DNA from: Chitinophagales bacterium
GTDB lineage: Bacteria > Bacteroidota > Bacteroidia > Chitinophagales > JABDMM01
Length of the DNA: 64,000 nucleotides
Reading direction: 5' to 3'
Assembly: GCA_013001465.1 (NCBI GenBank)
Contig: JABDMM010000128.1
Coordinates: 257-64,256 of the forward strand
Made by a program: the position numbers and the translations under genes. The notes under the pieces are model-generated. The model did no database searches. It was not told where the DNA came from and saw only the letters and a program-made list of their open reading frames with translations. The stretch's first letter is position 1. The number at the start of each line of letters is the position of its first letter. Below are positions 1-64,000 of this stretch, one piece after another.

Positions 1-378
1 GTCACCTTTTTTAAGTTCGATAAAATCTCTGCTGAACCAGGTGTTTTTTTGTTCCGCATCGATAACATTTTGCTTACAAACATCGATCATTTCATCTACG
101 ATATCAATTCCAACAACGCCTCCATTTTGCCTTGAGAAGTAAGCAAATTGCAGGAGCTCCATACCTCCGCCAATACCTACATACAAGACTTTAGGATTGT
201 TGACAAGATCTCTTGGATGCACGGTGCTGCCGCAGCCATAATTCATTTCGATCATCTTTTGTGGAATTTCTAATTCCGGAAGTTGCCATACTGGGTTGGT
301 GGTGCAACATAGGCCAATATCTGGACTTAATGCTGCTTTTTTATATACGTCGTAAGTAGTTTCTTTTAAACTGCTCAT
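1..378 (-). CDS. arsM: SAM-dependent arsenite methyltransferase (ArsM-like), N-terminal part; the gene continues past the left edge
   Basis: The open frame on the - strand runs off the window and is not in the ORF track because it has no stop. Translation is MSSLKETTYDVYKKAALSPDIGLCCTTNPVWQLPE...MNYGCGS...VLYVGIGGGMELLQFAYF (SAM motif I). The ATG at 378-376 overlaps the TGA of the upstream gene (ATGA). The context is ArsS plus a TIGR04282-like gene. Confidence 0.65.
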   Translation of the reverse strand, partial: MSSLKETTYDVYKKAALSPDIGLCCTTNPVWQLPELEIPQKMIEMNYGCGSTVHPRDLVNNPKVLYVGIGGGMELLQFAYFSRQNGGVVGIDIVDEMIDVCKQNVIDAEQKNTWFSRDFIELKKGD

Positions 379-989
379 GCGGTTGCCTTTTTCTTCAGTA
401 GTTCTTTATACTTTTTTAGATCTTCAAGTGTATCGACATCACTCAATTCTTGAAGCAGCAAATATTCATGCTGATTTGCTTTTAGTTTATCTATTGTTTT
501 TTCGAGAACAGACTCTGTACTCCACTCGATATCATGAAAAACATCCAGAGACTGTTTCATCCCTATAAGGTAGTATCCACCATCAGTAGCCGGACCCAAA
601 ACGCAATCCGTCCGGCTTAATTCAAAAAGTGCTCTTTCGACTGTTTTGGTATCCAATTCATAGCAGTCACTACCAACGATCACAGCTTGTTCATACCATT
701 GATCAAAGATGAGTTTAATAGCATTATCCATACGTTCTCCAAGATCTTTTCCATCCTGTAAAAACTTTTGATAATGTTCTTTTGGCCACATATCGTCTTC
801 GTCGATAAAATCGCTGTAGAAAATGAACTTATCGACGTTTACAGGATGTACAGTTTGAAAGGTCTTAATGAGCAGGTTTTTGTAAACTGTTAAAGCCGAC
901 TCGTCGCCAATATCCTCAGCCAATCTTGTCTTCACTTTAGAAAGTACAGGATTTTTTACAAAAATTATCAGTGCAGAATTTTCGATCAT
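375..989 (-). CDS. DUF2064 / TIGR04282-like 'glycosyltransferase', the rSAM-associated arsenosugar-cluster protein
   Basis: Motifs 'ALIIFVKNPVLSKVKTRL' and 'GPATDGGYYLIG' are typical of DUF2064. I place the start at the internal Met (MIENSALIIF, 989) rather than at 1049, because the longer ORF would overlap arsS by 50 nt. Confidence 0.7.
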   Translation of the reverse strand: MIENSALIIFVKNPVLSKVKTRLAEDIGDESALTVYKNLLIKTFQTVHPVNVDKFIFYSDFIDEDDMWPKEHYQKFLQDGKDLGERMDNAIKLIFDQWYEQAVIVGSDCYELDTKTVERALFELSRTDCVLGPATDGGYYLIGMKQSLDVFHDIEWSTESVLEKTIDKLKANQHEYLLLQELSDVDTLEDLKKYKELLKKKATA

Positions 990-999
990 TTTGATTTTT

Positions 1000-2046
1000 T
1001 TAGGTAACAGATCCACCACAACTCGAACCCGATCCTGCGGTGCAGCCAAAACAATGCCGGCCTACTTGAATTTCCCGTTGATCCAGAAATTCTGAATTAA
1101 AGTTGTTAAGATGCATGACTTTTCCATTTTGGATCTTCATATCCAGCATTTGATTAAAATCACAATCGTAAAGATAACCATCCCAACCAACAGAAATTGT
1201 ATTCCGACACATGACACCCACTGCAGCAGCTGGGTTGAATGCATCGATCAGTTTTTGCATGTAGGTTTCATAGTTTTGAGTTGCGATCAAATATTCCAAA
1301 AACCGACTCACCGGCAGGTTCGTAATATTAAAAAGACTGTTAAATTCTATGCTGAATTTCTCTTTCAAAGCTTTCTTAAAATCTCTTTCCAGTTGTTCCT
1401 GTGGTGCTGGTAAAAAAGCACCGGAAGGATTATATACAAGATTAAGTATCAACCCACTTCCTTCAATTCCATAACCGATCCCATTTAGCATTTGAAGCGC
1501 TTTGATCGATTTGTCAAATACTCCATTCCCTCGCTGTGCATCGGTTCTCGAGGCATCGTAGAATGGGAGAGAGGAGACTACTTCAATCTGATGTTTTTTA
1601 AAGAACTCCGGTAGATCGTAATAATTTCGGTTATGGAGAATGATGGTTAGGTTGCATCTAACAACGATATGCTTGTCCAGCTTTTTGATCTCTTCCACGA
1701 ACCATCTAAAGTCGGGATTCATTTCCGGGGCACCTCCAGTTAGATCGACTGTTTTAGCATTTGACTGCTCGATAGCTTTCAGACATAACTGCATGGTATC
1801 CCGGGTCATTATTTCTTTTCTGTCGGGCCCAGCATCCACATGACAGTGTTTGCATACCTGGTTGCACATCTTTCCAACGTTCACCTGAAAGATTTCAACA
1901 CCTACAGCATGCAATGTTTTTAACCCAATTTCCTCCAAAGAGGATTGAAAAGACTTTAGTTCGGATTTTTTATTCTCGAGCAGCTTGATCTGGTTCGATG
2001 GTTCCGATAATGGATTTTTTCTTTTTGCCAGTGATTTGACCGCCAT
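1000..2046 (-). CDS. arsS: Radical SAM / Cys-rich C-terminal domain protein, arsenosugar biosynthesis ArsS family (Cys form)
   Basis: CxxxCxxC motif 'CNQVCKHC'. Cys-rich tail '...RHCFGCTAGSGSSCGGSVT' is typical of the TIGR04167 family. The gene is flanked by ArsM, DUF2064 and AhpD-like genes. Confidence 0.8.
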   Translation of the reverse strand: MAVKSLAKRKNPLSEPSNQIKLLENKKSELKSFQSSLEEIGLKTLHAVGVEIFQVNVGKMCNQVCKHCHVDAGPDRKEIMTRDTMQLCLKAIEQSNAKTVDLTGGAPEMNPDFRWFVEEIKKLDKHIVVRCNLTIILHNRNYYDLPEFFKKHQIEVVSSLPFYDASRTDAQRGNGVFDKSIKALQMLNGIGYGIEGSGLILNLVYNPSGAFLPAPQEQLERDFKKALKEKFSIEFNSLFNITNLPVSRFLEYLIATQNYETYMQKLIDAFNPAAAVGVMCRNTISVGWDGYLYDCDFNQMLDMKIQNGKVMHLNNFNSEFLDQREIQVGRHCFGCTAGSGSSCGGSVT

Positions 2047-2049
2047 CGT

Positions 2050-2385
2050 TTACATGCTTATTTCTTTCGCTTTATTCATCATTTGAACGCTTGTTACGAG
2101 CTTTGTTCCTGCAGACATCGCCGATGCAACATGCACGGCTTCCATCATTTCTTCATTACTAACCCCTTTCTCTATAAGATCTGTTGTGTATGCATCGATA
2201 CAATATGGACATTGAGCGACATGTGATACCGCCAAGGCTATAAGTGATTTTTCCCTCGCGGTTAATGCACCTTCTTTGAAGACTGAGTTATAGTATTCGA
2301 AGAATTTGTCTGCGTACTCTTTTTGAAACTCACCGATCTTACCAAATTTCCTGAGGTCAGCCGGATCGAAATAGGTATTTGCCAT
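2050..2385 (-). CDS. AhpD/carboxymuconolactone-decarboxylase-like protein (arsenosugar-associated peroxidase-like protein)
   Basis: 111 aa with the 'CPYC' redox motif in 'SHVAQCPYCIDAY'. It lies 3 nt downstream of arsS. Confidence 0.7.
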   Translation of the reverse strand: MANTYFDPADLRKFGKIGEFQKEYADKFFEYYNSVFKEGALTAREKSLIALAVSHVAQCPYCIDAYTTDLIEKGVSNEEMMEAVHVASAMSAGTKLVTSVQMMNKAKEISM

Positions 2386-2390
2386 CTGTA

Positions 2391-3113
2391 TTATTCTATT
2401 GAGTTTAAATTCCAGTTATATTCTTTAAAGTTGATCTGTAAACCTTTTGGTAGATCATCTTTTCTGTAAATATTGATAAATGCAATGATATCCGCTTTTC
2501 CGTTAACCAGATAATCTTCCTTATACCATTCAAATAACTTCGAAAGCGAAACGCTGTTGCCATCTGCAGCTAATTCCACAAACGTATCGCTATGCACAAC
2601 ACGATGCGTTTGTTCTTTTAAAAGGTCTTCAACATTAGATTCATTGTATGCCCTCGATAATAATGGCGGGCAACCCTGTGCTGCACATACCAAAGCAAAA
2701 TGAGTTCTGGCGTCTCTATATCGCGGTCTGATGATCTCATTTTCCAACTTGCTTAAAGTTACCGGGATTCCTTCTACTAAATGCTCCTTTTGATTGAATA
2801 TTCCTTCAATGTCCAAAGGGGATTTAACCGGAAAATGATCAGAAACAGCTTTTATAATTAGAATGTTGTAAGCGTTTATATAAAAAGCTTTTTGTTTAGA
2901 TTCTGATATTCCATTAAGATCGGCTTTACCGATAGCGTCTACGAGTTCATCGATCAACTTAGGAGAAGCTTTCACCGAGGCATAATCAACTTGCCCGTCT
3001 ACAACATATGTCTTGAAAAACTTATCAGCATTCAGAAAAAAGGAGTTTAAACTTGAAGCTGAGACTTGATTCAGATTAAGGCTTAACAAAATGGCAATTA
3101 ACATGGTCTTCAT
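2391..3113 (-). CDS. DUF547 domain protein with signal peptide
   Basis: Motifs 'KAFYINAYNILIIK' and 'THFALVCAAQGCPPL' match the conserved DUF547 blocks. The N-terminus is hydrophobic. Confidence 0.7.
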   Translation of the reverse strand: MKTMLIAILLSLNLNQVSASSLNSFFLNADKFFKTYVVDGQVDYASVKASPKLIDELVDAIGKADLNGISESKQKAFYINAYNILIIKAVSDHFPVKSPLDIEGIFNQKEHLVEGIPVTLSKLENEIIRPRYRDARTHFALVCAAQGCPPLLSRAYNESNVEDLLKEQTHRVVHSDTFVELAADGNSVSLSKLFEWYKEDYLVNGKADIIAFINIYRKDDLPKGLQINFKEYNWNLNSIE

Positions 3114-3121
3114 AAGTGTTT

Positions 3122-4429
3122 TTAACTATTTAAATAAACGTTTGGTTCTTTCAATCTCTTAATATCTATGAAAATGACGATCATGAGGAGGATATACTCG
3201 GTGAAGATCACTGCCATAGGTAGATATGGAGGATCGAATTTATAAGCCATATAAGTAAAGAATATAAGTAAACTCCAGATCAAAGGAAACTTCAAATTGC
3301 AAATGACAGCTGCGGCTACTACCATCGATATATACCATGGGTGAATAGTGGTCGAAAAAAGAAAAAAGATCAACCATGAAAAACAGATCACCAGACCGAT
3401 AGATCTGAGATCTGATCTCTTTGTTAAAAACTGAAGTATCAAGATCAACACAATGGTTATGATAGGTAATAGTATTTTCAATTCCAGAAAGAGGTCATAT
3501 AGATTCATATAAGAAAACAGCCATTTGATGATTCCATAAATACTCGCGTTGAACTCAAAATAATCGTAGTAAAGAAACAGACTGTTTTGGATCGAGGAAA
3601 TATCAGAGACGTAAGGCAAGTGAAGTAGAATTATGGTTGCCAGGCAGCCTGCACCACCAATGAGAATTTTTTTTGGTTTTAAGCTAAACAGTAAATAGGG
3701 TATGAGGATCAAAGGTGTGATCTTACTGGCAATGGCGAGACCGAGAATAACTCCAGCCAGAAAATACCTTTTCTTCAGCATCAATAAAATAGCTGCCATT
3801 AAAAAACAGATGGCAAGTGCATCAAAATGAATATTACCGGAGAGCTCCAGAATGATAAGCGGATTTAAAGCATATATCAGAACATTGTTGGTATTGAGCT
3901 TTAAATATTTAACCAGTTTGAACATTGTAAATATTGTTAAGCACTCGGATACCCATATGATAAATTTTAAAGCGAAAACAGCTTTTAACGATCCAGGGAA
4001 TATTGCCGCTGCTACGAAAGCGGTGTACTGACAAACCGCAGGGTATACGGTAAAGAATCCCGGAGAATTTAGATCAGGATAGATCTTTTCCATCCAATCC
4101 TGATAACGGTTTTCATAGATGAATTCCGGGGTGTATGCGAAAGGATTGAACCCATTTAGCTGAAGGTTCCCGTCCCAAATGAAGCGCAAGTAGTCATCCG
4201 ATAGATTTGGTTCCAAAAATATGAGGATAAAACGGAGAAGAATTCCAGTACCAATCAATGCGTAGATCTTGAAACTGGATTTCCTGTCATTGAAGAAGAG
4301 TATCAAAAATGCAGCGAAACAAACGGAATATGATAGCATTAATAAATCGGTGTCCGTTCTTTGTGTGATCTGTGCGAAGAGCAGAGATATGATGAAAATG
4401 ATCACAGAAAAAGCAGAAATTGCTTTCAT
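3122..4429 (-). CDS. Polytopic membrane protein, GT-C-type (DUF2029/mannosyltransferase-like) glycosyltransferase
   Basis: 435 aa with more than 10 predicted TM helices and an early 'DDYLRFIWDG' loop of the acidic GT-C type. It is adjacent to GT2 genes. Confidence 0.5.
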   Translation of the reverse strand: MKAISAFSVIIFIISLLFAQITQRTDTDLLMLSYSVCFAAFLILFFNDRKSSFKIYALIGTGILLRFILIFLEPNLSDDYLRFIWDGNLQLNGFNPFAYTPEFIYENRYQDWMEKIYPDLNSPGFFTVYPAVCQYTAFVAAAIFPGSLKAVFALKFIIWVSECLTIFTMFKLVKYLKLNTNNVLIYALNPLIILELSGNIHFDALAICFLMAAILLMLKKRYFLAGVILGLAIASKITPLILIPYLLFSLKPKKILIGGAGCLATIILLHLPYVSDISSIQNSLFLYYDYFEFNASIYGIIKWLFSYMNLYDLFLELKILLPIITIVLILILQFLTKRSDLRSIGLVICFSWLIFFLFSTTIHPWYISMVVAAAVICNLKFPLIWSLLIFFTYMAYKFDPPYLPMAVIFTEYILLMIVIFIDIKRLKEPNVYLNS

Positions 4430-4431
4430 GC

Positions 4432-5931
4432 TCAGCGTTGCATTCGTGTTAAAACAAAGTGGTAGATAGAAGCCCCAAAGATCGATGCAAAGCCTAAAAA
4501 CAACATAATATGAAAAGGAAGTAAACCGAAATCTTTGATCTTAAAAGCATACAGGATGGCTCCCAGAAAGTAAAATGTTAAGATACCCTCGAGAATGGTC
4601 GTGACTTCAATTTTCTGTTTTAGGTATTTGTTTTTCTTCCAGCTGTCAGAAATTGACTTGATATCAAACTTTGGCGTTCTTATAAATGGTGATCTTTTAC
4701 CAATAAGTCCTTTCACAACTGCAATTGAATTGTGGAGAGATAAGCCCATAGAAAAACAGAGGAATGTTGGAAACATAGTCAGAAAATACACTAGATTCTG
4801 CTTTTTACTTTTATTCCTGATCTCAAGTGAATTGACGTAAAAGAATATCAATATCAGAAAAGCGACAAGGAAGGATGACCCGGCAATGAATAATGGTTTC
4901 CATTCCGGGTAGGTATTTTTTATCATGATGGCCGGAAAACTCAGTATTGCTGTAAGTAGCACAAATATGAAGATGGTAGAGTTCAATAGGTGAGCTATTC
5001 CATGAAATTTCTGACCCCAGGATATTTTCGAGGACATAAGATTTTTGATATGTTTTTTGGCGGTTTCTGCACCTCCTTTTGTCCATCTATATTGTTGAGA
5101 TTTGATTGCACTCATAACTGCAGGCAGCTCTGCAGGGGCTACAACATCTTCAAGGAATAAAAATTTCCAACCTTTCATTTGGGTTCTGTAGCTAAGGTCG
5201 AGGTCTTCGGTAAGTGTATCTGCTTCCCAGCCGCCACCGTCATAAATGGCGGATTTTCTCCAAACACCGGCTGTTCCGTTAAAATTCATAAAGTATCCTC
5301 TGCTATTCCTACCCGCTTGCTCAACTGAAAAGTGAGCATTCAAATGAAAGGCTAGTGCTTTTGTAAAAATGCTATAGTCTTCGTTTATATGCCCCCAGCG
5401 TGTTTGAACCATCCCAATTGATTTGTCCTGAAAGCTAGGGATAGTCTTTTTTAAAAAATCTTTTTCCGGGAGAAAGTCGGCATCAAAGATCGCGACGAAT
5501 TCACCTTTAGATCTCTCCAACCCATACTGCAGTGCACCGGCTTTAAATCCAGTCCTTTTAGGTCTGCGAATATGCTTGATATCTATACCTCTGGCGGCTA
5601 TTTCTTTACATTTAGCTTCTGCAATGGCGAAGGATTCATCTGTTGAATCGTCCAGAACCTGTATCTCAAGCTTATCACGTGGGTAATCAAATTCAGAGAC
5701 CTTTTCGAGCAGTCTTTCGGTTACATATAACTCGTTATAAAGGGGAAGTTGAACTGTTGCCGTAGGAAGTTGGTCTTCTGCTAATATTGATCTATAAGTT
5801 CCGTTGCTTCCTTTTTTCTTTCTGGATCTTCTGTACACATAGGTGAGGTGGAGCTGGATAAAACTGTAGACTAGAATGAAGGTCAGGCTGAATGCGTAAA
5901 GAAAGAGTATTGAGATTACGATAACTTTCAT
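4432..5931 (-). CDS. Membrane-bound processive family-2 glycosyltransferase (cellulose/chitin/glucomannan-synthase-like)
   Basis: N-terminal TM helix, 'DDSTD', 'DADF', 'TEDLDLS', a 'QQYRW' (QxxRW) motif and C-terminal TM helices. Confidence 0.75.
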   Translation of the reverse strand: MKVIVISILFLYAFSLTFILVYSFIQLHLTYVYRRSRKKKGSNGTYRSILAEDQLPTATVQLPLYNELYVTERLLEKVSEFDYPRDKLEIQVLDDSTDESFAIAEAKCKEIAARGIDIKHIRRPKRTGFKAGALQYGLERSKGEFVAIFDADFLPEKDFLKKTIPSFQDKSIGMVQTRWGHINEDYSIFTKALAFHLNAHFSVEQAGRNSRGYFMNFNGTAGVWRKSAIYDGGGWEADTLTEDLDLSYRTQMKGWKFLFLEDVVAPAELPAVMSAIKSQQYRWTKGGAETAKKHIKNLMSSKISWGQKFHGIAHLLNSTIFIFVLLTAILSFPAIMIKNTYPEWKPLFIAGSSFLVAFLILIFFYVNSLEIRNKSKKQNLVYFLTMFPTFLCFSMGLSLHNSIAVVKGLIGKRSPFIRTPKFDIKSISDSWKKNKYLKQKIEVTTILEGILTFYFLGAILYAFKIKDFGLLPFHIMLFLGFASIFGASIYHFVLTRMQR

Positions 5932-5934
5932 TAT

Positions 5935-6627
5935 TCAGACTGCATGTTTTATAATAGTAGTTATGATCTTATAACCGGCGAGGATAGTGCCTTTGAAAGT
6001 GCCACTCACTTTAGAAACACCAATTCTCTCTCTATAACGCACCGGAATCTCGGTAACATTTAACTTTTGTTTTAAAGCTTTAACCTGCATTTCAACAGTC
6101 CAGCCATAAGTTTTGTCGGTCATTTGTAGCTGGAGGAGCTTGCCTACTTTGATCGCTCTGAACGGACCGAGATCGGTAAACTCATACCCATAAATGAATT
6201 TCATCATTTTCGTAGCTAACCAATTTCCGAAGATCTGTTGTGGAGTCATAGAATTCTTTGCCCGTCCTGCTTTATTCCGCGCACCTATCACAAGATCGTA
6301 TTCATTATGAGTTATAGGGTCGATCAATTGGATCATATCTTCCGGATAGTCAGAAAAATCGCCGTCCAAAAATACTACAATATCTTTATGGCTTGTATTT
6401 AGCTTAGTAATTAAATGATCTATCCCTTTTAAACAAGCATTGCCATACCCCTTTTTTTCTTCGTATAGAACAATAGCTCCTGCATTGCGAGCATTTTGCG
6501 ATGTGTTATCCGAAGAAGCATTGTCAACAACAATGATTTCTTTTACAAATTGAGGAATGGCCTCAATGACTTTTACGATGGACTCTTCCTCATCGAGTGC
6601 CGGAATAATTACATATACCTCGTTCAT
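5935..6627 (-). CDS. Small soluble family-2 glycosyltransferase (Dpm1/polyprenol-phosphate glycosyltransferase-like)
   Basis: Motifs 'VIIPALDEEESI', 'VVDNASSDNT' and 'FLDGDFSD'. 230 aa. Confidence 0.7.
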   Translation of the reverse strand: MNEVYVIIPALDEEESIVKVIEAIPQFVKEIIVVDNASSDNTSQNARNAGAIVLYEEKKGYGNACLKGIDHLITKLNTSHKDIVVFLDGDFSDYPEDMIQLIDPITHNEYDLVIGARNKAGRAKNSMTPQQIFGNWLATKMMKFIYGYEFTDLGPFRAIKVGKLLQLQMTDKTYGWTVEMQVKALKQKLNVTEIPVRYRERIGVSKVSGTFKGTILAGYKIITTIIKHAV

Positions 6628-8045
6628 TATTTGATTCCAGTGAATTCAGGCATTTCTAATTTTCTACTATCCTGAGGACCATTTTCAAGTTTTAAAACAC
6701 CTCGCGGACATACCGCAGCACAGATACCACACCCAACACAAGAAGCACGTACTACATCCTGGCCTCGCTGTGCGTACCATCTTACATCGATACCCATTTC
6801 ACAATAAGTTGAACAATTTCCACATGAAATACACTGAGAACCATTTGTTGTGATCCTGAATTTCGAGAAATACTTTTGTTGAATACCTAGAATAGCAGCC
6901 ATCGGGCATCCAAAGCGACACCAAACCCTACTACCCATCAAAGGATAGAATCCAACACCAATTACTCCTGCGAAGATAGAACCGATAAGGAAACCGTAAA
7001 CTTTTCTAACCCAGTAGGTATCAACACCGAGAAATTTTCCGCTTCCGGAAAAGTAGGTATATAGCGTAAGAATAGTCATGATCACTACTATAACAAGGAC
7101 TAAATGGATCATCCATCGCTCGATCTTCCATGCTTTAAGTGATTTATCTGAAAGGTGCCTGAAGGGATCACCTGCTGTTTCTGCAAGTCCGCCACAACCG
7201 CAAACCCATGAACAATACCAACGTTTTCCAAAAAAGAAAGCAAGGATCGGGGAGACAACAAAGATCATGAGCAAACCCCAAACCAGCATCATCAATCCGA
7301 TCAAACCGGATTTCTCATTCATGATAGTAGACAGATCCATACTTTGTTTAAACCCGGGATCGATCATCTTATCCAGATTGTAGCTATCGAAAAAGTAATA
7401 GTTCAATGGCCACATATTTTTCCAGTCATAGTAAGGTAAGGATTCATTCAACGTATACATGATCTCGGGTAACATAAATGCAAATCCAAACTGGAAGAAC
7501 ATCACCGAGATCGTTCGAAATATCTGATAACTGTTATGGCGGTATTTCATTATGAATTTTACACCCATGATGAGGATTGCAAAGGTGTACAAGACTCCAT
7601 ATACAAACCATTGACTAGCCGCTTCACCTTTGATCATATAGCTTATAGGATCAAACATTTTGATGAGCGATATATTTGCACCATCTGGATTATAGCCAAG
7701 AAGTGAAGGGAAAAAGTAAAGACAAACATAGAATGCGGTGATAAGAATACCCGTGATCCAGCCAATGGTCCCTCTGTTAGTCAGACTATTAAACCAGAGG
7801 TTATTGTTTTTAATCCCGTCCGGATGGTGAGCATATGTTTCATAAGTGAACCATAGCGTTCCGATAGTCATCAATGTAAGCGACGGCCAAAGAAAGTTTG
7901 ATGTATTGAATAAATTACCTGAGAGCCAGGCCAGAAAGATCAGGAAAACGCCTACTACTGCAAGTCCAAGACTTATTCTTTGTCTGGCCGTCAGAGTCGC
8001 TCCATCAGAGTTAGCTATTGATAGGCTGTTTGTCGAGTTTCCCAT
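6627..8045 (-). CDS. Polytopic membrane 4Fe-4S protein (NapH/NosR-like)
   Basis: Multiple TM helices. CX3C(P/G) motifs 'CSWVCG' and 'CRFGCP'. Two ferredoxin motifs, 'CISCGNCSTYC' and 'CVGCGICAAVCP'. Confidence 0.7.
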   Translation of the reverse strand: MGNSTNSLSIANSDGATLTARQRISLGLAVVGVFLIFLAWLSGNLFNTSNFLWPSLTLMTIGTLWFTYETYAHHPDGIKNNNLWFNSLTNRGTIGWITGILITAFYVCLYFFPSLLGYNPDGANISLIKMFDPISYMIKGEAASQWFVYGVLYTFAILIMGVKFIMKYRHNSYQIFRTISVMFFQFGFAFMLPEIMYTLNESLPYYDWKNMWPLNYYFFDSYNLDKMIDPGFKQSMDLSTIMNEKSGLIGLMMLVWGLLMIFVVSPILAFFFGKRWYCSWVCGCGGLAETAGDPFRHLSDKSLKAWKIERWMIHLVLVIVVIMTILTLYTYFSGSGKFLGVDTYWVRKVYGFLIGSIFAGVIGVGFYPLMGSRVWCRFGCPMAAILGIQQKYFSKFRITTNGSQCISCGNCSTYCEMGIDVRWYAQRGQDVVRASCVGCGICAAVCPRGVLKLENGPQDSRKLEMPEFTGIK

Positions 8046-8047
8046 GA

Positions 8048-9388
8048 TCAGGTATTTATCAGGTTTAAAAATGCTGAGAACCCTCTTTTTTTCAGTTTTA
8101 AATTTGCATTGAACTCTTCATTATACTTTTTGATCAGTTTCTTTTCGTATGATCGATAGAATTCGGGATCAAAACTACTCGCTCCAAGATTTTCGATCAC
8201 ATAATCCATGGTGCGTTTCTCTTTTAACCATTTATGAAAAAGATCGTGCCGTGCTCGTATTCCAAACAAGTTGATGCCTTTTAGCTCTGTTGTATCTTTA
8301 TTATATACAAAATGAACACAGCGTTTACCGTCGTCATCCTCCCAATAGAATGAGTTTTCATCCGCTTTATTCTTGGGATATACCGTTCCATATGTCTGAT
8401 ATTCTATATCAAGAAATTTAGCGGAATTGAACCACGGGCCAGGATTATATTGGTCATCGTTATTGTCTGCAATATTTTTTCCAAGAATTTCACCATGCAT
8501 TTTGCCTGTGTACCAAACCTGCTCAATGTTCCTGCGCCCCGGCGGAGGGTCTCTAAACTCCGCACAATCTCCAATTGCATAAATATCAGGAATATTGGTT
8601 TCGAATCTTTTATTGATTAAGATTCCACGCTTTGTTTCAATGCTCGAATTCGATAACCAGCTAATGTTCGGACTTACACCTGCTGTGAGACAAACGAGCT
8701 GTGTGTTTACTAATTCACCGGATTTAGTTTTAACTGCTTTGACGCGCCCGTTTTCATCCGGAAGAATTTTATCCAGCTCTTCTCCGAGTCGCAGGTCAAA
8801 TCCATGCTCTCGTATATGTCGGCTTATCAAATCCGATTCTCCTGGTGGTAAAACATTATCCCAATAGCTTTTTTCTCTCACAAGTAGAGTGGTGGGTATT
8901 TTTCTTGACTGAAGCATTTCTGCTAATTCGATTCCGATTAGGCCTCCTCCCACGATCACCGCTCTGTCAACCTTTCTGTTCGTGTTTTGCTCCAACTGTT
9001 GCAAGTCTTGATAAGAGTAAAGCGATTGCACACCATCAAGGTCCTGTCCATGCCATCCGAATAAATTTGATCGTGAACCGCATGCTATGATCAGTTTATC
9101 ATAATTTATTCTGAAGCCATTGGATCTTACAAGCTGTTTATTATCCGTGTCGACTTCGGTAATCCAATCGCGAAGCAGATCAATGCGATTTTTTTCCCAA
9201 AACCAGTCTTCATAAGGCTTTGTATGATGGTATTCCATATGCCCCATATAGATATACATGAGCGCTGTACGTGAGAAAAAGTAATCTGTCTCTCCGGAAA
9301 CTAACAGGATCTCATGATCAGAACGTTTTCTGATATGTCTTGCTGCTGTGACTCCGCTGATCCCGTTTCCAATGATCACGATCTTCAT
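8048..9388 (-). CDS. FAD/NAD(P)-dependent pyridine-nucleotide-disulfide-type oxidoreductase
   Basis: Two Rossmann motifs, 'KIVIIGNGISGVTAA' and 'RAVIVGGGLIGIELAE', plus 'IYAIGDCAE'. Confidence 0.75.
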   Translation of the reverse strand: MKIVIIGNGISGVTAARHIRKRSDHEILLVSGETDYFFSRTALMYIYMGHMEYHHTKPYEDWFWEKNRIDLLRDWITEVDTDNKQLVRSNGFRINYDKLIIACGSRSNLFGWHGQDLDGVQSLYSYQDLQQLEQNTNRKVDRAVIVGGGLIGIELAEMLQSRKIPTTLLVREKSYWDNVLPPGESDLISRHIREHGFDLRLGEELDKILPDENGRVKAVKTKSGELVNTQLVCLTAGVSPNISWLSNSSIETKRGILINKRFETNIPDIYAIGDCAEFRDPPPGRRNIEQVWYTGKMHGEILGKNIADNNDDQYNPGPWFNSAKFLDIEYQTYGTVYPKNKADENSFYWEDDDGKRCVHFVYNKDTTELKGINLFGIRARHDLFHKWLKEKRTMDYVIENLGASSFDPEFYRSYEKKLIKKYNEEFNANLKLKKRGFSAFLNLINT

Positions 9389-9461
9389 CCGCTTAACATT
9401 TTATGGAGTTCATTCATAGGTTGTATGAAGATATTTAAACCAGATCAACAGATGAAACCAT

Positions 9462-10274
9462 CTATGTCAAAAGGTGGGTTATGATATTTGTTAGTTTAGG
9501 TTGAGTGTTGTTTGCTACCTCAATTATTTCTGCAACGTTTACTTTTTTTATTTTGCCGGCAACCCCAAGATCGGTAATGATAGAAATGCCAAAAACATTA
9601 ATGTCAGCATGCCTTGCTACGATGACTTCCGGAATGGTAGACATACCAACAGCATCAGCACCGATTGTTCTAAGGAATTTATATTCAGCAGGTGTTTCGA
9701 GATTCGGACCCATTACCGAAACATAAACTCCTTTTCGAACAGGGTAGTTGTTTGATTTGGCAAATTCATATGCCTTCATAACCAGCGAAGGGGAATAGGC
9801 ATTTAGCATATCTGGAAATCGCGGACCGAATTCTTCCAGATTTTTTCCTATCAATGGATTACCGGGTAGAAGATTAATGTGATCCTCAATGATCATGATA
9901 TCACCAATATTGTATTCAGGATTCAAACTACCACTGACATTAGAGATAAAAAGATCCGACACGCCGAGCAATTTCATGATCCGGACTCCAAATGCTACTT
10001 CTTCCATGCTGTAGCCTTCATAAAAATGAAATCTTCCTTGCATTACTACAACATCTTGCCCTTCCAGTTGGCCAAAAATCAGTTTCCCTTTGTGTGATTC
10101 GACAGTGGAAAGAGGAAAGTGAGGAATATCGCTATAATCAATGGAATGATCGATATCAATTCTTGCTACCAGTTCGCTTAAGCCGGTTCCCAGAATAATT
10201 CCCTTACGGATTTCAGAATCAACAAACTTGCGGATGAAATCGAATGACTCTTTATAGTGTTTATATTCGAACAT
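9462..10274 (-). CDS. punA: Purine nucleoside phosphorylase (trimeric PNP/PunA type)
   Basis: Motifs 'GIILGTGLSELV', 'GRFHFYEGY', 'GMSTIPEVIVARH' and 'ISIITD'. Confidence 0.8.
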   Translation of the reverse strand: MFEYKHYKESFDFIRKFVDSEIRKGIILGTGLSELVARIDIDHSIDYSDIPHFPLSTVESHKGKLIFGQLEGQDVVVMQGRFHFYEGYSMEEVAFGVRIMKLLGVSDLFISNVSGSLNPEYNIGDIMIIEDHINLLPGNPLIGKNLEEFGPRFPDMLNAYSPSLVMKAYEFAKSNNYPVRKGVYVSVMGPNLETPAEYKFLRTIGADAVGMSTIPEVIVARHADINVFGISIITDLGVAGKIKKVNVAEIIEVANNTQPKLTNIITHLLT

Positions 10275-10339
10275 ATTGCTTATAATTCGTAAAATAGAAT
10301 CATAATAAACCGGCGGTAAGATAAATTTTAAATTGCATT

Positions 10340-12316
10340 ATGCCAACCAAGAAGGTTAAAGACAAAGATCCTAAATGGCAGAAGTTAGTGTTCATGGCAG
10401 TTTTGGCGATTCTGCCATTCATTGCATTTCATCCTGTGCTGGATGCTGATTTTATCAATCTTGATGATGGGAGATTCATCCAAAACAATACTGTAGTCAA
10501 CGAGGGAAGCCTTTCTAATATACCTCAGGCTTTTAAGGAACAAATATTCACACCTCACTATAAACCACTGGTATACACAAGCTGGATAATAGAAGCGACA
10601 TTGTTTGGAATGGATCCATTTATCTATCACTTCGATAACCTTCTTCTTCATATTCTGAACACTTTTTTGATATTCTTTATTTTTCAAAAATTGCTAGCCA
10701 GAAGCAAAATCGATGAGCACCATATCATGATAGCTGCTTTTTTTGGGGCTTTATTGTATTCTTTACACCCTTTTAAGGTAGAATCAGTTGCCTGGGCAGT
10801 TGAAAGAAAAGATGTGCTCTTTTCTTTCTTCCTTTTTTCAGGGATGCTATCGTATATCACATACATAGATAGTAAGAAGCGGAAATATTTGTTTCTGACG
10901 ATGGGGTTTTATATCCTGACCCTGCTATCAAAATCGATGGGCATTTCCCTGATCATTATCGTTTTCTTATTGGATTTTCTATATGCACGAAAGTTCGGAA
11001 AGCGACTATTTGTTGAGAAGGTCCCATTCATAATAATTGTAGTAGCAGCCTTGTTCATTTATGGAATCTTCGAAAAATATGACCGTGTTACTCTCGGTGT
11101 TACGGAGGGACTTTTATCTGAGGAACAACAGGTGATACAACCGGAAAACTTCGATGGGTTACATCCTTTCTATAAGCAATTTCTCGTGATGAACTATAGA
11201 ATGATAGGTTTCGTCGCACATTTTGTTTATCCCACGAAATTATCAATAACATATCCACGAGCTTACTATCTGGATATGGTCGGTGGTTTCATTCATGCTT
11301 TACCATTTCTAAACTTGCTTTTACTTCTGGGGATATTATGGATGTGGCAAAGGGCGAGATGGTTAGCTTTTGGTGCTGCTTTCTATTTCCTCACCATATT
11401 TCCTGCGCTCATGATGGGAGACAAAGGAACAAATTTCTTACCGGATAGATACGTTTATATGCCTTCATTTGGGTTGGTGTTTCTGTTCATAACAGCTGTG
11501 TTTACATATGTATCAGAGCGGTATTTCAAACTTTCCCTTGCACTATTGTCGGTAGTTATAATGCTATGTAGTTATAGTGTTTTTAACTACAGCCATGCAT
11601 GGAAAGATAGTTTAACCCTATGGTCTGATGCTATCGAGAAGTATCCGGGAATGCTTGAAGTTGCCTATAAAAACAGAGGTTTAGAATATAGGAAAAGGAA
11701 CAGAATGGATCTGGCTTTACAGGATTATCTCATTCTCGAAAAAATGCGAGTAAGGGAGGCAGGTGTTTATGGTAATATTGCAAACATATATGGCAGTTTG
11801 CAGAATTTTGATAAGTCCCAGGAATATTACACAAAAGCCATTCAGCACGATGAAAATTATGCTACAGCTTACTTGAACCGCGGAATTACCTATGCACAAA
11901 GAAAAATGTTTGACCTTGCTTTTGCGGATTTTCAGAAAGCTTATTCGTTAGATTCTACTTCCCCTAAACTGTTAGAAAGCTATGCTTATGCTAACTTTGA
12001 AGTCGGAAATTATGCGCTCTCAACTAAACTTTACTCTGAACTGATCAATGCCGGAGTTCAGCTGGAACGAGTTTACTTTCAACGTGGATTAGCATTTTTT
12101 AGCGCTAAAGAATTTACAAAAGCCGTTGAAGATTTTATACAAGTAGTCTCTTTTAACCCTTCCAATCAGGATGCTCTGTATAATATTTCCGCTTCTTACT
12201 TTCAGCTTGGGGAGTATTCCAAAGCGATGGATTTTGCAAACAGAGCTGCACAAAATGGTTTTAATGTTCCTCAGTCCTTTTATCAGAAGATTCAAGAGGG
12301 GTTACAAGCTGAATAG
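10340..12316 (+). CDS. Membrane protein with N-terminal GT-C/PMT-like (TMTC-like) domain and C-terminal TPR repeats
   Basis: About 400 aa polytopic N-terminal region, then TPR-like repeats (e.g. 'AYLNRGITYAQRKMFDLAFADFQKAYSLD'). Confidence 0.55.
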   Translation: MPTKKVKDKDPKWQKLVFMAVLAILPFIAFHPVLDADFINLDDGRFIQNNTVVNEGSLSNIPQAFKEQIFTPHYKPLVYTSWIIEATLFGMDPFIYHFDNLLLHILNTFLIFFIFQKLLARSKIDEHHIMIAAFFGALLYSLHPFKVESVAWAVERKDVLFSFFLFSGMLSYITYIDSKKRKYLFLTMGFYILTLLSKSMGISLIIIVFLLDFLYARKFGKRLFVEKVPFIIIVVAALFIYGIFEKYDRVTLGVTEGLLSEEQQVIQPENFDGLHPFYKQFLVMNYRMIGFVAHFVYPTKLSITYPRAYYLDMVGGFIHALPFLNLLLLLGILWMWQRARWLAFGAAFYFLTIFPALMMGDKGTNFLPDRYVYMPSFGLVFLFITAVFTYVSERYFKLSLALLSVVIMLCSYSVFNYSHAWKDSLTLWSDAIEKYPGMLEVAYKNRGLEYRKRNRMDLALQDYLILEKMRVREAGVYGNIANIYGSLQNFDKSQEYYTKAIQHDENYATAYLNRGITYAQRKMFDLAFADFQKAYSLDSTSPKLLESYAYANFEVGNYALSTKLYSELINAGVQLERVYFQRGLAFFSAKEFTKAVEDFIQVVSFNPSNQDALYNISASYFQLGEYSKAMDFANRAAQNGFNVPQSFYQKIQEGLQAE

Positions 12317-13187
12317 ACAAGTCTGAGCGATAGTAAAAGTATATGAAAAGAGCACTTATCGCACACAAGATGTGCCACACCGCATGTCCCTGAAGAACAG
12401 AGTATGGAGAACACAACAGATCTGTGAAATCAAGAATCCACATTGCACCTGCCAATACGATACTGACAAGTCCAATTCCAAGATATCTTAAGAAAGCCTT
12501 AGCATGAGCTCCTGATCTGATAATCATATATTTTAAGACAAAAGTGATAAACACTATAAGTGGAAAGAGATAGTTAATATTCAGCTTCCATACATAGAAG
12601 TAGAATAACAAAAATATGAGTATTGCCGCAGGGATAATCACATGGTGTGAGTCCCTTTCTTTTGCTTTAAACTTATATTTTGGAAACAGAACATAGGTGT
12701 TGTACGCCAGAATGCTGATCATCAAGGCATAGATTCCGGTGATATCCATTTTCTGGAAAAAATACGTTAGCGATGCATGATAAAAAAAGCTTCCGAAAAA
12801 AACATATATGCAAGATATACCCATCATAATTGAGAAGGCAGGATATTTGACGATCAAGCTTTGAGTGTTTATTTTTCTTCTTCTGAAATCATTGATCCCG
12901 AAGGTTAGGCTGATGAGTCCAACGATAAGGAAGCCAAGGTTAGACCAGGTATTGATGGGCTGTCTGACAGAACACGGACCACGATCTAATTCACAAAAAC
13001 TATAGGCATTGCCAAAAGCAGCTTCCCAACCTCCCCAAATGTTATGAGACTTATAGGCGTCCAGAAAAACAATAAGTAGACCTGTAATGGCTATAAAAAG
13101 AGCTATTGAGTAGTAGTAGGTTGATATATTATGGTGTAAAATGTTGAGCTGTCTTCTGATGTACCTATACCTTACTACTATTCTCAT
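12261..13187 (-). CDS. Integral membrane hydrolase, alkaline ceramidase-like family
   Basis: 7-TM pattern with 'TWSNLGF', 'FFYHASLTYFFQKMD' and 'HAVWHILCA', which resemble ceramidase/PAQR conserved His/Asp blocks. Confidence 0.45.
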   Translation of the reverse strand: MRIVVRYRYIRRQLNILHHNISTYYYSIALFIAITGLLIVFLDAYKSHNIWGGWEAAFGNAYSFCELDRGPCSVRQPINTWSNLGFLIVGLISLTFGINDFRRRKINTQSLIVKYPAFSIMMGISCIYVFFGSFFYHASLTYFFQKMDITGIYALMISILAYNTYVLFPKYKFKAKERDSHHVIIPAAILIFLLFYFYVWKLNINYLFPLIVFITFVLKYMIIRSGAHAKAFLRYLGIGLVSIVLAGAMWILDFTDLLCSPYSVLQGHAVWHILCAISALFIYFYYRSDLSIQLVTPLESSDKRTEEH

Positions 13188-13311
13188 TTCCGCTAGTCTT
13201 TAATATTATATACGTTAGGGTTCATCAAACCGTTTGTTGGCAATTGTCAATTTATAGTAAGATAATAAATATTTATTAAAAAGTATATATAAAAGTGAGA
13301 ATAATTAAAAA

Positions 13312-14769
13312 TTAACTTGTTGACCAGAAATAGGTTGTGAAGAGGATGAGAACGGTAAACAATTCAAGTCGGCCTAGCAACATCAGGAATGTCAGGATCC
13401 ATTTTGACGCGTCAGGGATATTGCCGAAGTGCCCTGCCGGACCTACTTCTCCCAGTCCAGGGCCAATATTTGCCAGAGAAGTAGCTACAGCACCTATCGA
13501 GGTAGTAAAATCAACACCTGTAAAAGCAAGCAAGGCAGACCCGACAGCAAAAATAACTACATAGATGATGATAAAGGCAAGCACATTATAAGTAATCTTA
13601 TCACCAATGGCTCTTTTATTAATTCGCACAGCAATTACTGCAGAAGGGTGAATTAATCTTCTGAGTTCGAGGATGCTATTTTTGAACAGAATTAAGTGTC
13701 TTATGATCTTTACACCACCAGCTGTAGATCCTGCTGAACCGCCAATGAACATGATGATTAGAATTATAAAAACCATATAAGTTTCCCATGAAGTGTAATC
13801 GGTGGTGGCAAATCCTGTTGTAGAAATAATGGAAACGATTTGAAAAAGAGCTTCTCTGAAAGACTCCTCGAAATTTTTACTGTCCGCTTGAAGCAATGCA
13901 ATAGTGGTCAAAAATGTAAAGAATAGAATGACGATATAGTACGCTTTAAATTCTTCGTTCGAGGTGAGTTTTTTCCATTTGCCGCCGATCGCATGAAATG
14001 TAAGGGTGAAATTTATTCCGGCAATGAACATAAAAATGATAACTACATATTGGATAAAGGCAGAATCGAAATGAGCTAAGCTATCTTGTTTAGTTGAAAA
14101 CCCTCCGGTTGCCATAGTAGTTAAACTGTGATTTAGAGCATCGTAAAGATCCATTCCTCCTAGTTTTAGAATGATAGTCTCCAAAACAGTGAGTCCAACA
14201 TAGATAGACCAAAGTCTTCTGGCGGTTTCATTTATTCTTGGGGTAAGCTTGTCTGGAGAAATTCCCGGAGCTTCAGATACAAAAAGTTGCATTCCTCCAA
14301 CGCCAAGTAGTGGCAGGATTGCCACGGTAAGTACAATAATACCCATCCCACCGATCCACTGTGTCATGCTTCTCCATAACAGAATCCCTTTTGGCATCGC
14401 CTCAATATCACTAAGAATGGATGCACCTGTGGTTGTATATCCTGATATTGCTTCAAAGAAAGCATTTGTAAAAGAAGGAATAGAGCCGCTTAACAAGTAT
14501 GGTAACGTACCGAAAAGTGAAATTGTAACCCAGCCTAGCGTAACTATCAGATAGCCATCTCGGCGTTTTACCTCTTCCGAATATTTCTTGTAAAGAGAAA
14601 AGTAGAGTAGGAGTCCAACTCCAATATTGATAGCACCGGAGATCAGTAATGCGTGAAGATCTCCATCATGATAGTAAAGAGAGTAGGGAATACAAAGAAA
14701 CATGAAAATGCCATTCAAGACTAGTAGCAGTCCTATGAAACTCAGAATTAATCTTAGATTCAGTTTCAT
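13312..14769 (-). CDS. trkH: Trk-type K+ uptake membrane subunit
   Basis: 485 aa polytopic protein with 'TTTGFAT', 'GGSAGSTAGGVK' and 'MATGGFST' selectivity-filter-like motifs. Confidence 0.85.
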   Translation of the reverse strand: MKLNLRLILSFIGLLLVLNGIFMFLCIPYSLYYHDGDLHALLISGAINIGVGLLLYFSLYKKYSEEVKRRDGYLIVTLGWVTISLFGTLPYLLSGSIPSFTNAFFEAISGYTTTGASILSDIEAMPKGILLWRSMTQWIGGMGIIVLTVAILPLLGVGGMQLFVSEAPGISPDKLTPRINETARRLWSIYVGLTVLETIILKLGGMDLYDALNHSLTTMATGGFSTKQDSLAHFDSAFIQYVVIIFMFIAGINFTLTFHAIGGKWKKLTSNEEFKAYYIVILFFTFLTTIALLQADSKNFEESFREALFQIVSIISTTGFATTDYTSWETYMVFIILIIMFIGGSAGSTAGGVKIIRHLILFKNSILELRRLIHPSAVIAVRINKRAIGDKITYNVLAFIIIYVVIFAVGSALLAFTGVDFTTSIGAVATSLANIGPGLGEVGPAGHFGNIPDASKWILTFLMLLGRLELFTVLILFTTYFWSTS

Positions 14770-16106
14770 TTAAAGAATGATTCAACGTCATGGATGCATT
14801 CCGGTAAGCTTAATACAACTACTCTGTCATCGGCTTTGATCCAGAAATCTCCTAATGCAATATATCCTTTTCCGTTTCTAATGACGCCACCAACTAAAGC
14901 ACCTTTCGGGAACTTAAGATCCTGGATCGACTTCTTTGTTACCTTGGAATTTTTTTTCACCTCAAACTCGAGGACTTCAGCATCAACTCCATGAATCCCA
15001 GCTAGCGAAACGATTTCACCTTTTCGGATGTATCGGAAAATAAAGTTAGCTGCGATAAGTTTCTTGTTGATCATCGTATCCACACCGATATTCTGTGATA
15101 GGTGAATGTAATCGGTATTCTCTATCAAAGCGATCGTTTTCTTTACACCGTGATTTTTAGCAACAAGGCATGAAATAATATTAGTTTCCGAATTACCGGT
15201 AACAGCTATGAAGGCATCCATATCTTCTATTCCTTCTTCTTCCAATAACTCGACATCGGACCCATCCCCGTTGATGATAAGTGTGTTCGGTAATTTATCT
15301 ACTAACTCAAAACATTTATCTCTCTTTGCTTCTATCAACTTTACTTTATAAAGTTTACTGAGCTTTTTTGCACTGTGTATTCCAACATCACTTCCTCCGA
15401 GTATCATGATCTTCTTAATATCCACTTTTTCTTTAGCCGCAAGATTTATGATCTTCTCAATGCCGCTTTGGAGAGAAATGAAGTAGACATTGTCATTGAT
15501 CTTAAATTTTGTGTTCCCTCTGGGAATGATCGTTTTATTGTTTCTAAGAATACATGCGGTAATGAAGTCATTTTCTTTATTGAGGTGGGAGGTTGAATTT
15601 ATGGTCTTATCCTCAATGGGAGCATGATTATCGATATTGATGCCGATCATGTTCAATAAGCCATTATCGAATTCAAAAGTATCAGTGAGCGCTGAAGTTT
15701 TAAGTAAACGCTTAATTTCACGTGCAGCAAGTGATTCGGGTGAAATCAATTCGTCTATACCTAATTTTGCAAGATCGAGTTTGTCTTTCGCGAATAGAAA
15801 TTCTGTATTGCTGATACGCGCTACAGTGCGCTTTGCTCCGAGATGCTTCCCTATGATAGCGGTAGCAAGGTTTGTTTCTTCACTATTTGTAACTGCGAGA
15901 AGAAGATCAGCTTTTTTGACACCAGCGTCCTCCAAGGTAGAAAATGATACGCTGCTTCCTTTTAGAGTAGCAACATCGATATGGCTTTCCGCATATCTTA
16001 ATTTAGATTTATCAATGTCTACCAGCACAATATCCTGCTTTTCATAAGAGAGGAGTTTCGCCAGATGAAACCCAACATCTCCAGCTCCTGCGATTATTAT
16101 TCTCAT
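14766..16106 (-). CDS. trkA: Trk system NAD-binding subunit
   Basis: Duplicated RCK/TrkA-N domains ('MRIIIAGAGDVG', 'IMILGGSDVG'). The stop overlaps the trkH start by 4 nt. Confidence 0.85.
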   Translation of the reverse strand: MRIIIAGAGDVGFHLAKLLSYEKQDIVLVDIDKSKLRYAESHIDVATLKGSSVSFSTLEDAGVKKADLLLAVTNSEETNLATAIIGKHLGAKRTVARISNTEFLFAKDKLDLAKLGIDELISPESLAAREIKRLLKTSALTDTFEFDNGLLNMIGINIDNHAPIEDKTINSTSHLNKENDFITACILRNNKTIIPRGNTKFKINDNVYFISLQSGIEKIINLAAKEKVDIKKIMILGGSDVGIHSAKKLSKLYKVKLIEAKRDKCFELVDKLPNTLIINGDGSDVELLEEEGIEDMDAFIAVTGNSETNIISCLVAKNHGVKKTIALIENTDYIHLSQNIGVDTMINKKLIAANFIFRYIRKGEIVSLAGIHGVDAEVLEFEVKKNSKVTKKSIQDLKFPKGALVGGVIRNGKGYIALGDFWIKADDRVVVLSLPECIHDVESFFK

Positions 16107-16996
16107 CCTAATGGTAAATTTATACTACCTGATCTGGTTTTAAAGCTATCTAAGTGGTATATATTTTTAAACAATTCCATAACCGACCCTTTTTCAAGTT
16201 CGAAAATTATAAAGAATCCTCCACCACCTGCACCACATAGCTTCATTGCGTATTTACTGCTTTCGATACCTTGTTTCCAGGGTTTCAAAACCTCCTCAGG
16301 GATCATATCGGTGAAGAGTCTTAGCTGAAGTTTTGAAACATGAAGAAGTTCTTCATTGCTTGCAGGAACTTCATCCCACATCTCCGAGATCAGATTTTCT
16401 GTTAGATCGCAGTATTGTCCTGTGAACAGTTCACTATATTCTTTGAGCTTTAGATTTTCCAAAAAAAGCGGAACCAGATTGCCCTTATTTCTTGATATAC
16501 CTGAATGCCACAAATAAATATTGTTAACTAAACAAAGGCTGTCTTTTGTCATAATTTCACCATTCCTGATCACAATTGCTTTGTTCAAGTATGAGATCAG
16601 CGGATCGAAACCAGAACTCTTTCCATGGAAGAAAGACTCCATTGCTGCAAAAGTTTTTTTGAGTTCATGGATCGAGATGTCTTTTTTCAATCCATAAGTG
16701 TCGTATACAGCCGCAACCACAGCGCCGGAACTTCCCAGTCCTGACCCTACCGGAATACTGGATTCGATTCCCCAACCATTGTCAATATCCTGCTTCAAAT
16801 TTTCGAAATCTAAAGCGATATCATTTTCTTTCCAATATTCGATCGGTTCTTTAAAATTGAGATCGATGCTATTACTTTGTGAAAAGTGAACAGTCATCTT
16901 AGGATATGGTATAGCAAGTGCGGATCCTTGTTTTACAACGGAGTATTCTCCAAACAGAAGTACTTTGGAAGGATAGCGCTTGCTTGAATCTATCAT
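16103..16996 (-). CDS. mvk: Mevalonate kinase (GHMP kinase)
   Basis: N-terminal 'KVLLFGEYSVV', GHMP motif 'PVGSGLGSSGAVV' and 'KLCGAGGGGF'. It sits in the mevalonate cluster. Confidence 0.75.
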   Translation of the reverse strand: MIDSSKRYPSKVLLFGEYSVVKQGSALAIPYPKMTVHFSQSNSIDLNFKEPIEYWKENDIALDFENLKQDIDNGWGIESSIPVGSGLGSSGAVVAAVYDTYGLKKDISIHELKKTFAAMESFFHGKSSGFDPLISYLNKAIVIRNGEIMTKDSLCLVNNIYLWHSGISRNKGNLVPLFLENLKLKEYSELFTGQYCDLTENLISEMWDEVPASNEELLHVSKLQLRLFTDMIPEEVLKPWKQGIESSKYAMKLCGAGGGGFFIIFELEKGSVMELFKNIYHLDSFKTRSGSINLPLG

Positions 16997-18033
16997 ATTA
17001 ATTTTTCGGGACCTTGTCCGGCTTTATCATGTAAGACCTTTCTCTCTTCACAGTATTGAATAAGTGCATCGTTGATGAATGACTTTACCGCTCCTGCATT
17101 GTAATCTGGATAAAGTAAATGAATGTTAGGGCCTGCATCGAGTGTAAATGCCATAGCAGTTGATGTTGCATTTCTAAATTCTCTGATGAGTTCGATTACC
17201 TTTAATGTATTTGGGTGTAGAAGAATATAGGAAGGAACAGAGCTCATCATCAGAGCATGTAATGTAAGTGCTTCAAGTTCTACGATCTCTGTAAACTTAT
17301 GCCAGTCTCCACCTTCAAGAGCTTGCATAAGAACTTTAAGGTTATCGTGACTTTGCTTTATTCTGCTTTCTCGAAAACTATGCCCTGCCATTAAAGCATG
17401 TCCTTCTGTACTTGAGACACTTTTCTTTGCTGAATCAACTATAAGAATACTGTCGTGTGTATTTTTAAACTCCTCGTGGATCTTTTCATTCACTTCCACT
17501 GCATATTCATCGTGGCTGCCATCAACAATTTCACTGTTTCCCCAAACAGCAAATCCAGGGTAAACCGACCTGCAAGCACTACCGGAGCCAAGTCTTGACA
17601 TACTTGAAGCGATGCTCAAATCTTCCGATGCAATGGCTCCATGTTCTCTTAGGATCGAGTACAGATTCATTGCAAGAGCGCTCATAGAAGAAGCGGAAGA
17701 AGCTATTCCCGTTGAGTGCGGAAATGAATTTGAAGACTCAATGATATAGGAAAACTCATTTAAAAGTGGATAGTCCTTAGCAATTCTTGCGATGAATCGC
17801 TCTATTTTTTGACCGAATTCCGGTTTGCGATTGCCCTCGAACAGAAAGTCAACTTTTACGTCACTCCCGTTACTTTTATTGTATTGGATACTGGTTTGAG
17901 TGTTGGCGTTTTCAAGTGTAATACTGATGGATGGGTTCATCGGAATTTGTTCACTGTGCTTACCCCAATACTTAACTAAAGCAATATTTGAAGCACTTTT
18001 CCATGCTACTTTCTGGATTGTATCTGTCATCAT
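16993..18033 (-). CDS. mvaD: Diphosphomevalonate decarboxylase
   Basis: Motifs 'NIALVKYWGK', 'STGIASSASS', 'RLGSGSACRS' and 'FTLDAGPN'. Confidence 0.85.
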   Translation of the reverse strand: MMTDTIQKVAWKSASNIALVKYWGKHSEQIPMNPSISITLENANTQTSIQYNKSNGSDVKVDFLFEGNRKPEFGQKIERFIARIAKDYPLLNEFSYIIESSNSFPHSTGIASSASSMSALAMNLYSILREHGAIASEDLSIASSMSRLGSGSACRSVYPGFAVWGNSEIVDGSHDEYAVEVNEKIHEEFKNTHDSILIVDSAKKSVSSTEGHALMAGHSFRESRIKQSHDNLKVLMQALEGGDWHKFTEIVELEALTLHALMMSSVPSYILLHPNTLKVIELIREFRNATSTAMAFTLDAGPNIHLLYPDYNAGAVKSFINDALIQYCEERKVLHDKAGQGPEKLI

Positions 18034-18053
18034 CCCACTTTATTTGTTTGCTA

Positions 18054-19028
18054 TTACAAAACCATTTCGTCGAAAGATAAAATCGTTTTATAACCTTTTG
18101 CATTAAAATAACTTTTAAATTCCTCGAAATCTGTATTTCTGCTAACCATCACGAAATCCCCACCCCACGCACCAAGTGACTTAATACTTCCATCAAAATC
18201 TGAGAATTGCTTGATCTTTAATGTATCAATACCAAGGCAACTGCTTACAATTCCTTCATGAATCTCAATAAGATTATTAAATACTTCCTGATCCCTGCAC
18301 TCCGCGAGCTGTGTGCTGATGCCTCCAATTTCCTTGGTAGGCAATCTCTCTCGTTTTATTTCTTCATACGCTAAAATTGCAGCCCTTGAGTTTCTTTTCT
18401 GGTTGAGATGCACAAAGTGAATTCTGTCTTTGAATGGAGGACAAAAACTCACTTTTTCAATCTTAGGTCCTTTTGGACTAAGTTGATAGAATAAGGCAGA
18501 ATCACTGGATGCACAAGCAATATCATAACCTGAGCCCTTCATTGTGCTGAAAAGTAGTTTGTATGGATCTATTTTTGCCCATTGTGATAAGAAGTAGATG
18601 AGCGTTGAACTGCTACCAAGGCCCCAGTCATTTGGGAACTCTAAACGGCATTCGACTAAGATGTCATCCTCGTCTTTTAAAAAGGCCGGATTCAGTTTTT
18701 TGCATTGTTCCAGCAAACTCCGGAGAATGAGATTTTCTCTATCATCAAATCCTTTTGATGTTCTTAAATTGCTTTTGGAAAAACAGGTGTCGAGCCACTT
18801 TTTACTTTGGTAATTGTATGCATGCCAATAGACTTTATCCGACTTGACATTTACTCTATGAACTTTAAAATGCTGACCGTATTTTGCAGGAACTGCAAGA
18901 CATTTTGCTCCATCCAAAACAAGATACTCGCCGCTGATCAGCAGTTTTCCATGAGCATAAAGCTCAATTATCTTGTCGGAGTCTGCACTGGAATCAGACC
19001 TTGTAAGATTTGGTTCTGATGAGTTCAA
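18054..19028 (-). CDS. GYDIA-family GHMP kinase (candidate phosphomevalonate kinase)
   Basis: Motifs 'HGKLLISGEYLVLDG', 'GLGSSSTL' and the family signature 'GSGYDIACAS'. It lies between HMG-CoA reductase and the decarboxylase. Confidence 0.7.
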   Translation of the reverse strand: MNSSEPNLTRSDSSADSDKIIELYAHGKLLISGEYLVLDGAKCLAVPAKYGQHFKVHRVNVKSDKVYWHAYNYQSKKWLDTCFSKSNLRTSKGFDDRENLILRSLLEQCKKLNPAFLKDEDDILVECRLEFPNDWGLGSSSTLIYFLSQWAKIDPYKLLFSTMKGSGYDIACASSDSALFYQLSPKGPKIEKVSFCPPFKDRIHFVHLNQKRNSRAAILAYEEIKRERLPTKEIGGISTQLAECRDQEVFNNLIEIHEGIVSSCLGIDTLKIKQFSDFDGSIKSLGAWGGDFVMVSRNTDFEEFKSYFNAKGYKTILSFDEMVL

Positions 19029-20337
19029 GAAATTCTCTAACTGCGCTGAATGAAACTATTTTATCTACAAAATATTCCTGAACTTTTATCACTTCCTCTT
19101 CTGAGGCTTTCAATTGTGCTAAAATATTGCTCAGGTGCATCTTCATATGACCATATTGAATCCCGGTTGTCACCAAAGATCTGATCGCTCCAAAATTTTG
19201 TGCTAAACCGGTGGCTGCCGTCACCATCATAAGTTCTGCTGCACTTGGGTTACCAAGAATATCAAGAGACGTCTTAGCCATAGGATGCAGATTCGTTAAT
19301 CCTCCTACCGTTCCAAGTGCCAACGGAACTCTAATTTTAAATTTGAAAATCCCGTCGGTAACTTCAGCGATCGTCAGGCTTTTATATGTTCCACTCATTG
19401 CAGCATAAGTATGAACACATGCTTCGACAGCTCTGAAATCATTTCCTGTTGCTATAACAACTGCGTCTATTCCATTGAGGATACCCTTATTATGCGTGGT
19501 AGCTCGGTGCACATCGAAATTCGCAATATTGACCGCTTTCACAAACCTACGGGCAAAGTCATCAGGAAGCATCTGGTGGCTGTTTTCATGTAATTCTTCA
19601 ACAGGGCAAGATACTTCGCACTCTACTACACAATCCGGAGTGTAATTGGAAAGGATAGACATGATCACTTCTATATCTTTTTCTTTGCCAGTGAAGCTTT
19701 CATACTTACTTGCCTCTTCCCTTAGTATAAGAGCTAATTGTTCGAGGATCGAATTAATGAAGTTAGCACCCATGCTATCGCATGTCTCAAAGCTCACTTT
19801 AAGCTGATAGTAATTTTCTTCCAGATGAGAAAAGTCGAGCAGTTGAATGTCACGAACTCCACCACCTCTTTTTTCCATATTGGCAGTAAGGTGCTTTATT
19901 CCATCGAAGAACACATCCTTCTTCCTTTTAAAAAAAGTATTGAGTTTTCTGTGATCACCATTAAAGCTAAAGTGAACCTGACCTATCTTAACTGATGAAA
20001 TTACTTTGGCTTTAAAACCACCTCTGTTAAGCCAGAATTTAGCCGCTTTGGAAGAAGCAGCGACTACGCTGCTTTCTTCTGTTACCATAGGAACACAATA
20101 GATCTTATCGTTAATGAGGAAGTTTGGGGCTACTCCAAAAGGGAGATAGAAGTTTGTAAGTGTATTCTCACTAAATCCATCGAATAGCTTCTGCTTCTCA
20201 ACCTCATCATGCCAGAAACTTGCAAATTGTTTCGCAACATCCAGAGGATTGTGATACAAAAAATTCTTAGCCAACCAGGAGATCTTATCCCGCTTGTTTA
20301 ATTTTGAAAATCCAGATACTTCTTTCATAGAATTCAA
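18994..20337 (-). CDS. mvaA: Hydroxymethylglutaryl-CoA reductase
   Basis: Motifs 'PMVTEESSVVAA', 'CDSMGANFINS' and 'ATTHNKGILNGIDAV'. About 447 aa. The 3' end overlaps the next ORF by 35 nt. Confidence 0.85.
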   Translation of the reverse strand: MNSMKEVSGFSKLNKRDKISWLAKNFLYHNPLDVAKQFASFWHDEVEKQKLFDGFSENTLTNFYLPFGVAPNFLINDKIYCVPMVTEESSVVAASSKAAKFWLNRGGFKAKVISSVKIGQVHFSFNGDHRKLNTFFKRKKDVFFDGIKHLTANMEKRGGGVRDIQLLDFSHLEENYYQLKVSFETCDSMGANFINSILEQLALILREEASKYESFTGKEKDIEVIMSILSNYTPDCVVECEVSCPVEELHENSHQMLPDDFARRFVKAVNIANFDVHRATTHNKGILNGIDAVVIATGNDFRAVEACVHTYAAMSGTYKSLTIAEVTDGIFKFKIRVPLALGTVGGLTNLHPMAKTSLDILGNPSAAELMMVTAATGLAQNFGAIRSLVTTGIQYGHMKMHLSNILAQLKASEEEVIKVQEYFVDKIVSFSAVREFLELIRTKSYKV

Positions 20338-20344
20338 TGTGTTA

Positions 20345-20352
20345 CAAAAATA
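20345..20352 (-). promoter_or_regulatory. Candidate Bacteroidota -7 promoter element (TATTTTTG on the - strand) upstream of mvaA
   Basis: Matches TAnnTTTG. It lies only 7 nt from the annotated ATG, so either the leader is very short or the true start is the Met at 20328. Confidence 0.3.
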
Positions 20353-20430
20353 GTAGTATAAAACTACCTATACAAATGGTTAAACACATTGCATTCGAAA
20401 ATGTTGTCTATAAAAATGTTCAGGAATAAG

Positions 20431-21840
20431 CTATTTATTGATTATCAGCTTTTTAACGAACGAATAGTTGGAGGATTTGATGTGGATCAGATAAGTTCCT
20501 GAAGGAATTCCAGTTAATTCTATCTGATTGCTAGTTCTGTTGTCAAATGTTTGTATTTCAAGGCCTTTAAGATCACGTACTACTATGTTTACAAATTCCA
20601 TACCTTCAGGAAGTGAGATATTAAATCTGCCATTATTTGGATTTGGGTAGATCGATACCTCACTACTTAGATCTCTTTCATTTATTCCTGTAGCCGATTC
20701 GCAGGAATCTTCCTGAAGTTCAAATGATCCAATATCCATTTTCCCATCGTAGTTCCTGTTTCTTCCTCGTTGATCAACTATTTGGTTTCCTATACTATCT
20801 CCTTTATTGATTGCAGGACTCAGACATATGAGAGCATGAGTCTTAGTAAATCCACCATTATATGCTAACGGTTCGATCAATGGATCGATAGGATTATCCG
20901 GAAAGCCAAAAATATCACCGGTAGAGCCTATGGCACTTGTAAGAAAGCTAATATCTCCGATCAAATTATATCCATGGGAAACAACATCAGTTCCATTTGG
21001 ATCATGTACATCTGGTCCGGCTACCGATGCTGAATTGAGCGCTATCAATGAATGTGAGCCGTACAAAAACCCTTTTTGATACACGTTAAAGAGACCGCCT
21101 CCACGTTCTGAGTCGTTGAGCACCATTGTGGTATGAGAAATATCAGTTAAGGCAGAATTGTAAATACCACCTCCGAATTTTCTGCACTTATTTGAACTGA
21201 GTGTAGAGTTGATATAGATAGCAGTGCCCATTAAATGGGAGACCCCGCCACCGTGGAGACCTAATGCCTCATTATTGTTTATTGTAGATCTGTCAAAAAT
21301 TACATATCCAAAATTGATCACTCCTCCACCATCGGAGTTGGCGATGTTTCTCTCAATTGTAGTTTCGATCGCGAATAGGTTTGTTGAGCTATCATTGTAT
21401 ATTCCACCTCCATACTCCGCTGTATTGTGAGCAACTCTACTCCTGAAAAGTGAAAGGTTCCCTTCATTGTATATACCTCCTCCAAAATCGGCAGTTCCTC
21501 CAATTATATTGACATAATTGATCCTGCACGTACTTCCTTTCGATATTTTTACAATTCGAATAGAATCATGGGTCGAGATCGTAAGATTCGTATCGGGAAA
21601 CCCTATTATGGTTATGTTTTTTGAAATAAGTAGTTCCGAAGAGTCAATCCAAATGGTGTCTCCCTTAAGATTTGACCCAAAAAAGATACTGTCACCACTT
21701 TCAGCGATGGAAATGACATTTCTAAGAGAGTTCACATCGTCGTCTTCTGAATTAGTAACGACATGCAGTGTTTGGCTATTTGCAATTGTAGCTAATCCGA
21801 ACATCAACAATGCACAGTAAAATACTGATTTACGGAACAT
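20431..21840 (-). CDS. Secreted right-handed beta-helix (Pmp-like repeat) protein with T9SS C-terminal sorting domain
   Basis: Signal peptide. Repeated 'GGGIYN/GGGVIN/GGGLFN' turns. C-terminus 'VSIYPNPNNGRFNISL...GTYLIHIKS...KKLIINK' is typical of Por_Secre_tail. Confidence 0.75.
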   Translation of the reverse strand: MFRKSVFYCALLMFGLATIANSQTLHVVTNSEDDDVNSLRNVISIAESGDSIFFGSNLKGDTIWIDSSELLISKNITIIGFPDTNLTISTHDSIRIVKISKGSTCRINYVNIIGGTADFGGGIYNEGNLSLFRSRVAHNTAEYGGGIYNDSSTNLFAIETTIERNIANSDGGGVINFGYVIFDRSTINNNEALGLHGGGVSHLMGTAIYINSTLSSNKCRKFGGGIYNSALTDISHTTMVLNDSERGGGLFNVYQKGFLYGSHSLIALNSASVAGPDVHDPNGTDVVSHGYNLIGDISFLTSAIGSTGDIFGFPDNPIDPLIEPLAYNGGFTKTHALICLSPAINKGDSIGNQIVDQRGRNRNYDGKMDIGSFELQEDSCESATGINERDLSSEVSIYPNPNNGRFNISLPEGMEFVNIVVRDLKGLEIQTFDNRTSNQIELTGIPSGTYLIHIKSSNYSFVKKLIINK

Positions 21841-21935
21841 TTGCTAAAGAATATATGATGAATGATCGGTTCTTGATGTTAAAGTTATAATTATTATATA
21901 TCTAAATCAAGTTTATTGTATAATCTTTTATTTTA

Positions 21936-22061
21936 ATAACTACTTCGCTGAAAAGATGTCGTAAAGGTTTAATTCGTTGCATTCATGAAAGTTCTTCAAT
22001 TTTAAGTATTCTATGAATGATATTGCTCCTCAGGTTTTATAATAACTTCAGAAGTAGTTAT
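21936..22061. repeat. 11-bp perfect inverted repeat pair (ataactacttc / gaagtagttat) flanking about 104 bp of the divergent intergenic region
   Basis: The left arm at 21936-21946 and right arm at 22051-22061 were read directly from the sequence. A third partial copy 'ataacttc' lies at 22042-22049. Confidence 0.6.
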
Positions 22062-22090
22062 ATTGAGATAAATCCACTTTTAAGCATTTA

Positions 22091-22480
22091 ATGAGTGAAA
22101 TACAAAAGGTCAGAATTGATAAATGGTTGTGGGCTGTAAGGATATATAAAACCAGATCACTTTCTAAGAAGGCATGTGAACAAAAGAGAGTGAAGATAGA
22201 GGATGAGGCTCAGAAACCTTCGAAAACGTTGCAAGGTGGTGAAATAATTGATATCAGAATAAACCACGAAAGTCGAAGATACAAGGTATTGAAGATCATT
22301 GAGAAAAGAGTAGGAGCTCCTATTGCGATCACTTGCTATGAAGATCTAACACCAGAAGTTGAAAAATCTAAAAAGTATATGTCCGCTTTCCATAAAATTG
22401 ATAAAAGAGAACGTGGAAGTGGAAGGCCTACAAAGAAGGAACGGAGAGAGATTGATAAGTATAAAGATCTGGATCAATAG
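22091..22480 (+). CDS. S4-domain RNA-binding protein (Hsp15/HslR-like)
   Basis: 'VRIDKWLWAVRIYKTRSLSKKACEQKRVKI' is a typical S4 motif. The C-terminal tail is basic. Confidence 0.7.
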   Translation: MSEIQKVRIDKWLWAVRIYKTRSLSKKACEQKRVKIEDEAQKPSKTLQGGEIIDIRINHESRRYKVLKIIEKRVGAPIAITCYEDLTPEVEKSKKYMSAFHKIDKRERGSGRPTKKERREIDKYKDLDQ

Positions 22481-23550
22481 CATGATCCTTCAAGTTCATT
22501 TATCCACTCCCTGATCAATGCAATGCCTTCTTCGTGCTCGATTTTCCTCCCGATTTCCGGCATCATAATACTCGGATCATTTGAGATCATGCGGTAAAGG
22601 AGAATCGAAGAATCTGCTTTACCCGGAGCAATATCAAAGTCGAGACCTCCTGTCCCTTTCCCGGCTGAGATCGGTGATTTACAAATTCCCAGGCTTGCAC
22701 CTTCTTTTTCTAAGACACTCAAGTTTAAACCGCTGGTATGTCCTGACCCATCTGGATTGTGGCAATGTCCGCAATTGATGTCCAAATATGATCGGGCTCT
22801 TTCCTCAACTGAAGCTTGTTTATCATCATAATTGGCAAATCTCCCGTAAACCGAAGTAGGATTGTCGTATTGAAGCAAGTTGATACTTTTCCATTTTTCC
22901 AGCTGATTTGCTAATCCATCGGAATACCTGATATCTTTGTTTAAGTTGGCAATTTTTGGTCCAATCGGGATGATCTTTTCTTTGTTCTGATGGCAGTTTT
23001 TGCATTGGTTTTTATCGGGAACAGAATAATTCAATTCTCTTACAGATCCGTCATGATGTATCCAGGAGATCTTCCTGTTTCCTCCTGCAAGCGCAAGAGT
23101 AGCATCGGTCTGTTCATCATTCCAGATATATGGTAAAGCGATCCAGCCTTCCTCTTCATGTATGAGCAATCGAGTCTCCATGATTCTCCTGCCTCCTTCT
23201 TCATTCCGAAAATCATCTGGATAGTAAAAGTTCTTGATCAGAATACTACCAACAGGAAACATGATAACCTCATCAGGGTCATCTACAGTAGCATGAGTAT
23301 GCTCAGGTAGCCAGACAAATCTTGCCTTGTATGCATAATCTGAAAACAGAGCAGCATTAAGATCGTAGGGAATAACATTTTCAACCGGATTTAAATCAGA
23401 CAGAGTACCTTTGAAAAAGTTATAATCCGATAGCAGTTTATTCGTGGACTGGCCTATAACATAGCTTACCCTATCCGTTTGATTACATCTGGATAACAGA
23501 ATAAAGAGCATTGAAAGAAGGCAAAATGCAATGGCTTTTTGAAATCGCAT
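22474..23550 (-). CDS. Diheme c-type cytochrome, HNE_0200/SO2930-like family
   Basis: Signal peptide and two CxxCH motifs ('CKNCH', 'CGHCH'). It is paired with a parallel beta-helix protein upstream. Confidence 0.65.
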   Translation of the reverse strand: MRFQKAIAFCLLSMLFILLSRCNQTDRVSYVIGQSTNKLLSDYNFFKGTLSDLNPVENVIPYDLNAALFSDYAYKARFVWLPEHTHATVDDPDEVIMFPVGSILIKNFYYPDDFRNEEGGRRIMETRLLIHEEEGWIALPYIWNDEQTDATLALAGGNRKISWIHHDGSVRELNYSVPDKNQCKNCHQNKEKIIPIGPKIANLNKDIRYSDGLANQLEKWKSINLLQYDNPTSVYGRFANYDDKQASVEERARSYLDINCGHCHNPDGSGHTSGLNLSVLEKEGASLGICKSPISAGKGTGGLDFDIAPGKADSSILLYRMISNDPSIMMPEIGRKIEHEEGIALIREWINELEGSCY

Positions 23551-23582
23551 ATTATAATATACGTAAAATAGGATAATTTGTC

Positions 23583-24797
23583 TTAAACGCTCACCGCTTT
23601 AAGTTTGCTGAGACTGCAGTCACATTCTGAAGGGTCTTCAGATACATTTTCAAATTCGTTTGGCGCATCGATGTTTACAAAACCAGCGTTCTCGTTATTC
23701 TGCACGCAAATCTTTTTTTCCGGAACAATTTCTCCATCATCTGAAATGGTCGATGGGTCAACGATCCCATCATAAATAATGTCCGGAGCACTCCCTTTAA
23801 ACAGGAAAGCGATCAATTTACCCATGTCCCGGCTGAGATCCGGCAGTGACATTTTGTTTTCATAAACATTGTTATGAATGTAGATTCCAGAGACATAAGG
23901 ATTATATTCCTCATCATCAAACGGTTTTTGAGTGATAAGATAACTCACCACAGCAGTATTAACAGATTTGTTGTTAGAGATCCTATTATCAAAAACATCG
24001 ACATCTTTGCAAGCCATCAGTAAAAGACCTGTTCCAGCTGGGATCATCGCTGCTGTGTTGCCTTTAGGAGCAAAATTTTTATGATTGTTTTTTTCGATAT
24101 CGTTATCGTATACCCGGATATGGCGACCGTTTTTTACTTTGAGCTCGGGAAGGTCAAACACTAAAATGCCACCGGCATTTCCTTCGCATCTGTTTCCATA
24201 TACATCTGCATAAGTGCAGTTCTCAACCTCTATCCCTGCAACATTATTGTATACATAGTTATTTCTGATCACTGAATTGGTTGTCTGACCTACATATATA
24301 CCGGCATCAGAAGCAGCGAAAACCTCACAATTCTCAACCAGGACATTTTTACTGGAGACCGGGTATAAACCGTAAGCTCCATTATCCGTCTTAGAACCGC
24401 CTGTCCATCCTATCTTCAGGTTTCGAAAAGTGACCCCGTCTGAATCGATCACTTTTATCGCGTCACCCTTTGTATCCAACACAGCAAGGTCTTCAATAAC
24501 GATATTATCGGCATTTGCAATAATCCCTTCCGCACCTTCTTCCTGCATCTTAAAAGACAAAATTGTCTTATCCATACCTGCACCTTTGATTGTGATATCC
24601 GAAACACCATCGATGGTAATAGAGCGCGTGAACTCATATTTGCCTTCAGGAATTTCTATCACAGCGCCATCTTCAGCAAGGATCAACATTTCTCTGATCT
24701 CATCACTATTTTTTAGTTCTGCTGTTGGGATGTTGGGTTTCTTGTTGCAAGACAATACAAGAATACCGGATAATATCAGAATGAGGTATGATTTCAT
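23583..24797 (-). CDS. Parallel beta-helix repeat lipoprotein (TIGR03805-like partner of the diheme cytochrome)
   Basis: Lipoprotein-like 'LSGILVLSCNK'. Repeated beta-helix turns ('NCEVFAASDAGIYVGQ', 'NNYVYNNVAGIEVEN', 'GNRCEGNAGGILV'). Confidence 0.6.
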   Translation of the reverse strand: MKSYLILILSGILVLSCNKKPNIPTAELKNSDEIREMLILAEDGAVIEIPEGKYEFTRSITIDGVSDITIKGAGMDKTILSFKMQEEGAEGIIANADNIVIEDLAVLDTKGDAIKVIDSDGVTFRNLKIGWTGGSKTDNGAYGLYPVSSKNVLVENCEVFAASDAGIYVGQTTNSVIRNNYVYNNVAGIEVENCTYADVYGNRCEGNAGGILVFDLPELKVKNGRHIRVYDNDIEKNNHKNFAPKGNTAAMIPAGTGLLLMACKDVDVFDNRISNNKSVNTAVVSYLITQKPFDDEEYNPYVSGIYIHNNVYENKMSLPDLSRDMGKLIAFLFKGSAPDIIYDGIVDPSTISDDGEIVPEKKICVQNNENAGFVNIDAPNEFENVSEDPSECDCSLSKLKAVSV

Positions 24798-24869
24798 GAT
24801 AGTGCTTTACCCAAAAGTACGTATAGGAAATCGAGATAGTTCTGAATTAGACCGAATAATATTCACAGT

Positions 24870-25949
24870 TTATTCCTGTGATTTTATTTCGTCTTTCTCA
24901 CCAACTCCGGAAACAATTTCAATATTGATTCCATCTGAAAGGCCAAGTTTCACTTCTTTTTTATCGAACTGATCGCTTCCATTTTTTAATTCTACATAGG
25001 TAAGACCATCCTTATCAAAGATCACACTACCTTCATTGATAGCCAGAACAGAATCCTTTTTATCTAAAACTATATCAGCATTAGCGCTAAAACCGGCTCT
25101 CAGAAATATGTCTTCCGGCAATTTCACAGAAGCCTTGATCTCGAACTGGATGGTTCCATCCTGGTCAACACCCTTTGGGGAAATATATTCCAATTGAGCA
25201 TCAAAAGTGCGATCATCAATTGCGGCAACTCGGAGTTGAATTGGCATCCCTTCTTTCAGTTTTCCCACTTCGGACTCATCGACATTCCCTTCAAAAATGA
25301 GCTGACTCATATCTGCAACCGTCGCGATCGTGGTTCCTTCATTGAATGTGTTGCTCTCGATAACATTTGTGCCTTCTTTTACCGGTACATCGAGCACCAT
25401 ACCATCGATGGTCGATATCACCAGATTCGCAACCTGACCGGAGTTTTTCGCAGCTCCTTCCTTAATGATCTGCAGGTTATTCATCGCCGATGAAAGTTCT
25501 TCAACAGCGAGATTGTACTCATACTCAAATTGTTCCAGCACTTGTTTGGAGATTACTCCTTTGTCGAAAAGCGCTTTCTGTCTGTCGAGTTCTTTTTTTG
25601 CTTCATCTCTTCTTAAAGTACTCCTCTTTACTGTGGCACTAGCATTGTTTAAGTTTTCACTATTTGGTCTAACCTGGATTTTGGCCAGAAGCTGTCCTTT
25701 CTTCACTGTTTCTCCTGCTTCGACATATAGTTTATCGATGATACCGGAAACCTGTGGTTTCATTTCGACCTCCCGTCTGGGTACAATAGAACCAGTGGCA
25801 ACCGTTTTTTTGATGATATCGGTTACAAACGGTTGAGAGGTTTTAAATACAACATCTTCTTTCTGAGTTTTCTTGATCATGTAGTATCCCAGGTAGCCCA
25901 TTAGGCCAAGAATGACTAAAATAAAAAATGCGAGAAAAACCTTTTTCAT
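24870..25949 (-). CDS. Efflux periplasmic adaptor (HlyD/MacA family)
   Basis: N-terminal TM helix, a lipoyl/beta-barrel pattern ('GIIDKLYVEAGETVKKGQLLAKI') and a coiled-coil hairpin. It lies downstream of MacB-like genes. Confidence 0.8.
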   Translation of the reverse strand: MKKVFLAFFILVILGLMGYLGYYMIKKTQKEDVVFKTSQPFVTDIIKKTVATGSIVPRREVEMKPQVSGIIDKLYVEAGETVKKGQLLAKIQVRPNSENLNNASATVKRSTLRRDEAKKELDRQKALFDKGVISKQVLEQFEYEYNLAVEELSSAMNNLQIIKEGAAKNSGQVANLVISTIDGMVLDVPVKEGTNVIESNTFNEGTTIATVADMSQLIFEGNVDESEVGKLKEGMPIQLRVAAIDDRTFDAQLEYISPKGVDQDGTIQFEIKASVKLPEDIFLRAGFSANADIVLDKKDSVLAINEGSVIFDKDGLTYVELKNGSDQFDKKEVKLGLSDGINIEIVSGVGEKDEIKSQE

Positions 25950-25965
25950 TTATTTATTGATTTAA

Positions 25966-27234
25966 TTATTCTGCTGATAATGCTGATACAGGTTTTATTT
26001 TTGCCGCAATAGAAGCTGGTATCAAACCGGCAATGATTCCTGTTATTATTAAAATTATTAGAGCACCAATTGCAATTGCGCTGCTGATCTCCGGGTTTCT
26101 AAAAGGAACATCGGAGTTATCACTCATCCCGGACATCGCGAAGGAGACAGTATCCAGAAGCATTATACCCAGTACGAGACCGAAAAACCCTGAAATAATG
26201 GTTAGTAAAACCGATTCCTGAAGAACCATCGCTATAATGTTTGATGGTCTGGCTCCGAGCGCTTTTCGAACTCCAATTTCTTTGGTCCTCTCCTTTACGA
26301 TGATGAGCATGATGTTTGCAATACCAATACTACCAGCAAGTAAAGTAAGAAAACCGACGATACCTACAAATGACTTTATCCCTGTAAATATACTGAGTGT
26401 TTCAAGATAGTTTTCCTCGCTATTGTATGATCCAATTGCGTTTTGATCTTCTTCTGCTACTTTATGCCGCTTTTTCAGGATGGCTTTGATTTTTTCTTCG
26501 ACAATGGATGCAGAGTATCCATCCTTAGCAGTGGCGGCATACCATCCAACCTTGTCTCCATAATTGAATGCCTGCTGAAATGTTGAAATAGGAATGAAGA
26601 TCTTTTCTCGTTCTTCATCAGCAGAATTCCCTTTACGTTTACCTGGATTAGAAACACCAACGACTTTAAAGTAAACTCCATTGATCTTGATCGCGTCACC
26701 AATAGGATCTTCATCTGGGGTAAATAGAATATCTCTTACTTTCTGTCCGATAATTGCCACCTTCCTGTTATCAGAGATATCCTTTTCATTCAGAAATCGA
26801 CCTGCATCGATTCCAACAGATTCTATATATCGAATTTCGGGATAGAGGCCCATGACATTAAATGTACCTGAGTTGTTTTTCCTTGCAACGATATTCGTAC
26901 CCTGATAACCTCCAAGTTGATTACATGGCGAGAAGTGTTTCAACTCTTTTACGTTTTCGAGAATGGCTTTGGTATCATCATTGTTGAAGCGGATAAACCG
27001 GCCGGGCTTTAGTCCTTTATACGGTACGGTTGTTCGACTACCCCACATCCAGAATGAATTTGTGGCAACTCCGGCCATTTCATACATCACACCATTTTGC
27101 AAACCATTCCCTGCTCCCAGCATGATCACCAACATAAATATTCCCCAGAACACACCGAACATCGTAAGTGCTGTTCTTAACTTGTTTTTGCTGAGCGTCA
27201 GCAATATTTCTTTCCATTTATCTATATCGATCAT
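25966..27234 (-). CDS. ABC transporter permease (MacB/FtsX family)
   Basis: MacB_PCD-type periplasmic domain between TM1 and TM2. FtsX C-terminus 'ERTKEIGVRKALGA'. Confidence 0.8.
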   Translation of the reverse strand: MIDIDKWKEILLTLSKNKLRTALTMFGVFWGIFMLVIMLGAGNGLQNGVMYEMAGVATNSFWMWGSRTTVPYKGLKPGRFIRFNNDDTKAILENVKELKHFSPCNQLGGYQGTNIVARKNNSGTFNVMGLYPEIRYIESVGIDAGRFLNEKDISDNRKVAIIGQKVRDILFTPDEDPIGDAIKINGVYFKVVGVSNPGKRKGNSADEEREKIFIPISTFQQAFNYGDKVGWYAATAKDGYSASIVEEKIKAILKKRHKVAEEDQNAIGSYNSEENYLETLSIFTGIKSFVGIVGFLTLLAGSIGIANIMLIIVKERTKEIGVRKALGARPSNIIAMVLQESVLLTIISGFFGLVLGIMLLDTVSFAMSGMSDNSDVPFRNPEISSAIAIGALIILIITGIIAGLIPASIAAKIKPVSALSAE

Positions 27235-27235
27235 A

Positions 27236-28471
27236 TTATTCGTCTCTTAATGCGACAACCGGATCAACCGATGCAGCTTTTCTTGCCGGGAAATACCCTG
27301 CCAGGACACCCGCAATCAATAAAAGTATAAAAGCAGCGACAGGAACATATACCTGTACTTCCGGATTTCGGAAAAAATTAGTGTCATCTGGTAAAACGAA
27401 GTTGACCAGTTCAAGTACGCCAATTCCTGCCATCATTCCAAAATAGCCTGAGAAAAAAGTGATAAAAACAGATTCCAATATTATCAACCAAATAATAGAA
27501 TTCGTAGTCGCGCCCATCGCTTTTCGTATACCAATCTCTCTTGTTCTTTCTTTTACTGAGATCAACATGATATTAGTAATTCCCACGATTCCAGCTATGA
27601 TGGTAAAGATTCCGACACACCACATGAACAGCTCAATTCCCGTAAACACATTCTGCATCATTCTGAAATCCTCATTGTTATTATATACACTCAAACCCCT
27701 TTTATCTCCCGGTGCCACTTTATGTTTTCTGCTGAGAAGGCGTTCAATGTTCCCGGCCATTTTAATGGTTTCTTTGAAAGGCTTTGTTCCTGTAGTAAGC
27801 ATCATCTGATGAATTCTGTCCTCACCTGCATAAGCCTTCTGAGCTGTAGTAATAGGAATGTAAACGATCCTGTTCTCGTTAATGCCCCCTTCATCTTTGT
27901 AAACCCCAACGACTTTATACAGTAAGTCATTTACTTTGATATATTTTCCTATTGGGTCTTCATCTCCAAACAGGGTGACCACAATATCTTTCCCGATCGC
28001 TGTTACTTTTCGTTCCTCTTTGATATCCTTTTCATTGATGAAACGACCTTGAGTAATAATGGTATTTTCAAGATATTTATGATCCGGATGGCAAGATCGA
28101 ACGCTGAAGGCAGAGCTCTTATCCCTATAGCTGATAGCAAATTCTCCCCACAAATAAAATCGACCGGTCAGATATTCCACACCTTCAACACGTTCTCTTA
28201 GTAAAGTGTAATCTTTGTTTGTAAACTTTACCTGTCTGCCGATTGGAAGGCCCTGATAAGGCACTGATGTTTTTCCGGAGTAGATCCATATCGAGTTGCT
28301 CGCATCATCATTCATGGTAGCCTGAACTCCGTTTTGCAAACCATTTCCTGCTCCGATCAAAACGATCAGCATGAATATTCCCCAGCTGACACTAAAAGCT
28401 GTAAGAAATGTTCTCAATTTGTTTTTCCTCAGTATACTGAAGATCTCTTCCCATGTATCTATTTTAAACAT
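27236..28471 (-). CDS. ABC transporter permease (MacB/FtsX family), paralogue of the previous gene
   Basis: Same architecture, with 'ERTREIGIRKAMGA'. It starts 1 nt after the stop-to-start junction. Confidence 0.8.
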   Translation of the reverse strand: MFKIDTWEEIFSILRKNKLRTFLTAFSVSWGIFMLIVLIGAGNGLQNGVQATMNDDASNSIWIYSGKTSVPYQGLPIGRQVKFTNKDYTLLRERVEGVEYLTGRFYLWGEFAISYRDKSSAFSVRSCHPDHKYLENTIITQGRFINEKDIKEERKVTAIGKDIVVTLFGDEDPIGKYIKVNDLLYKVVGVYKDEGGINENRIVYIPITTAQKAYAGEDRIHQMMLTTGTKPFKETIKMAGNIERLLSRKHKVAPGDKRGLSVYNNNEDFRMMQNVFTGIELFMWCVGIFTIIAGIVGITNIMLISVKERTREIGIRKAMGATTNSIIWLIILESVFITFFSGYFGMMAGIGVLELVNFVLPDDTNFFRNPEVQVYVPVAAFILLLIAGVLAGYFPARKAASVDPVVALRDE

Positions 28472-28474
28472 ACA

Positions 28475-29173
28475 TCAGGCAATTTCTTTGTTCAATTCGG
28501 CATTCCCGGAGTGCTCAATAATCCCATCTCGTAAACTGATAACCCGATCAGTTCTACCTGACACCTCTCTGTCGTGTGTCACAATTATAACAGTAGTTCC
28601 TTCTTTATTTACATCACGAAAGATCTGCATCACCTCCTCTGATGTATGCGAGTCTAAAGCTCCGGTTGGTTCATCCGCAAGAATAACACTTGGTTTGTTT
28701 ATCATTGCTCTCGCAATAGCAACCCTCTGTTTTTGTCCTCCGGATAACTCGTTGGGCATATGTGTAGCCCAATCCTTCAGTCCAAACTTGTCGAGGTAAT
28801 TTAACGCTATTCTATTTCGATCTTTTCTTCCTACTTTTTGATAGTATAAGGGTAAGGCCACATTCTCCATAGCATTCTTGAATGGAAGGAGATTGAAGGA
28901 CTGAAAAACAAATCCCAGGAATTTATTTCTGTAGAATGCAGATTGCTTCTCAGAAAGGTTTTTCATGACTACATCCTCCAAAATGTATTCACCATCATCA
29001 TAGCTGTCGAGTATCCCCAAAATATTCAGCAGGGTAGACTTCCCGGATCCGGAGGGTCCCATTATTGAAACCAGTTCCCCTTTGTCAATGACCAGGTCAA
29101 TTCCTTTTAGAACATGCAAATAATTAGACTTACCGACAGGATAAGACTTATTGATACTATTTAGTGTGACCAT
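28475..29173 (-). CDS. ABC transporter ATP-binding protein (MacB/LolD-type)
   Basis: Walker A 'GPSGSGKST', signature 'LSGGQKQR' and Walker B 'ILADEPTGALD'. Confidence 0.9.
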   Translation of the reverse strand: MVTLNSINKSYPVGKSNYLHVLKGIDLVIDKGELVSIMGPSGSGKSTLLNILGILDSYDDGEYILEDVVMKNLSEKQSAFYRNKFLGFVFQSFNLLPFKNAMENVALPLYYQKVGRKDRNRIALNYLDKFGLKDWATHMPNELSGGQKQRVAIARAMINKPSVILADEPTGALDSHTSEEVMQIFRDVNKEGTTVIIVTHDREVSGRTDRVISLRDGIIEHSGNAELNKEIA

Positions 29174-29324
29174 ACAACTTTAAACATATGACGGAATAGG
29201 CAATAAAATTAATGTATTAGACCAACATCATAAATCTATCTACGAATATTATTACCATAAAGTAGCATTTCAAAAAAATTAGATTTTTTTGATTCGAGTT
29301 CAGTTCTTTAGAATTCAAATATCC

Positions 29325-29332
29325 TATATTTG
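29325..29332 (+). promoter_or_regulatory. Candidate -7 promoter element TATATTTG upstream of the peroxiredoxin gene
   Basis: Matches the Bacteroidota TAnnTTTG consensus, 22 nt upstream of the ATG at 29355. No convincing -33 TTTG occurs at canonical spacing. Confidence 0.35.
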
Positions 29333-29354
29333 TTTATTCACATAAGTTTATAGA

Positions 29355-29831
29355 ATGCCAGTCGAGATTGGAGAAAAAGCCCCTGAGTTTACCTTGTTTG
29401 ATAGTCAGAAAAATGAAGTAAGTCTCTCCGATTTTAGAGGAAGAAATGTGATACTCCTGTTTTACCCATTAGCGTTTACTGAAGTTTGTACTGAAGAGCT
29501 TTGCGGAATGAGGGATGCGCTGCATTACTATAACGACTTTGATACCGATGTTTTAGCTATTTCGGTTGATACCGCTTTCTCTCTCGAAAAGTACCGACAA
29601 GAACAGAGCTACAATTTTCCTCTTCTTTCAGATTATAACAAAGAAGTGTCGACAGATTATGATGTGCTTTACGAAGTGTTCGCACTTGGGATGCGAGGTG
29701 TATCAAAGCGAGCAGTATTTTTGATTGATAGGGAAGGTATAACTCGGCACAAAGAGGTATTGGAAAATGCTATGGAGTTACCTGATTTCAATAAGCTTCA
29801 AACTGAACTTAAGATTATCAATAGCATATAA
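29355..29831 (+). CDS. Peroxiredoxin (AhpC/TSA, Bcp-like)
   Basis: 'FYPLAFTEVCTEELC' carries the peroxidatic Cys context (PxxxTxxC). 158 aa. Confidence 0.8.
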   Translation: MPVEIGEKAPEFTLFDSQKNEVSLSDFRGRNVILLFYPLAFTEVCTEELCGMRDALHYYNDFDTDVLAISVDTAFSLEKYRQEQSYNFPLLSDYNKEVSTDYDVLYEVFALGMRGVSKRAVFLIDREGITRHKEVLENAMELPDFNKLQTELKIINSI

Positions 29832-29834
29832 AAG

Positions 29835-30311
29835 ATGTTGCAGATCAATAAATTTAATGTAAGAGTTTACGGCATTTTGTTTAATGCTAATGGTAAAATA
29901 CTTGTCGAAGACACTATCATTCGTGGTCATAATTATACAAAGCTTCCTGGTGGCGGACTTGAATTTGGAGAAAGTACTCACGATTGTTTGATTCGTGAGT
30001 TTAAAGAAGAGACAGATATTGATATCGAAGTATCTGATCATTTTTATACTACAGATATCTTTCAGCCTTCTGCGTTTGACGATTGCAGTCAGGTAATTAG
30101 CATTTACTACTTTATAGAATCTCAGAACCTTCATAAGCTCGAAAGCTCAGGGAAGAAATTTGATCTTGACACAATGAATGGTATTATTTCTTCTTTCAGA
30201 TGGGTACACCCTGAAAATTTGTTGAGAGAAAATTATTTTACACTTCCATTGGATAGGATTGTAGGTTCAATGTTGATCGACTACAAGAAATCTGATATTT
30301 ATGCAAAGTAA
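29835..30311 (+). CDS. NUDIX hydrolase
   Basis: Nudix box 'PGGGLEFGESTHDCLIREFKEETD'. Confidence 0.8.
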   Translation: MLQINKFNVRVYGILFNANGKILVEDTIIRGHNYTKLPGGGLEFGESTHDCLIREFKEETDIDIEVSDHFYTTDIFQPSAFDDCSQVISIYYFIESQNLHKLESSGKKFDLDTMNGIISSFRWVHPENLLRENYFTLPLDRIVGSMLIDYKKSDIYAK

Positions 30312-31509
30312 GAAGGTAAGCTTCACTAATTCTGAAGGAAAGAAACTATCTGCCAGAATAGAACTCCCGCTGAAATCCGACCCTGCTGCATATGCAATAT
30401 TTGCACATTGCTTTACATGCAACAAAAATTTAAATGCTGTCAGAAATATCAGCCGGTCACTTACTAATGAGGGGATCGCAGTGTTTAGTTTCGACTTCAC
30501 AGGATTAGGTGAAAGCGAAGGGGACTTTCCAGACACCAACTTCTCTTCCAATGTTCAGGACTTGGTTGACGCAGCTGAATTTATGAAAGAAGAGTACGAA
30601 GCTCCATCGATCTTATTGGGTCATTCACTTGGTGGTGCCGCGATCATTCATGCAGCTGCAAGGATTACTGAAATTAAAGCGTTGATAACAATTGGAGCTC
30701 CTGCAGGCGCTTTGCATGTCGAGGAGCATTTCAAAGGTAAAGTGAAAGAAATAGAAGAGAAAGGATTGGCGGAAGTCAATATCGGTGGGAGACCATTCAC
30801 GATAAAAAAACAGCTTCTCGATGATCTGAGAAGCGACAAGACATTATCAGTAATAGAGAACCTGAACAAACCATTGCTTATTATGCATGCGCCATTTGAT
30901 GAGGTTGTCGGGATCGACAATGCTGCCAGAATATATACTGCTGCTAAACATCCCAAGAGTTTCATCTCACTCGATAAAGCAGACCATTTACTTTCCAATA
31001 AAGAAGATGCCCATTTTGTTGGTCGAATGATCGGAAGCTGGGTGAGTCGCTATGCCGGTATAAGAAACGAAAAGGAAGCACTGAAAACTGATCTGCAAGT
31101 CGCAGTTCGCACCGGCACATCTTTCACAACAGAAATCCAAACAGGAATACATCACCTTACAGCTGATGAACCTGTAGACGTTGGTGGTAATAACTATGGC
31201 CCATCTCCTTATGATCTTTTACTATCTGCCTTAGGCGCATGCTCCGCAATGACTTTAAGAATGTATGCTGACCGAAAAAAGTGGGATCTGAAAGAAGTTA
31301 CAGTACATTTAAAACATGGAAAAGAATACCTCGAGGACTCAAAACATAGTGGTGAATCACAAAGCAAGATCGATATGATCCAGAAGGTAATTGAAATGGA
31401 AGGCGATCTCAGTGTGGAACAACAGAAAAGGTTGTTTGAGATCGCAAGCAGGTGCCCGGTGCATAAAACACTCCTCAGCGATATCCATATTCAATCCGAA
31501 TTGAAATAA
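30301..31509 (+). CDS. Fusion protein: alpha/beta hydrolase plus OsmC/Ohr-family peroxiredoxin-like domain
   Basis: N-terminal nucleophile elbow 'GHSLGG'. C-terminal OsmC-like 'GPSPYDLLLSALGACSAMTLRMYA...RCPVHKTL'. Confidence 0.75.
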   Translation: MQSKKVSFTNSEGKKLSARIELPLKSDPAAYAIFAHCFTCNKNLNAVRNISRSLTNEGIAVFSFDFTGLGESEGDFPDTNFSSNVQDLVDAAEFMKEEYEAPSILLGHSLGGAAIIHAAARITEIKALITIGAPAGALHVEEHFKGKVKEIEEKGLAEVNIGGRPFTIKKQLLDDLRSDKTLSVIENLNKPLLIMHAPFDEVVGIDNAARIYTAAKHPKSFISLDKADHLLSNKEDAHFVGRMIGSWVSRYAGIRNEKEALKTDLQVAVRTGTSFTTEIQTGIHHLTADEPVDVGGNNYGPSPYDLLLSALGACSAMTLRMYADRKKWDLKEVTVHLKHGKEYLEDSKHSGESQSKIDMIQKVIEMEGDLSVEQQKRLFEIASRCPVHKTLLSDIHIQSELK

Positions 31510-31607
31510 ACTCGTCATTATTTTCTATCAGCAAGCCAAAATTTTGTACAGAATTTCTTAAATTGGTTGGCTCTTAAATTACTCAATACCTTTAAATACG
31601 TTGATTT

Positions 31608-33737
31608 ATGAAGATTTACAACACGGAAGATATCAGGAATGTTGTTTTACTTGGACATTCGGGAAGTGGTAAAACCACATTTGCTGAAGCCATGCTTTTT
31701 GAAGCAGGTGTTATTGGAAGAAGAGGAAGCACTTTAGGGAAAAATACGGTTTCCGATTATCATGAGATCGAACAGGAGAGAGGAAACACCATTTTCTCCA
31801 GCTTACTTTATGCTCCGTGGAAAGACTCAAAGATCAATATCATAGACACTCCCGGGTTGGACGATTTTGTAGGAGAGCTGATTCCGGCACTGAGAGTAGG
31901 AGATACCGGAGTAATGATGATCAATGCTCAACATGGTGTTGAGGTTGGTACTGAAATGATCTGGGAATATGTTGATAGGTTTAAAACCCCTACATTATTT
32001 GTAGTTAACCAGGTTGACCATGAGAAATCTGATTTTGAATTGACATTGGACCAGGTTAGAAATCGATTCGGGAATAAAGTACTTCCAATGCAATATCCTT
32101 ACAATCAAGGTGAAGGTTTTAATGCCATCATCGATGCATTGAAGATGGTGATGTACGTTTTCCCGGATGATGGAGGTAAACCTAAAAAAGAGGAAATCCC
32201 TGATGATCATATCGAAAGAGCACAGGGAATGCATAATGCACTGGTAGAGGCTGCTGCAGAGAACGATGAAGCGCTTATGGAAGTGTTTTTCGATGCCGGA
32301 ACGCTATCGGAAGAAGAAATGACAAAAGGACTTCGTATTGCCATCGCAAACCAACAAGTCTATCCATTGTTTTGTTGCTCATCTGAGAAAAATATGGGAA
32401 GTGGACGAGTTATGGGATTCATACACGATATCTGTCCTTCCCCGGCAGACGTTCCACCTGTAGAACTTGAAAATGGCGAAACACTCAAGATCGATTCCAA
32501 TGGGGAAAAAGTAGCCTTCATCTTTAAAACAGTTTCTGAACAGAACCTTGGAAATATGTCCTTTTTCAAAGTGTATTCTGGAGAGATCCAAACCAGCGAT
32601 GAATTTATCAATGCTGATAATGATCAGCATGAACGCTTGAATCAGCTTTACATATTACATGGAAAGAACAGAGAGAACGTGGATGCTCTGAAAGCAGGAG
32701 ATATCGGTTCGACAGTTAAACTGAAGAACACGCATACCAATAATACTTTACTGGTTAAAGGAAGCAATAGCAAAATAAGACCAATCAACTTTCCGGCCTC
32801 CAGAGCAAGAGTTGCGGTGAGACCACCTAATAAAAGCGATATTGAAAAACTAGCCAATGCACTTCATACTATACGGGAAGAAGATCCAACATTGCATGTA
32901 GAACATTCACAAGAATTAAGGCAGACAATATTACATGGAATGGGTTCTCTTCATCTCGATATTGTTAAATGGAAAATTGAACATTTGTATAAGATGGATA
33001 TTGATTTTATGGAACCTCGTATTCCATATCGGGAAACGATTCAGAAAGCTGCAAGGTCAAACTATAGACATAAAAAACAATCAGGTGGAGCCGGACAATT
33101 TGGAGAGGTTCATTTGTTGATCGAACCTTATTATGAGGGTATGCCGGCACCTGACGGACTTAGTGTTAGACGGCAGGAAGAGCATCCATTAGAGTGGGGA
33201 GGGCTTCTGGTATTTAATAACTGTATTGTTGGAGGCGCGATAGATGCAAAGTATATGAATGCGATTTTGAAAGGAGTATTGCAGAAAATGCACGATGGTC
33301 CTTTAACAGGGTCATATTGCAGAGATATTCGGGTTAGTATTTATGATGGGAAAATGCATCCTGTTGATTCTAATGATATGGCTTTCCAGATCGCCGGAGC
33401 AATGGCATTTAAAAGTGCTTTTCAGGAAGCGAGTCCGCAGTTACTTGAACCAATATATGAGTTAGAAGTTCTGATCGTTGATGATGTTATGGGTGATGTA
33501 ATGAGCGACTTACAATCTAGACGCTCTATCATATTAGGTATGGAAGCTGAAGGGCATTTTCAAAAGATCAAAGCAAAAGTTCCCCTCTCAGAGCTATACA
33601 TGTATACGTCCTCACTCAAGTCGCTGACACAGGGTCGGTCTAAGTTCTCAATGAAATTTACAGAGTTTGCTCCTGTGCCGCACGAGATACAACAAAAACT
33701 GATCGAAGCTCATCAAGAAGAGCTACAGGATGCTTAA
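31608..33737 (+). CDS. Elongation factor G paralogue (divergent GTPase motifs)
   Basis: G1 'GHSGSGKTT', G3 'DTPG', G4 'NQVD'. EF-G domains II-V are recognisable ('SFFKVYSG', 'EPIYELEV'). Confidence 0.75.
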   Translation: MKIYNTEDIRNVVLLGHSGSGKTTFAEAMLFEAGVIGRRGSTLGKNTVSDYHEIEQERGNTIFSSLLYAPWKDSKINIIDTPGLDDFVGELIPALRVGDTGVMMINAQHGVEVGTEMIWEYVDRFKTPTLFVVNQVDHEKSDFELTLDQVRNRFGNKVLPMQYPYNQGEGFNAIIDALKMVMYVFPDDGGKPKKEEIPDDHIERAQGMHNALVEAAAENDEALMEVFFDAGTLSEEEMTKGLRIAIANQQVYPLFCCSSEKNMGSGRVMGFIHDICPSPADVPPVELENGETLKIDSNGEKVAFIFKTVSEQNLGNMSFFKVYSGEIQTSDEFINADNDQHERLNQLYILHGKNRENVDALKAGDIGSTVKLKNTHTNNTLLVKGSNSKIRPINFPASRARVAVRPPNKSDIEKLANALHTIREEDPTLHVEHSQELRQTILHGMGSLHLDIVKWKIEHLYKMDIDFMEPRIPYRETIQKAARSNYRHKKQSGGAGQFGEVHLLIEPYYEGMPAPDGLSVRRQEEHPLEWGGLLVFNNCIVGGAIDAKYMNAILKGVLQKMHDGPLTGSYCRDIRVSIYDGKMHPVDSNDMAFQIAGAMAFKSAFQEASPQLLEPIYELEVLIVDDVMGDVMSDLQSRRSIILGMEAEGHFQKIKAKVPLSELYMYTSSLKSLTQGRSKFSMKFTEFAPVPHEIQQKLIEAHQEELQDA

Positions 33738-33741
33738 ATAA

Positions 33742-33775
33742 AAAAAGGCGAGGATGTCAAATTCCTCGCCTTTTT
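33742..33775. terminator. Bidirectional rho-independent terminator between the EF-G paralogue and yceI
   Basis: A-run, then stem ggcgagga (33747-33754), an 8-nt loop, stem tcctcgcc (33763-33770), then TTTTT. Confidence 0.8.
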
Positions 33776-33794
33776 ACCTTAACCAAAAACCCTT

Positions 33795-34421
33795 TTATTT
33801 TGTAGATGCGCTGGTTGCAACTAAATTGAATGTAATATCAAAGTCGTCATATATCATTTTGTCTCCAAGATTATCGAAGAATGAACCGGACCCGTATTGA
33901 ACGTTCCATTTTGATCTGTCGATGGTAGCAGTTCCATTTGCCATAAGTTGATCATTTTTCATTATTACGACCGCAGGAAAACTGATCTCATGTGTTATTC
34001 CTTTAATAGTGAGGTTACCTACTATTGTGTGATTTGCCTCTCCGTCTTTTGCTCCTTTTATAGGGATGAACTTTGTGGCGTTAAACATGGCTTCCGGATG
34101 AGTTTTCACACCAAAGAAATCATCAGATTTCAAGTGGCCGACTAGCTTCTGATTTGTCCCTTCATTTTCGATATCGAGACATACAATTGAGTTCATATCT
34201 ATGGTAATATCTGTGCTGTTTACCGAGCTTCCTTTTACCCAAACTGACCCATCAGATAAACTGATTGTTCCATTATGAGACCCTGTTACCTTTGAGCCGG
34301 TCCACAAAACTTTGCTTTTTTCTGTATCGACGGAAAATTCAGTAGCATCGCTGCCAGGGTTAGAAAATGCTGTACCGATCATAAAAACTACAGCTGTTGC
34401 GATCATCAATATTTTTTTCAT
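33795..34421 (-). CDS. YceI-family periplasmic polyisoprenoid-binding-like protein
   Basis: Signal peptide, 'VLWTGSKVTGSHNGTI' and 'GNLTIKGITHEISFP' are typical YceI blocks. Confidence 0.75.
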   Translation of the reverse strand: MKKILMIATAVVFMIGTAFSNPGSDATEFSVDTEKSKVLWTGSKVTGSHNGTISLSDGSVWVKGSSVNSTDITIDMNSIVCLDIENEGTNQKLVGHLKSDDFFGVKTHPEAMFNATKFIPIKGAKDGEANHTIVGNLTIKGITHEISFPAVVIMKNDQLMANGTATIDRSKWNVQYGSGSFFDNLGDKMIYDDFDITFNLVATSASTK

Positions 34422-34461
34422 TTTTTTAAAGTTTAGTAATTAAGAAATTTGTTGTTTTTTT

Positions 34462-34494
34462 ATGTTGTCTATATTATAATTGTCTATACAAATG
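34462..34494. promoter_or_regulatory. Operator-like motif pair upstream of yceI (atgttgtctata ... ttgtctatacaaatg)
   Basis: The TTGTCTATACAA half-palindrome lies at 34480-34491. The direct repeat 'ttgtctata' occurs at 34465 and 34480. The motif is shared with the sites at 34977, 35085 and 20368/20401. Confidence 0.45.
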
Positions 34495-34510
34495 TTGGGC
34501 CAAATTTTTT

Positions 34511-34960
34511 TTATCCTCTCAATTTATCAAGTAGGTCACTGATTTGTTTTGCTTCTTTTGCCATAATATTTTGGAACAATTCGTTCTCAGTTGACTTTAA
34601 AAGTGGGTCAATGTTTTCTAACAACTTCAGACCCTTTTTTGTTATAGAAATTTCTACTTTTCTTCTATTATTTTCACATTGTATCCGATCTACAAAACCT
34701 TTTAATCTCAGCTTTTCAACCAATCGGGTAGTATTACTGGATTTGTGGATCATCCTATGTTGAATATCCATAAGATTTATTGCTTTACCTTTCTGTCCAC
34801 GAAGAATTCTGAGCACATTATACTGTTGCTGTGAAAGGTCAAACTCTCTAAACATATGGTTCCAGTTTTCCATCAACCAATTTGCTGTAAATACAATATT
34901 CAAGTAGGCGCGCTGAAAATCGCTTGTGAATGTGCTTTGTATTTCTTGTTCTAGTTTCAA
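34511..34960 (-). CDS. MarR-family transcriptional regulator
   Basis: Winged-HTH region 'LSQQQYNVLRILRGQKGKAINLMDIQHRMIHKSSNTTRLVEKLRLKGFVDR'. Confidence 0.8.
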   Translation of the reverse strand: MKLEQEIQSTFTSDFQRAYLNIVFTANWLMENWNHMFREFDLSQQQYNVLRILRGQKGKAINLMDIQHRMIHKSSNTTRLVEKLRLKGFVDRIQCENNRRKVEISITKKGLKLLENIDPLLKSTENELFQNIMAKEAKQISDLLDKLRG

Positions 34961-34976
34961 TGTTGTATTAATTACT

Positions 34977-34990
34977 ATTGTATATACAAT
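34977..34990. promoter_or_regulatory. 14-bp perfect palindrome ATTGTATATACAAT, a candidate MarR auto-operator
   Basis: Read directly from the sequence. It lies 17 nt upstream of the marR start codon. Confidence 0.5.
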
Positions 34991-35084
34991 AAAAGTACCT
35001 ACAAAGTTTTAAACTTTCAAACTTTTTTGAAAAAAAACTTTAAAAAGTTGGGACGAATCTCTTATAAATAAACTTAATATCATC

Positions 35085-35094
35085 TTGTATACAA
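35085..35094. promoter_or_regulatory. 10-bp perfect palindrome TTGTATACAA, an operator-like site upstream of orf 35134
   Basis: Read directly from the sequence. It lies about 40 nt upstream of the ATG at 35134 and has the same half-sites as 34977-34990. Confidence 0.4.
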
Positions 35095-35133
35095 ATACTT
35101 AAATTATTAGTTTTACGTTTACAAATAATTAAA

Positions 35134-35424
35134 ATGGATCGTTCTTCCGCAATACATGTTGCAAAAGAATTAATTCCTTATCTAACCTTCCCTGATATTG
35201 ATGTATTAACAAGTAAAAACCTGATGAAAGAGAGAGACGAGGAGATTAAGAAGGCATTGCTTTTAGGTAACGGAGACCATGAGAAGGTGAGAATCTATTT
35301 TGAGGATAAATTCAGCTTGAAACAAGTTGAAACTACGATCTGGGGAATGACAGAAAAACATATCATTCTGAAAAAAAATACGCTGATCCCCAAAAAAGCC
35401 ATTCGCAAGATCCATTTTAACTAA
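35134..35424 (+). CDS. Hypothetical protein (96 aa)
   Basis: Clean ORF in an intergenic-free context with a plausible ATG. I recognise no motif. Confidence 0.5.
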   Translation: MDRSSAIHVAKELIPYLTFPDIDVLTSKNLMKERDEEIKKALLLGNGDHEKVRIYFEDKFSLKQVETTIWGMTEKHIILKKNTLIPKKAIRKIHFN

Positions 35425-35508
35425 TTTCTTCGCATAAAGCAACGGCTAATTTTCAGTTTTTATCAAATAATTGTTAAATTGATCCTAGAATCAAATTTAG
35501 TTAGGCGT

Positions 35509-35754
35509 ATGAACATTACATTTAACGAATTAAGAAAAATCAAGGACAGTCTTCCGGATGGCAGCATCCACCAGATCGCTGATGAACTAGGGATCACTGT
35601 TGAAACCGTGAGGAATTATTTTGGAGGTTATAACTTCCAAAGTGGAGAGCCGATGGGTATCAATATAGAACAAGGTCCTGATGGTGGAATTGTGCACCTT
35701 GAAGACACCACTATTCTTGATAAAGCACGGGAATTAATAAGTGCAAGCAACTAA
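35509..35754 (+). CDS. Small protein with putative helix-turn-helix
   Basis: 'SIHQIADELGITVETVRNYF' is HTH-like. I chose the ATG at 35509 rather than the TTG at 35479 given in the track. Confidence 0.45.
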   Translation: MNITFNELRKIKDSLPDGSIHQIADELGITVETVRNYFGGYNFQSGEPMGINIEQGPDGGIVHLEDTTILDKARELISASN

Positions 35755-35780
35755 AAGATGAATTACAAGTGAAAAATATA

Positions 35781-35817
35781 AGCAGAAGTAAACAATAAAA
35801 CTTCTGCTTTTTTTTTG
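35781..35817. terminator. Rho-independent terminator after orf 35509-35754 (may also serve the convergent HAD gene)
   Basis: Stem agcagaag (35781-35788) pairs with cttctgct (35801-35808), followed by T9. Confidence 0.75.
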
Positions 35818-35833
35818 CTTGTTACTCTTGTCT

Positions 35834-36493
35834 TTATATCTCTAATTCTTGCAAATCGTTTAGATCTTCAATTTGAAAATCTGCAATGCTCCATTGTGGC
35901 CAGGAGGATTGTGTTTTCTCCGGCATAACCACAACATTCATTTTAGCAGCTTTAGCAGAGATCATCCCATAAAGTGAATCTTCTACGACAAGGCAATGCT
36001 GTGTATCGATATCCAACTCTTTCGCTGTAAGTATATAGACTTCAGGGTGTGGTTTTCCATAAGTTACTTCGAATGCAGATTTAATGATAGAAAAGTAATC
36101 TCGAATTTCAAATTTGTTGAGAACTGCGTCGATGAGTTCAGGATGAGATGATGTACACAAGCCAATCTTATATCCCATGCTTCTACAGAATTCCAGTGAA
36201 TTCAAAAGACCGTTGATCGATTTTCCTTTATGAGCGATCAACAACTTCATTTCTTCAATAATTTCTCTGGTTACTACTTCAACAGACTTACCCTTCCATG
36301 GTTTTCGACTGTACCAGAATTGAATAACCTCGTCTGTCCGAAAACCTCTGGTCATTTCACAATCCTCTTCTGAAAGCTCTAAACCTATATTTTTAAAAAC
36401 TTTAATCTCTGCTTCTTTCCACAATGGTTCAGAGTCAATGATTACTCCATCCATATCATAGATCACAGCAAGAATTTTATTTCCATTTAACAT
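35834..36493 (-). CDS. HAD-superfamily phosphatase (beta-phosphoglucomutase/hexitol-phosphatase-like)
   Basis: Motif I 'VIYDMDGVIIDSE', motif II 'LCTSS', and 'VVEDSLYGMISAKAAKM'. Confidence 0.8.
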   Translation of the reverse strand: MLNGNKILAVIYDMDGVIIDSEPLWKEAEIKVFKNIGLELSEEDCEMTRGFRTDEVIQFWYSRKPWKGKSVEVVTREIIEEMKLLIAHKGKSINGLLNSLEFCRSMGYKIGLCTSSHPELIDAVLNKFEIRDYFSIIKSAFEVTYGKPHPEVYILTAKELDIDTQHCLVVEDSLYGMISAKAAKMNVVVMPEKTQSSWPQWSIADFQIEDLNDLQELEI

Positions 36494-37085
36494 AATAGAT
36501 GATCTGATTAAAAATTAGCAAGGTTTTGATCCTTTTCTCTTCGACAACTTCCAAGTTAAGGTTTGTGAAGATTTCTTTCCATTCTCTATCTGTTTTATGA
36601 CTGAAGTTTAAATCTGAATAGCCCAGGTTAATTAAAGCATCAATCAAAAACAGCATCCACTTTTGTAACCTGTTGTAGAATACATCTTCTAAAATAACTA
36701 TATCGTTTGCTATTCTTGATGTCTCCTTGAGGAGCTCGATCGGATCCTTGGTGTGATGTAAAACTGCAATAAGCAGTCCGGTTTGGAACTCATCATTTTC
36801 AAATGGCAATAGTACACCGTTATAGACAATTGGTTTTACAAGTGGAGAGTATGATAGATCTTCAATATCCACCGGGGTAACGTTGTAGTTATGTTCCCGC
36901 AGCATGTGGGTTAGAAGACCGTTGCCACAGCCAATGTCGACGATACTTTCTTCAGTGCGAATGTAGTTTGATACATGATCGATCTTCCTTTGTGTCCATT
37001 TACGACCCCAATTATTGAAATATTTTTTTCTTAGAAAAGATGATTCGTGAAGGATCTTAAGGATCATGTTTACAAAGGTGATCAA
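36477..37085 (-). CDS. Class I SAM-dependent methyltransferase
   Basis: SAM motif 'IVDIGCGNG'. About 200 aa. The 3' end overlaps the HAD gene by 17 nt. Confidence 0.7.
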   Translation of the reverse strand: MITFVNMILKILHESSFLRKKYFNNWGRKWTQRKIDHVSNYIRTEESIVDIGCGNGLLTHMLREHNYNVTPVDIEDLSYSPLVKPIVYNGVLLPFENDEFQTGLLIAVLHHTKDPIELLKETSRIANDIVILEDVFYNRLQKWMLFLIDALINLGYSDLNFSHKTDREWKEIFTNLNLEVVEEKRIKTLLIFNQIIYYVKWK

Positions 37086-37102
37086 ACAGAAGGAATAAAA
37101 AA

Positions 37103-37125
37103 AGCCCGCACAGGCAATGCGGGCT
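37103..37125 (-). terminator. Rho-independent terminator downstream of metalloprotease gene 37152-38942
   Basis: Stem agcccgca pairs with tgcgggct, with a 7-nt loop. On the - strand it is followed by a T-run (aaaaaaa at 37096-37102 on +). Confidence 0.75.
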
Positions 37126-37151
37126 TTATGGCATATGAAATATGCTTAGGA

Positions 37152-45802: not shown

Positions 45803-46379
45803 ATTGCTTTATAAACCTTCCTCTAAGATCTATCCCATTAAACAGGCGGTAGAAATATACTCCTTTTGGTAAGCTACTAATGTTGGAAGAATATTTGTTA
45901 CCAATTGTTGATCCCGTTTTGATCATTTGGCCATTTCCATTATAAATTTCGATATGCATCGGTTTTGAGAATGGATTCTCAAAATAGATCGACAAATTAT
46001 CACTTACAGGATTCGGTACGACCACCGTTGAGTTATCGAGTATAAATATGCATTGAGCTTCTGAAGTTTCAATTTGACCGAAGCGAATGCGGTAATAATT
46101 TTTGGAATTTTCTTTTGGATCTGTGTGTGTAAATTGATAAGGTACATCGAAATTTGCCGATCCACAGGTTCCAAAAACTTCATGAATACGTGAATAGTTT
46201 ATGCTGTCGGGACTATGTTCCACAATCATTCCATCACAAGTACTACCTTCAATAATTACCCACCGAATCACCACACCACTATCACCTTCGGTTGGAAGAA
46301 AATATTCATACTCGAATCCCTGGGCAAAAGAAACAACGGAGCTGATAGTTAGAAAAAAGCAGTAAATGAATGCTTTCAT
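45801..46379 (-). CDS. Small secreted protein with T9SS C-terminal sorting domain
   Basis: Signal peptide 'FFLTISSVVSFAQ'. C-terminus 'VVPNPVSDNLSIYFEN...GVYFYRLFNG'. Confidence 0.65.
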   Translation of the reverse strand: MKAFIYCFFLTISSVVSFAQGFEYEYFLPTEGDSGVVIRWVIIEGSTCDGMIVEHSPDSINYSRIHEVFGTCGSANFDVPYQFTHTDPKENSKNYYRIRFGQIETSEAQCIFILDNSTVVVPNPVSDNLSIYFENPFSKPMHIEIYNGNGQMIKTGSTIGNKYSSNISSLPKGVYFYRLFNGIDLRGRFIKQ

Positions 46380-46440
46380 TGTACAATTCTAACTGAAAAT
46401 ATTATCAATTAGTATTTGGGAACGTCATAAGCATTTCAAT

Positions 46441-46478
46441 AATAATCCCGGGTCATCTTTCAAAGATCCGGGATTATT
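46441..46478 (-). terminator. Hairpin downstream of metalloprotease gene 46493-48298 (possible terminator)
   Basis: Stem aataatcccgg (46441-46451) pairs with ccgggattatt (46468-46478). The trailing U-run on the - strand is weak. Confidence 0.4.
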
Positions 46479-46492
46479 ATTGTTAATTTCTA

Positions 46493-48298
46493 TTACCTGA
46501 TGATGGTTAGTTTTTGGTTGATAGTTGCATCATCAATGGTCAGAGCGACCATATAGTTTCCGGCAGATAACCTACCTCCATTGATCTGTAGAGTATGCAT
46601 ACCAGAGTTGTGAAATGCTTCAGAAACTGTTCTGTCGATCAGCTTACCCTCAACATCATAAACACTCAGGCTAACGTACCCATCCAGGTTGAGATAGAAC
46701 TCAATATTGACCATATCTGACGCTGGATTCGGAAATAGGTTAACTCGTGTATCTTCAAGATTAATCATAGTTTCTGTTTTATTCTGAACAATAACTTCGT
46801 CGGCTTGCGGACTTATTACCGGCCCACAGTTTTCTCTGTATGCCCGAAAGTCACTACCCGAGTGTGCCCAGAATCCTTCGCCAAGCGTAACTCCCGTTGT
46901 TGCCCGAAAAGATCCTTGCGATCCGCTATGGAACTCAAATTGATTGCTTCCTGCGCCAGTATAACCAACTTCATCATTAGCTGCAAAATGAACAGCTTCC
47001 TTATTGAACCAGTCATAATTGCTTCCATAAGTAACAACGTTGCCAACCACTCTGTGATCTACAACTGTAGCATCATTTGTATTCAATATGTCAGTATTTC
47101 TATTATTAGCAGATCCTTTTGCGTAGTTAATACTGTTGCAATTCCATGTGCCGCTATTGTCTGAAAACACATTATCTCTGCCACAGGTACCAACCCCACA
47201 TGCTTGCTGATATGCCATAATAGTCCGGAAGCAGCCTGTTGAAGGTTCACCCCAGCCAGCAAATGGAGCTGTGCCCGGCTCGATCGTATTGATTAGATCA
47301 TGTGTACAGGTGAAATTATGAGCGAGCTCATGTTGAAACGTTAATGAGTTAAAATTACCAGAGCCTGTTGTACTTAGCGCTTTAGTTGGGTCGAGCGAAA
47401 TGATCGTCGCTCCTGCACCACCTGCAAATAAAAGCGACACCTGATCTGCTGACCAAAGATTTCTCCATGTATGTGCGATATCCATAAATCCATCCGCGGG
47501 ATCTATTAATCGATTCCTGTGAACGAATGCACTGAATGTATCTTCGAAATAAGTGATTTCTTTCACTGCTGCGATCTCCCATTGAAAATTGACATTACTA
47601 TTGTTAGCACCTGTATTTGCTAATGCCATTTGATTTATCGCTTCGCTCAGGATGTCAGCATAGATTGCATCAATTGCAGACGTGTAGACAATAAGTACTC
47701 GGATATTGCATTCACCGGTTCCTCTTCTATTGATGTTTTGTGCTGTCATTATTTGCCTTTCATCCATATTAGAATATGAATTAGGATCAATATCTTTTCT
47801 TACAGGAAAATCATCCAGCCTATCATTGTGGTCATCAGTCTCACACTGCTTCACGTTTTCTATATTCACTTCACCTAATGTGTGTATTCCACCTGTAAGT
47901 GGACGTAAATTGAAGATAAGTCCATCGATTTTTATATGTCCTACGACATTGTCATCGTTGATCACAAAATGCGCATGATCGTTTGTTCCGGGTATTTTAC
48001 CTATCCAAAGTTTCCTGTTAAGGTTAGCATTGTTCTGTATGTCTTCTTTGATAAACTCAAAAAAGTGATTGTATAATCTAATGCTAATACGGTTGTGATC
48101 AAACTGTTCAACATTAACGGAGACGAGATCATATTCATAGTACTGATTATTGTTTTGATCTGCGTCGAAGTAATGTTGTTGTTTCTCGCTTAACTCAATA
48201 TTGTCGAGGTAATTGAGAAGATCTCCGGTTTGTTCAGCGAAGGCATTTGTGCATACCAACATTATTATGACGGTAATGCAATGTTTAAGATTTTTCAT
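46493..48298 (-). CDS. Secreted reprolysin/metzincin-like Zn-metalloprotease with T9SS C-terminal sorting domain (module 2, 'B2')
   Basis: Signal peptide. Zinc motif 'FQHELAHNFTCTHD' (nt 47297-47335). C-terminus 'LFPNPASDMVNIEFYL...GNYMVALTIDD'. It aligns with 37152-38942 along its full length. Confidence 0.75.
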   Translation of the reverse strand: MKNLKHCITVIIMLVCTNAFAEQTGDLLNYLDNIELSEKQQHYFDADQNNNQYYEYDLVSVNVEQFDHNRISIRLYNHFFEFIKEDIQNNANLNRKLWIGKIPGTNDHAHFVINDDNVVGHIKIDGLIFNLRPLTGGIHTLGEVNIENVKQCETDDHNDRLDDFPVRKDIDPNSYSNMDERQIMTAQNINRRGTGECNIRVLIVYTSAIDAIYADILSEAINQMALANTGANNSNVNFQWEIAAVKEITYFEDTFSAFVHRNRLIDPADGFMDIAHTWRNLWSADQVSLLFAGGAGATIISLDPTKALSTTGSGNFNSLTFQHELAHNFTCTHDLINTIEPGTAPFAGWGEPSTGCFRTIMAYQQACGVGTCGRDNVFSDNSGTWNCNSINYAKGSANNRNTDILNTNDATVVDHRVVGNVVTYGSNYDWFNKEAVHFAANDEVGYTGAGSNQFEFHSGSQGSFRATTGVTLGEGFWAHSGSDFRAYRENCGPVISPQADEVIVQNKTETMINLEDTRVNLFPNPASDMVNIEFYLNLDGYVSLSVYDVEGKLIDRTVSEAFHNSGMHTLQINGGRLSAGNYMVALTIDDATINQKLTIIR

Positions 48299-48308
48299 AT
48301 GCTCATCC

Positions 48309-49730
48309 TTACTTTGAAGACTCTAATTCTTGAATACGGACTTGCATTGCATCATTGTCTTTTTTAAGTTGGATAAGATGCAATGTAAGTTCTTCGATTT
48401 TTTCGAGTAACCTGGCGTCCATTTTTGCCAGTTCGTAACCCTGGGACTCTATTTCGGCAGCAGCAGGGACGCCAGGTAAGTGATTTTTTTCCATAATAAA
48501 TTGTTCGATCTCAGTAATTGTCGGCAGATCGTAATCAGCAGCGAAGACGTAATCCGGCCAGCTTCCTGAACTTAGAACGCGCACTTCCTCGCATATTAGT
48601 TTTCCATCGATCGCGGCTTTATAACCAGTAGCACCAGCAATAGTCCCTACGTGAAGATTACCAGAAACATATAATCCATTGGCCGGACCTTGGGAAAGTG
48701 AACCAACGGAAACGCTACCATTTTCGTGAACTCTAAGTTTTGTAGCCCCGTTTACCTGCACTCGCAATGCGTTTTGTGCTGCATCGGAATTGATATGAAC
48801 TTTATCAGTAGGTGTTGAAGTTCCAAAACCGGTATTACCGGTAAAATCTGCATCACCATTTACGGTCAAAGGATTTGAAGGCGAAGCAGAGTGTATCCCA
48901 ACATTTCCTGTCGTTCCAATATAAAATCGAGTTGTTCCATCTGTTCTGGCTCGCATTACTTCTTCCCCAGGAGAAGCATTTACGGTGAGTTTAGCCATGG
49001 TTCCTCCAACATCACCAATAGCAGCTTTACCGGTTGCTACATGGAAGTTTTCCCCCGGAGTTGTAGTTCCAATTCCAACCGGACCATCAAAGCTGGCATC
49101 TCCATCAACTGTGAGGAGATTGGGTACGGTTGCAGTTCCAATACCAACTTCACCTTGTGCATTAATGATAAACTGTGTTACCCCATTGATTCGGCCCCGG
49201 AAAATTTCTTCGTTTAGGGAAGCATTTACCGTGAGTCGGGATAGAACACCGCCAGAAGCGCCTATAAGAGCTTTACCAGTTGCGACATGAAGCTTTGCTG
49301 CTGGTGTTGCAGTTCCTATACCTACATTTCCTCCAGTTAACAAATCACCGGTGTTTGCACCTATACTGAAAATACTGGATGCATTTGCAGTTCTGAATTC
49401 GTAGACAGAATTGGTTGCATTGAAAAACAAACCATAATTCTTTGCAGCACTGTAACGGAAAGCATATCGGTCGCTATCTATTAACAGGTCACTGCTGGTG
49501 TTAAATTTAATGTCTGTCTTAAAATTACCATTGTTGGCATCGATCTGGAATATACCAGTTGCCGATCCATTCCTGAGATCAAATGATGCATCTGTCTCAT
49601 TAAAATACATTCCAAAGTTGTTATTCACAGAATAGCGGAATGCATAAGTGTTACCGGGAATGGTGATCGTTTGTGCAGAGACTATTAGTCCGGCACTTAA
49701 CGCGATTAAAAAGAAGAGTAAATTTTTCAT
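48309..49730 (-). CDS. Secreted fibre-like repeat protein with the 'WPDYVF...HLPGVP...EELTLH' C-terminal module (module 2, 'A2')
   Basis: Signal peptide. Two N-terminal 'YAFRYS..N(F/Y)G(M/L)(Y/F)FN' repeats. 'GNVGIGTATPAAKLHV'-type fibre repeats. The C-terminal module is shared with 38986-40545. Confidence 0.65.
   Translation of the reverse strand: MKNLLFFLIALSAGLIVSAQTITIPGNTYAFRYSVNNNFGMYFNETDASFDLRNGSATGIFQIDANNGNFKTDIKFNTSSDLLIDSDRYAFRYSAAKNYGLFFNATNSVYEFRTANASSIFSIGANTGDLLTGGNVGIGTATPAAKLHVATGKALIGASGGVLSRLTVNASLNEEIFRGRINGVTQFIINAQGEVGIGTATVPNLLTVDGDASFDGPVGIGTTTPGENFHVATGKAAIGDVGGTMAKLTVNASPGEEVMRARTDGTTRFYIGTTGNVGIHSASPSNPLTVNGDADFTGNTGFGTSTPTDKVHINSDAAQNALRVQVNGATKLRVHENGSVSVGSLSQGPANGLYVSGNLHVGTIAGATGYKAAIDGKLICEEVRVLSSGSWPDYVFAADYDLPTITEIEQFIMEKNHLPGVPAAAEIESQGYELAKMDARLLEKIEELTLHLIQLKKDNDAMQVRIQELESSK
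48843..49334 (-). repeat. About 80-aa tandem coding duplication inside A2
   Basis: aa 133-211 'GNVGIGTATPAAKLHVATGKALIG...LTVNASLNEE...GEVGIGTATVPNLLTVDGDASF' aligns with aa 216-296 'GPVGIGTTTPGENFHVATGKAAIG...LTVNASPGEE...GNVGIHSASPSNPLTVNGDADF'. Confidence 0.75.
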
Positions 49731-49751
49731 GATGATATTTTTTTGTTAAAT

Positions 49752-49759
49752 CAAATGTA
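49752..49759 (-). promoter_or_regulatory. Candidate -7 promoter element (TACATTTG on the - strand) upstream of A2
   Basis: Matches TAnnTTTG, 22 nt upstream of the ATG at 49730. A TTTG lies 24 nt further upstream (49784-49787). Confidence 0.35.
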
Positions 49760-49877
49760 TGCAGCTTATCAGCTGATTTTAAGCAAAAAAAACACAAAAA
49801 TAAGGTCTTGAAAGAGTAATAAAACATTATAAAAGGTTGTAAATTAGAATAATAGTTTATAATAAATATTGAGTTGA

Positions 49878-51401
49878 ATGAACAGATTGAATCAGCTTGT
49901 CGACTCTTTAAGTCGGACAGAAAAGGGATATTTTCGGAAATATTGTAAGGTTTACAGCAATGGCAAACTTCATAAATATCTGAAAGTCTTTGATGCGATT
50001 GATAAAGCTCCACCTGATAGTGGAGATGATTACATCAAAAAGAAATTCGAGAAAGAGACCTTTAGCAATAATTATCCTGTTACAAAGAAGTACTTATTCG
50101 AGCAAATTCTTAAGAGCCTTGAACTCTACAATTCAGGAAAAAGTATTCACAAAAAAATTGAATGGCTGATAAACAAGGCAGAATTGTTGTATTCCAAAAG
50201 TCTCATAAACGAGTGCCTACAGTCTTTAAAAAGGGCGAGAAAACTTGCTTATCAGACTGATGAATTTCCTTACATACTGCAGATCATTTCCTTTGAAAAA
50301 AAAATTGGTGGTGCGCATCGTTACAAAGGGATTTATAAACGATTTAAAACCCTTCTGGATGAAGAAATGGATGTCCTCGACAAGATGAAGAATTATAGTG
50401 AGATCCAATTGATCTATTACAAAGTGTTTGAAACGATAAAAAAAGACAGGTCACTTCGGACGAAAAGAGATTTGAAGCTCCTCAATAAAATGGTGCAGAC
50501 TCCAATTTTATCCGATATCTCCAGCGCAAAAACGGTAAGAGCAAAAATTACATTTTGCTCGACCTGGACATTTTATTATGATCTTGCGGGTGAATACGAC
50601 GAAGCTTATGAGTATGCTAAAAAGCTTGTCGGGATTTGGGAAGATAATCCTGTTCACATCAATGAATATCCTGACCGTTATTTGGCAGCGAACCAGAATT
50701 TTCTAAATCGATGTTATCGCCTGAAAAGATATGAAGAGTTTCCTGCAGTTTTGGATAAGTTAAAGCTTATTAAACCAACCAGCAAGGAAATGGAGGTTAC
50801 ATACTTTGAGATGATGTCCCACTTCGAGATGCTTTATGTCAATCAAACGCGAAATGAGAGAAGGGCCAGAGCCCTTTTTAAAGAGATAGAGCAAGGATTG
50901 GAAAACTATAAAACACGGATCAAGACTAATTATCGTAATCTATTTTGCTATAATATTTGCGTTGAATTGATGTCTTTGGGCGAATATGATGAGGCTTTAA
51001 GTTGGGCTAACAAAATTATACAAAAGCAAAAATTAGATATCCAACAGGATCTCATGTGGTTTTTAAGGCTTTTGTATTTGCTGATCCACCTGGAACTTGG
51101 AAATAAAACGATCATTGAATATGAACTCAGATCGATCAATCGCTACCTGGAGTCTGAAAAGAGGGGGCATAAGTTTGAGAGTATTTTTCTCGAGTTTATA
51201 AAAGAAGCTACTGAACAGCTTCATATTGGTCATCCCAGGAAGTTGTACAGGAAGTATGCCGAAAAAATTCAGCTTTTAAAGGCTGACAAATTCGAGAAGA
51301 ATGTTTTTGATTACTTTTCATTCGACTCGTTTTTACTCGCGAAAGCACATGGGTTGTCATTAAGGGAATACGAGGAGAAATATGAAGATCATGCGTCGTA
51401 G
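49878..51401 (+). CDS. Hypothetical all-helical (TPR-like) protein, divergently transcribed from module 2
   Basis: 507 aa rich in K/E/L/Y with no TM helix or signal peptide. The amphipathic helical-repeat character is e.g. 'GEYDEAYEYAKKLV' and 'GEYDEALSWANKII'. Confidence 0.5.
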   Translation: MNRLNQLVDSLSRTEKGYFRKYCKVYSNGKLHKYLKVFDAIDKAPPDSGDDYIKKKFEKETFSNNYPVTKKYLFEQILKSLELYNSGKSIHKKIEWLINKAELLYSKSLINECLQSLKRARKLAYQTDEFPYILQIISFEKKIGGAHRYKGIYKRFKTLLDEEMDVLDKMKNYSEIQLIYYKVFETIKKDRSLRTKRDLKLLNKMVQTPILSDISSAKTVRAKITFCSTWTFYYDLAGEYDEAYEYAKKLVGIWEDNPVHINEYPDRYLAANQNFLNRCYRLKRYEEFPAVLDKLKLIKPTSKEMEVTYFEMMSHFEMLYVNQTRNERRARALFKEIEQGLENYKTRIKTNYRNLFCYNICVELMSLGEYDEALSWANKIIQKQKLDIQQDLMWFLRLLYLLIHLELGNKTIIEYELRSINRYLESEKRGHKFESIFLEFIKEATEQLHIGHPRKLYRKYAEKIQLLKADKFEKNVFDYFSFDSFLLAKAHGLSLREYEEKYEDHAS

Positions 51402-52486
51402 TCAAGTATGATACCGTGTGTAGTAGGATGGCTTTGACAAGTCAATACAAACCCCTCATCAATTTCCTCATCTGTTAAAGCTTCCCGATCCTCCATATCA
51501 ACTTGCCCCGAAAGCAGCTTTGCTCTGCAAGTACAGCAAGCTGCAACCATGCATGAATACGGCGGATCCAAACCGGCATCAAGAGCGGCTTCAAGTATGG
51601 TTTGTTTTGGAGTCATCTCGACATCAAACTCACCACCGTCAAACATCAATTTTACTTTTGTCTTGCTATCAGACTCTAATTTTCCCGCAGCTCCATTTGA
51701 AGATGAACCTACGGTTTCTGAAACAGCTTCAGATGGATCTTTTGCTGTGAAATATTCGATGTGTAGTTTTTCGTCGGGTATCATCAACGCTTCAACCGCT
51801 GATTTCACTTCGCTCATCATAGGAGCTGGTCCGCAGATAAAGACTTCAGCATTGTAAAAATTCAAATCGGTTTTTTCCCTTAAAAGCTGAAGCACTTTCT
51901 CTTTATTCATTATTCCAGTATAGCCTTCCCAACTAGCTGGGGGATTGTCCAGAATATGAACGATCGAAAATCTTCCATTGCTTTTGGATGCAAGCGATTC
52001 CAGACTTTCTTTGAAGATAATACTTTCGATGTCCCGGTTTCCATAAAACAATGTGACCTTGCTGAGTGGTTCTTTAACTAAGACAGACTTAATGATCGAT
52101 TTCATTGGTGTGATTCCGCTCCCTCCGCCAAAAAGTATGTAATGCTTAGTATTAGAAGGGTCCAGTGGTGTATGGAAATTACCCATAGGTGTCATCACCT
52201 CAACAACATCACCCGATTTCAAATTATCGTTTAGATAGTTAGAAACTTTACCTCCGGCAACTCTTTTTACAGCTACTTTTAAAGGCTCATCAACAAAAGG
52301 CGAGCTGCAAACCGAGTAGGATCTGCGGAATTCGCTACCATTAACGTTTACTTTGATCGTCAGATATTGTCCTTGAATGTAGTGTAGTTCTTCACGTAGT
52401 GTTTCGGGTACTTCAAACGCAATGGAAATTGCATCTTTTGTTTCATGAATTACTTCGATTACTTTCAACTTGTGAAATGTGGCCAT
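51389..52486 (-). CDS. Ferredoxin-NAD(P)+ reductase with C-terminal plant-type 2Fe-2S domain (PaaE/PaaK-like architecture)
   Basis: FAD motif 'RSYSVCS', NAD motif 'LFGGGSGITP', and the 2Fe-2S cysteines 'CMVAACCTCRAKLLSG...LTCQS'. Confidence 0.75.
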   Translation of the reverse strand: MATFHKLKVIEVIHETKDAISIAFEVPETLREELHYIQGQYLTIKVNVNGSEFRRSYSVCSSPFVDEPLKVAVKRVAGGKVSNYLNDNLKSGDVVEVMTPMGNFHTPLDPSNTKHYILFGGGSGITPMKSIIKSVLVKEPLSKVTLFYGNRDIESIIFKESLESLASKSNGRFSIVHILDNPPASWEGYTGIMNKEKVLQLLREKTDLNFYNAEVFICGPAPMMSEVKSAVEALMIPDEKLHIEYFTAKDPSEAVSETVGSSSNGAAGKLESDSKTKVKLMFDGGEFDVEMTPKQTILEAALDAGLDPPYSCMVAACCTCRAKLLSGQVDMEDREALTDEEIDEGFVLTCQSHPTTHGIILDYDA

Positions 52487-52526
52487 AGTTGGTTTTTCTT
52501 TCGCTCTTAACTAAGAGATGGCAATT

Positions 52527-52940
52527 TTAACAAAAATGATCGAATACTTGTTTAAGATGTGCAGCGATCATATCCGCAGTATTCCCTTCGATTTGATGCC
52601 TCTCGATGAAGTGAACGAGTTCACCATCTTTAAAGAGTGCCATCGAAGGAGATGAAGCAGGGTAGGGCATCGTATATTCTCTTGCTTTGTTAGTCGCTTC
52701 TTTGTCAACACCTGCAAACACAGTTACATTGTTGTCAGGCTTTTTGTCGTTTTGCAAAGCATTTATAATTGCTGGTCGTGCATTTCCGGCTGCGCATCCA
52801 CAAACGGAATTGATAACCAGGAAACGAGTTCCAGACTTTTCTGCAAAAGCATTTTCAACTTCCTCAACTGTTCTTAGCTCTTCAAAGCCAACATCAGTTA
52901 ACTCTGCTTTCATTGGTGCAACTAATTCTTCTGGGTACAT
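52527..52940 (-). CDS. Bacilliredoxin (BrxA/BrxB, DUF1094 family)
   Basis: 'VINSVCGCAAGNARP' carries the CGC active site typical of bacilliredoxins. 137 aa. Confidence 0.7.
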   Translation of the reverse strand: MYPEELVAPMKAELTDVGFEELRTVEEVENAFAEKSGTRFLVINSVCGCAAGNARPAIINALQNDKKPDNNVTVFAGVDKEATNKAREYTMPYPASSPSMALFKDGELVHFIERHQIEGNTADMIAAHLKQVFDHFC

Positions 52941-52958
52941 AATTAATGTTTTTTGTTT

Positions 52959-53294
52959 TTATAAAAATCCTAATTCCAACATGGCTTCTTCGCTCATCAT
53001 ATCCTGTGACCATGGTGGATCAAATACTAATTCGAGTGTAACTTCACCAATTCCTTGTATTCCTTTCAGTTTATCTTCCACTTCCTGTGGTAATGTCCCT
53101 GCAACCGGACAAGCTGGTGACGTCAAGGTCATAATAACCTCTAAATTTCTTTCTTCATCTACATTGAGCTCGTAGATCAGTCCCAACTCAAATATATCGA
53201 CCGGTATTTCCGGATCGTAGATCGTCTTGATCACTTCGATCGCCGTATTCCTGATATGTTCAGTGGGGATCTTCATTTCAGGAATTAACTTCAT
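52959..53294 (-). CDS. sufT: DUF59 Fe-S assembly protein (SufT-like)
   Basis: 'IYDPEIPVDIFELGLIY' and 'MTLTSPACPVAG'. Confidence 0.75.
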   Translation of the reverse strand: MKLIPEMKIPTEHIRNTAIEVIKTIYDPEIPVDIFELGLIYELNVDEERNLEVIMTLTSPACPVAGTLPQEVEDKLKGIQGIGEVTLELVFDPPWSQDMMSEEAMLELGFL

Positions 53295-53703
53295 TTTTCT
53301 GTTTGATCGCCTTTGCGAATAACTTCATTTCCCTGATCATTGAGTTGAGTCCATTTGATCTTTGGGAACTCAAATGTGAGCGCAAGCCTATTGTCTCTAT
53401 AAATTGCATGTCCTCAGCAAGGATCTCATCGGGTATCCGGTTGCTTAAAACTCTTACCAACATTGCTACAATTCCTTTGGTGATCGCTGTGTTACTATCT
53501 GCTTCATAGACCACCTTCCCGTCACTTTCATAGGCGTGTAACCATACTTTAGACTGACACCCTTTTACGACGTAATCTTCTGTTTTATAACGATCTTCCA
53601 ATACAGGAAGACTCTTACCCATATCTACAATATGAGAATATTTGTCCATCTGATCTTCAAACAGCTCAAATTCTTCTATAATATCCTGTATCACTCCATT
53701 CAT
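53278..53703 (-). CDS. sufE: Sulfur acceptor SufE
   Basis: 'VKGCQSKVWL' has the conserved Cys context of SufE/CsdE. It overlaps sufS by 4 nt. Confidence 0.8.
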   Translation of the reverse strand: MNGVIQDIIEEFELFEDQMDKYSHIVDMGKSLPVLEDRYKTEDYVVKGCQSKVWLHAYESDGKVVYEADSNTAITKGIVAMLVRVLSNRIPDEILAEDMQFIETIGLRSHLSSQRSNGLNSMIREMKLFAKAIKQKNEVNS

Positions 53704-54944
53704 CCTCTCAGTATATTTATGGCTTGCTGGAGACTACTTTTTAACATGTCCACTTCATGCATCGTGTTATAAAAAGCAAAAGAAGCCCTGCAAGTTCCTT
53801 CGATTTGAAATCTATTCATCAAGGGCTGACAGCAATGATGTCCGGTTCTCACTGCAATTCCTTGTTTATCGAGTAGCACACCGATATCATATGCATGAAT
53901 GTCTTTGACAATAAAAGAGATCACCGGAACTTTTGAAGTTGCATTTCCAATAATTTTCAGACCTTCTATCTCCATCAATTCTTTAGTTGCATAAAGCAAC
54001 AGATCATGTTCATATTTCATGATCTCTTTATGTCCAAGTTCAGTAATGAACTTTATGGCGGCTTCTAATCCAACTGCTCCTGCAATGTTTGGTGTTCCGG
54101 CTTCAAACTTATATGGCAGATCATTGTAAGTAGTTTTCTCAAGAGTTACTTCCTTTATCATTTCTCCTCCTCCCTGATATGGAGGAAGTTTTTCAAGGAT
54201 ACTTGCCTTGCCATATAAAATGCCTATTCCTGTTGGGCCAAACATTTTGTGTGATGAAAAGGCATAGAAATCACAATCGAGTTCCCTCACATCGATCGGG
54301 ATATGTGGTGATGCTTGAGCGCCATCGATAAACACATAAGCATTCTTTCGATGAGCAAGTTCTATAATTCTTTCAATTGGATGAATGATGCCCAATGCAT
54401 TTGAAATGTGCTGAACAGCAACCAATTTGGTTTTATCTGAGAGCAATTGTTCAAACGCTGAAAGATCCATCTCTCCATTTTCGGATACAGGGATCACCTT
54501 CAGAACAGCATCACATCGCTCGCAAAGCATCTGCCATGGAACAATATTCGAGTGGTGTTCTATATTGGAGATAATGATCTCGTCACCAGGCTTAACAAAC
54601 GCAGCTCCAAAGGAGTAAGCCACAAGGTTGATACCTTCAGTCGTGCCTCGTACGAAATTTATCTCCCGTGCATCTTCAGCATTAATAAACTCTTTTATTG
54701 TGACTCTGGCATTTTCATAAGCAACAGTCGCTTTATCGCTTAGGAAATGAGCCGCCCTGTGCACGTTACTGTTGTATTCCTTGTAGTAATTGGAAACAGC
54801 ATTGATAACCACCTTTGGTTTCTGAGATGTAGCAGCATTATCGAGATAAACAAGCGGGTAGGAGTTTGCTTCTGTTTTCAGAATTGGAAATTCCTTTCTG
54901 ATCTGTTCAACATTAAGAGTATTTGCCATAATGCTGCTGTTCAT
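53700..54944 (-). CDS. sufS: Cysteine desulfurase SufS (class II)
   Basis: 'YLDNAATSQKP', PLP-Lys context 'FSSHKMFGPTGIG', and active-site 'RTGHHCCQP'. Confidence 0.9.
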   Translation of the reverse strand: MNSSIMANTLNVEQIRKEFPILKTEANSYPLVYLDNAATSQKPKVVINAVSNYYKEYNSNVHRAAHFLSDKATVAYENARVTIKEFINAEDAREINFVRGTTEGINLVAYSFGAAFVKPGDEIIISNIEHHSNIVPWQMLCERCDAVLKVIPVSENGEMDLSAFEQLLSDKTKLVAVQHISNALGIIHPIERIIELAHRKNAYVFIDGAQASPHIPIDVRELDCDFYAFSSHKMFGPTGIGILYGKASILEKLPPYQGGGEMIKEVTLEKTTYNDLPYKFEAGTPNIAGAVGLEAAIKFITELGHKEIMKYEHDLLLYATKELMEIEGLKIIGNATSKVPVISFIVKDIHAYDIGVLLDKQGIAVRTGHHCCQPLMNRFQIEGTCRASFAFYNTMHEVDMLKSSLQQAINILRG

Positions 54945-54953
54945 GCTTGATAA

Positions 54954-64000: not shown

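Follow-up and report, generated by a model that had tools for sequence, protein, structure and literature searches.

At one end of the 64,000-nucleotide stretch of a Chitinophagales contig that was analysed here (the window), eleven ORFs lie on the minus strand between positions 1 and 10274. Family assignments were checked by HMM against curated cutoffs, and where two numbers are given below, the first is the score and the second the cutoff.

1..378, minus strand: N-terminal fragment of ArsM (126 aa), open at the window/contig end
375..989, minus strand: TIGR04282/DUF2064 protein with a CofC/MobA-like nucleotidyltransferase fold (TIGR04282 197 vs 134)
1000..2046, minus strand: ArsS, radical SAM enzyme (TIGR04167 448 vs 300)
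2050..2385, minus strand: AhpD-like CxxC protein (TIGR04169 172 vs 120)
2391..3113, minus strand: secreted DUF547 protein (PF04784 76 vs 27 bits)
3122..4429, minus strand: membrane glycosyltransferase of the GT-C fold (Pfam GT87 30.2 vs 25)
4432..5931, minus strand: membrane GT2 of the processive synthase type with QQYRW (Pfam GT2 families)
5935..6627, minus strand: small soluble GT2 (AglJ/Dpm1-like resemblance, below cutoff)
6627..8045, minus strand: NapH-like membrane polyferredoxin (Fer4 families; NapH below cutoff)
8048..9388, minus strand: soluble FAD/NAD(P)H oxidoreductase (Pyr_redox_2 166 bits)
9389..9461, minus strand: the only sizeable intergenic gap of the array, 73 nt, read from the sequence
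9462..10274, minus strand: purine nucleoside phosphorylase (PNP) of the trimeric family, special subtype (NF006054 359 vs 218)
10275..10339, no strand: divergent intergenic region of 65 nt, likely the promoter region of the array

All eleven co-directional ORFs were recovered exactly where the original prediction had placed them, as were their junctions, the ATGA overlap of ArsM and TIGR04282 at 375-378 and the 73-nt gap. Apart from this gap the junctions range from -4 to +10 nt, the spacings ascending from 989/1000 being 10, 3, 5, 8, 2, 3, -1 and 2 nt, followed by the 73 nt. Terminator-like sites were found in none of the array junctions, the 73-nt gap included, and the nine such sites in the whole region are within the chance range (shuffle expectation 7.0 +/- 2.8).

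The proposed identity of the arsenic core held as well, with all three complete core proteins (TIGR04282, ArsS, TIGR04169) above their curated cutoffs and ArsM present as a fragment. The radical SAM protein is ArsS by the equivalog model, with an additional DUF3641 match of 184 bits and a C61-x3-C65-x2-C68 motif. The ArsM reading frame is ended prematurely by the contig of 64,369 bp, and the fragment, which has the cysteines C24, C25 and C49, matches NF038099 with 190 bits over model positions 3-124, while its full-length orthologues in L025 and L046 (L numbers denote loci of the comparison set), with 66-71% identity, reach 553-566 at a cutoff of 400. The AhpD-like protein carries C59PYC62. 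For TIGR04282, the ORF starts with an ATG at 989 (the mechanical ORF begins at TTG 1049), the protein matches Pfam DUF2064 with 102 bits and Pfam CofC with 27 at a threshold of 22, and the closest structure in the PDB is 3cgx, annotated as a "putative nucleotide-diphospho-sugar transferase". An arsenosugar core of ArsM and the radical SAM enzyme ArsS has been described in Synechocystis (Cheng et al. 2021, cited by PMC12159101 and PMC13598754), and the NCBIfam set of arsenosugar neighbours comprises TIGR04167, TIGR04169, TIGR04282, TIGR04283 and NF038099. Like this set, the window has ArsS, TIGR04169 and TIGR04282 together with an NF038099-type ArsM, and the adjacency of AhpD and ArsS is kept. 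Unlike it, the window lacks TIGR04283, a recurrent arsenosugar glycosyltransferase that is absent from the entire 64 kb, and adds the PNP subtype, DUF547, the FAD/Fe-S pair and three further glycosyltransferases, none of which NCBIfam or the papers found list among the arsenosugar genes.

These additions recur elsewhere. The comparison set was made up of 160 loci, 80 with ArsS and 80 with the membrane Fe-S protein as anchor, and the eleven gene families of the window account for 11 of the 13 families that recur most often in it. Among the 80 ArsS loci, the TIGR04169 gene is directly upstream of ArsS in 74 and TIGR04282 is present in 54; PNP and ArsM occur in 32 each, TIGR04283 in 26 and DUF547 in 21. 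The seven non-core genes are not random neighbours: in many Bacteroidota, and in varied orders, PNP and DUF547, the FAD and Fe-S genes and the glycosyltransferase trio are found beside ars genes, and the lack of synteny elsewhere that would have refuted the original prediction was not observed. Two modules can be distinguished, the arsenic core AhpD-ArsS-(rhodanese)-TIGR04282-PNP-ArsM (module A) and a separable module FAD-FeS-GT2-GT2-GT-C (module B), which are bridged by DUF547, TIGR04283, GH113 and a fatty-acid hydroxylase. At least four arrangements that join the two modules were seen, spread over three orders of Bacteroidota: module B can lie upstream of the ars core (the window and L028 of Cesiribacter) or directly downstream of PNP/ArsM (L033, L039, L042, L074, L101, L159), DUF547-TIGR04283-GH113 can form the bridge (L024, L061, L070, L094, L129, L137, L154 and others), or only the glycosyltransferase trio is present on the opposite strand (L015, L016 and L026 of Pontibacter).

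The PNP belongs to the core module. In human numbering, it has Leu200, Asp243 and Val257, and Leu200/Asp243 with an aliphatic residue at 257 is found in 43/43 cluster-linked copies, as compared to only ~14 of ~130 (~11%) in a background drawn from the 150 nearest cluster representatives at 50% identity. Judged by these active-site residues, the cluster PNP is a distinct subtype. Asp in place of Asn243 lets adenine be accepted, Val or Ile in place of His257 removes the hydrogen bond to the 5'-OH and makes the 5' pocket hydrophobic, and the signature fits a 5'-substituted adenosine such as the product of ArsS. In MTAP/MtnP enzymes, too, the residue that recognises the base is an Asp and the 5' pocket is hydrophobic, and MTAP and 5'-deoxyadenosine phosphorylase of the same PNP/UDP superfamily convert 5'-substituted adenosines to adenine and 5-substituted ribose-1-phosphates, as would the cluster PNP. 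The window enzyme differs from them in that it is a PunA-type trimeric PNP and in that the presumed 5' substituent is dimethylarsinoyl; an assignment as MTAP itself was rejected (TIGR01694 82 bits, cutoff 275).

The same signature fits MTA or 5'-deoxyadenosine equally well. The PNP might thus act off-pathway, either clearing such by-products and salvaging adenine, or feeding As(III) to ArsM through arsenolysis-driven arsenate reduction, as PNP-dependent arsenate reduction is reported for mammalian PNP in vitro (review PMC12608789) and PHO4 phosphate/arsenate transporters are encoded in some ArsS loci. This is improbable. ArsS converts DMAs(III) and SAM to 5'-deoxy-5'-dimethylarsinoyl-adenosine (DDMAA), and as the adenosyl group ends up inside the product, 5'-deoxyadenosine is only an abortive by-product (PMC13598754); arsenolysis, in turn, requires neither an altered base pocket nor an altered 5' pocket. 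Moreover, in most of the 41 loci that have it, the PNP is wedged between TIGR04282 (a same-strand neighbour in 33) and ArsM (adjacent in 22), which suits an in-line step better than a clean-up function. The original proposal that the PNP releases the ribosyl moiety gains independent support from the conserved signature.

In the second module, the small GT2 (DGD88) is the nearest thing to TIGR04283 within the window and adjoins the processive GT2 in 41 loci. It resembles polyprenyl-phosphate hexose synthases best, and the "Dpm1-like" label given to it before stands as a resemblance, but all scores are under the curated cutoffs (AglJ 124, dolichyl-P hexose transferase 67, TIGR04283 35 bits). The sole PDB match is GpgS with 34 bits, the only PDB relatives of this GT2 being small-molecule glycosyltransferases of the GpgS type, and no TM anchor was found in the protein. 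The GT-C protein has ~11 TM-like segments, PIG-M as its PDB match and a below-cutoff match to MptA (49 bits), and it belongs to a class of enzymes whose donors are polyprenyl-phosphate sugars; in GT-C enzymes generally, the donor has to be linked to a lipid phosphate. Periplasmic glycosylation systems in which a small GT2 that synthesises polyprenyl-phosphate sugars is paired with a GT-C enzyme are known from GtrB/GtrC, ArnC/ArnT and the combination of Ppm1 and GT87/PimE-type enzymes. Should the arsenic link hold, the ribose-derived sugar would also be reminiscent of the mycobacterial decaprenyl-phosphoribose/arabinose route. In contrast to these lipid-carrier pairs, the small GT2 has no membrane anchor and stays below all curated cutoffs, and the FAD/Fe-S/DUF547 triad has no counterpart there; a flippase gene was not recognised. 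The processive GT2 shares with BcsA/BcsZ and PgaC/PgaB systems the D, DxD (DAD150) and QxxRW (QQYRW279) motifs, an N-terminal TM helix and C-terminal TM helices, and BcsA is its nearest sequence in the PDB (78 bits), but it is only 499 aa long, lacks a PilZ domain and partner subunits, and with scores of 121 bits for CelA and 107 bits for PgaC is far under the cutoffs of both. GH113, which is secreted, is absent from the window and accompanies this GT2 in other loci, where an ordinary beta-glycan is suggested as product of the synthase-type enzyme.

The Fe-S protein has ~6 TM-like segments and, like NapH/CcoG polyferredoxins, two CX3C(P)-type motifs (CSWVCGC, CRFGCP) besides two 4Fe-4S ferredoxin motifs (CX2CX2CX3C), and its partner is a soluble FAD/NAD(P)H reductase, in the manner of ferredoxin-NAD(P)H reductase systems. 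The NapH match of 57-61 bits against cutoffs of 213-234 is a resemblance only, the N-terminal membrane domain of ~250 aa is unique, no nap, nos or cco genes are near, and the constant partner is the FAD gene (71 loci), with DUF547 as a frequent one. The FAD protein is of the ferredoxin-reductase/NirB-N type (PDB neighbours 3klj, CoADR, rubredoxin reductase and putidaredoxin reductase), has cysteines only at 103, 233, 275 and 357, and thus has no redox-active cysteine near the N-terminus. DUF547 has the invariant residues E124, H138, C143-x4-C148-P149, D200 and R217, and its AF2 model (pLDDT 94.9) matched no PDB fold. In other loci its ORF overlaps those of ArsM and TIGR04283 (10 and 8 nt in ArsM-DUF547-TIGR04283), in L163 it is paired with FAD-FeS alone, and paralogues stand alone; DUF547 is a bridge gene that links the arsenic core to the FAD-FeS/GT module. 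As the FAD protein is ferredoxin-reductase-like, the membrane protein a polyferredoxin, and both genes are co-directional with ArsS in the window, the pair could be imagined to reduce the [4Fe-4S] cluster of ArsS or to keep the AhpD-like or DUF547 thiols, along with the arsenic substrate, in the trivalent state. This is very improbable, because 75/80 Fe-S loci lack ArsS within 10 kb, only 7-8 of the 80 ArsS loci have the pair, and adenosylation by ArsS is reported to be redox-neutral once primed (PMC13598754). Close Fe-S homologues (62-66% identity to the window protein; Membranihabitans and other genomes) are found in bare FAD-FeS pairs, and as the pair is often entirely alone, the electron supply for arsenic chemistry that had been ascribed to it is not indicated. 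In the best explanation, the FAD protein, the NapH-like protein and the secreted DUF547 are a general redox triad that is part of the glycosylation module and not of arsenic chemistry as such.

The inclusion of the glycosyltransferase and redox genes in the arsenic machinery, as originally predicted, holds in part: they do recur beside ars genes, but they are separable, and in about half of the informative loci no ars gene lies within 10 kb of module B. It is therefore conceivable, though rather unlikely, that module B, elsewhere with GH113, makes an ordinary envelope beta-glycan or glycolipid, such as a mannan-type polymer with side chains added in a lipid-carrier-dependent manner, that it never touches arsenic, and that its proximity to the ars core is due to co-regulation, to a genomic island that holds both or to synteny within the lineage. 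The solitary FAD-FeS pairs and DUF547 genes are in line with this, GH113 and the BcsA-like GT2 resemble synthase/hydrolase pairs, and the GT87/PIG-M/MptA-like GT-C with the AglJ-like GT2 points to mannose-type chemistry. However, inherited synteny does not explain why the association is found in three orders of Bacteroidota and in at least four gene orders. Where the modules meet, the genes can be tightly spaced or overlap (PNP to FAD: L101 -1 nt, L042 6 nt, as compared to 99 nt in L039 and 73 nt in the window), translational coupling ties DUF547 to ArsM and TIGR04283 through its overlaps, and the trio of Pontibacter associates with ArsS even without FAD-FeS. The ars genes also track the GT-bearing and not the GT-less Fe-S locus: among loci with adequate flanks, a strict ars gene accompanies 8/17 of the former (11/17 with any linked gene) and an ars gene 2/17 of the latter.

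The following pathway can be proposed. By family assignment, ArsM would methylate As(III) to DMAs(III), and ArsS, in agreement with its published biochemistry, would adenosylate this to DDMAA. The cluster PNP may then phosphorolyse DDMAA to adenine and alpha-5-deoxy-5-dimethylarsinoyl-ribose-1-phosphate, which TIGR04282 may turn into an NDP-sugar, a role as sugar-1-phosphate activator being suggested by the CofC/MobA-like fold and the near-constant adjacency to PNP. The transfer of the arseno-ribosyl group would fall to an inverting GT2, for which TIGR04283 is the candidate in other loci and the small AglJ/Dpm1-like GT2 in the window. More speculatively, should polyprenyl phosphate be the acceptor, the GT-C enzyme might move the sugar to an acceptor at the outer face of the membrane, perhaps a polymer or glycolipid made by the QxxRW GT2. 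As module B occurs without arsenic genes in about half of the informative loci and FAD-FeS often alone, an envelope-bound arsenosugar is a plausible candidate for the product.

The extended arsenosugar cluster is real and is an undescribed variant of a known cluster. That the array is the compact form of a recurrent Bacteroidota supercluster, in which an arsenosugar core is combined with a dedicated PNP and a separable membrane glycosylation module, is a reading to which we give about even chances, and the partnership in this cluster points to specific enzymes as candidates for the later steps in arsenosugar synthesis.

The array at positions 1-10274 of the window is real and recurrent, and it is best classed as an extended form of a known biosynthetic cluster, its core being the known arsenosugar set. 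The eleven ORFs of the original prediction, all on the - strand, were each recovered with unchanged boundaries, and the tight spacing claimed for them holds, with an ATGA overlap at 375-378, then gaps of 10, 3, 5, 8, 2 and 3 nt, a 1-nt overlap and a gap of 2 nt, as does the claim of a single sizeable gap (73 nt at 9389-9461). Two GT2 glycosyltransferase genes and the genes of a membrane Fe-S protein (FeS) and an FAD oxidoreductase (FAD) lie between those of the GT-C glycosyltransferase and the purine nucleoside phosphorylase (PNP).

Genes of the array with their positions in the window
1-378, - strand: ArsM (fragment)
375-989, - strand: TIGR04282 protein
1000-2046, - strand: ArsS
2050-2385, - strand: AhpD-like protein
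2391-3113, - strand: DUF547 protein
3122-4429, - strand: GT-C protein
9462-10274, - strand: PNP

The scan found no terminator-like sites at the array junctions, with site counts at or below shuffle expectation. It is only from the spacing between the ORFs that we infer a probable co-transcription of the array, because the scan uses a sigma-70 promoter/terminator consensus that does not apply to Bacteroidota, does not model their promoters and is uninformative on transcription units. An Rfam search of the whole window gave zero matches, so that the window has neither a riboswitch nor a known leader. The first gene, arsM, extends past the edge of the window and, the source contig (Chitinophagales MAG) being 64,369 bp long, is truncated by the contig end; the remaining 126 aa score 190.5 bits against NF038099 over positions 3-124, the cutoff of 400 being one for the whole protein, and full-length orthologues that are 66-71% identical along this stretch reach 553-566 against the same cutoff.

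The radical-SAM protein is ArsS, as predicted, with 448.4 bits against TIGR04167 (cutoff 300, model positions 3-303 of 303), the CX3CX2C motif as C61NQVC65KHC68, a PF04055 match of 33 bits and a C-terminal Cys-rich DUF3641 domain (PF12345, 184.5 bits). HMM searches likewise bear out the other two core assignments, TIGR04282 (196.9 vs cutoff 134) and TIGR04169 for the AhpD-like protein (172.5 vs cutoff 120), which carries the CxxC motif C59PYC62 and whose gene is separated from that of ArsS by 3 nt. The TIGR04282 protein also matches the Pfam families DUF2064 (102) and CofC (27 vs threshold 22), and its sole solved relative, 3cgx, has a nucleotide-diphospho-sugar transferase fold. Seven related ArsS loci (L015, L016, L021, L049, L055, L066, L080) carry TIGR04282 in a pair of paralogous copies, the first upstream of AhpD and the second after a rhodanese gene, which points to two separate steps of activation or transfer.

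To our knowledge, the defined enzymes of arsenosugar biosynthesis are ArsM and ArsS, which catalyse the first two steps, and no others. By what reaction the adenosyl-arsenic intermediate loses its adenine, and by what reaction the arseno-ribose and the aglycone are joined, are questions dating from the proposal of the pathway, and our literature search found no work on either. NCBIfam names only the core and TIGR04283 as arsenosugar genes; the search found no paper that describes the supercluster or gives one of the seven extra genes a part in making arsenosugars, and queries on the later steps, on 5'-deoxy-5'-dimethylarsinoyl-adenosine (DDMAA), on the TIGR accessions and on DUF547 returned nothing on these genes. 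The adenosylation of DMAs(III) to DDMAA by ArsS is known biochemically for the Synechocystis enzyme only (PMC13598754).

The conservation of the neighbourhood was followed in 80 genome loci anchored on ArsS, almost all from Bacteroidota, and in a reverse set of 80 metagenome loci anchored on the Fe-S membrane protein, and the ORFs of all 160 loci and the window were clustered into families. The original prediction depended on the glycosyltransferase, redox and PNP genes being syntenic with the arsenic core elsewhere; this synteny recurs in many Bacteroidota, so the objection of non-synteny fails. Among the 13 most recurrent families 11 are those of the window (ranks 0-9 and 12), and only four others are strongly recurrent, namely TIGR04283 (209 vs 182), a secreted rhodanese (NF045521), a GH113 protein and a protein of a fatty-acid-hydroxylase family, and for none of these four does the 64-kb window contain any homologue. 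AhpD is encoded immediately upstream of ArsS in 74 of the 80 ArsS loci, in which TIGR04282 occurs 54 times, PNP and ArsM 32 times each, TIGR04283 26, rhodanese 23 and DUF547 21 times, and the FAD, FeS and glycosyltransferase genes 6-8 times each. Two modules can be told apart, an arsenic core (AhpD-ArsS-(rhodanese)-TIGR04282-PNP-ArsM) and a block consisting of FAD, FeS and the glycosyltransferase trio of small GT2, processive GT2 and GT-C, which are joined in several ways.

Arrangements of the two modules (L-numbers denote the related loci compared with the window)
L154, L137, L129, L094, L070, L061 among others (gene maps): canonical extended order, AhpD-ArsS-(rhodanese)-TIGR04282-PNP-ArsM-(FA hydroxylase)-DUF547-TIGR04283-<GH113-FAD-FeS-GT2-GT2-GT-C
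L033, L039, L042, L074, L101, L159 (Salegentibacter, Autumnicola, Antarcticibacterium and others): block directly after PNP or ArsM
Window and L028 (Cesiribacter): block upstream of AhpD-ArsS
L015, L016, L026 (Pontibacter): glycosyltransferase trio only, on the opposite strand

The junctions between the modules can be as tight as the internal ones: the PNP and FAD genes overlap by 1 nt in L101 and lie 6 nt apart in L042, and in five loci the ArsM, DUF547 and TIGR04283 genes share overlaps of 10 and 8 nt. The repeated joining of the modules, in differing orders and in Chitinophagales, Cytophagales and Flavobacteriales, speaks for a functional tie and against synteny by descent. Other arsenic-themed genes found in ArsS neighbourhoods elsewhere encode a PHO4 phosphate transporter (L005, L017, L044, L057, L059), a glyoxalase/ArsI-like protein (L021, L025, L030, L035, L046), an ArsH-like FMN reductase (FMN_red; L010, L013, L052), a MerA-like disulfide reductase and a metallophosphoesterase. 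The idea that the secreted rhodanese of the related loci is an arsenate reductase of the Acr2/Cdc25 type was set aside, as its active-site loop C-S-V-G-I-R is of the short rhodanese type.

The block that holds the FAD, FeS and glycosyltransferase genes is separable from the arsenic core. Of 34 informative Fe-S loci whose flanks reach 8 kb or more upstream and 4 kb or more downstream, 17 carry glycosyltransferase genes, and among these a strict ars gene (ArsS, AhpD, TIGR04282 or ArsM within 10 kb) is present in 8, one of a wider set in 11 and DUF547 in 14, compared with 2/17 for ars genes and 2/17 for DUF547 at the loci devoid of glycosyltransferases. As ars genes are rare at the latter, the arsenic link belongs to the version of the locus that bears glycosyltransferase and DUF547 genes. 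In an average-linkage identity tree, the Fe-S proteins of the two groups do not form clean separate clades. The FAD and FeS genes are direct neighbours in 71 loci, and in Membranihabitans and other genomes the bare pair stands with a small T9SS-tailed protein, the FeS there being 62-66% identical to that of the window. The FAD-FeS pair is thus a general-purpose redox unit, and it is highly improbable that it feeds ArsS, since the distributions of the two are largely non-overlapping and the ArsS reaction is reported to be redox-neutral (PMC13598754). The lone pair is a conserved uncharacterised unit in many Bacteroidota (L165 8674-11392, L166 8763-11365, also L082, L095, L096, L106, L111, L116, L130 and L136), and its usual companion is a small divergent protein with a T9SS C-terminal sorting domain.

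As to the proteins themselves, the FAD protein is ferredoxin-reductase-like and has no N-terminal redox cysteine, which speaks against an enzyme of the CoA-disulfide-reductase type. The Fe-S protein is a polyferredoxin with a NapH-like cysteine motif pattern and about six TM segments; it falls far short of the NapH/MauN quinol dehydrogenase models (60.6 vs 213 and 57 vs 234), and its AF2 model (pLDDT 54) does not have the quality that a fold search needs. The DUF547 protein is secreted (PF04784, 76.4 vs gathering 27) and has invariant H138, C143-x4-C148-P149, E124, D200 and R217. Its gene is the one most tightly tied to both modules, occurring also with FAD-FeS alone in Marinoscillum and entirely solitary elsewhere. 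A PDB fold search with its very confident AlphaFold model (pLDDT 94.9, pTM 0.89) gave no match (best Foldseek E = 3.2), and the protein appears, judging by the model, to have a fold without a solved representative. Our best guess for its role is a thiol-dependent reaction in the periplasm, with the FAD-FeS chain serving it.

The PNP passes the models of the trimeric family (NF006054, 359 vs 218; TIGR01700, 319 vs 293). In human PNP, Asn243 recognises the 6-oxo group and the exchange N243D moves the preference to adenosine, and His257 forms a hydrogen bond to the 5'-hydroxyl. Pockets of the MTA phosphorylase type look like Asp plus an aliphatic residue. In an alignment (human numbering) of the 43 cluster-linked copies, human PNP and three bacterial PNPs of solved structure, all 43 had Leu200, Asp243 and Ile, Val or Leu257, where canonical PNPs show Phe/Tyr200, Asn243 and His257; the window copy reads L/D/V and has Asp and Val instead of the Asn243 and His257 of the 6-oxopurine type. 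The nearest 150 representatives of 50%-identity clusters from a full-library phmmer search include about 130 that are full-length, of which about 14 (11%) share the L/D/aliphatic signature, the others including YNH or FNH (46), LN plus aliphatic (21) and [YF]DH (9). As the signature is universal in the cluster and rare among the nearest PNPs, the residues argue that the cluster PNP is a distinct subtype fitting a 5'-substituted adenosine, and DDMAA, the product of ArsS, is such a 5'-substituted adenosine (PMC13598754). The PNP gene adjoins that of TIGR04282 in 33 of 41 PNP-bearing loci and that of ArsM in 22/41. The other role one could give the enzyme, that of a by-product scavenger or of an arsenate reducer of the arsenolysis type, is improbable. 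One solved bacterial PNP, PDB 4lna, has the cluster-type Leu200/Asp243/Leu257 and is a possible template for docking DDMAA.

By family membership and published biochemistry, ArsM would make DMAs(III) and ArsS would make DDMAA from it; phosphorolysis by the PNP, with inversion, would then give adenine and an alpha-ribose-1-phosphate analogue, TIGR04282 as a CofC/MobA-like nucleotidyltransferase would turn the latter into an NDP-sugar, and an inverting GT2 acting last would produce the beta-riboside configuration of natural arsenosugars. In most relatives the transferring GT2 would be TIGR04283. In the window, neither GT2 reaches its cutoff of 182, the nearest relative being the small AglJ-like GT2 (35 bits) before the large one (20 bits), and tblastn with members of the family over the whole 64 kb returned a weak match to the small GT2 and nothing else. 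The extension resembles MTAP through MTAP-type phosphorolysis, and further sugar-1-phosphate nucleotidylyl activation, the lipid-carrier glycosylation pairs GtrB/GtrC, ArnC/ArnT and Ppm1 with GT87, and synthase/hydrolase pairs; the window proteins all score below the cutoffs of the CelA, PgaC, AglJ, MptA and NapH equivalogs and so belong to none of these.

The small GT2 (230 aa, soluble, DGD88, no TM segment) best resembles, at a sub-threshold level, dolichyl/polyprenyl-phosphate hexose synthases such as AglJ (124 bits, cutoff 325), and GpgS proteins are its only PDB relatives. The large GT2 (499 aa, DAD150 and QQYRW279, one N-terminal and about five C-terminal TM-like segments) has the hallmarks of a processive synthase of the BcsA/PgaC/NodC type, with BcsA as nearest PDB sequence; CelA and PgaC equivalogs are ruled out (121 vs 699 and 107 vs 422). 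In relatives this QxxRW GT2 is accompanied by the secreted GH113, as in synthase/hydrolase pairs. The GT-C protein, with about 11 TM-like segments, is just over the Pfam threshold for GT87 (30.2 vs 25) and has weak similarity to MptA and PIG-M, and it is no MptA equivalog (49 vs 439). GT-C enzymes take their sugars from lipid-phosphate-linked donors, and polyprenyl phosphate may therefore be what the small GT2 charges with the sugar; from there the GT-C may transfer it to an acceptor on the outer face, conceivably whatever the QxxRW GT2 makes. That Bacteroidota turn the ArsS product into a nucleotide-activated 5-deoxy-5-dimethylarsinoyl-ribose, put this on polyprenyl phosphate and attach it by the GT-C to an envelope glycan or glycolipid is unlikely, and the originally proposed envelope glycoconjugate or arsenolipid is a minority possibility. 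It is also possible, if rather doubtful, that the block makes an ordinary glycan and is merely a frequent neighbour of the arsenic core; its frequent independence of ars genes and the mannose-type resemblances of its glycosyltransferases fit this, but the multiple independent fusions with the core, the tight junctions between the two and the association of the glycosyltransferase genes alone with ArsS in Pontibacter speak against it.

Beside the array, the window holds further genes.

Genes beside the array
10340-12316, + strand: membrane protein, 658 aa, N-terminal part with about 8 TM segments, TPR array at the C-terminus
12261-13187, - strand: multi-TM protein, Pfam Ceramidase 58 bits, Per1-like
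16103-20337, - strand: mevalonate-pathway genes (GHMP kinase, diphosphomevalonate decarboxylase, HMG-CoA reductase)
23583-28471, - strand: NosD-like beta-helix protein, then HlyD-type and MacB/FtsX-type efflux components

The first gene is divergent from that of the PNP, 65 nt apart, and its product, by appearance another membrane protein of the GT-C/PMT style, has a weak homologue (25% identity) next to ArsS in another Chitinophagales MAG (L043). The Ceramidase-like gene, found in none of the related loci, hints at lipid remodelling close to the cluster. Homologues of the GHMP kinase and the diphosphomevalonate decarboxylase lie just past GT-C in seven Fe-S-anchored loci (L107, L125, L131, L137, L149, L152, L154), which may go back to synteny within the lineage or else connect with the supply of polyprenyl. 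The genes at 23583-28471 appear unrelated to the arsenosugar array.

The cluster turns the later arsenosugar steps into specific enzyme assays, as it supplies as candidates a PNP subtype with reshaped base and 5' pockets, a CofC-like nucleotidyltransferase nearly always encoded next to it, and several inverting GT2 enzymes. As a by-product, a widespread Bacteroidota triad of DUF547, FAD reductase and membrane polyferredoxin is defined. If the envelope reading were true, the cells would carry an arsenic-containing glycoconjugate on their surface and its synthesis would parallel the mycobacterial decaprenyl-phosphoribose pathway, with the PNP as the long-missing "adenine removal" enzyme and TIGR04282 as the "activation" enzyme. 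Heterotrophic Bacteroidota abound in soil and ocean and may be major unrecognised makers of complex organoarsenicals, possibly cell-bound ones, which would change the reading of marine and soil arsenic cycling.

Follow-up and report, generated by a model that had tools for sequence, protein, structure and literature searches.

Tail-fibre-like mosaic proteins paired with predicted secreted metalloproteases in a Chitinophagales bacterium

The closest described counterparts of the proteins analysed here are the MAT fibres of Bdellovibrio bacteriovorus. As far as the available text of their description goes (Caulton et al. 2024, PMC10769870), these are phage-tail-fibre-like proteins of ~1,000 aa that belong to a cell rather than a virus and come in many paralogues. 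Each is a mosaic that keeps its N-terminal, cell-proximal domain constant and has a variable C-terminal tip; the shaft is a β-helix with capping loops, for which the same text gives the consensus V-G-G/N-π-x-x-P-x-x-x-L in trimeric MAT and S74 β-helices; and versions with and without a terminal S74 domain both occur.

Other fibres offer further comparisons. S74 fibres and tailspikes (PF13884; K1F endosialidase, T5 pb1, MyRF ICA) have a shaft of the triple-β-helix type, with a GIGT/VGxG capping motif directly before a C-terminal domain that is helical and closes with a coiled-coil-like helix. This C-terminal chaperone cleaves itself off after trimerization. Trimeric autotransporter adhesins (YadA/Hia) and collagen-like proteins are modular, repetitive and presumably trimeric extracellular fibres with a coiled coil. 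A different class, the T9SS type A cargo of Bacteroidota (TIGR04183/PF18962), includes reprolysin-like, M4 and M23 peptidases laid out as signal peptide, enzyme domain, GCX_COOH region and Por_Secre_tail.

A 64,000-nucleotide stretch of a Chitinophagales bacterium (GCA_013001465.1 JABDMM010000128.1:257-64256; hereafter called the window) encodes two fibre-like proteins, A1 and A2, each followed by a protein of the T9SS cargo class, B1 and B2 (Table 1). The original prediction placed a fibre protein with conserved ends and a swapped centre at 46493-49730. A2 bears this out, but the interval comprises two minus-strand ORFs, and the second, B2, had gone unmentioned. We consider it probable that A1 and A2 are Sec-exported, probably homotrimeric, tail-fibre-like mosaic fibres that work with a secreted hydrolase.

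Table 1. Features of the two modules, in positions counted from the first nucleotide of the window
Feature	Position	Strand	Remarks
A2, tail-fibre-like mosaic protein, putatively secreted	48309..49730	minus	473 aa; NCBI NNC96154.1, HKN92_11375, 'hypothetical protein'
A2 Sec signal peptide, residues 1-19	49674..49730	minus	MKNLLFFLIALSAGLIVSA; read from sequence
A2 N-terminal double repeat, residues ~21-133	49332..49670	minus	two ~55-aa units, YAFxY...FGxFFN...YEFRN
A2 central shaft, residues 134-349	48684..49331	minus	82-aa unit, 2.3 tandem copies; five GxVGIGTxxPxxxLxV 'capping-loop'-like units
A2 C-terminal family-defining domain, residues 350-473	48312..48683	minus	last GxxxVGT unit, WPDYVF, HLPGVP, EKIEELTL, terminal coiled-coil helix
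B2, metzincin-like (reprolysin-like) metalloprotease, predicted secreted	46493..48298	minus	601 aa; begins 10 nt after A2 stop
Small T9SS-sorted protein	45801..46379	minus	192 aa; 113 nt downstream of B2; Por_Secre_tail E=3e-12
Palindromic terminator-like hairpin	45771..45798		between convergent genes; 12-pair stem, 6 GC pairs, T-run
A1, paralogue of A2	38986..40545	minus	519 aa; NNC96144.1, HKN92_11325
B1, reprolysin-like T9SS metalloprotease	37152..38942	minus	596 aa; motif HELGHNALCTHD; 43 nt downstream of A1
Intrinsic-terminator-like hairpin	37101..37127	minus	25 nt after B1 stop; 11-pair stem, 6 GC pairs, T-run

Shared ends and unrelated centres of A1 and A2

A2 matches no family in Pfam or NCBIfam. 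Its AF2 model (mean pLDDT 77.5) begins with a helix at residues 2-13, within the signal peptide, which is predicted to be cleaved before Q20; this agrees with the Bacteroidetes 'Q-rule' of Gln as the new N-terminus, as set out in the available part of PMC10653852. The two halves of the double repeat are 36% identical (z=13.7, alignment against shuffles). HMM domains place them at residues 21-73 and 82-133, the model makes them all-β with pLDDT >90, and they have no sequence relative in the PDB. Residues 126-207 and 208-289 form a tandem duplication (52% identity, z=25), and a third, partial copy of the unit runs to about residue 318. A self dot-plot and alignment pick out five G-x-V-G-I-G/H-T/S units in the shaft, which resemble the capping-loop consensus in the available text of PMC10769870 and are one residue longer.

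A1 has the same layout, with an A2-type signal peptide, a double repeat (33-141), a centre (142-401) and the C-terminal domain (402-519). Its centre is made of [YF]G[VLCFI]x units, 11 in number, with a period of 15-18 aa and arranged in two blocks (177-265 and 311-390). The edges of the A1 centre retain two degenerate GxxxIGT units (137-152 and 404-419), which places the boundaries of the swap inside a shaft element of like kind.

The regions of A1 and A2 were aligned globally and each was scored against 100 shuffles. The N-terminal repeats are 34% identical (z=21) and the C-termini 44% identical over ~119 aa (z=46), whereas the centres are not significantly alike (z=1.9). The strong diagonals in the dot-plot are confined to three kinds, namely those of the double repeat in both registers (A1 30-63 and 87-134 against A2 18-65 and 80-124) and that of the C-terminus (A1 402-510 against A2 355-463). 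These two checks make the termini far more similar than the centre, as the original prediction held, and the peptides it quoted are all present. It was right that the C-termini are shared, though over 119 aa rather than about 95; that A2 holds a tandem duplication of about 80 aa built from GIGT units (82 aa as measured); and that A1 has YG(V/L)Y units, if one fewer than the dozen it gave. The duplication was also correctly called old: the conserved parts are 49-54% identical in nucleotides, and synonymous sites are saturated, so that NG86 dS is not computable and regional dN/dS not estimable.

G, S, T and N abound in both proteins, which are also repetitive, and their terminal likeness might be thought a compositional or low-complexity artefact of two unrelated repeat proteins. 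The probability of this is close to nil, since it is refuted by the shuffle scores of both termini, by a composition-corrected BLASTP of A1 against A2 (E=9e-51) and by the conserved columns of the C-terminal domain given below.

The C-terminal domain and its family

The C-terminal domain carries the signature WPDYVF...HLPGIPSA...EKIEELTLY followed by a coiled coil. Its profile finds at least 37,587 clusters at 50% identity (representatives, E≤1e-3), nearly all from Bacteroidota and all with members named 'hypothetical'. There is no match to the domain among Pfam, NCBIfam and PDB sequences, and a literature search on the WPDYVF motif and family topics returned nothing on the family; on these results it is not a known, characterized adhesin class. 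The domain is present in all 120 best matches, whatever the N-terminus, and in an alignment of 36 diverse sequences 11 columns are invariant and 11 more nearly so. Of 425 sampled members, only 38 have the N-terminal double repeat, which is therefore not an invariant part of the family. Between the same two termini, the centres of 32 non-redundant proteins with both ends fall into at least nine clusters. The proposed pattern of constant ends and variable shaft thus describes A1 and A2 but not the family, in which N-termini are as variable as shafts and the C-terminal domain is the sole constant.

The AF2 model of this domain (pLDDT 87.8) is a β hairpin and three helices, the last with a heptad a/d pattern. 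For the monomer, Foldseek finds no significantly similar structure in the PDB; against BFVD there is one borderline match (E=6e-3), with S74 matches below threshold (E 0.7-5). The domain would sit after the last β-helix capping unit, in the place that the S74 intramolecular chaperone occupies in other fibres. Indeed, one relative (L051:8420-10471) has the same N-terminal repeat and a GIGT and YGVYG shaft, but bears Peptidase_S74 (E=5.5e-16) exactly where A2 has its WPDYVF domain, and ends in a Por_Secre_tail. The C-terminal end is thus exchangeable with a known trimerizing chaperone, and a fibre of this type can serve as a substrate of the T9SS.

The WPDYVF domain is nevertheless distinct from S74. 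Pfam S74 gave no match over 36 members even at E≤10; hhalign against 125 S74 domains gave a probability of 0.15%; the SDxRxK Ser-Lys dyad is absent from the C-domain sequences; and the Foldseek search of the PDB returned no S74 structure, although the solved K1F and T5 chaperones (3GW6, 4UW8) are presumably within the library searched. Unlike S74, the domain may occur two or three times per protein. Such internal copies, found in some members, are easier to reconcile with a binding or oligomerization module than with a chaperone that is strictly terminal.

Against the PDB, the A2 monomer model best matches the MAT structures 8OND, 8ONC, 8OML and 8ONF (Foldseek; Bd2133 E=3.7e-5, Bd3182 5.6e-4, Bd1334 1.5e-3), with the Mu tail fibre at 1.6e-3 and T4 gp34 more weakly. 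TM-scores are low (0.13-0.16 of query) because the fibres are elongated, and the pLDDT of the A2 centre is only 39-85. Among PHROGs, A2 matches phrog_9942 'tail fiber protein' (E=2e-9), and its shaft weakly matches T4 gp36. The fibre-like reading of the original prediction is borne out by these matches.

How far does the likeness to MAT fibres go? Judged against the available text of PMC10769870, both groups are cellular proteins with many paralogues and a tail-fibre-like build; the A proteins would share the β-helix shaft with capping loops of the V-G-x-π-x-x-P-x-x-x-L type; both are mosaics with one end constant and other parts swapped; and both have S74-terminated and other versions. The polarity is the reverse, the A family keeping its C-terminal domain where MAT fibres keep the N-terminal one, so that the C-terminal position, variable in that text, is the constant one in all 120 best matches and the 37,587 clusters. 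The A proteins are also shorter (~200-800 aa), come from Bacteroidota and have a WPDYVF domain that matches no solved structure by sequence. This very large, unnamed Bacteroidota family seems to mix parts much as the Bdellovibrio prey-binding fibres do.

Collagen supplies another parallel. Some A relatives carry collagen repeats, as bacterial collagen-like proteins do; in one (P0046), 20 G-X-Y triplets lie upstream of the C-terminal domain. Collagen triple helices are obligate trimers. Relative to trimeric autotransporters, Pfam finds no YadA-like C-terminal β-barrel, head, neck or stalk domain in the A proteins, and the C-terminus is a predicted soluble helical domain, unlike the β-barrel anchor of YadA/Hia.

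Metalloprotease partners and the two operons

The T9SS type A cargo class has three standard representatives here, B1, B2 and the 192-aa protein, all with its layout. B2 has the GCX_COOH region and the type A sorting domain (TIGR04183; Por_Secre_tail E=1.3e-11); its zinc motif is HELAHNFTCTHD, and its Reprolysin_3/4/5 scores (16.7-17.4) are below the cut-offs. B1 scores 34.8 bits with Reprolysin_3 (cut-off 22.4) and 31.7 bits with Reprolysin_5 (cut-off 27), and likewise has GCX_COOH and Por_Secre_tail (E=4e-9). The two proteases are 40% identical over their full length, and compared with HExxHxxGxxHD they retain the three His, the Glu and the Asp, with L or F in place of the motif Gly. Unlike this cargo, the fibre proteins lack a detectable C-terminal sorting domain of ~75 aa; Pfam and NCBIfam searches of A1 and A2 found no T9SS sorting domain, lipobox or β-barrel anchor.

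As the partners of A in the window are reprolysin-like proteases, what was duplicated is A together with B. There is no terminator-like site in the A1-B1 gap or in that between B2 and the 192-aa gene, which has no counterpart in module 1 and may belong to the module 2 operon as its third gene. From their sequences, the hairpins at 37101..37127 and 45771..45798 likely end the A1-B1 and A2-B2-(192 aa) transcripts, respectively; the second is the sole terminator-like site in 45700-50000. Each A gene would thereby be co-transcribed with a gene for a T9SS-secreted reprolysin-like metalloprotease, and the window would hold two anciently duplicated cassettes of fibre and secreted hydrolase.

This association extends beyond the window. 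The 64 downstream neighbours of family genes include, by Pfam family counts, 8 reprolysin-like, 8 M23, 3 M4 and 2 M43 peptidases, 12 sortilin/BNR and 3 RHS proteins; the L050 locus has a trypsin-like neighbour, 22 of the 64 are unclassified, and 15 have a Por_Secre_tail. None of 40 upstream neighbours is a peptidase. The difference between downstream and upstream (Fisher p ~1e-10) takes the 36 family matches as separate proteins and ignores kinship between loci, and is approximate because the downstream families may overlap. The median gap from family gene to downstream gene is ~30 nt, and in 13 pairs the two genes overlap. A C-terminal region of GCX_COOH and sorting domain recurs in partners of different enzyme classes; two RHS-type partners (L011 and L016) have no sorting domain in Pfam. 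Members with the N-terminal double repeat are paired with a Zn-metalloprotease in 10 of 10 cases. Many family genes lie in arrays (of up to nine paralogues) or have no enzyme neighbour. Our literature search found no description of a fibre gene systematically placed directly upstream of a T9SS cargo gene, and the available text on MAT fibres (PMC10769870) mentions no operon link to T9SS-secreted hydrolases.

Possible roles of the fibres

In the reading we favour, the C-terminal ~120 aa would most likely be an oligomerization or assembly module, possibly serving attachment too. The centre would be a β-helical shaft of interchangeable repeats (82-aa units capped by GIGT in A2, units of the YG(V/L)Y type in A1), and the N-terminal double β-repeat a sub-family marker and candidate distal or binding end. 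We infer that A is trimeric, lies outside the cell, has a binding function and is physically or functionally coupled to B. Once outside, the two products would probably act jointly, with degradation the task of the enzyme and binding or positioning that of the fibre.

Could A1 and A2 simply be remnants of prophage or tailocin tail fibres, with no cellular function of their own? Their structural and PHROG matches are to tail fibres, and the C-terminal domain terminates some genuine (marine) myovirus tail fibres: a 2,582-aa protein (L105) that ends in it matches phrog_18345 and phrog_9942 and lies on a contig with a tail sheath, and another such protein (L102) adjoins a baseplate wedge gene. However, A1 and A2 have Sec signal peptides that the phage versions lack, and both ORFs are intact despite a duplication old enough to saturate dS. 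The genes around the cassettes are housekeeping ones (HAD hydrolase, methyltransferase, PPK2, NUDIX, transglutaminase-like, ArsC, YceI and others), and genes of phage, eCIS or T6SS type are absent from among them. Moreover, 2.9 million viral contigs yield 26 loci, compared with >37,000 cellular clusters, and the A2 termini occur in none of 50,697 GenBank phage records, the single match there being to the central shaft only. A remnant is, on this evidence, very improbable.

Two other readings keep the link to B but give A a different part. Instead of being an adhesive fibre, A could be an accessory factor, periplasmic or secreted, that serves the T9SS cargo of the downstream gene as chaperone, inhibitor or export adaptor; its C-terminal domain would recognize a trait that the partners share, for instance the region of GCX_COOH and sorting domain that unites their different enzyme classes, and would enable piggy-back export or hold the hydrolase inactive until release. 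That A has no outer-membrane export signal while its partners often do, and that A precedes B in a conserved order, the stop codon of one at times overlapping the start codon of the other, would suit such a factor. A tail-fibre-like repeat shaft, collagen relatives and use in phage fibres would be unexpected of a chaperone or inhibitor; the RHS partners and many other neighbours have no sorting domain for it to recognize; and the long arrays argue for a diversified binding repertoire. We regard this role as unlikely. Nor do we think it likely that B is a maturation protease acting in trans on the fibre, removing the non-catalytic WPDYVF domain or another segment, in which case the pair would consist of substrate and processing enzyme and not of targeting part and effector. 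The C-terminal domain does occupy the S74 place, which one relative fills with S74 itself; 21 peptidase-family matches and the trypsin-like protein lie downstream, A and B are tightly spaced or overlapping, and in 10 of 10 cases a fibre with the N-terminal repeat has a Zn-metalloprotease partner. Against processing, the sortilin/BNR-like and RHS partners are not proteases, long arrays of fibre genes have one common partner or none, no conserved cleavage motif was found, and the T9SS signal of B implies export across the outer membrane, where A has no known route.

The preferred reading of A and B as jointly acting fibre and hydrolase can be taken one step further, to a proposal that we hold only tentatively and judge rather unlikely as a whole. 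Across the Bacteroidota, phage-derived trimeric fibres would be 'guide fibres' for exported weapons and degrading enzymes. They would be produced jointly with the partner encoded downstream, be it T9SS cargo (metalloprotease, M23 peptidoglycan hydrolase or BNR/sortilin-like protein) or an RHS protein, dock physically to it, leave the cell piggy-back on its sorting domain, and guide it to a particular target surface by means of their swappable N-terminal and shaft modules. If this is true, the family would represent a modular, retargetable device for enzyme delivery, with a logic like that of the Bdellovibrio MAT fibres or of the receptor-binding proteins of phages.

Conserved ends and exchanged centres of the A proteins

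The window is from a Chitinophagales MAG. Its interval 46493-49730 holds two genes, both on the minus strand: that of A2, a secreted tail-fibre-like protein, and that of the metalloprotease B2 directly downstream. Their paralogues A1 and B1 make up the other module in the window.

Genes of the two modules and further genes in the window
Feature	Position	Strand	Description
A2	48309-49730	minus	473 aa; NNC96154.1, database name 'hypothetical protein'
B2	46493-48298	minus	601 aa; start 10 nt past A2 stop
192-aa protein	45801-46379	minus	signal peptide and T9SS sorting domain; 113 nt after B2
A1	38986-40545	minus	519 aa; NNC96144.1, database name 'hypothetical protein'
B1	37152-38942	minus	596 aa; 43 nt after A1
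ORF	20431-21840	minus	fourth T9SS sorting-domain match in window (E=2.5e-10, ad hoc HMM); no adjoining fibre gene
Gene divergent from A2	49878-51401	plus	NCBIfam 'BT2802 family ribose utilization protein' match, E=4e-50, below curated cut-off; product with TPR-like repeats

A1 and A2 have conserved ends and unrelated middles, just as the original prediction had claimed. BLASTP relates the two proteins at E=9e-51 with an overall identity of 28%, and a BLOSUM dot-plot gives strong diagonals only at the N-terminal double repeat (in both registers) and over the last ~110 residues. Scored region by region against shuffled controls, the N-terminal repeats are 34% identical (z=21) and the C-terminal 119 aa are 44% identical (z=46), whereas the identity of the centres is not significant (z=1.9). 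A compositional artefact was considered as the source of this likeness and rejected. In the centre of A2 a stretch of 82 aa is duplicated in tandem (52% identity, z=25) and part of it is present a third time; this centre carries five GxVGIGTxxPxxxLxV units. The A1 centre repeats a YG(V/L)Y-type unit eleven times, once every 15-18 aa. Two degenerate GxxxIGT units are kept at the borders of the A1 centre, which argues that the exchange took place inside a common shaft framework.

The duplication is old, again in line with expectation, as synonymous sites between A1 and A2 are saturated. Because of this saturation region-wise dN/dS, the test put forward with the original prediction, gave no interpretable result. 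B1 and B2 share 40% identity from end to end, so that the duplicated unit is the A+B pair.

A survey of central types between the same termini, proposed with the original prediction, extends this picture to the family. The N-terminal repeat occurs in 38 of 425 sampled proteins with the constant C-terminal module (hereafter the WPDYVF domain), in one to three copies each. The centres of the 32 non-redundant proteins with both termini form nine or more unrelated clusters, A1 being a singleton and A2 grouping with one other only; a swapped centre between the same termini is thus a general pattern. Family-wide, the N-terminus is equally variable and can include LamG, FN3, bactofilin-like or collagen regions, and the N-terminal beta-repeat is best regarded as specific to a sub-family.

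The WPDYVF domain and the likeness to tail fibres

A2 resembles a fibre in its predicted structure. The AF2 model of the full protein has a mean pLDDT of 77.5, and its N-terminal repeat is all-beta with values >90. The best PDB structure matches of the model are C-terminal beta-helix regions of the Bdellovibrio mosaic adhesive trimer (MAT) fibres Bd2133, Bd3182 and Bd1334, followed by the phage Mu tail fibre and T4 gp34; A2 also matches phrog_9942, a tail-fibre family. At the sequence level, PDB searches with A2 and with profiles of the WPDYVF domain and the N-terminal repeat gave nothing or chance-level hits only. The GIGT unit of A2 is a close variant of the capping-loop motif V-G-G/N-pi-x-x-P-x-x-x-L, which the paper on MAT fibres defines as common to trimeric beta-helices upstream of S74 (Peptidase_S74) intramolecular chaperones (PMC10769870). 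One relative (P0046, 731 aa) has, ahead of the WPDYVF domain, 20 collagen G-X-Y triplets together with units of the A2 type ('LTVN...FRGR...GNVGIGT') and YGV repeats of the A1 type, a make-up that supports a trimeric, modular fibre.

The C-terminal module is present in all of the 120 best A2 homologues (120/120), irrespective of what lies upstream. It runs from the last GxxxIGT unit through GYxLSVDGK, CEELKVQ, WPDYVF, Y-L, HLPGIPSA-EV, G and EKIEELTLY to a heptad helix, and 11 columns are invariant and 11 nearly invariant in a 36-sequence alignment. When 1.84 billion cluster representatives were searched exhaustively with HMMER, 37,587 proteins of 138 to 1,975 aa matched at E<=1e-3, of which 17,835 reached E<=1e-30; genome hits are almost exclusively from Bacteroidota. 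The relatives are all named 'hypothetical' in their sources. The domain had no match in NCBIfam, PDB sequences or a Pfam set that did not contain PF26696, a family flagged on some relatives. In the confident AF2 model of the domain (pLDDT 87.8) a beta hairpin is joined by an extended WPDYVF segment and three helices; the final helix, of ~39 residues, has an a/d heptad pattern.

Some relatives (P0013, P0014, P0023 and P0121-P0125) carry two or three copies of the domain, each with a GIGT unit in front of it; in one of them a fibronectin type III region lies between the copies.

We infer that the WPDYVF domain is an oligomerisation and assembly module of the fibre. The alternative is a role in ligand binding or attachment, which is the better fit to the multi-copy proteins and to the invariant W, D and H residues.

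A Parafilimonas MAG encodes a protein (L051:8420-10471) in which a signal peptide, an A-type N-terminal repeat, a GIGT cap and a YGVYG shaft are followed C-terminally by Peptidase_S74 and a T9SS sorting domain in place of the WPDYVF domain, which makes WPDYVF and S74 domains positionally interchangeable. About 2 kb upstream of its gene lie a gene for a WPDYVF-type fibre and an M23-like T9SS gene; L051:10995-12299 is a truncated copy of it. The S74 comparison used the K1F endosialidase chaperone (3 hits only) and then a metagenomic S74 domain (120 hits). Homology of the WPDYVF domain to S74 was rejected (hhalign probability 0.15%), and we claim positional equivalence alone.

The A2 termini are absent from all 50,697 GenBank phage records, and the WPDYVF domain occurs in only 26 IMG/VR loci. 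About ten of these 26 (L102-L110 and L112, marine metagenomic viral contigs) encode proteins of 559-2,582 aa without a signal peptide that end in a WPDYVF/coiled-coil domain. Several of the contigs are genuine myoviruses, with genes for a tail sheath, tail tube or baseplate wedge close by. The protein encoded at L105 (2,582 aa) matches phrog_18345 and phrog_9942 and shares its contig with a tail sheath gene, and the L102 gene adjoins a baseplate wedge gene. In the window, housekeeping genes flank both cassettes. A prophage remnant was considered as the identity of A1 and A2 and rejected.

Putative fibre genes and their secreted-enzyme partners

B1 and B2 are predicted to be secreted metzincin-like proteases, with the motifs HELGHNALCTHD and HELAHNFTCTHD, respectively. 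B1 passes the Pfam reprolysin cut-offs and B2 falls below them; the HExxHxxxxxHD motif is kept in both. Each ends in a GCX_COOH region and a type A sorting domain (Por_Secre_tail) of the kind that marks T9SS cargo. Terminator-like hairpins occur only 3' of B1 and 3' of the 192-aa T9SS gene, which belongs to module 2 only and is separated from B2 by a gap with no terminator. A sigma-70 promoter scan, whose tool does not cover Bacteroidota promoters, gave counts equal to the shuffle expectation. A TAnnTTTG-like box (TACATTTG), spotted by eye only, lies upstream of A2 and has no counterpart upstream of A1.

The pairing of fibre and enzyme genes recurs. In every context looked up for close relatives, the gene after the fibre gene encodes either a T9SS peptidase or a sortilin-like T9SS protein. 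Same-strand secreted-enzyme genes follow WPDYVF genes after a short gap, or overlap them, in the window (37152-40545 and 45801-49730) and in loci L001, L002, L004, L005, L046, L052 and L113-L116; the partners, mostly T9SS cargo, are reprolysin-like, M4, M23, M43 and trypsin-like peptidases and sortilin/BNR-like proteins. Genes on the upstream side are not enriched in this way. Between the last fibre gene and the next gene downstream the gap has a median of ~30 nt, with 13 overlapping pairs. A Zn-metalloprotease partner accompanies 10/10 members with the N-terminal double repeat vs 6/59 others, loci being counted regardless of common descent.

Pfam families among neighbours of the fibre gene or array (64 downstream, 40 upstream; kinship of loci ignored)
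Family	Downstream	Upstream
Por_Secre_tail	15/64	2/40
Sortilin/BNR	12/64	0/40
Reprolysin-like	8/64	0/40
M23	8/64	0/40
M4	3/64	0/40
M43	2/64	0/40
RHS	3/64	0/40
Response regulator	not listed	7/40

These Pfam counts replace partner classes built with jackhmmer, which were dropped when they ran into one another because the partners have a GCX_COOH and sorting-domain region in common. This C-terminal region of ~150-200 aa, a GCX_COOH '3-coathanger stack' and the sorting domain, is common to partners of different enzyme classes (B1, B2, L002, L024, L040, L041, L051 and L074).

Tandem fibre paralogues, two to nine, occur in 28/85 loci. Arrays of up to nine short paralogues (~200-370 aa), with a constant WPDYVF domain and variable N-parts, were seen in Pedobacter, Sphingobacteriaceae, Cyclobacteriaceae and Algibacter (L015, L017, L022, L032, L061, L062, L011, L016 and L076). 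In L011, L016 and L012 the last protein of the array is ~1,100 aa long with an RHS-repeat match. Cassettes often adjoin genes of two-component systems, in which a Y_Y_Y/Reg_prop histidine kinase is paired with a response regulator of LytTR or GerE type (L002, L003, L005 and L115).

Probable mosaic fibres in Bacteroidota

The best-supported reading is that A1 and A2 are Sec-exported, probably trimeric mosaic fibres of the phage-tail-fibre type. The conserved C-terminal module would serve fibre assembly, the shaft repeats would be exchangeable, and each fibre would be expressed together with a T9SS metalloprotease from an ancient cassette of two genes. Less probable readings are that the pair is a fibre with its maturation protease, or that A is an export adaptor or inhibitor.

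Chimeric trimeric fibres are already known from bacteria, MAT fibres and phage RBPs being examples. To our knowledge, mosaic adhesive fibres in bacteria have so far been described for the predator Bdellovibrio only (2024). Compared with MAT fibres, the WPDYVF family has an inverted polarity, its C-end being the constant one. Neither the domain, this polarity, the size of the family nor the operonic coupling to T9SS cargo was found in the sources searched; literature searches returned no papers on the WPDYVF motif or PF26696, and none on the WPDYVF family or any MAT-like family in Bacteroidota.

Bacteroidota dominate polymer degradation in soils, oceans and guts. If our reading is true, they hold tens of thousands of mosaic proteins of the phage-tail-fibre type that are so far unannotated and built around one C-terminal domain, and the concept of the mosaic adhesive fibre widens from Bdellovibrio to a whole phylum. 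Fibre diversification would then be tied to T9SS-secreted proteases, peptidoglycan hydrolases and RHS proteins, a link that suggests a testable targeting mechanism for secreted enzymes or toxins. The definition of the domain by the 36-sequence alignment would allow >37,000 protein clusters to be named, and the swappable modules may be a natural library of binding specificities.
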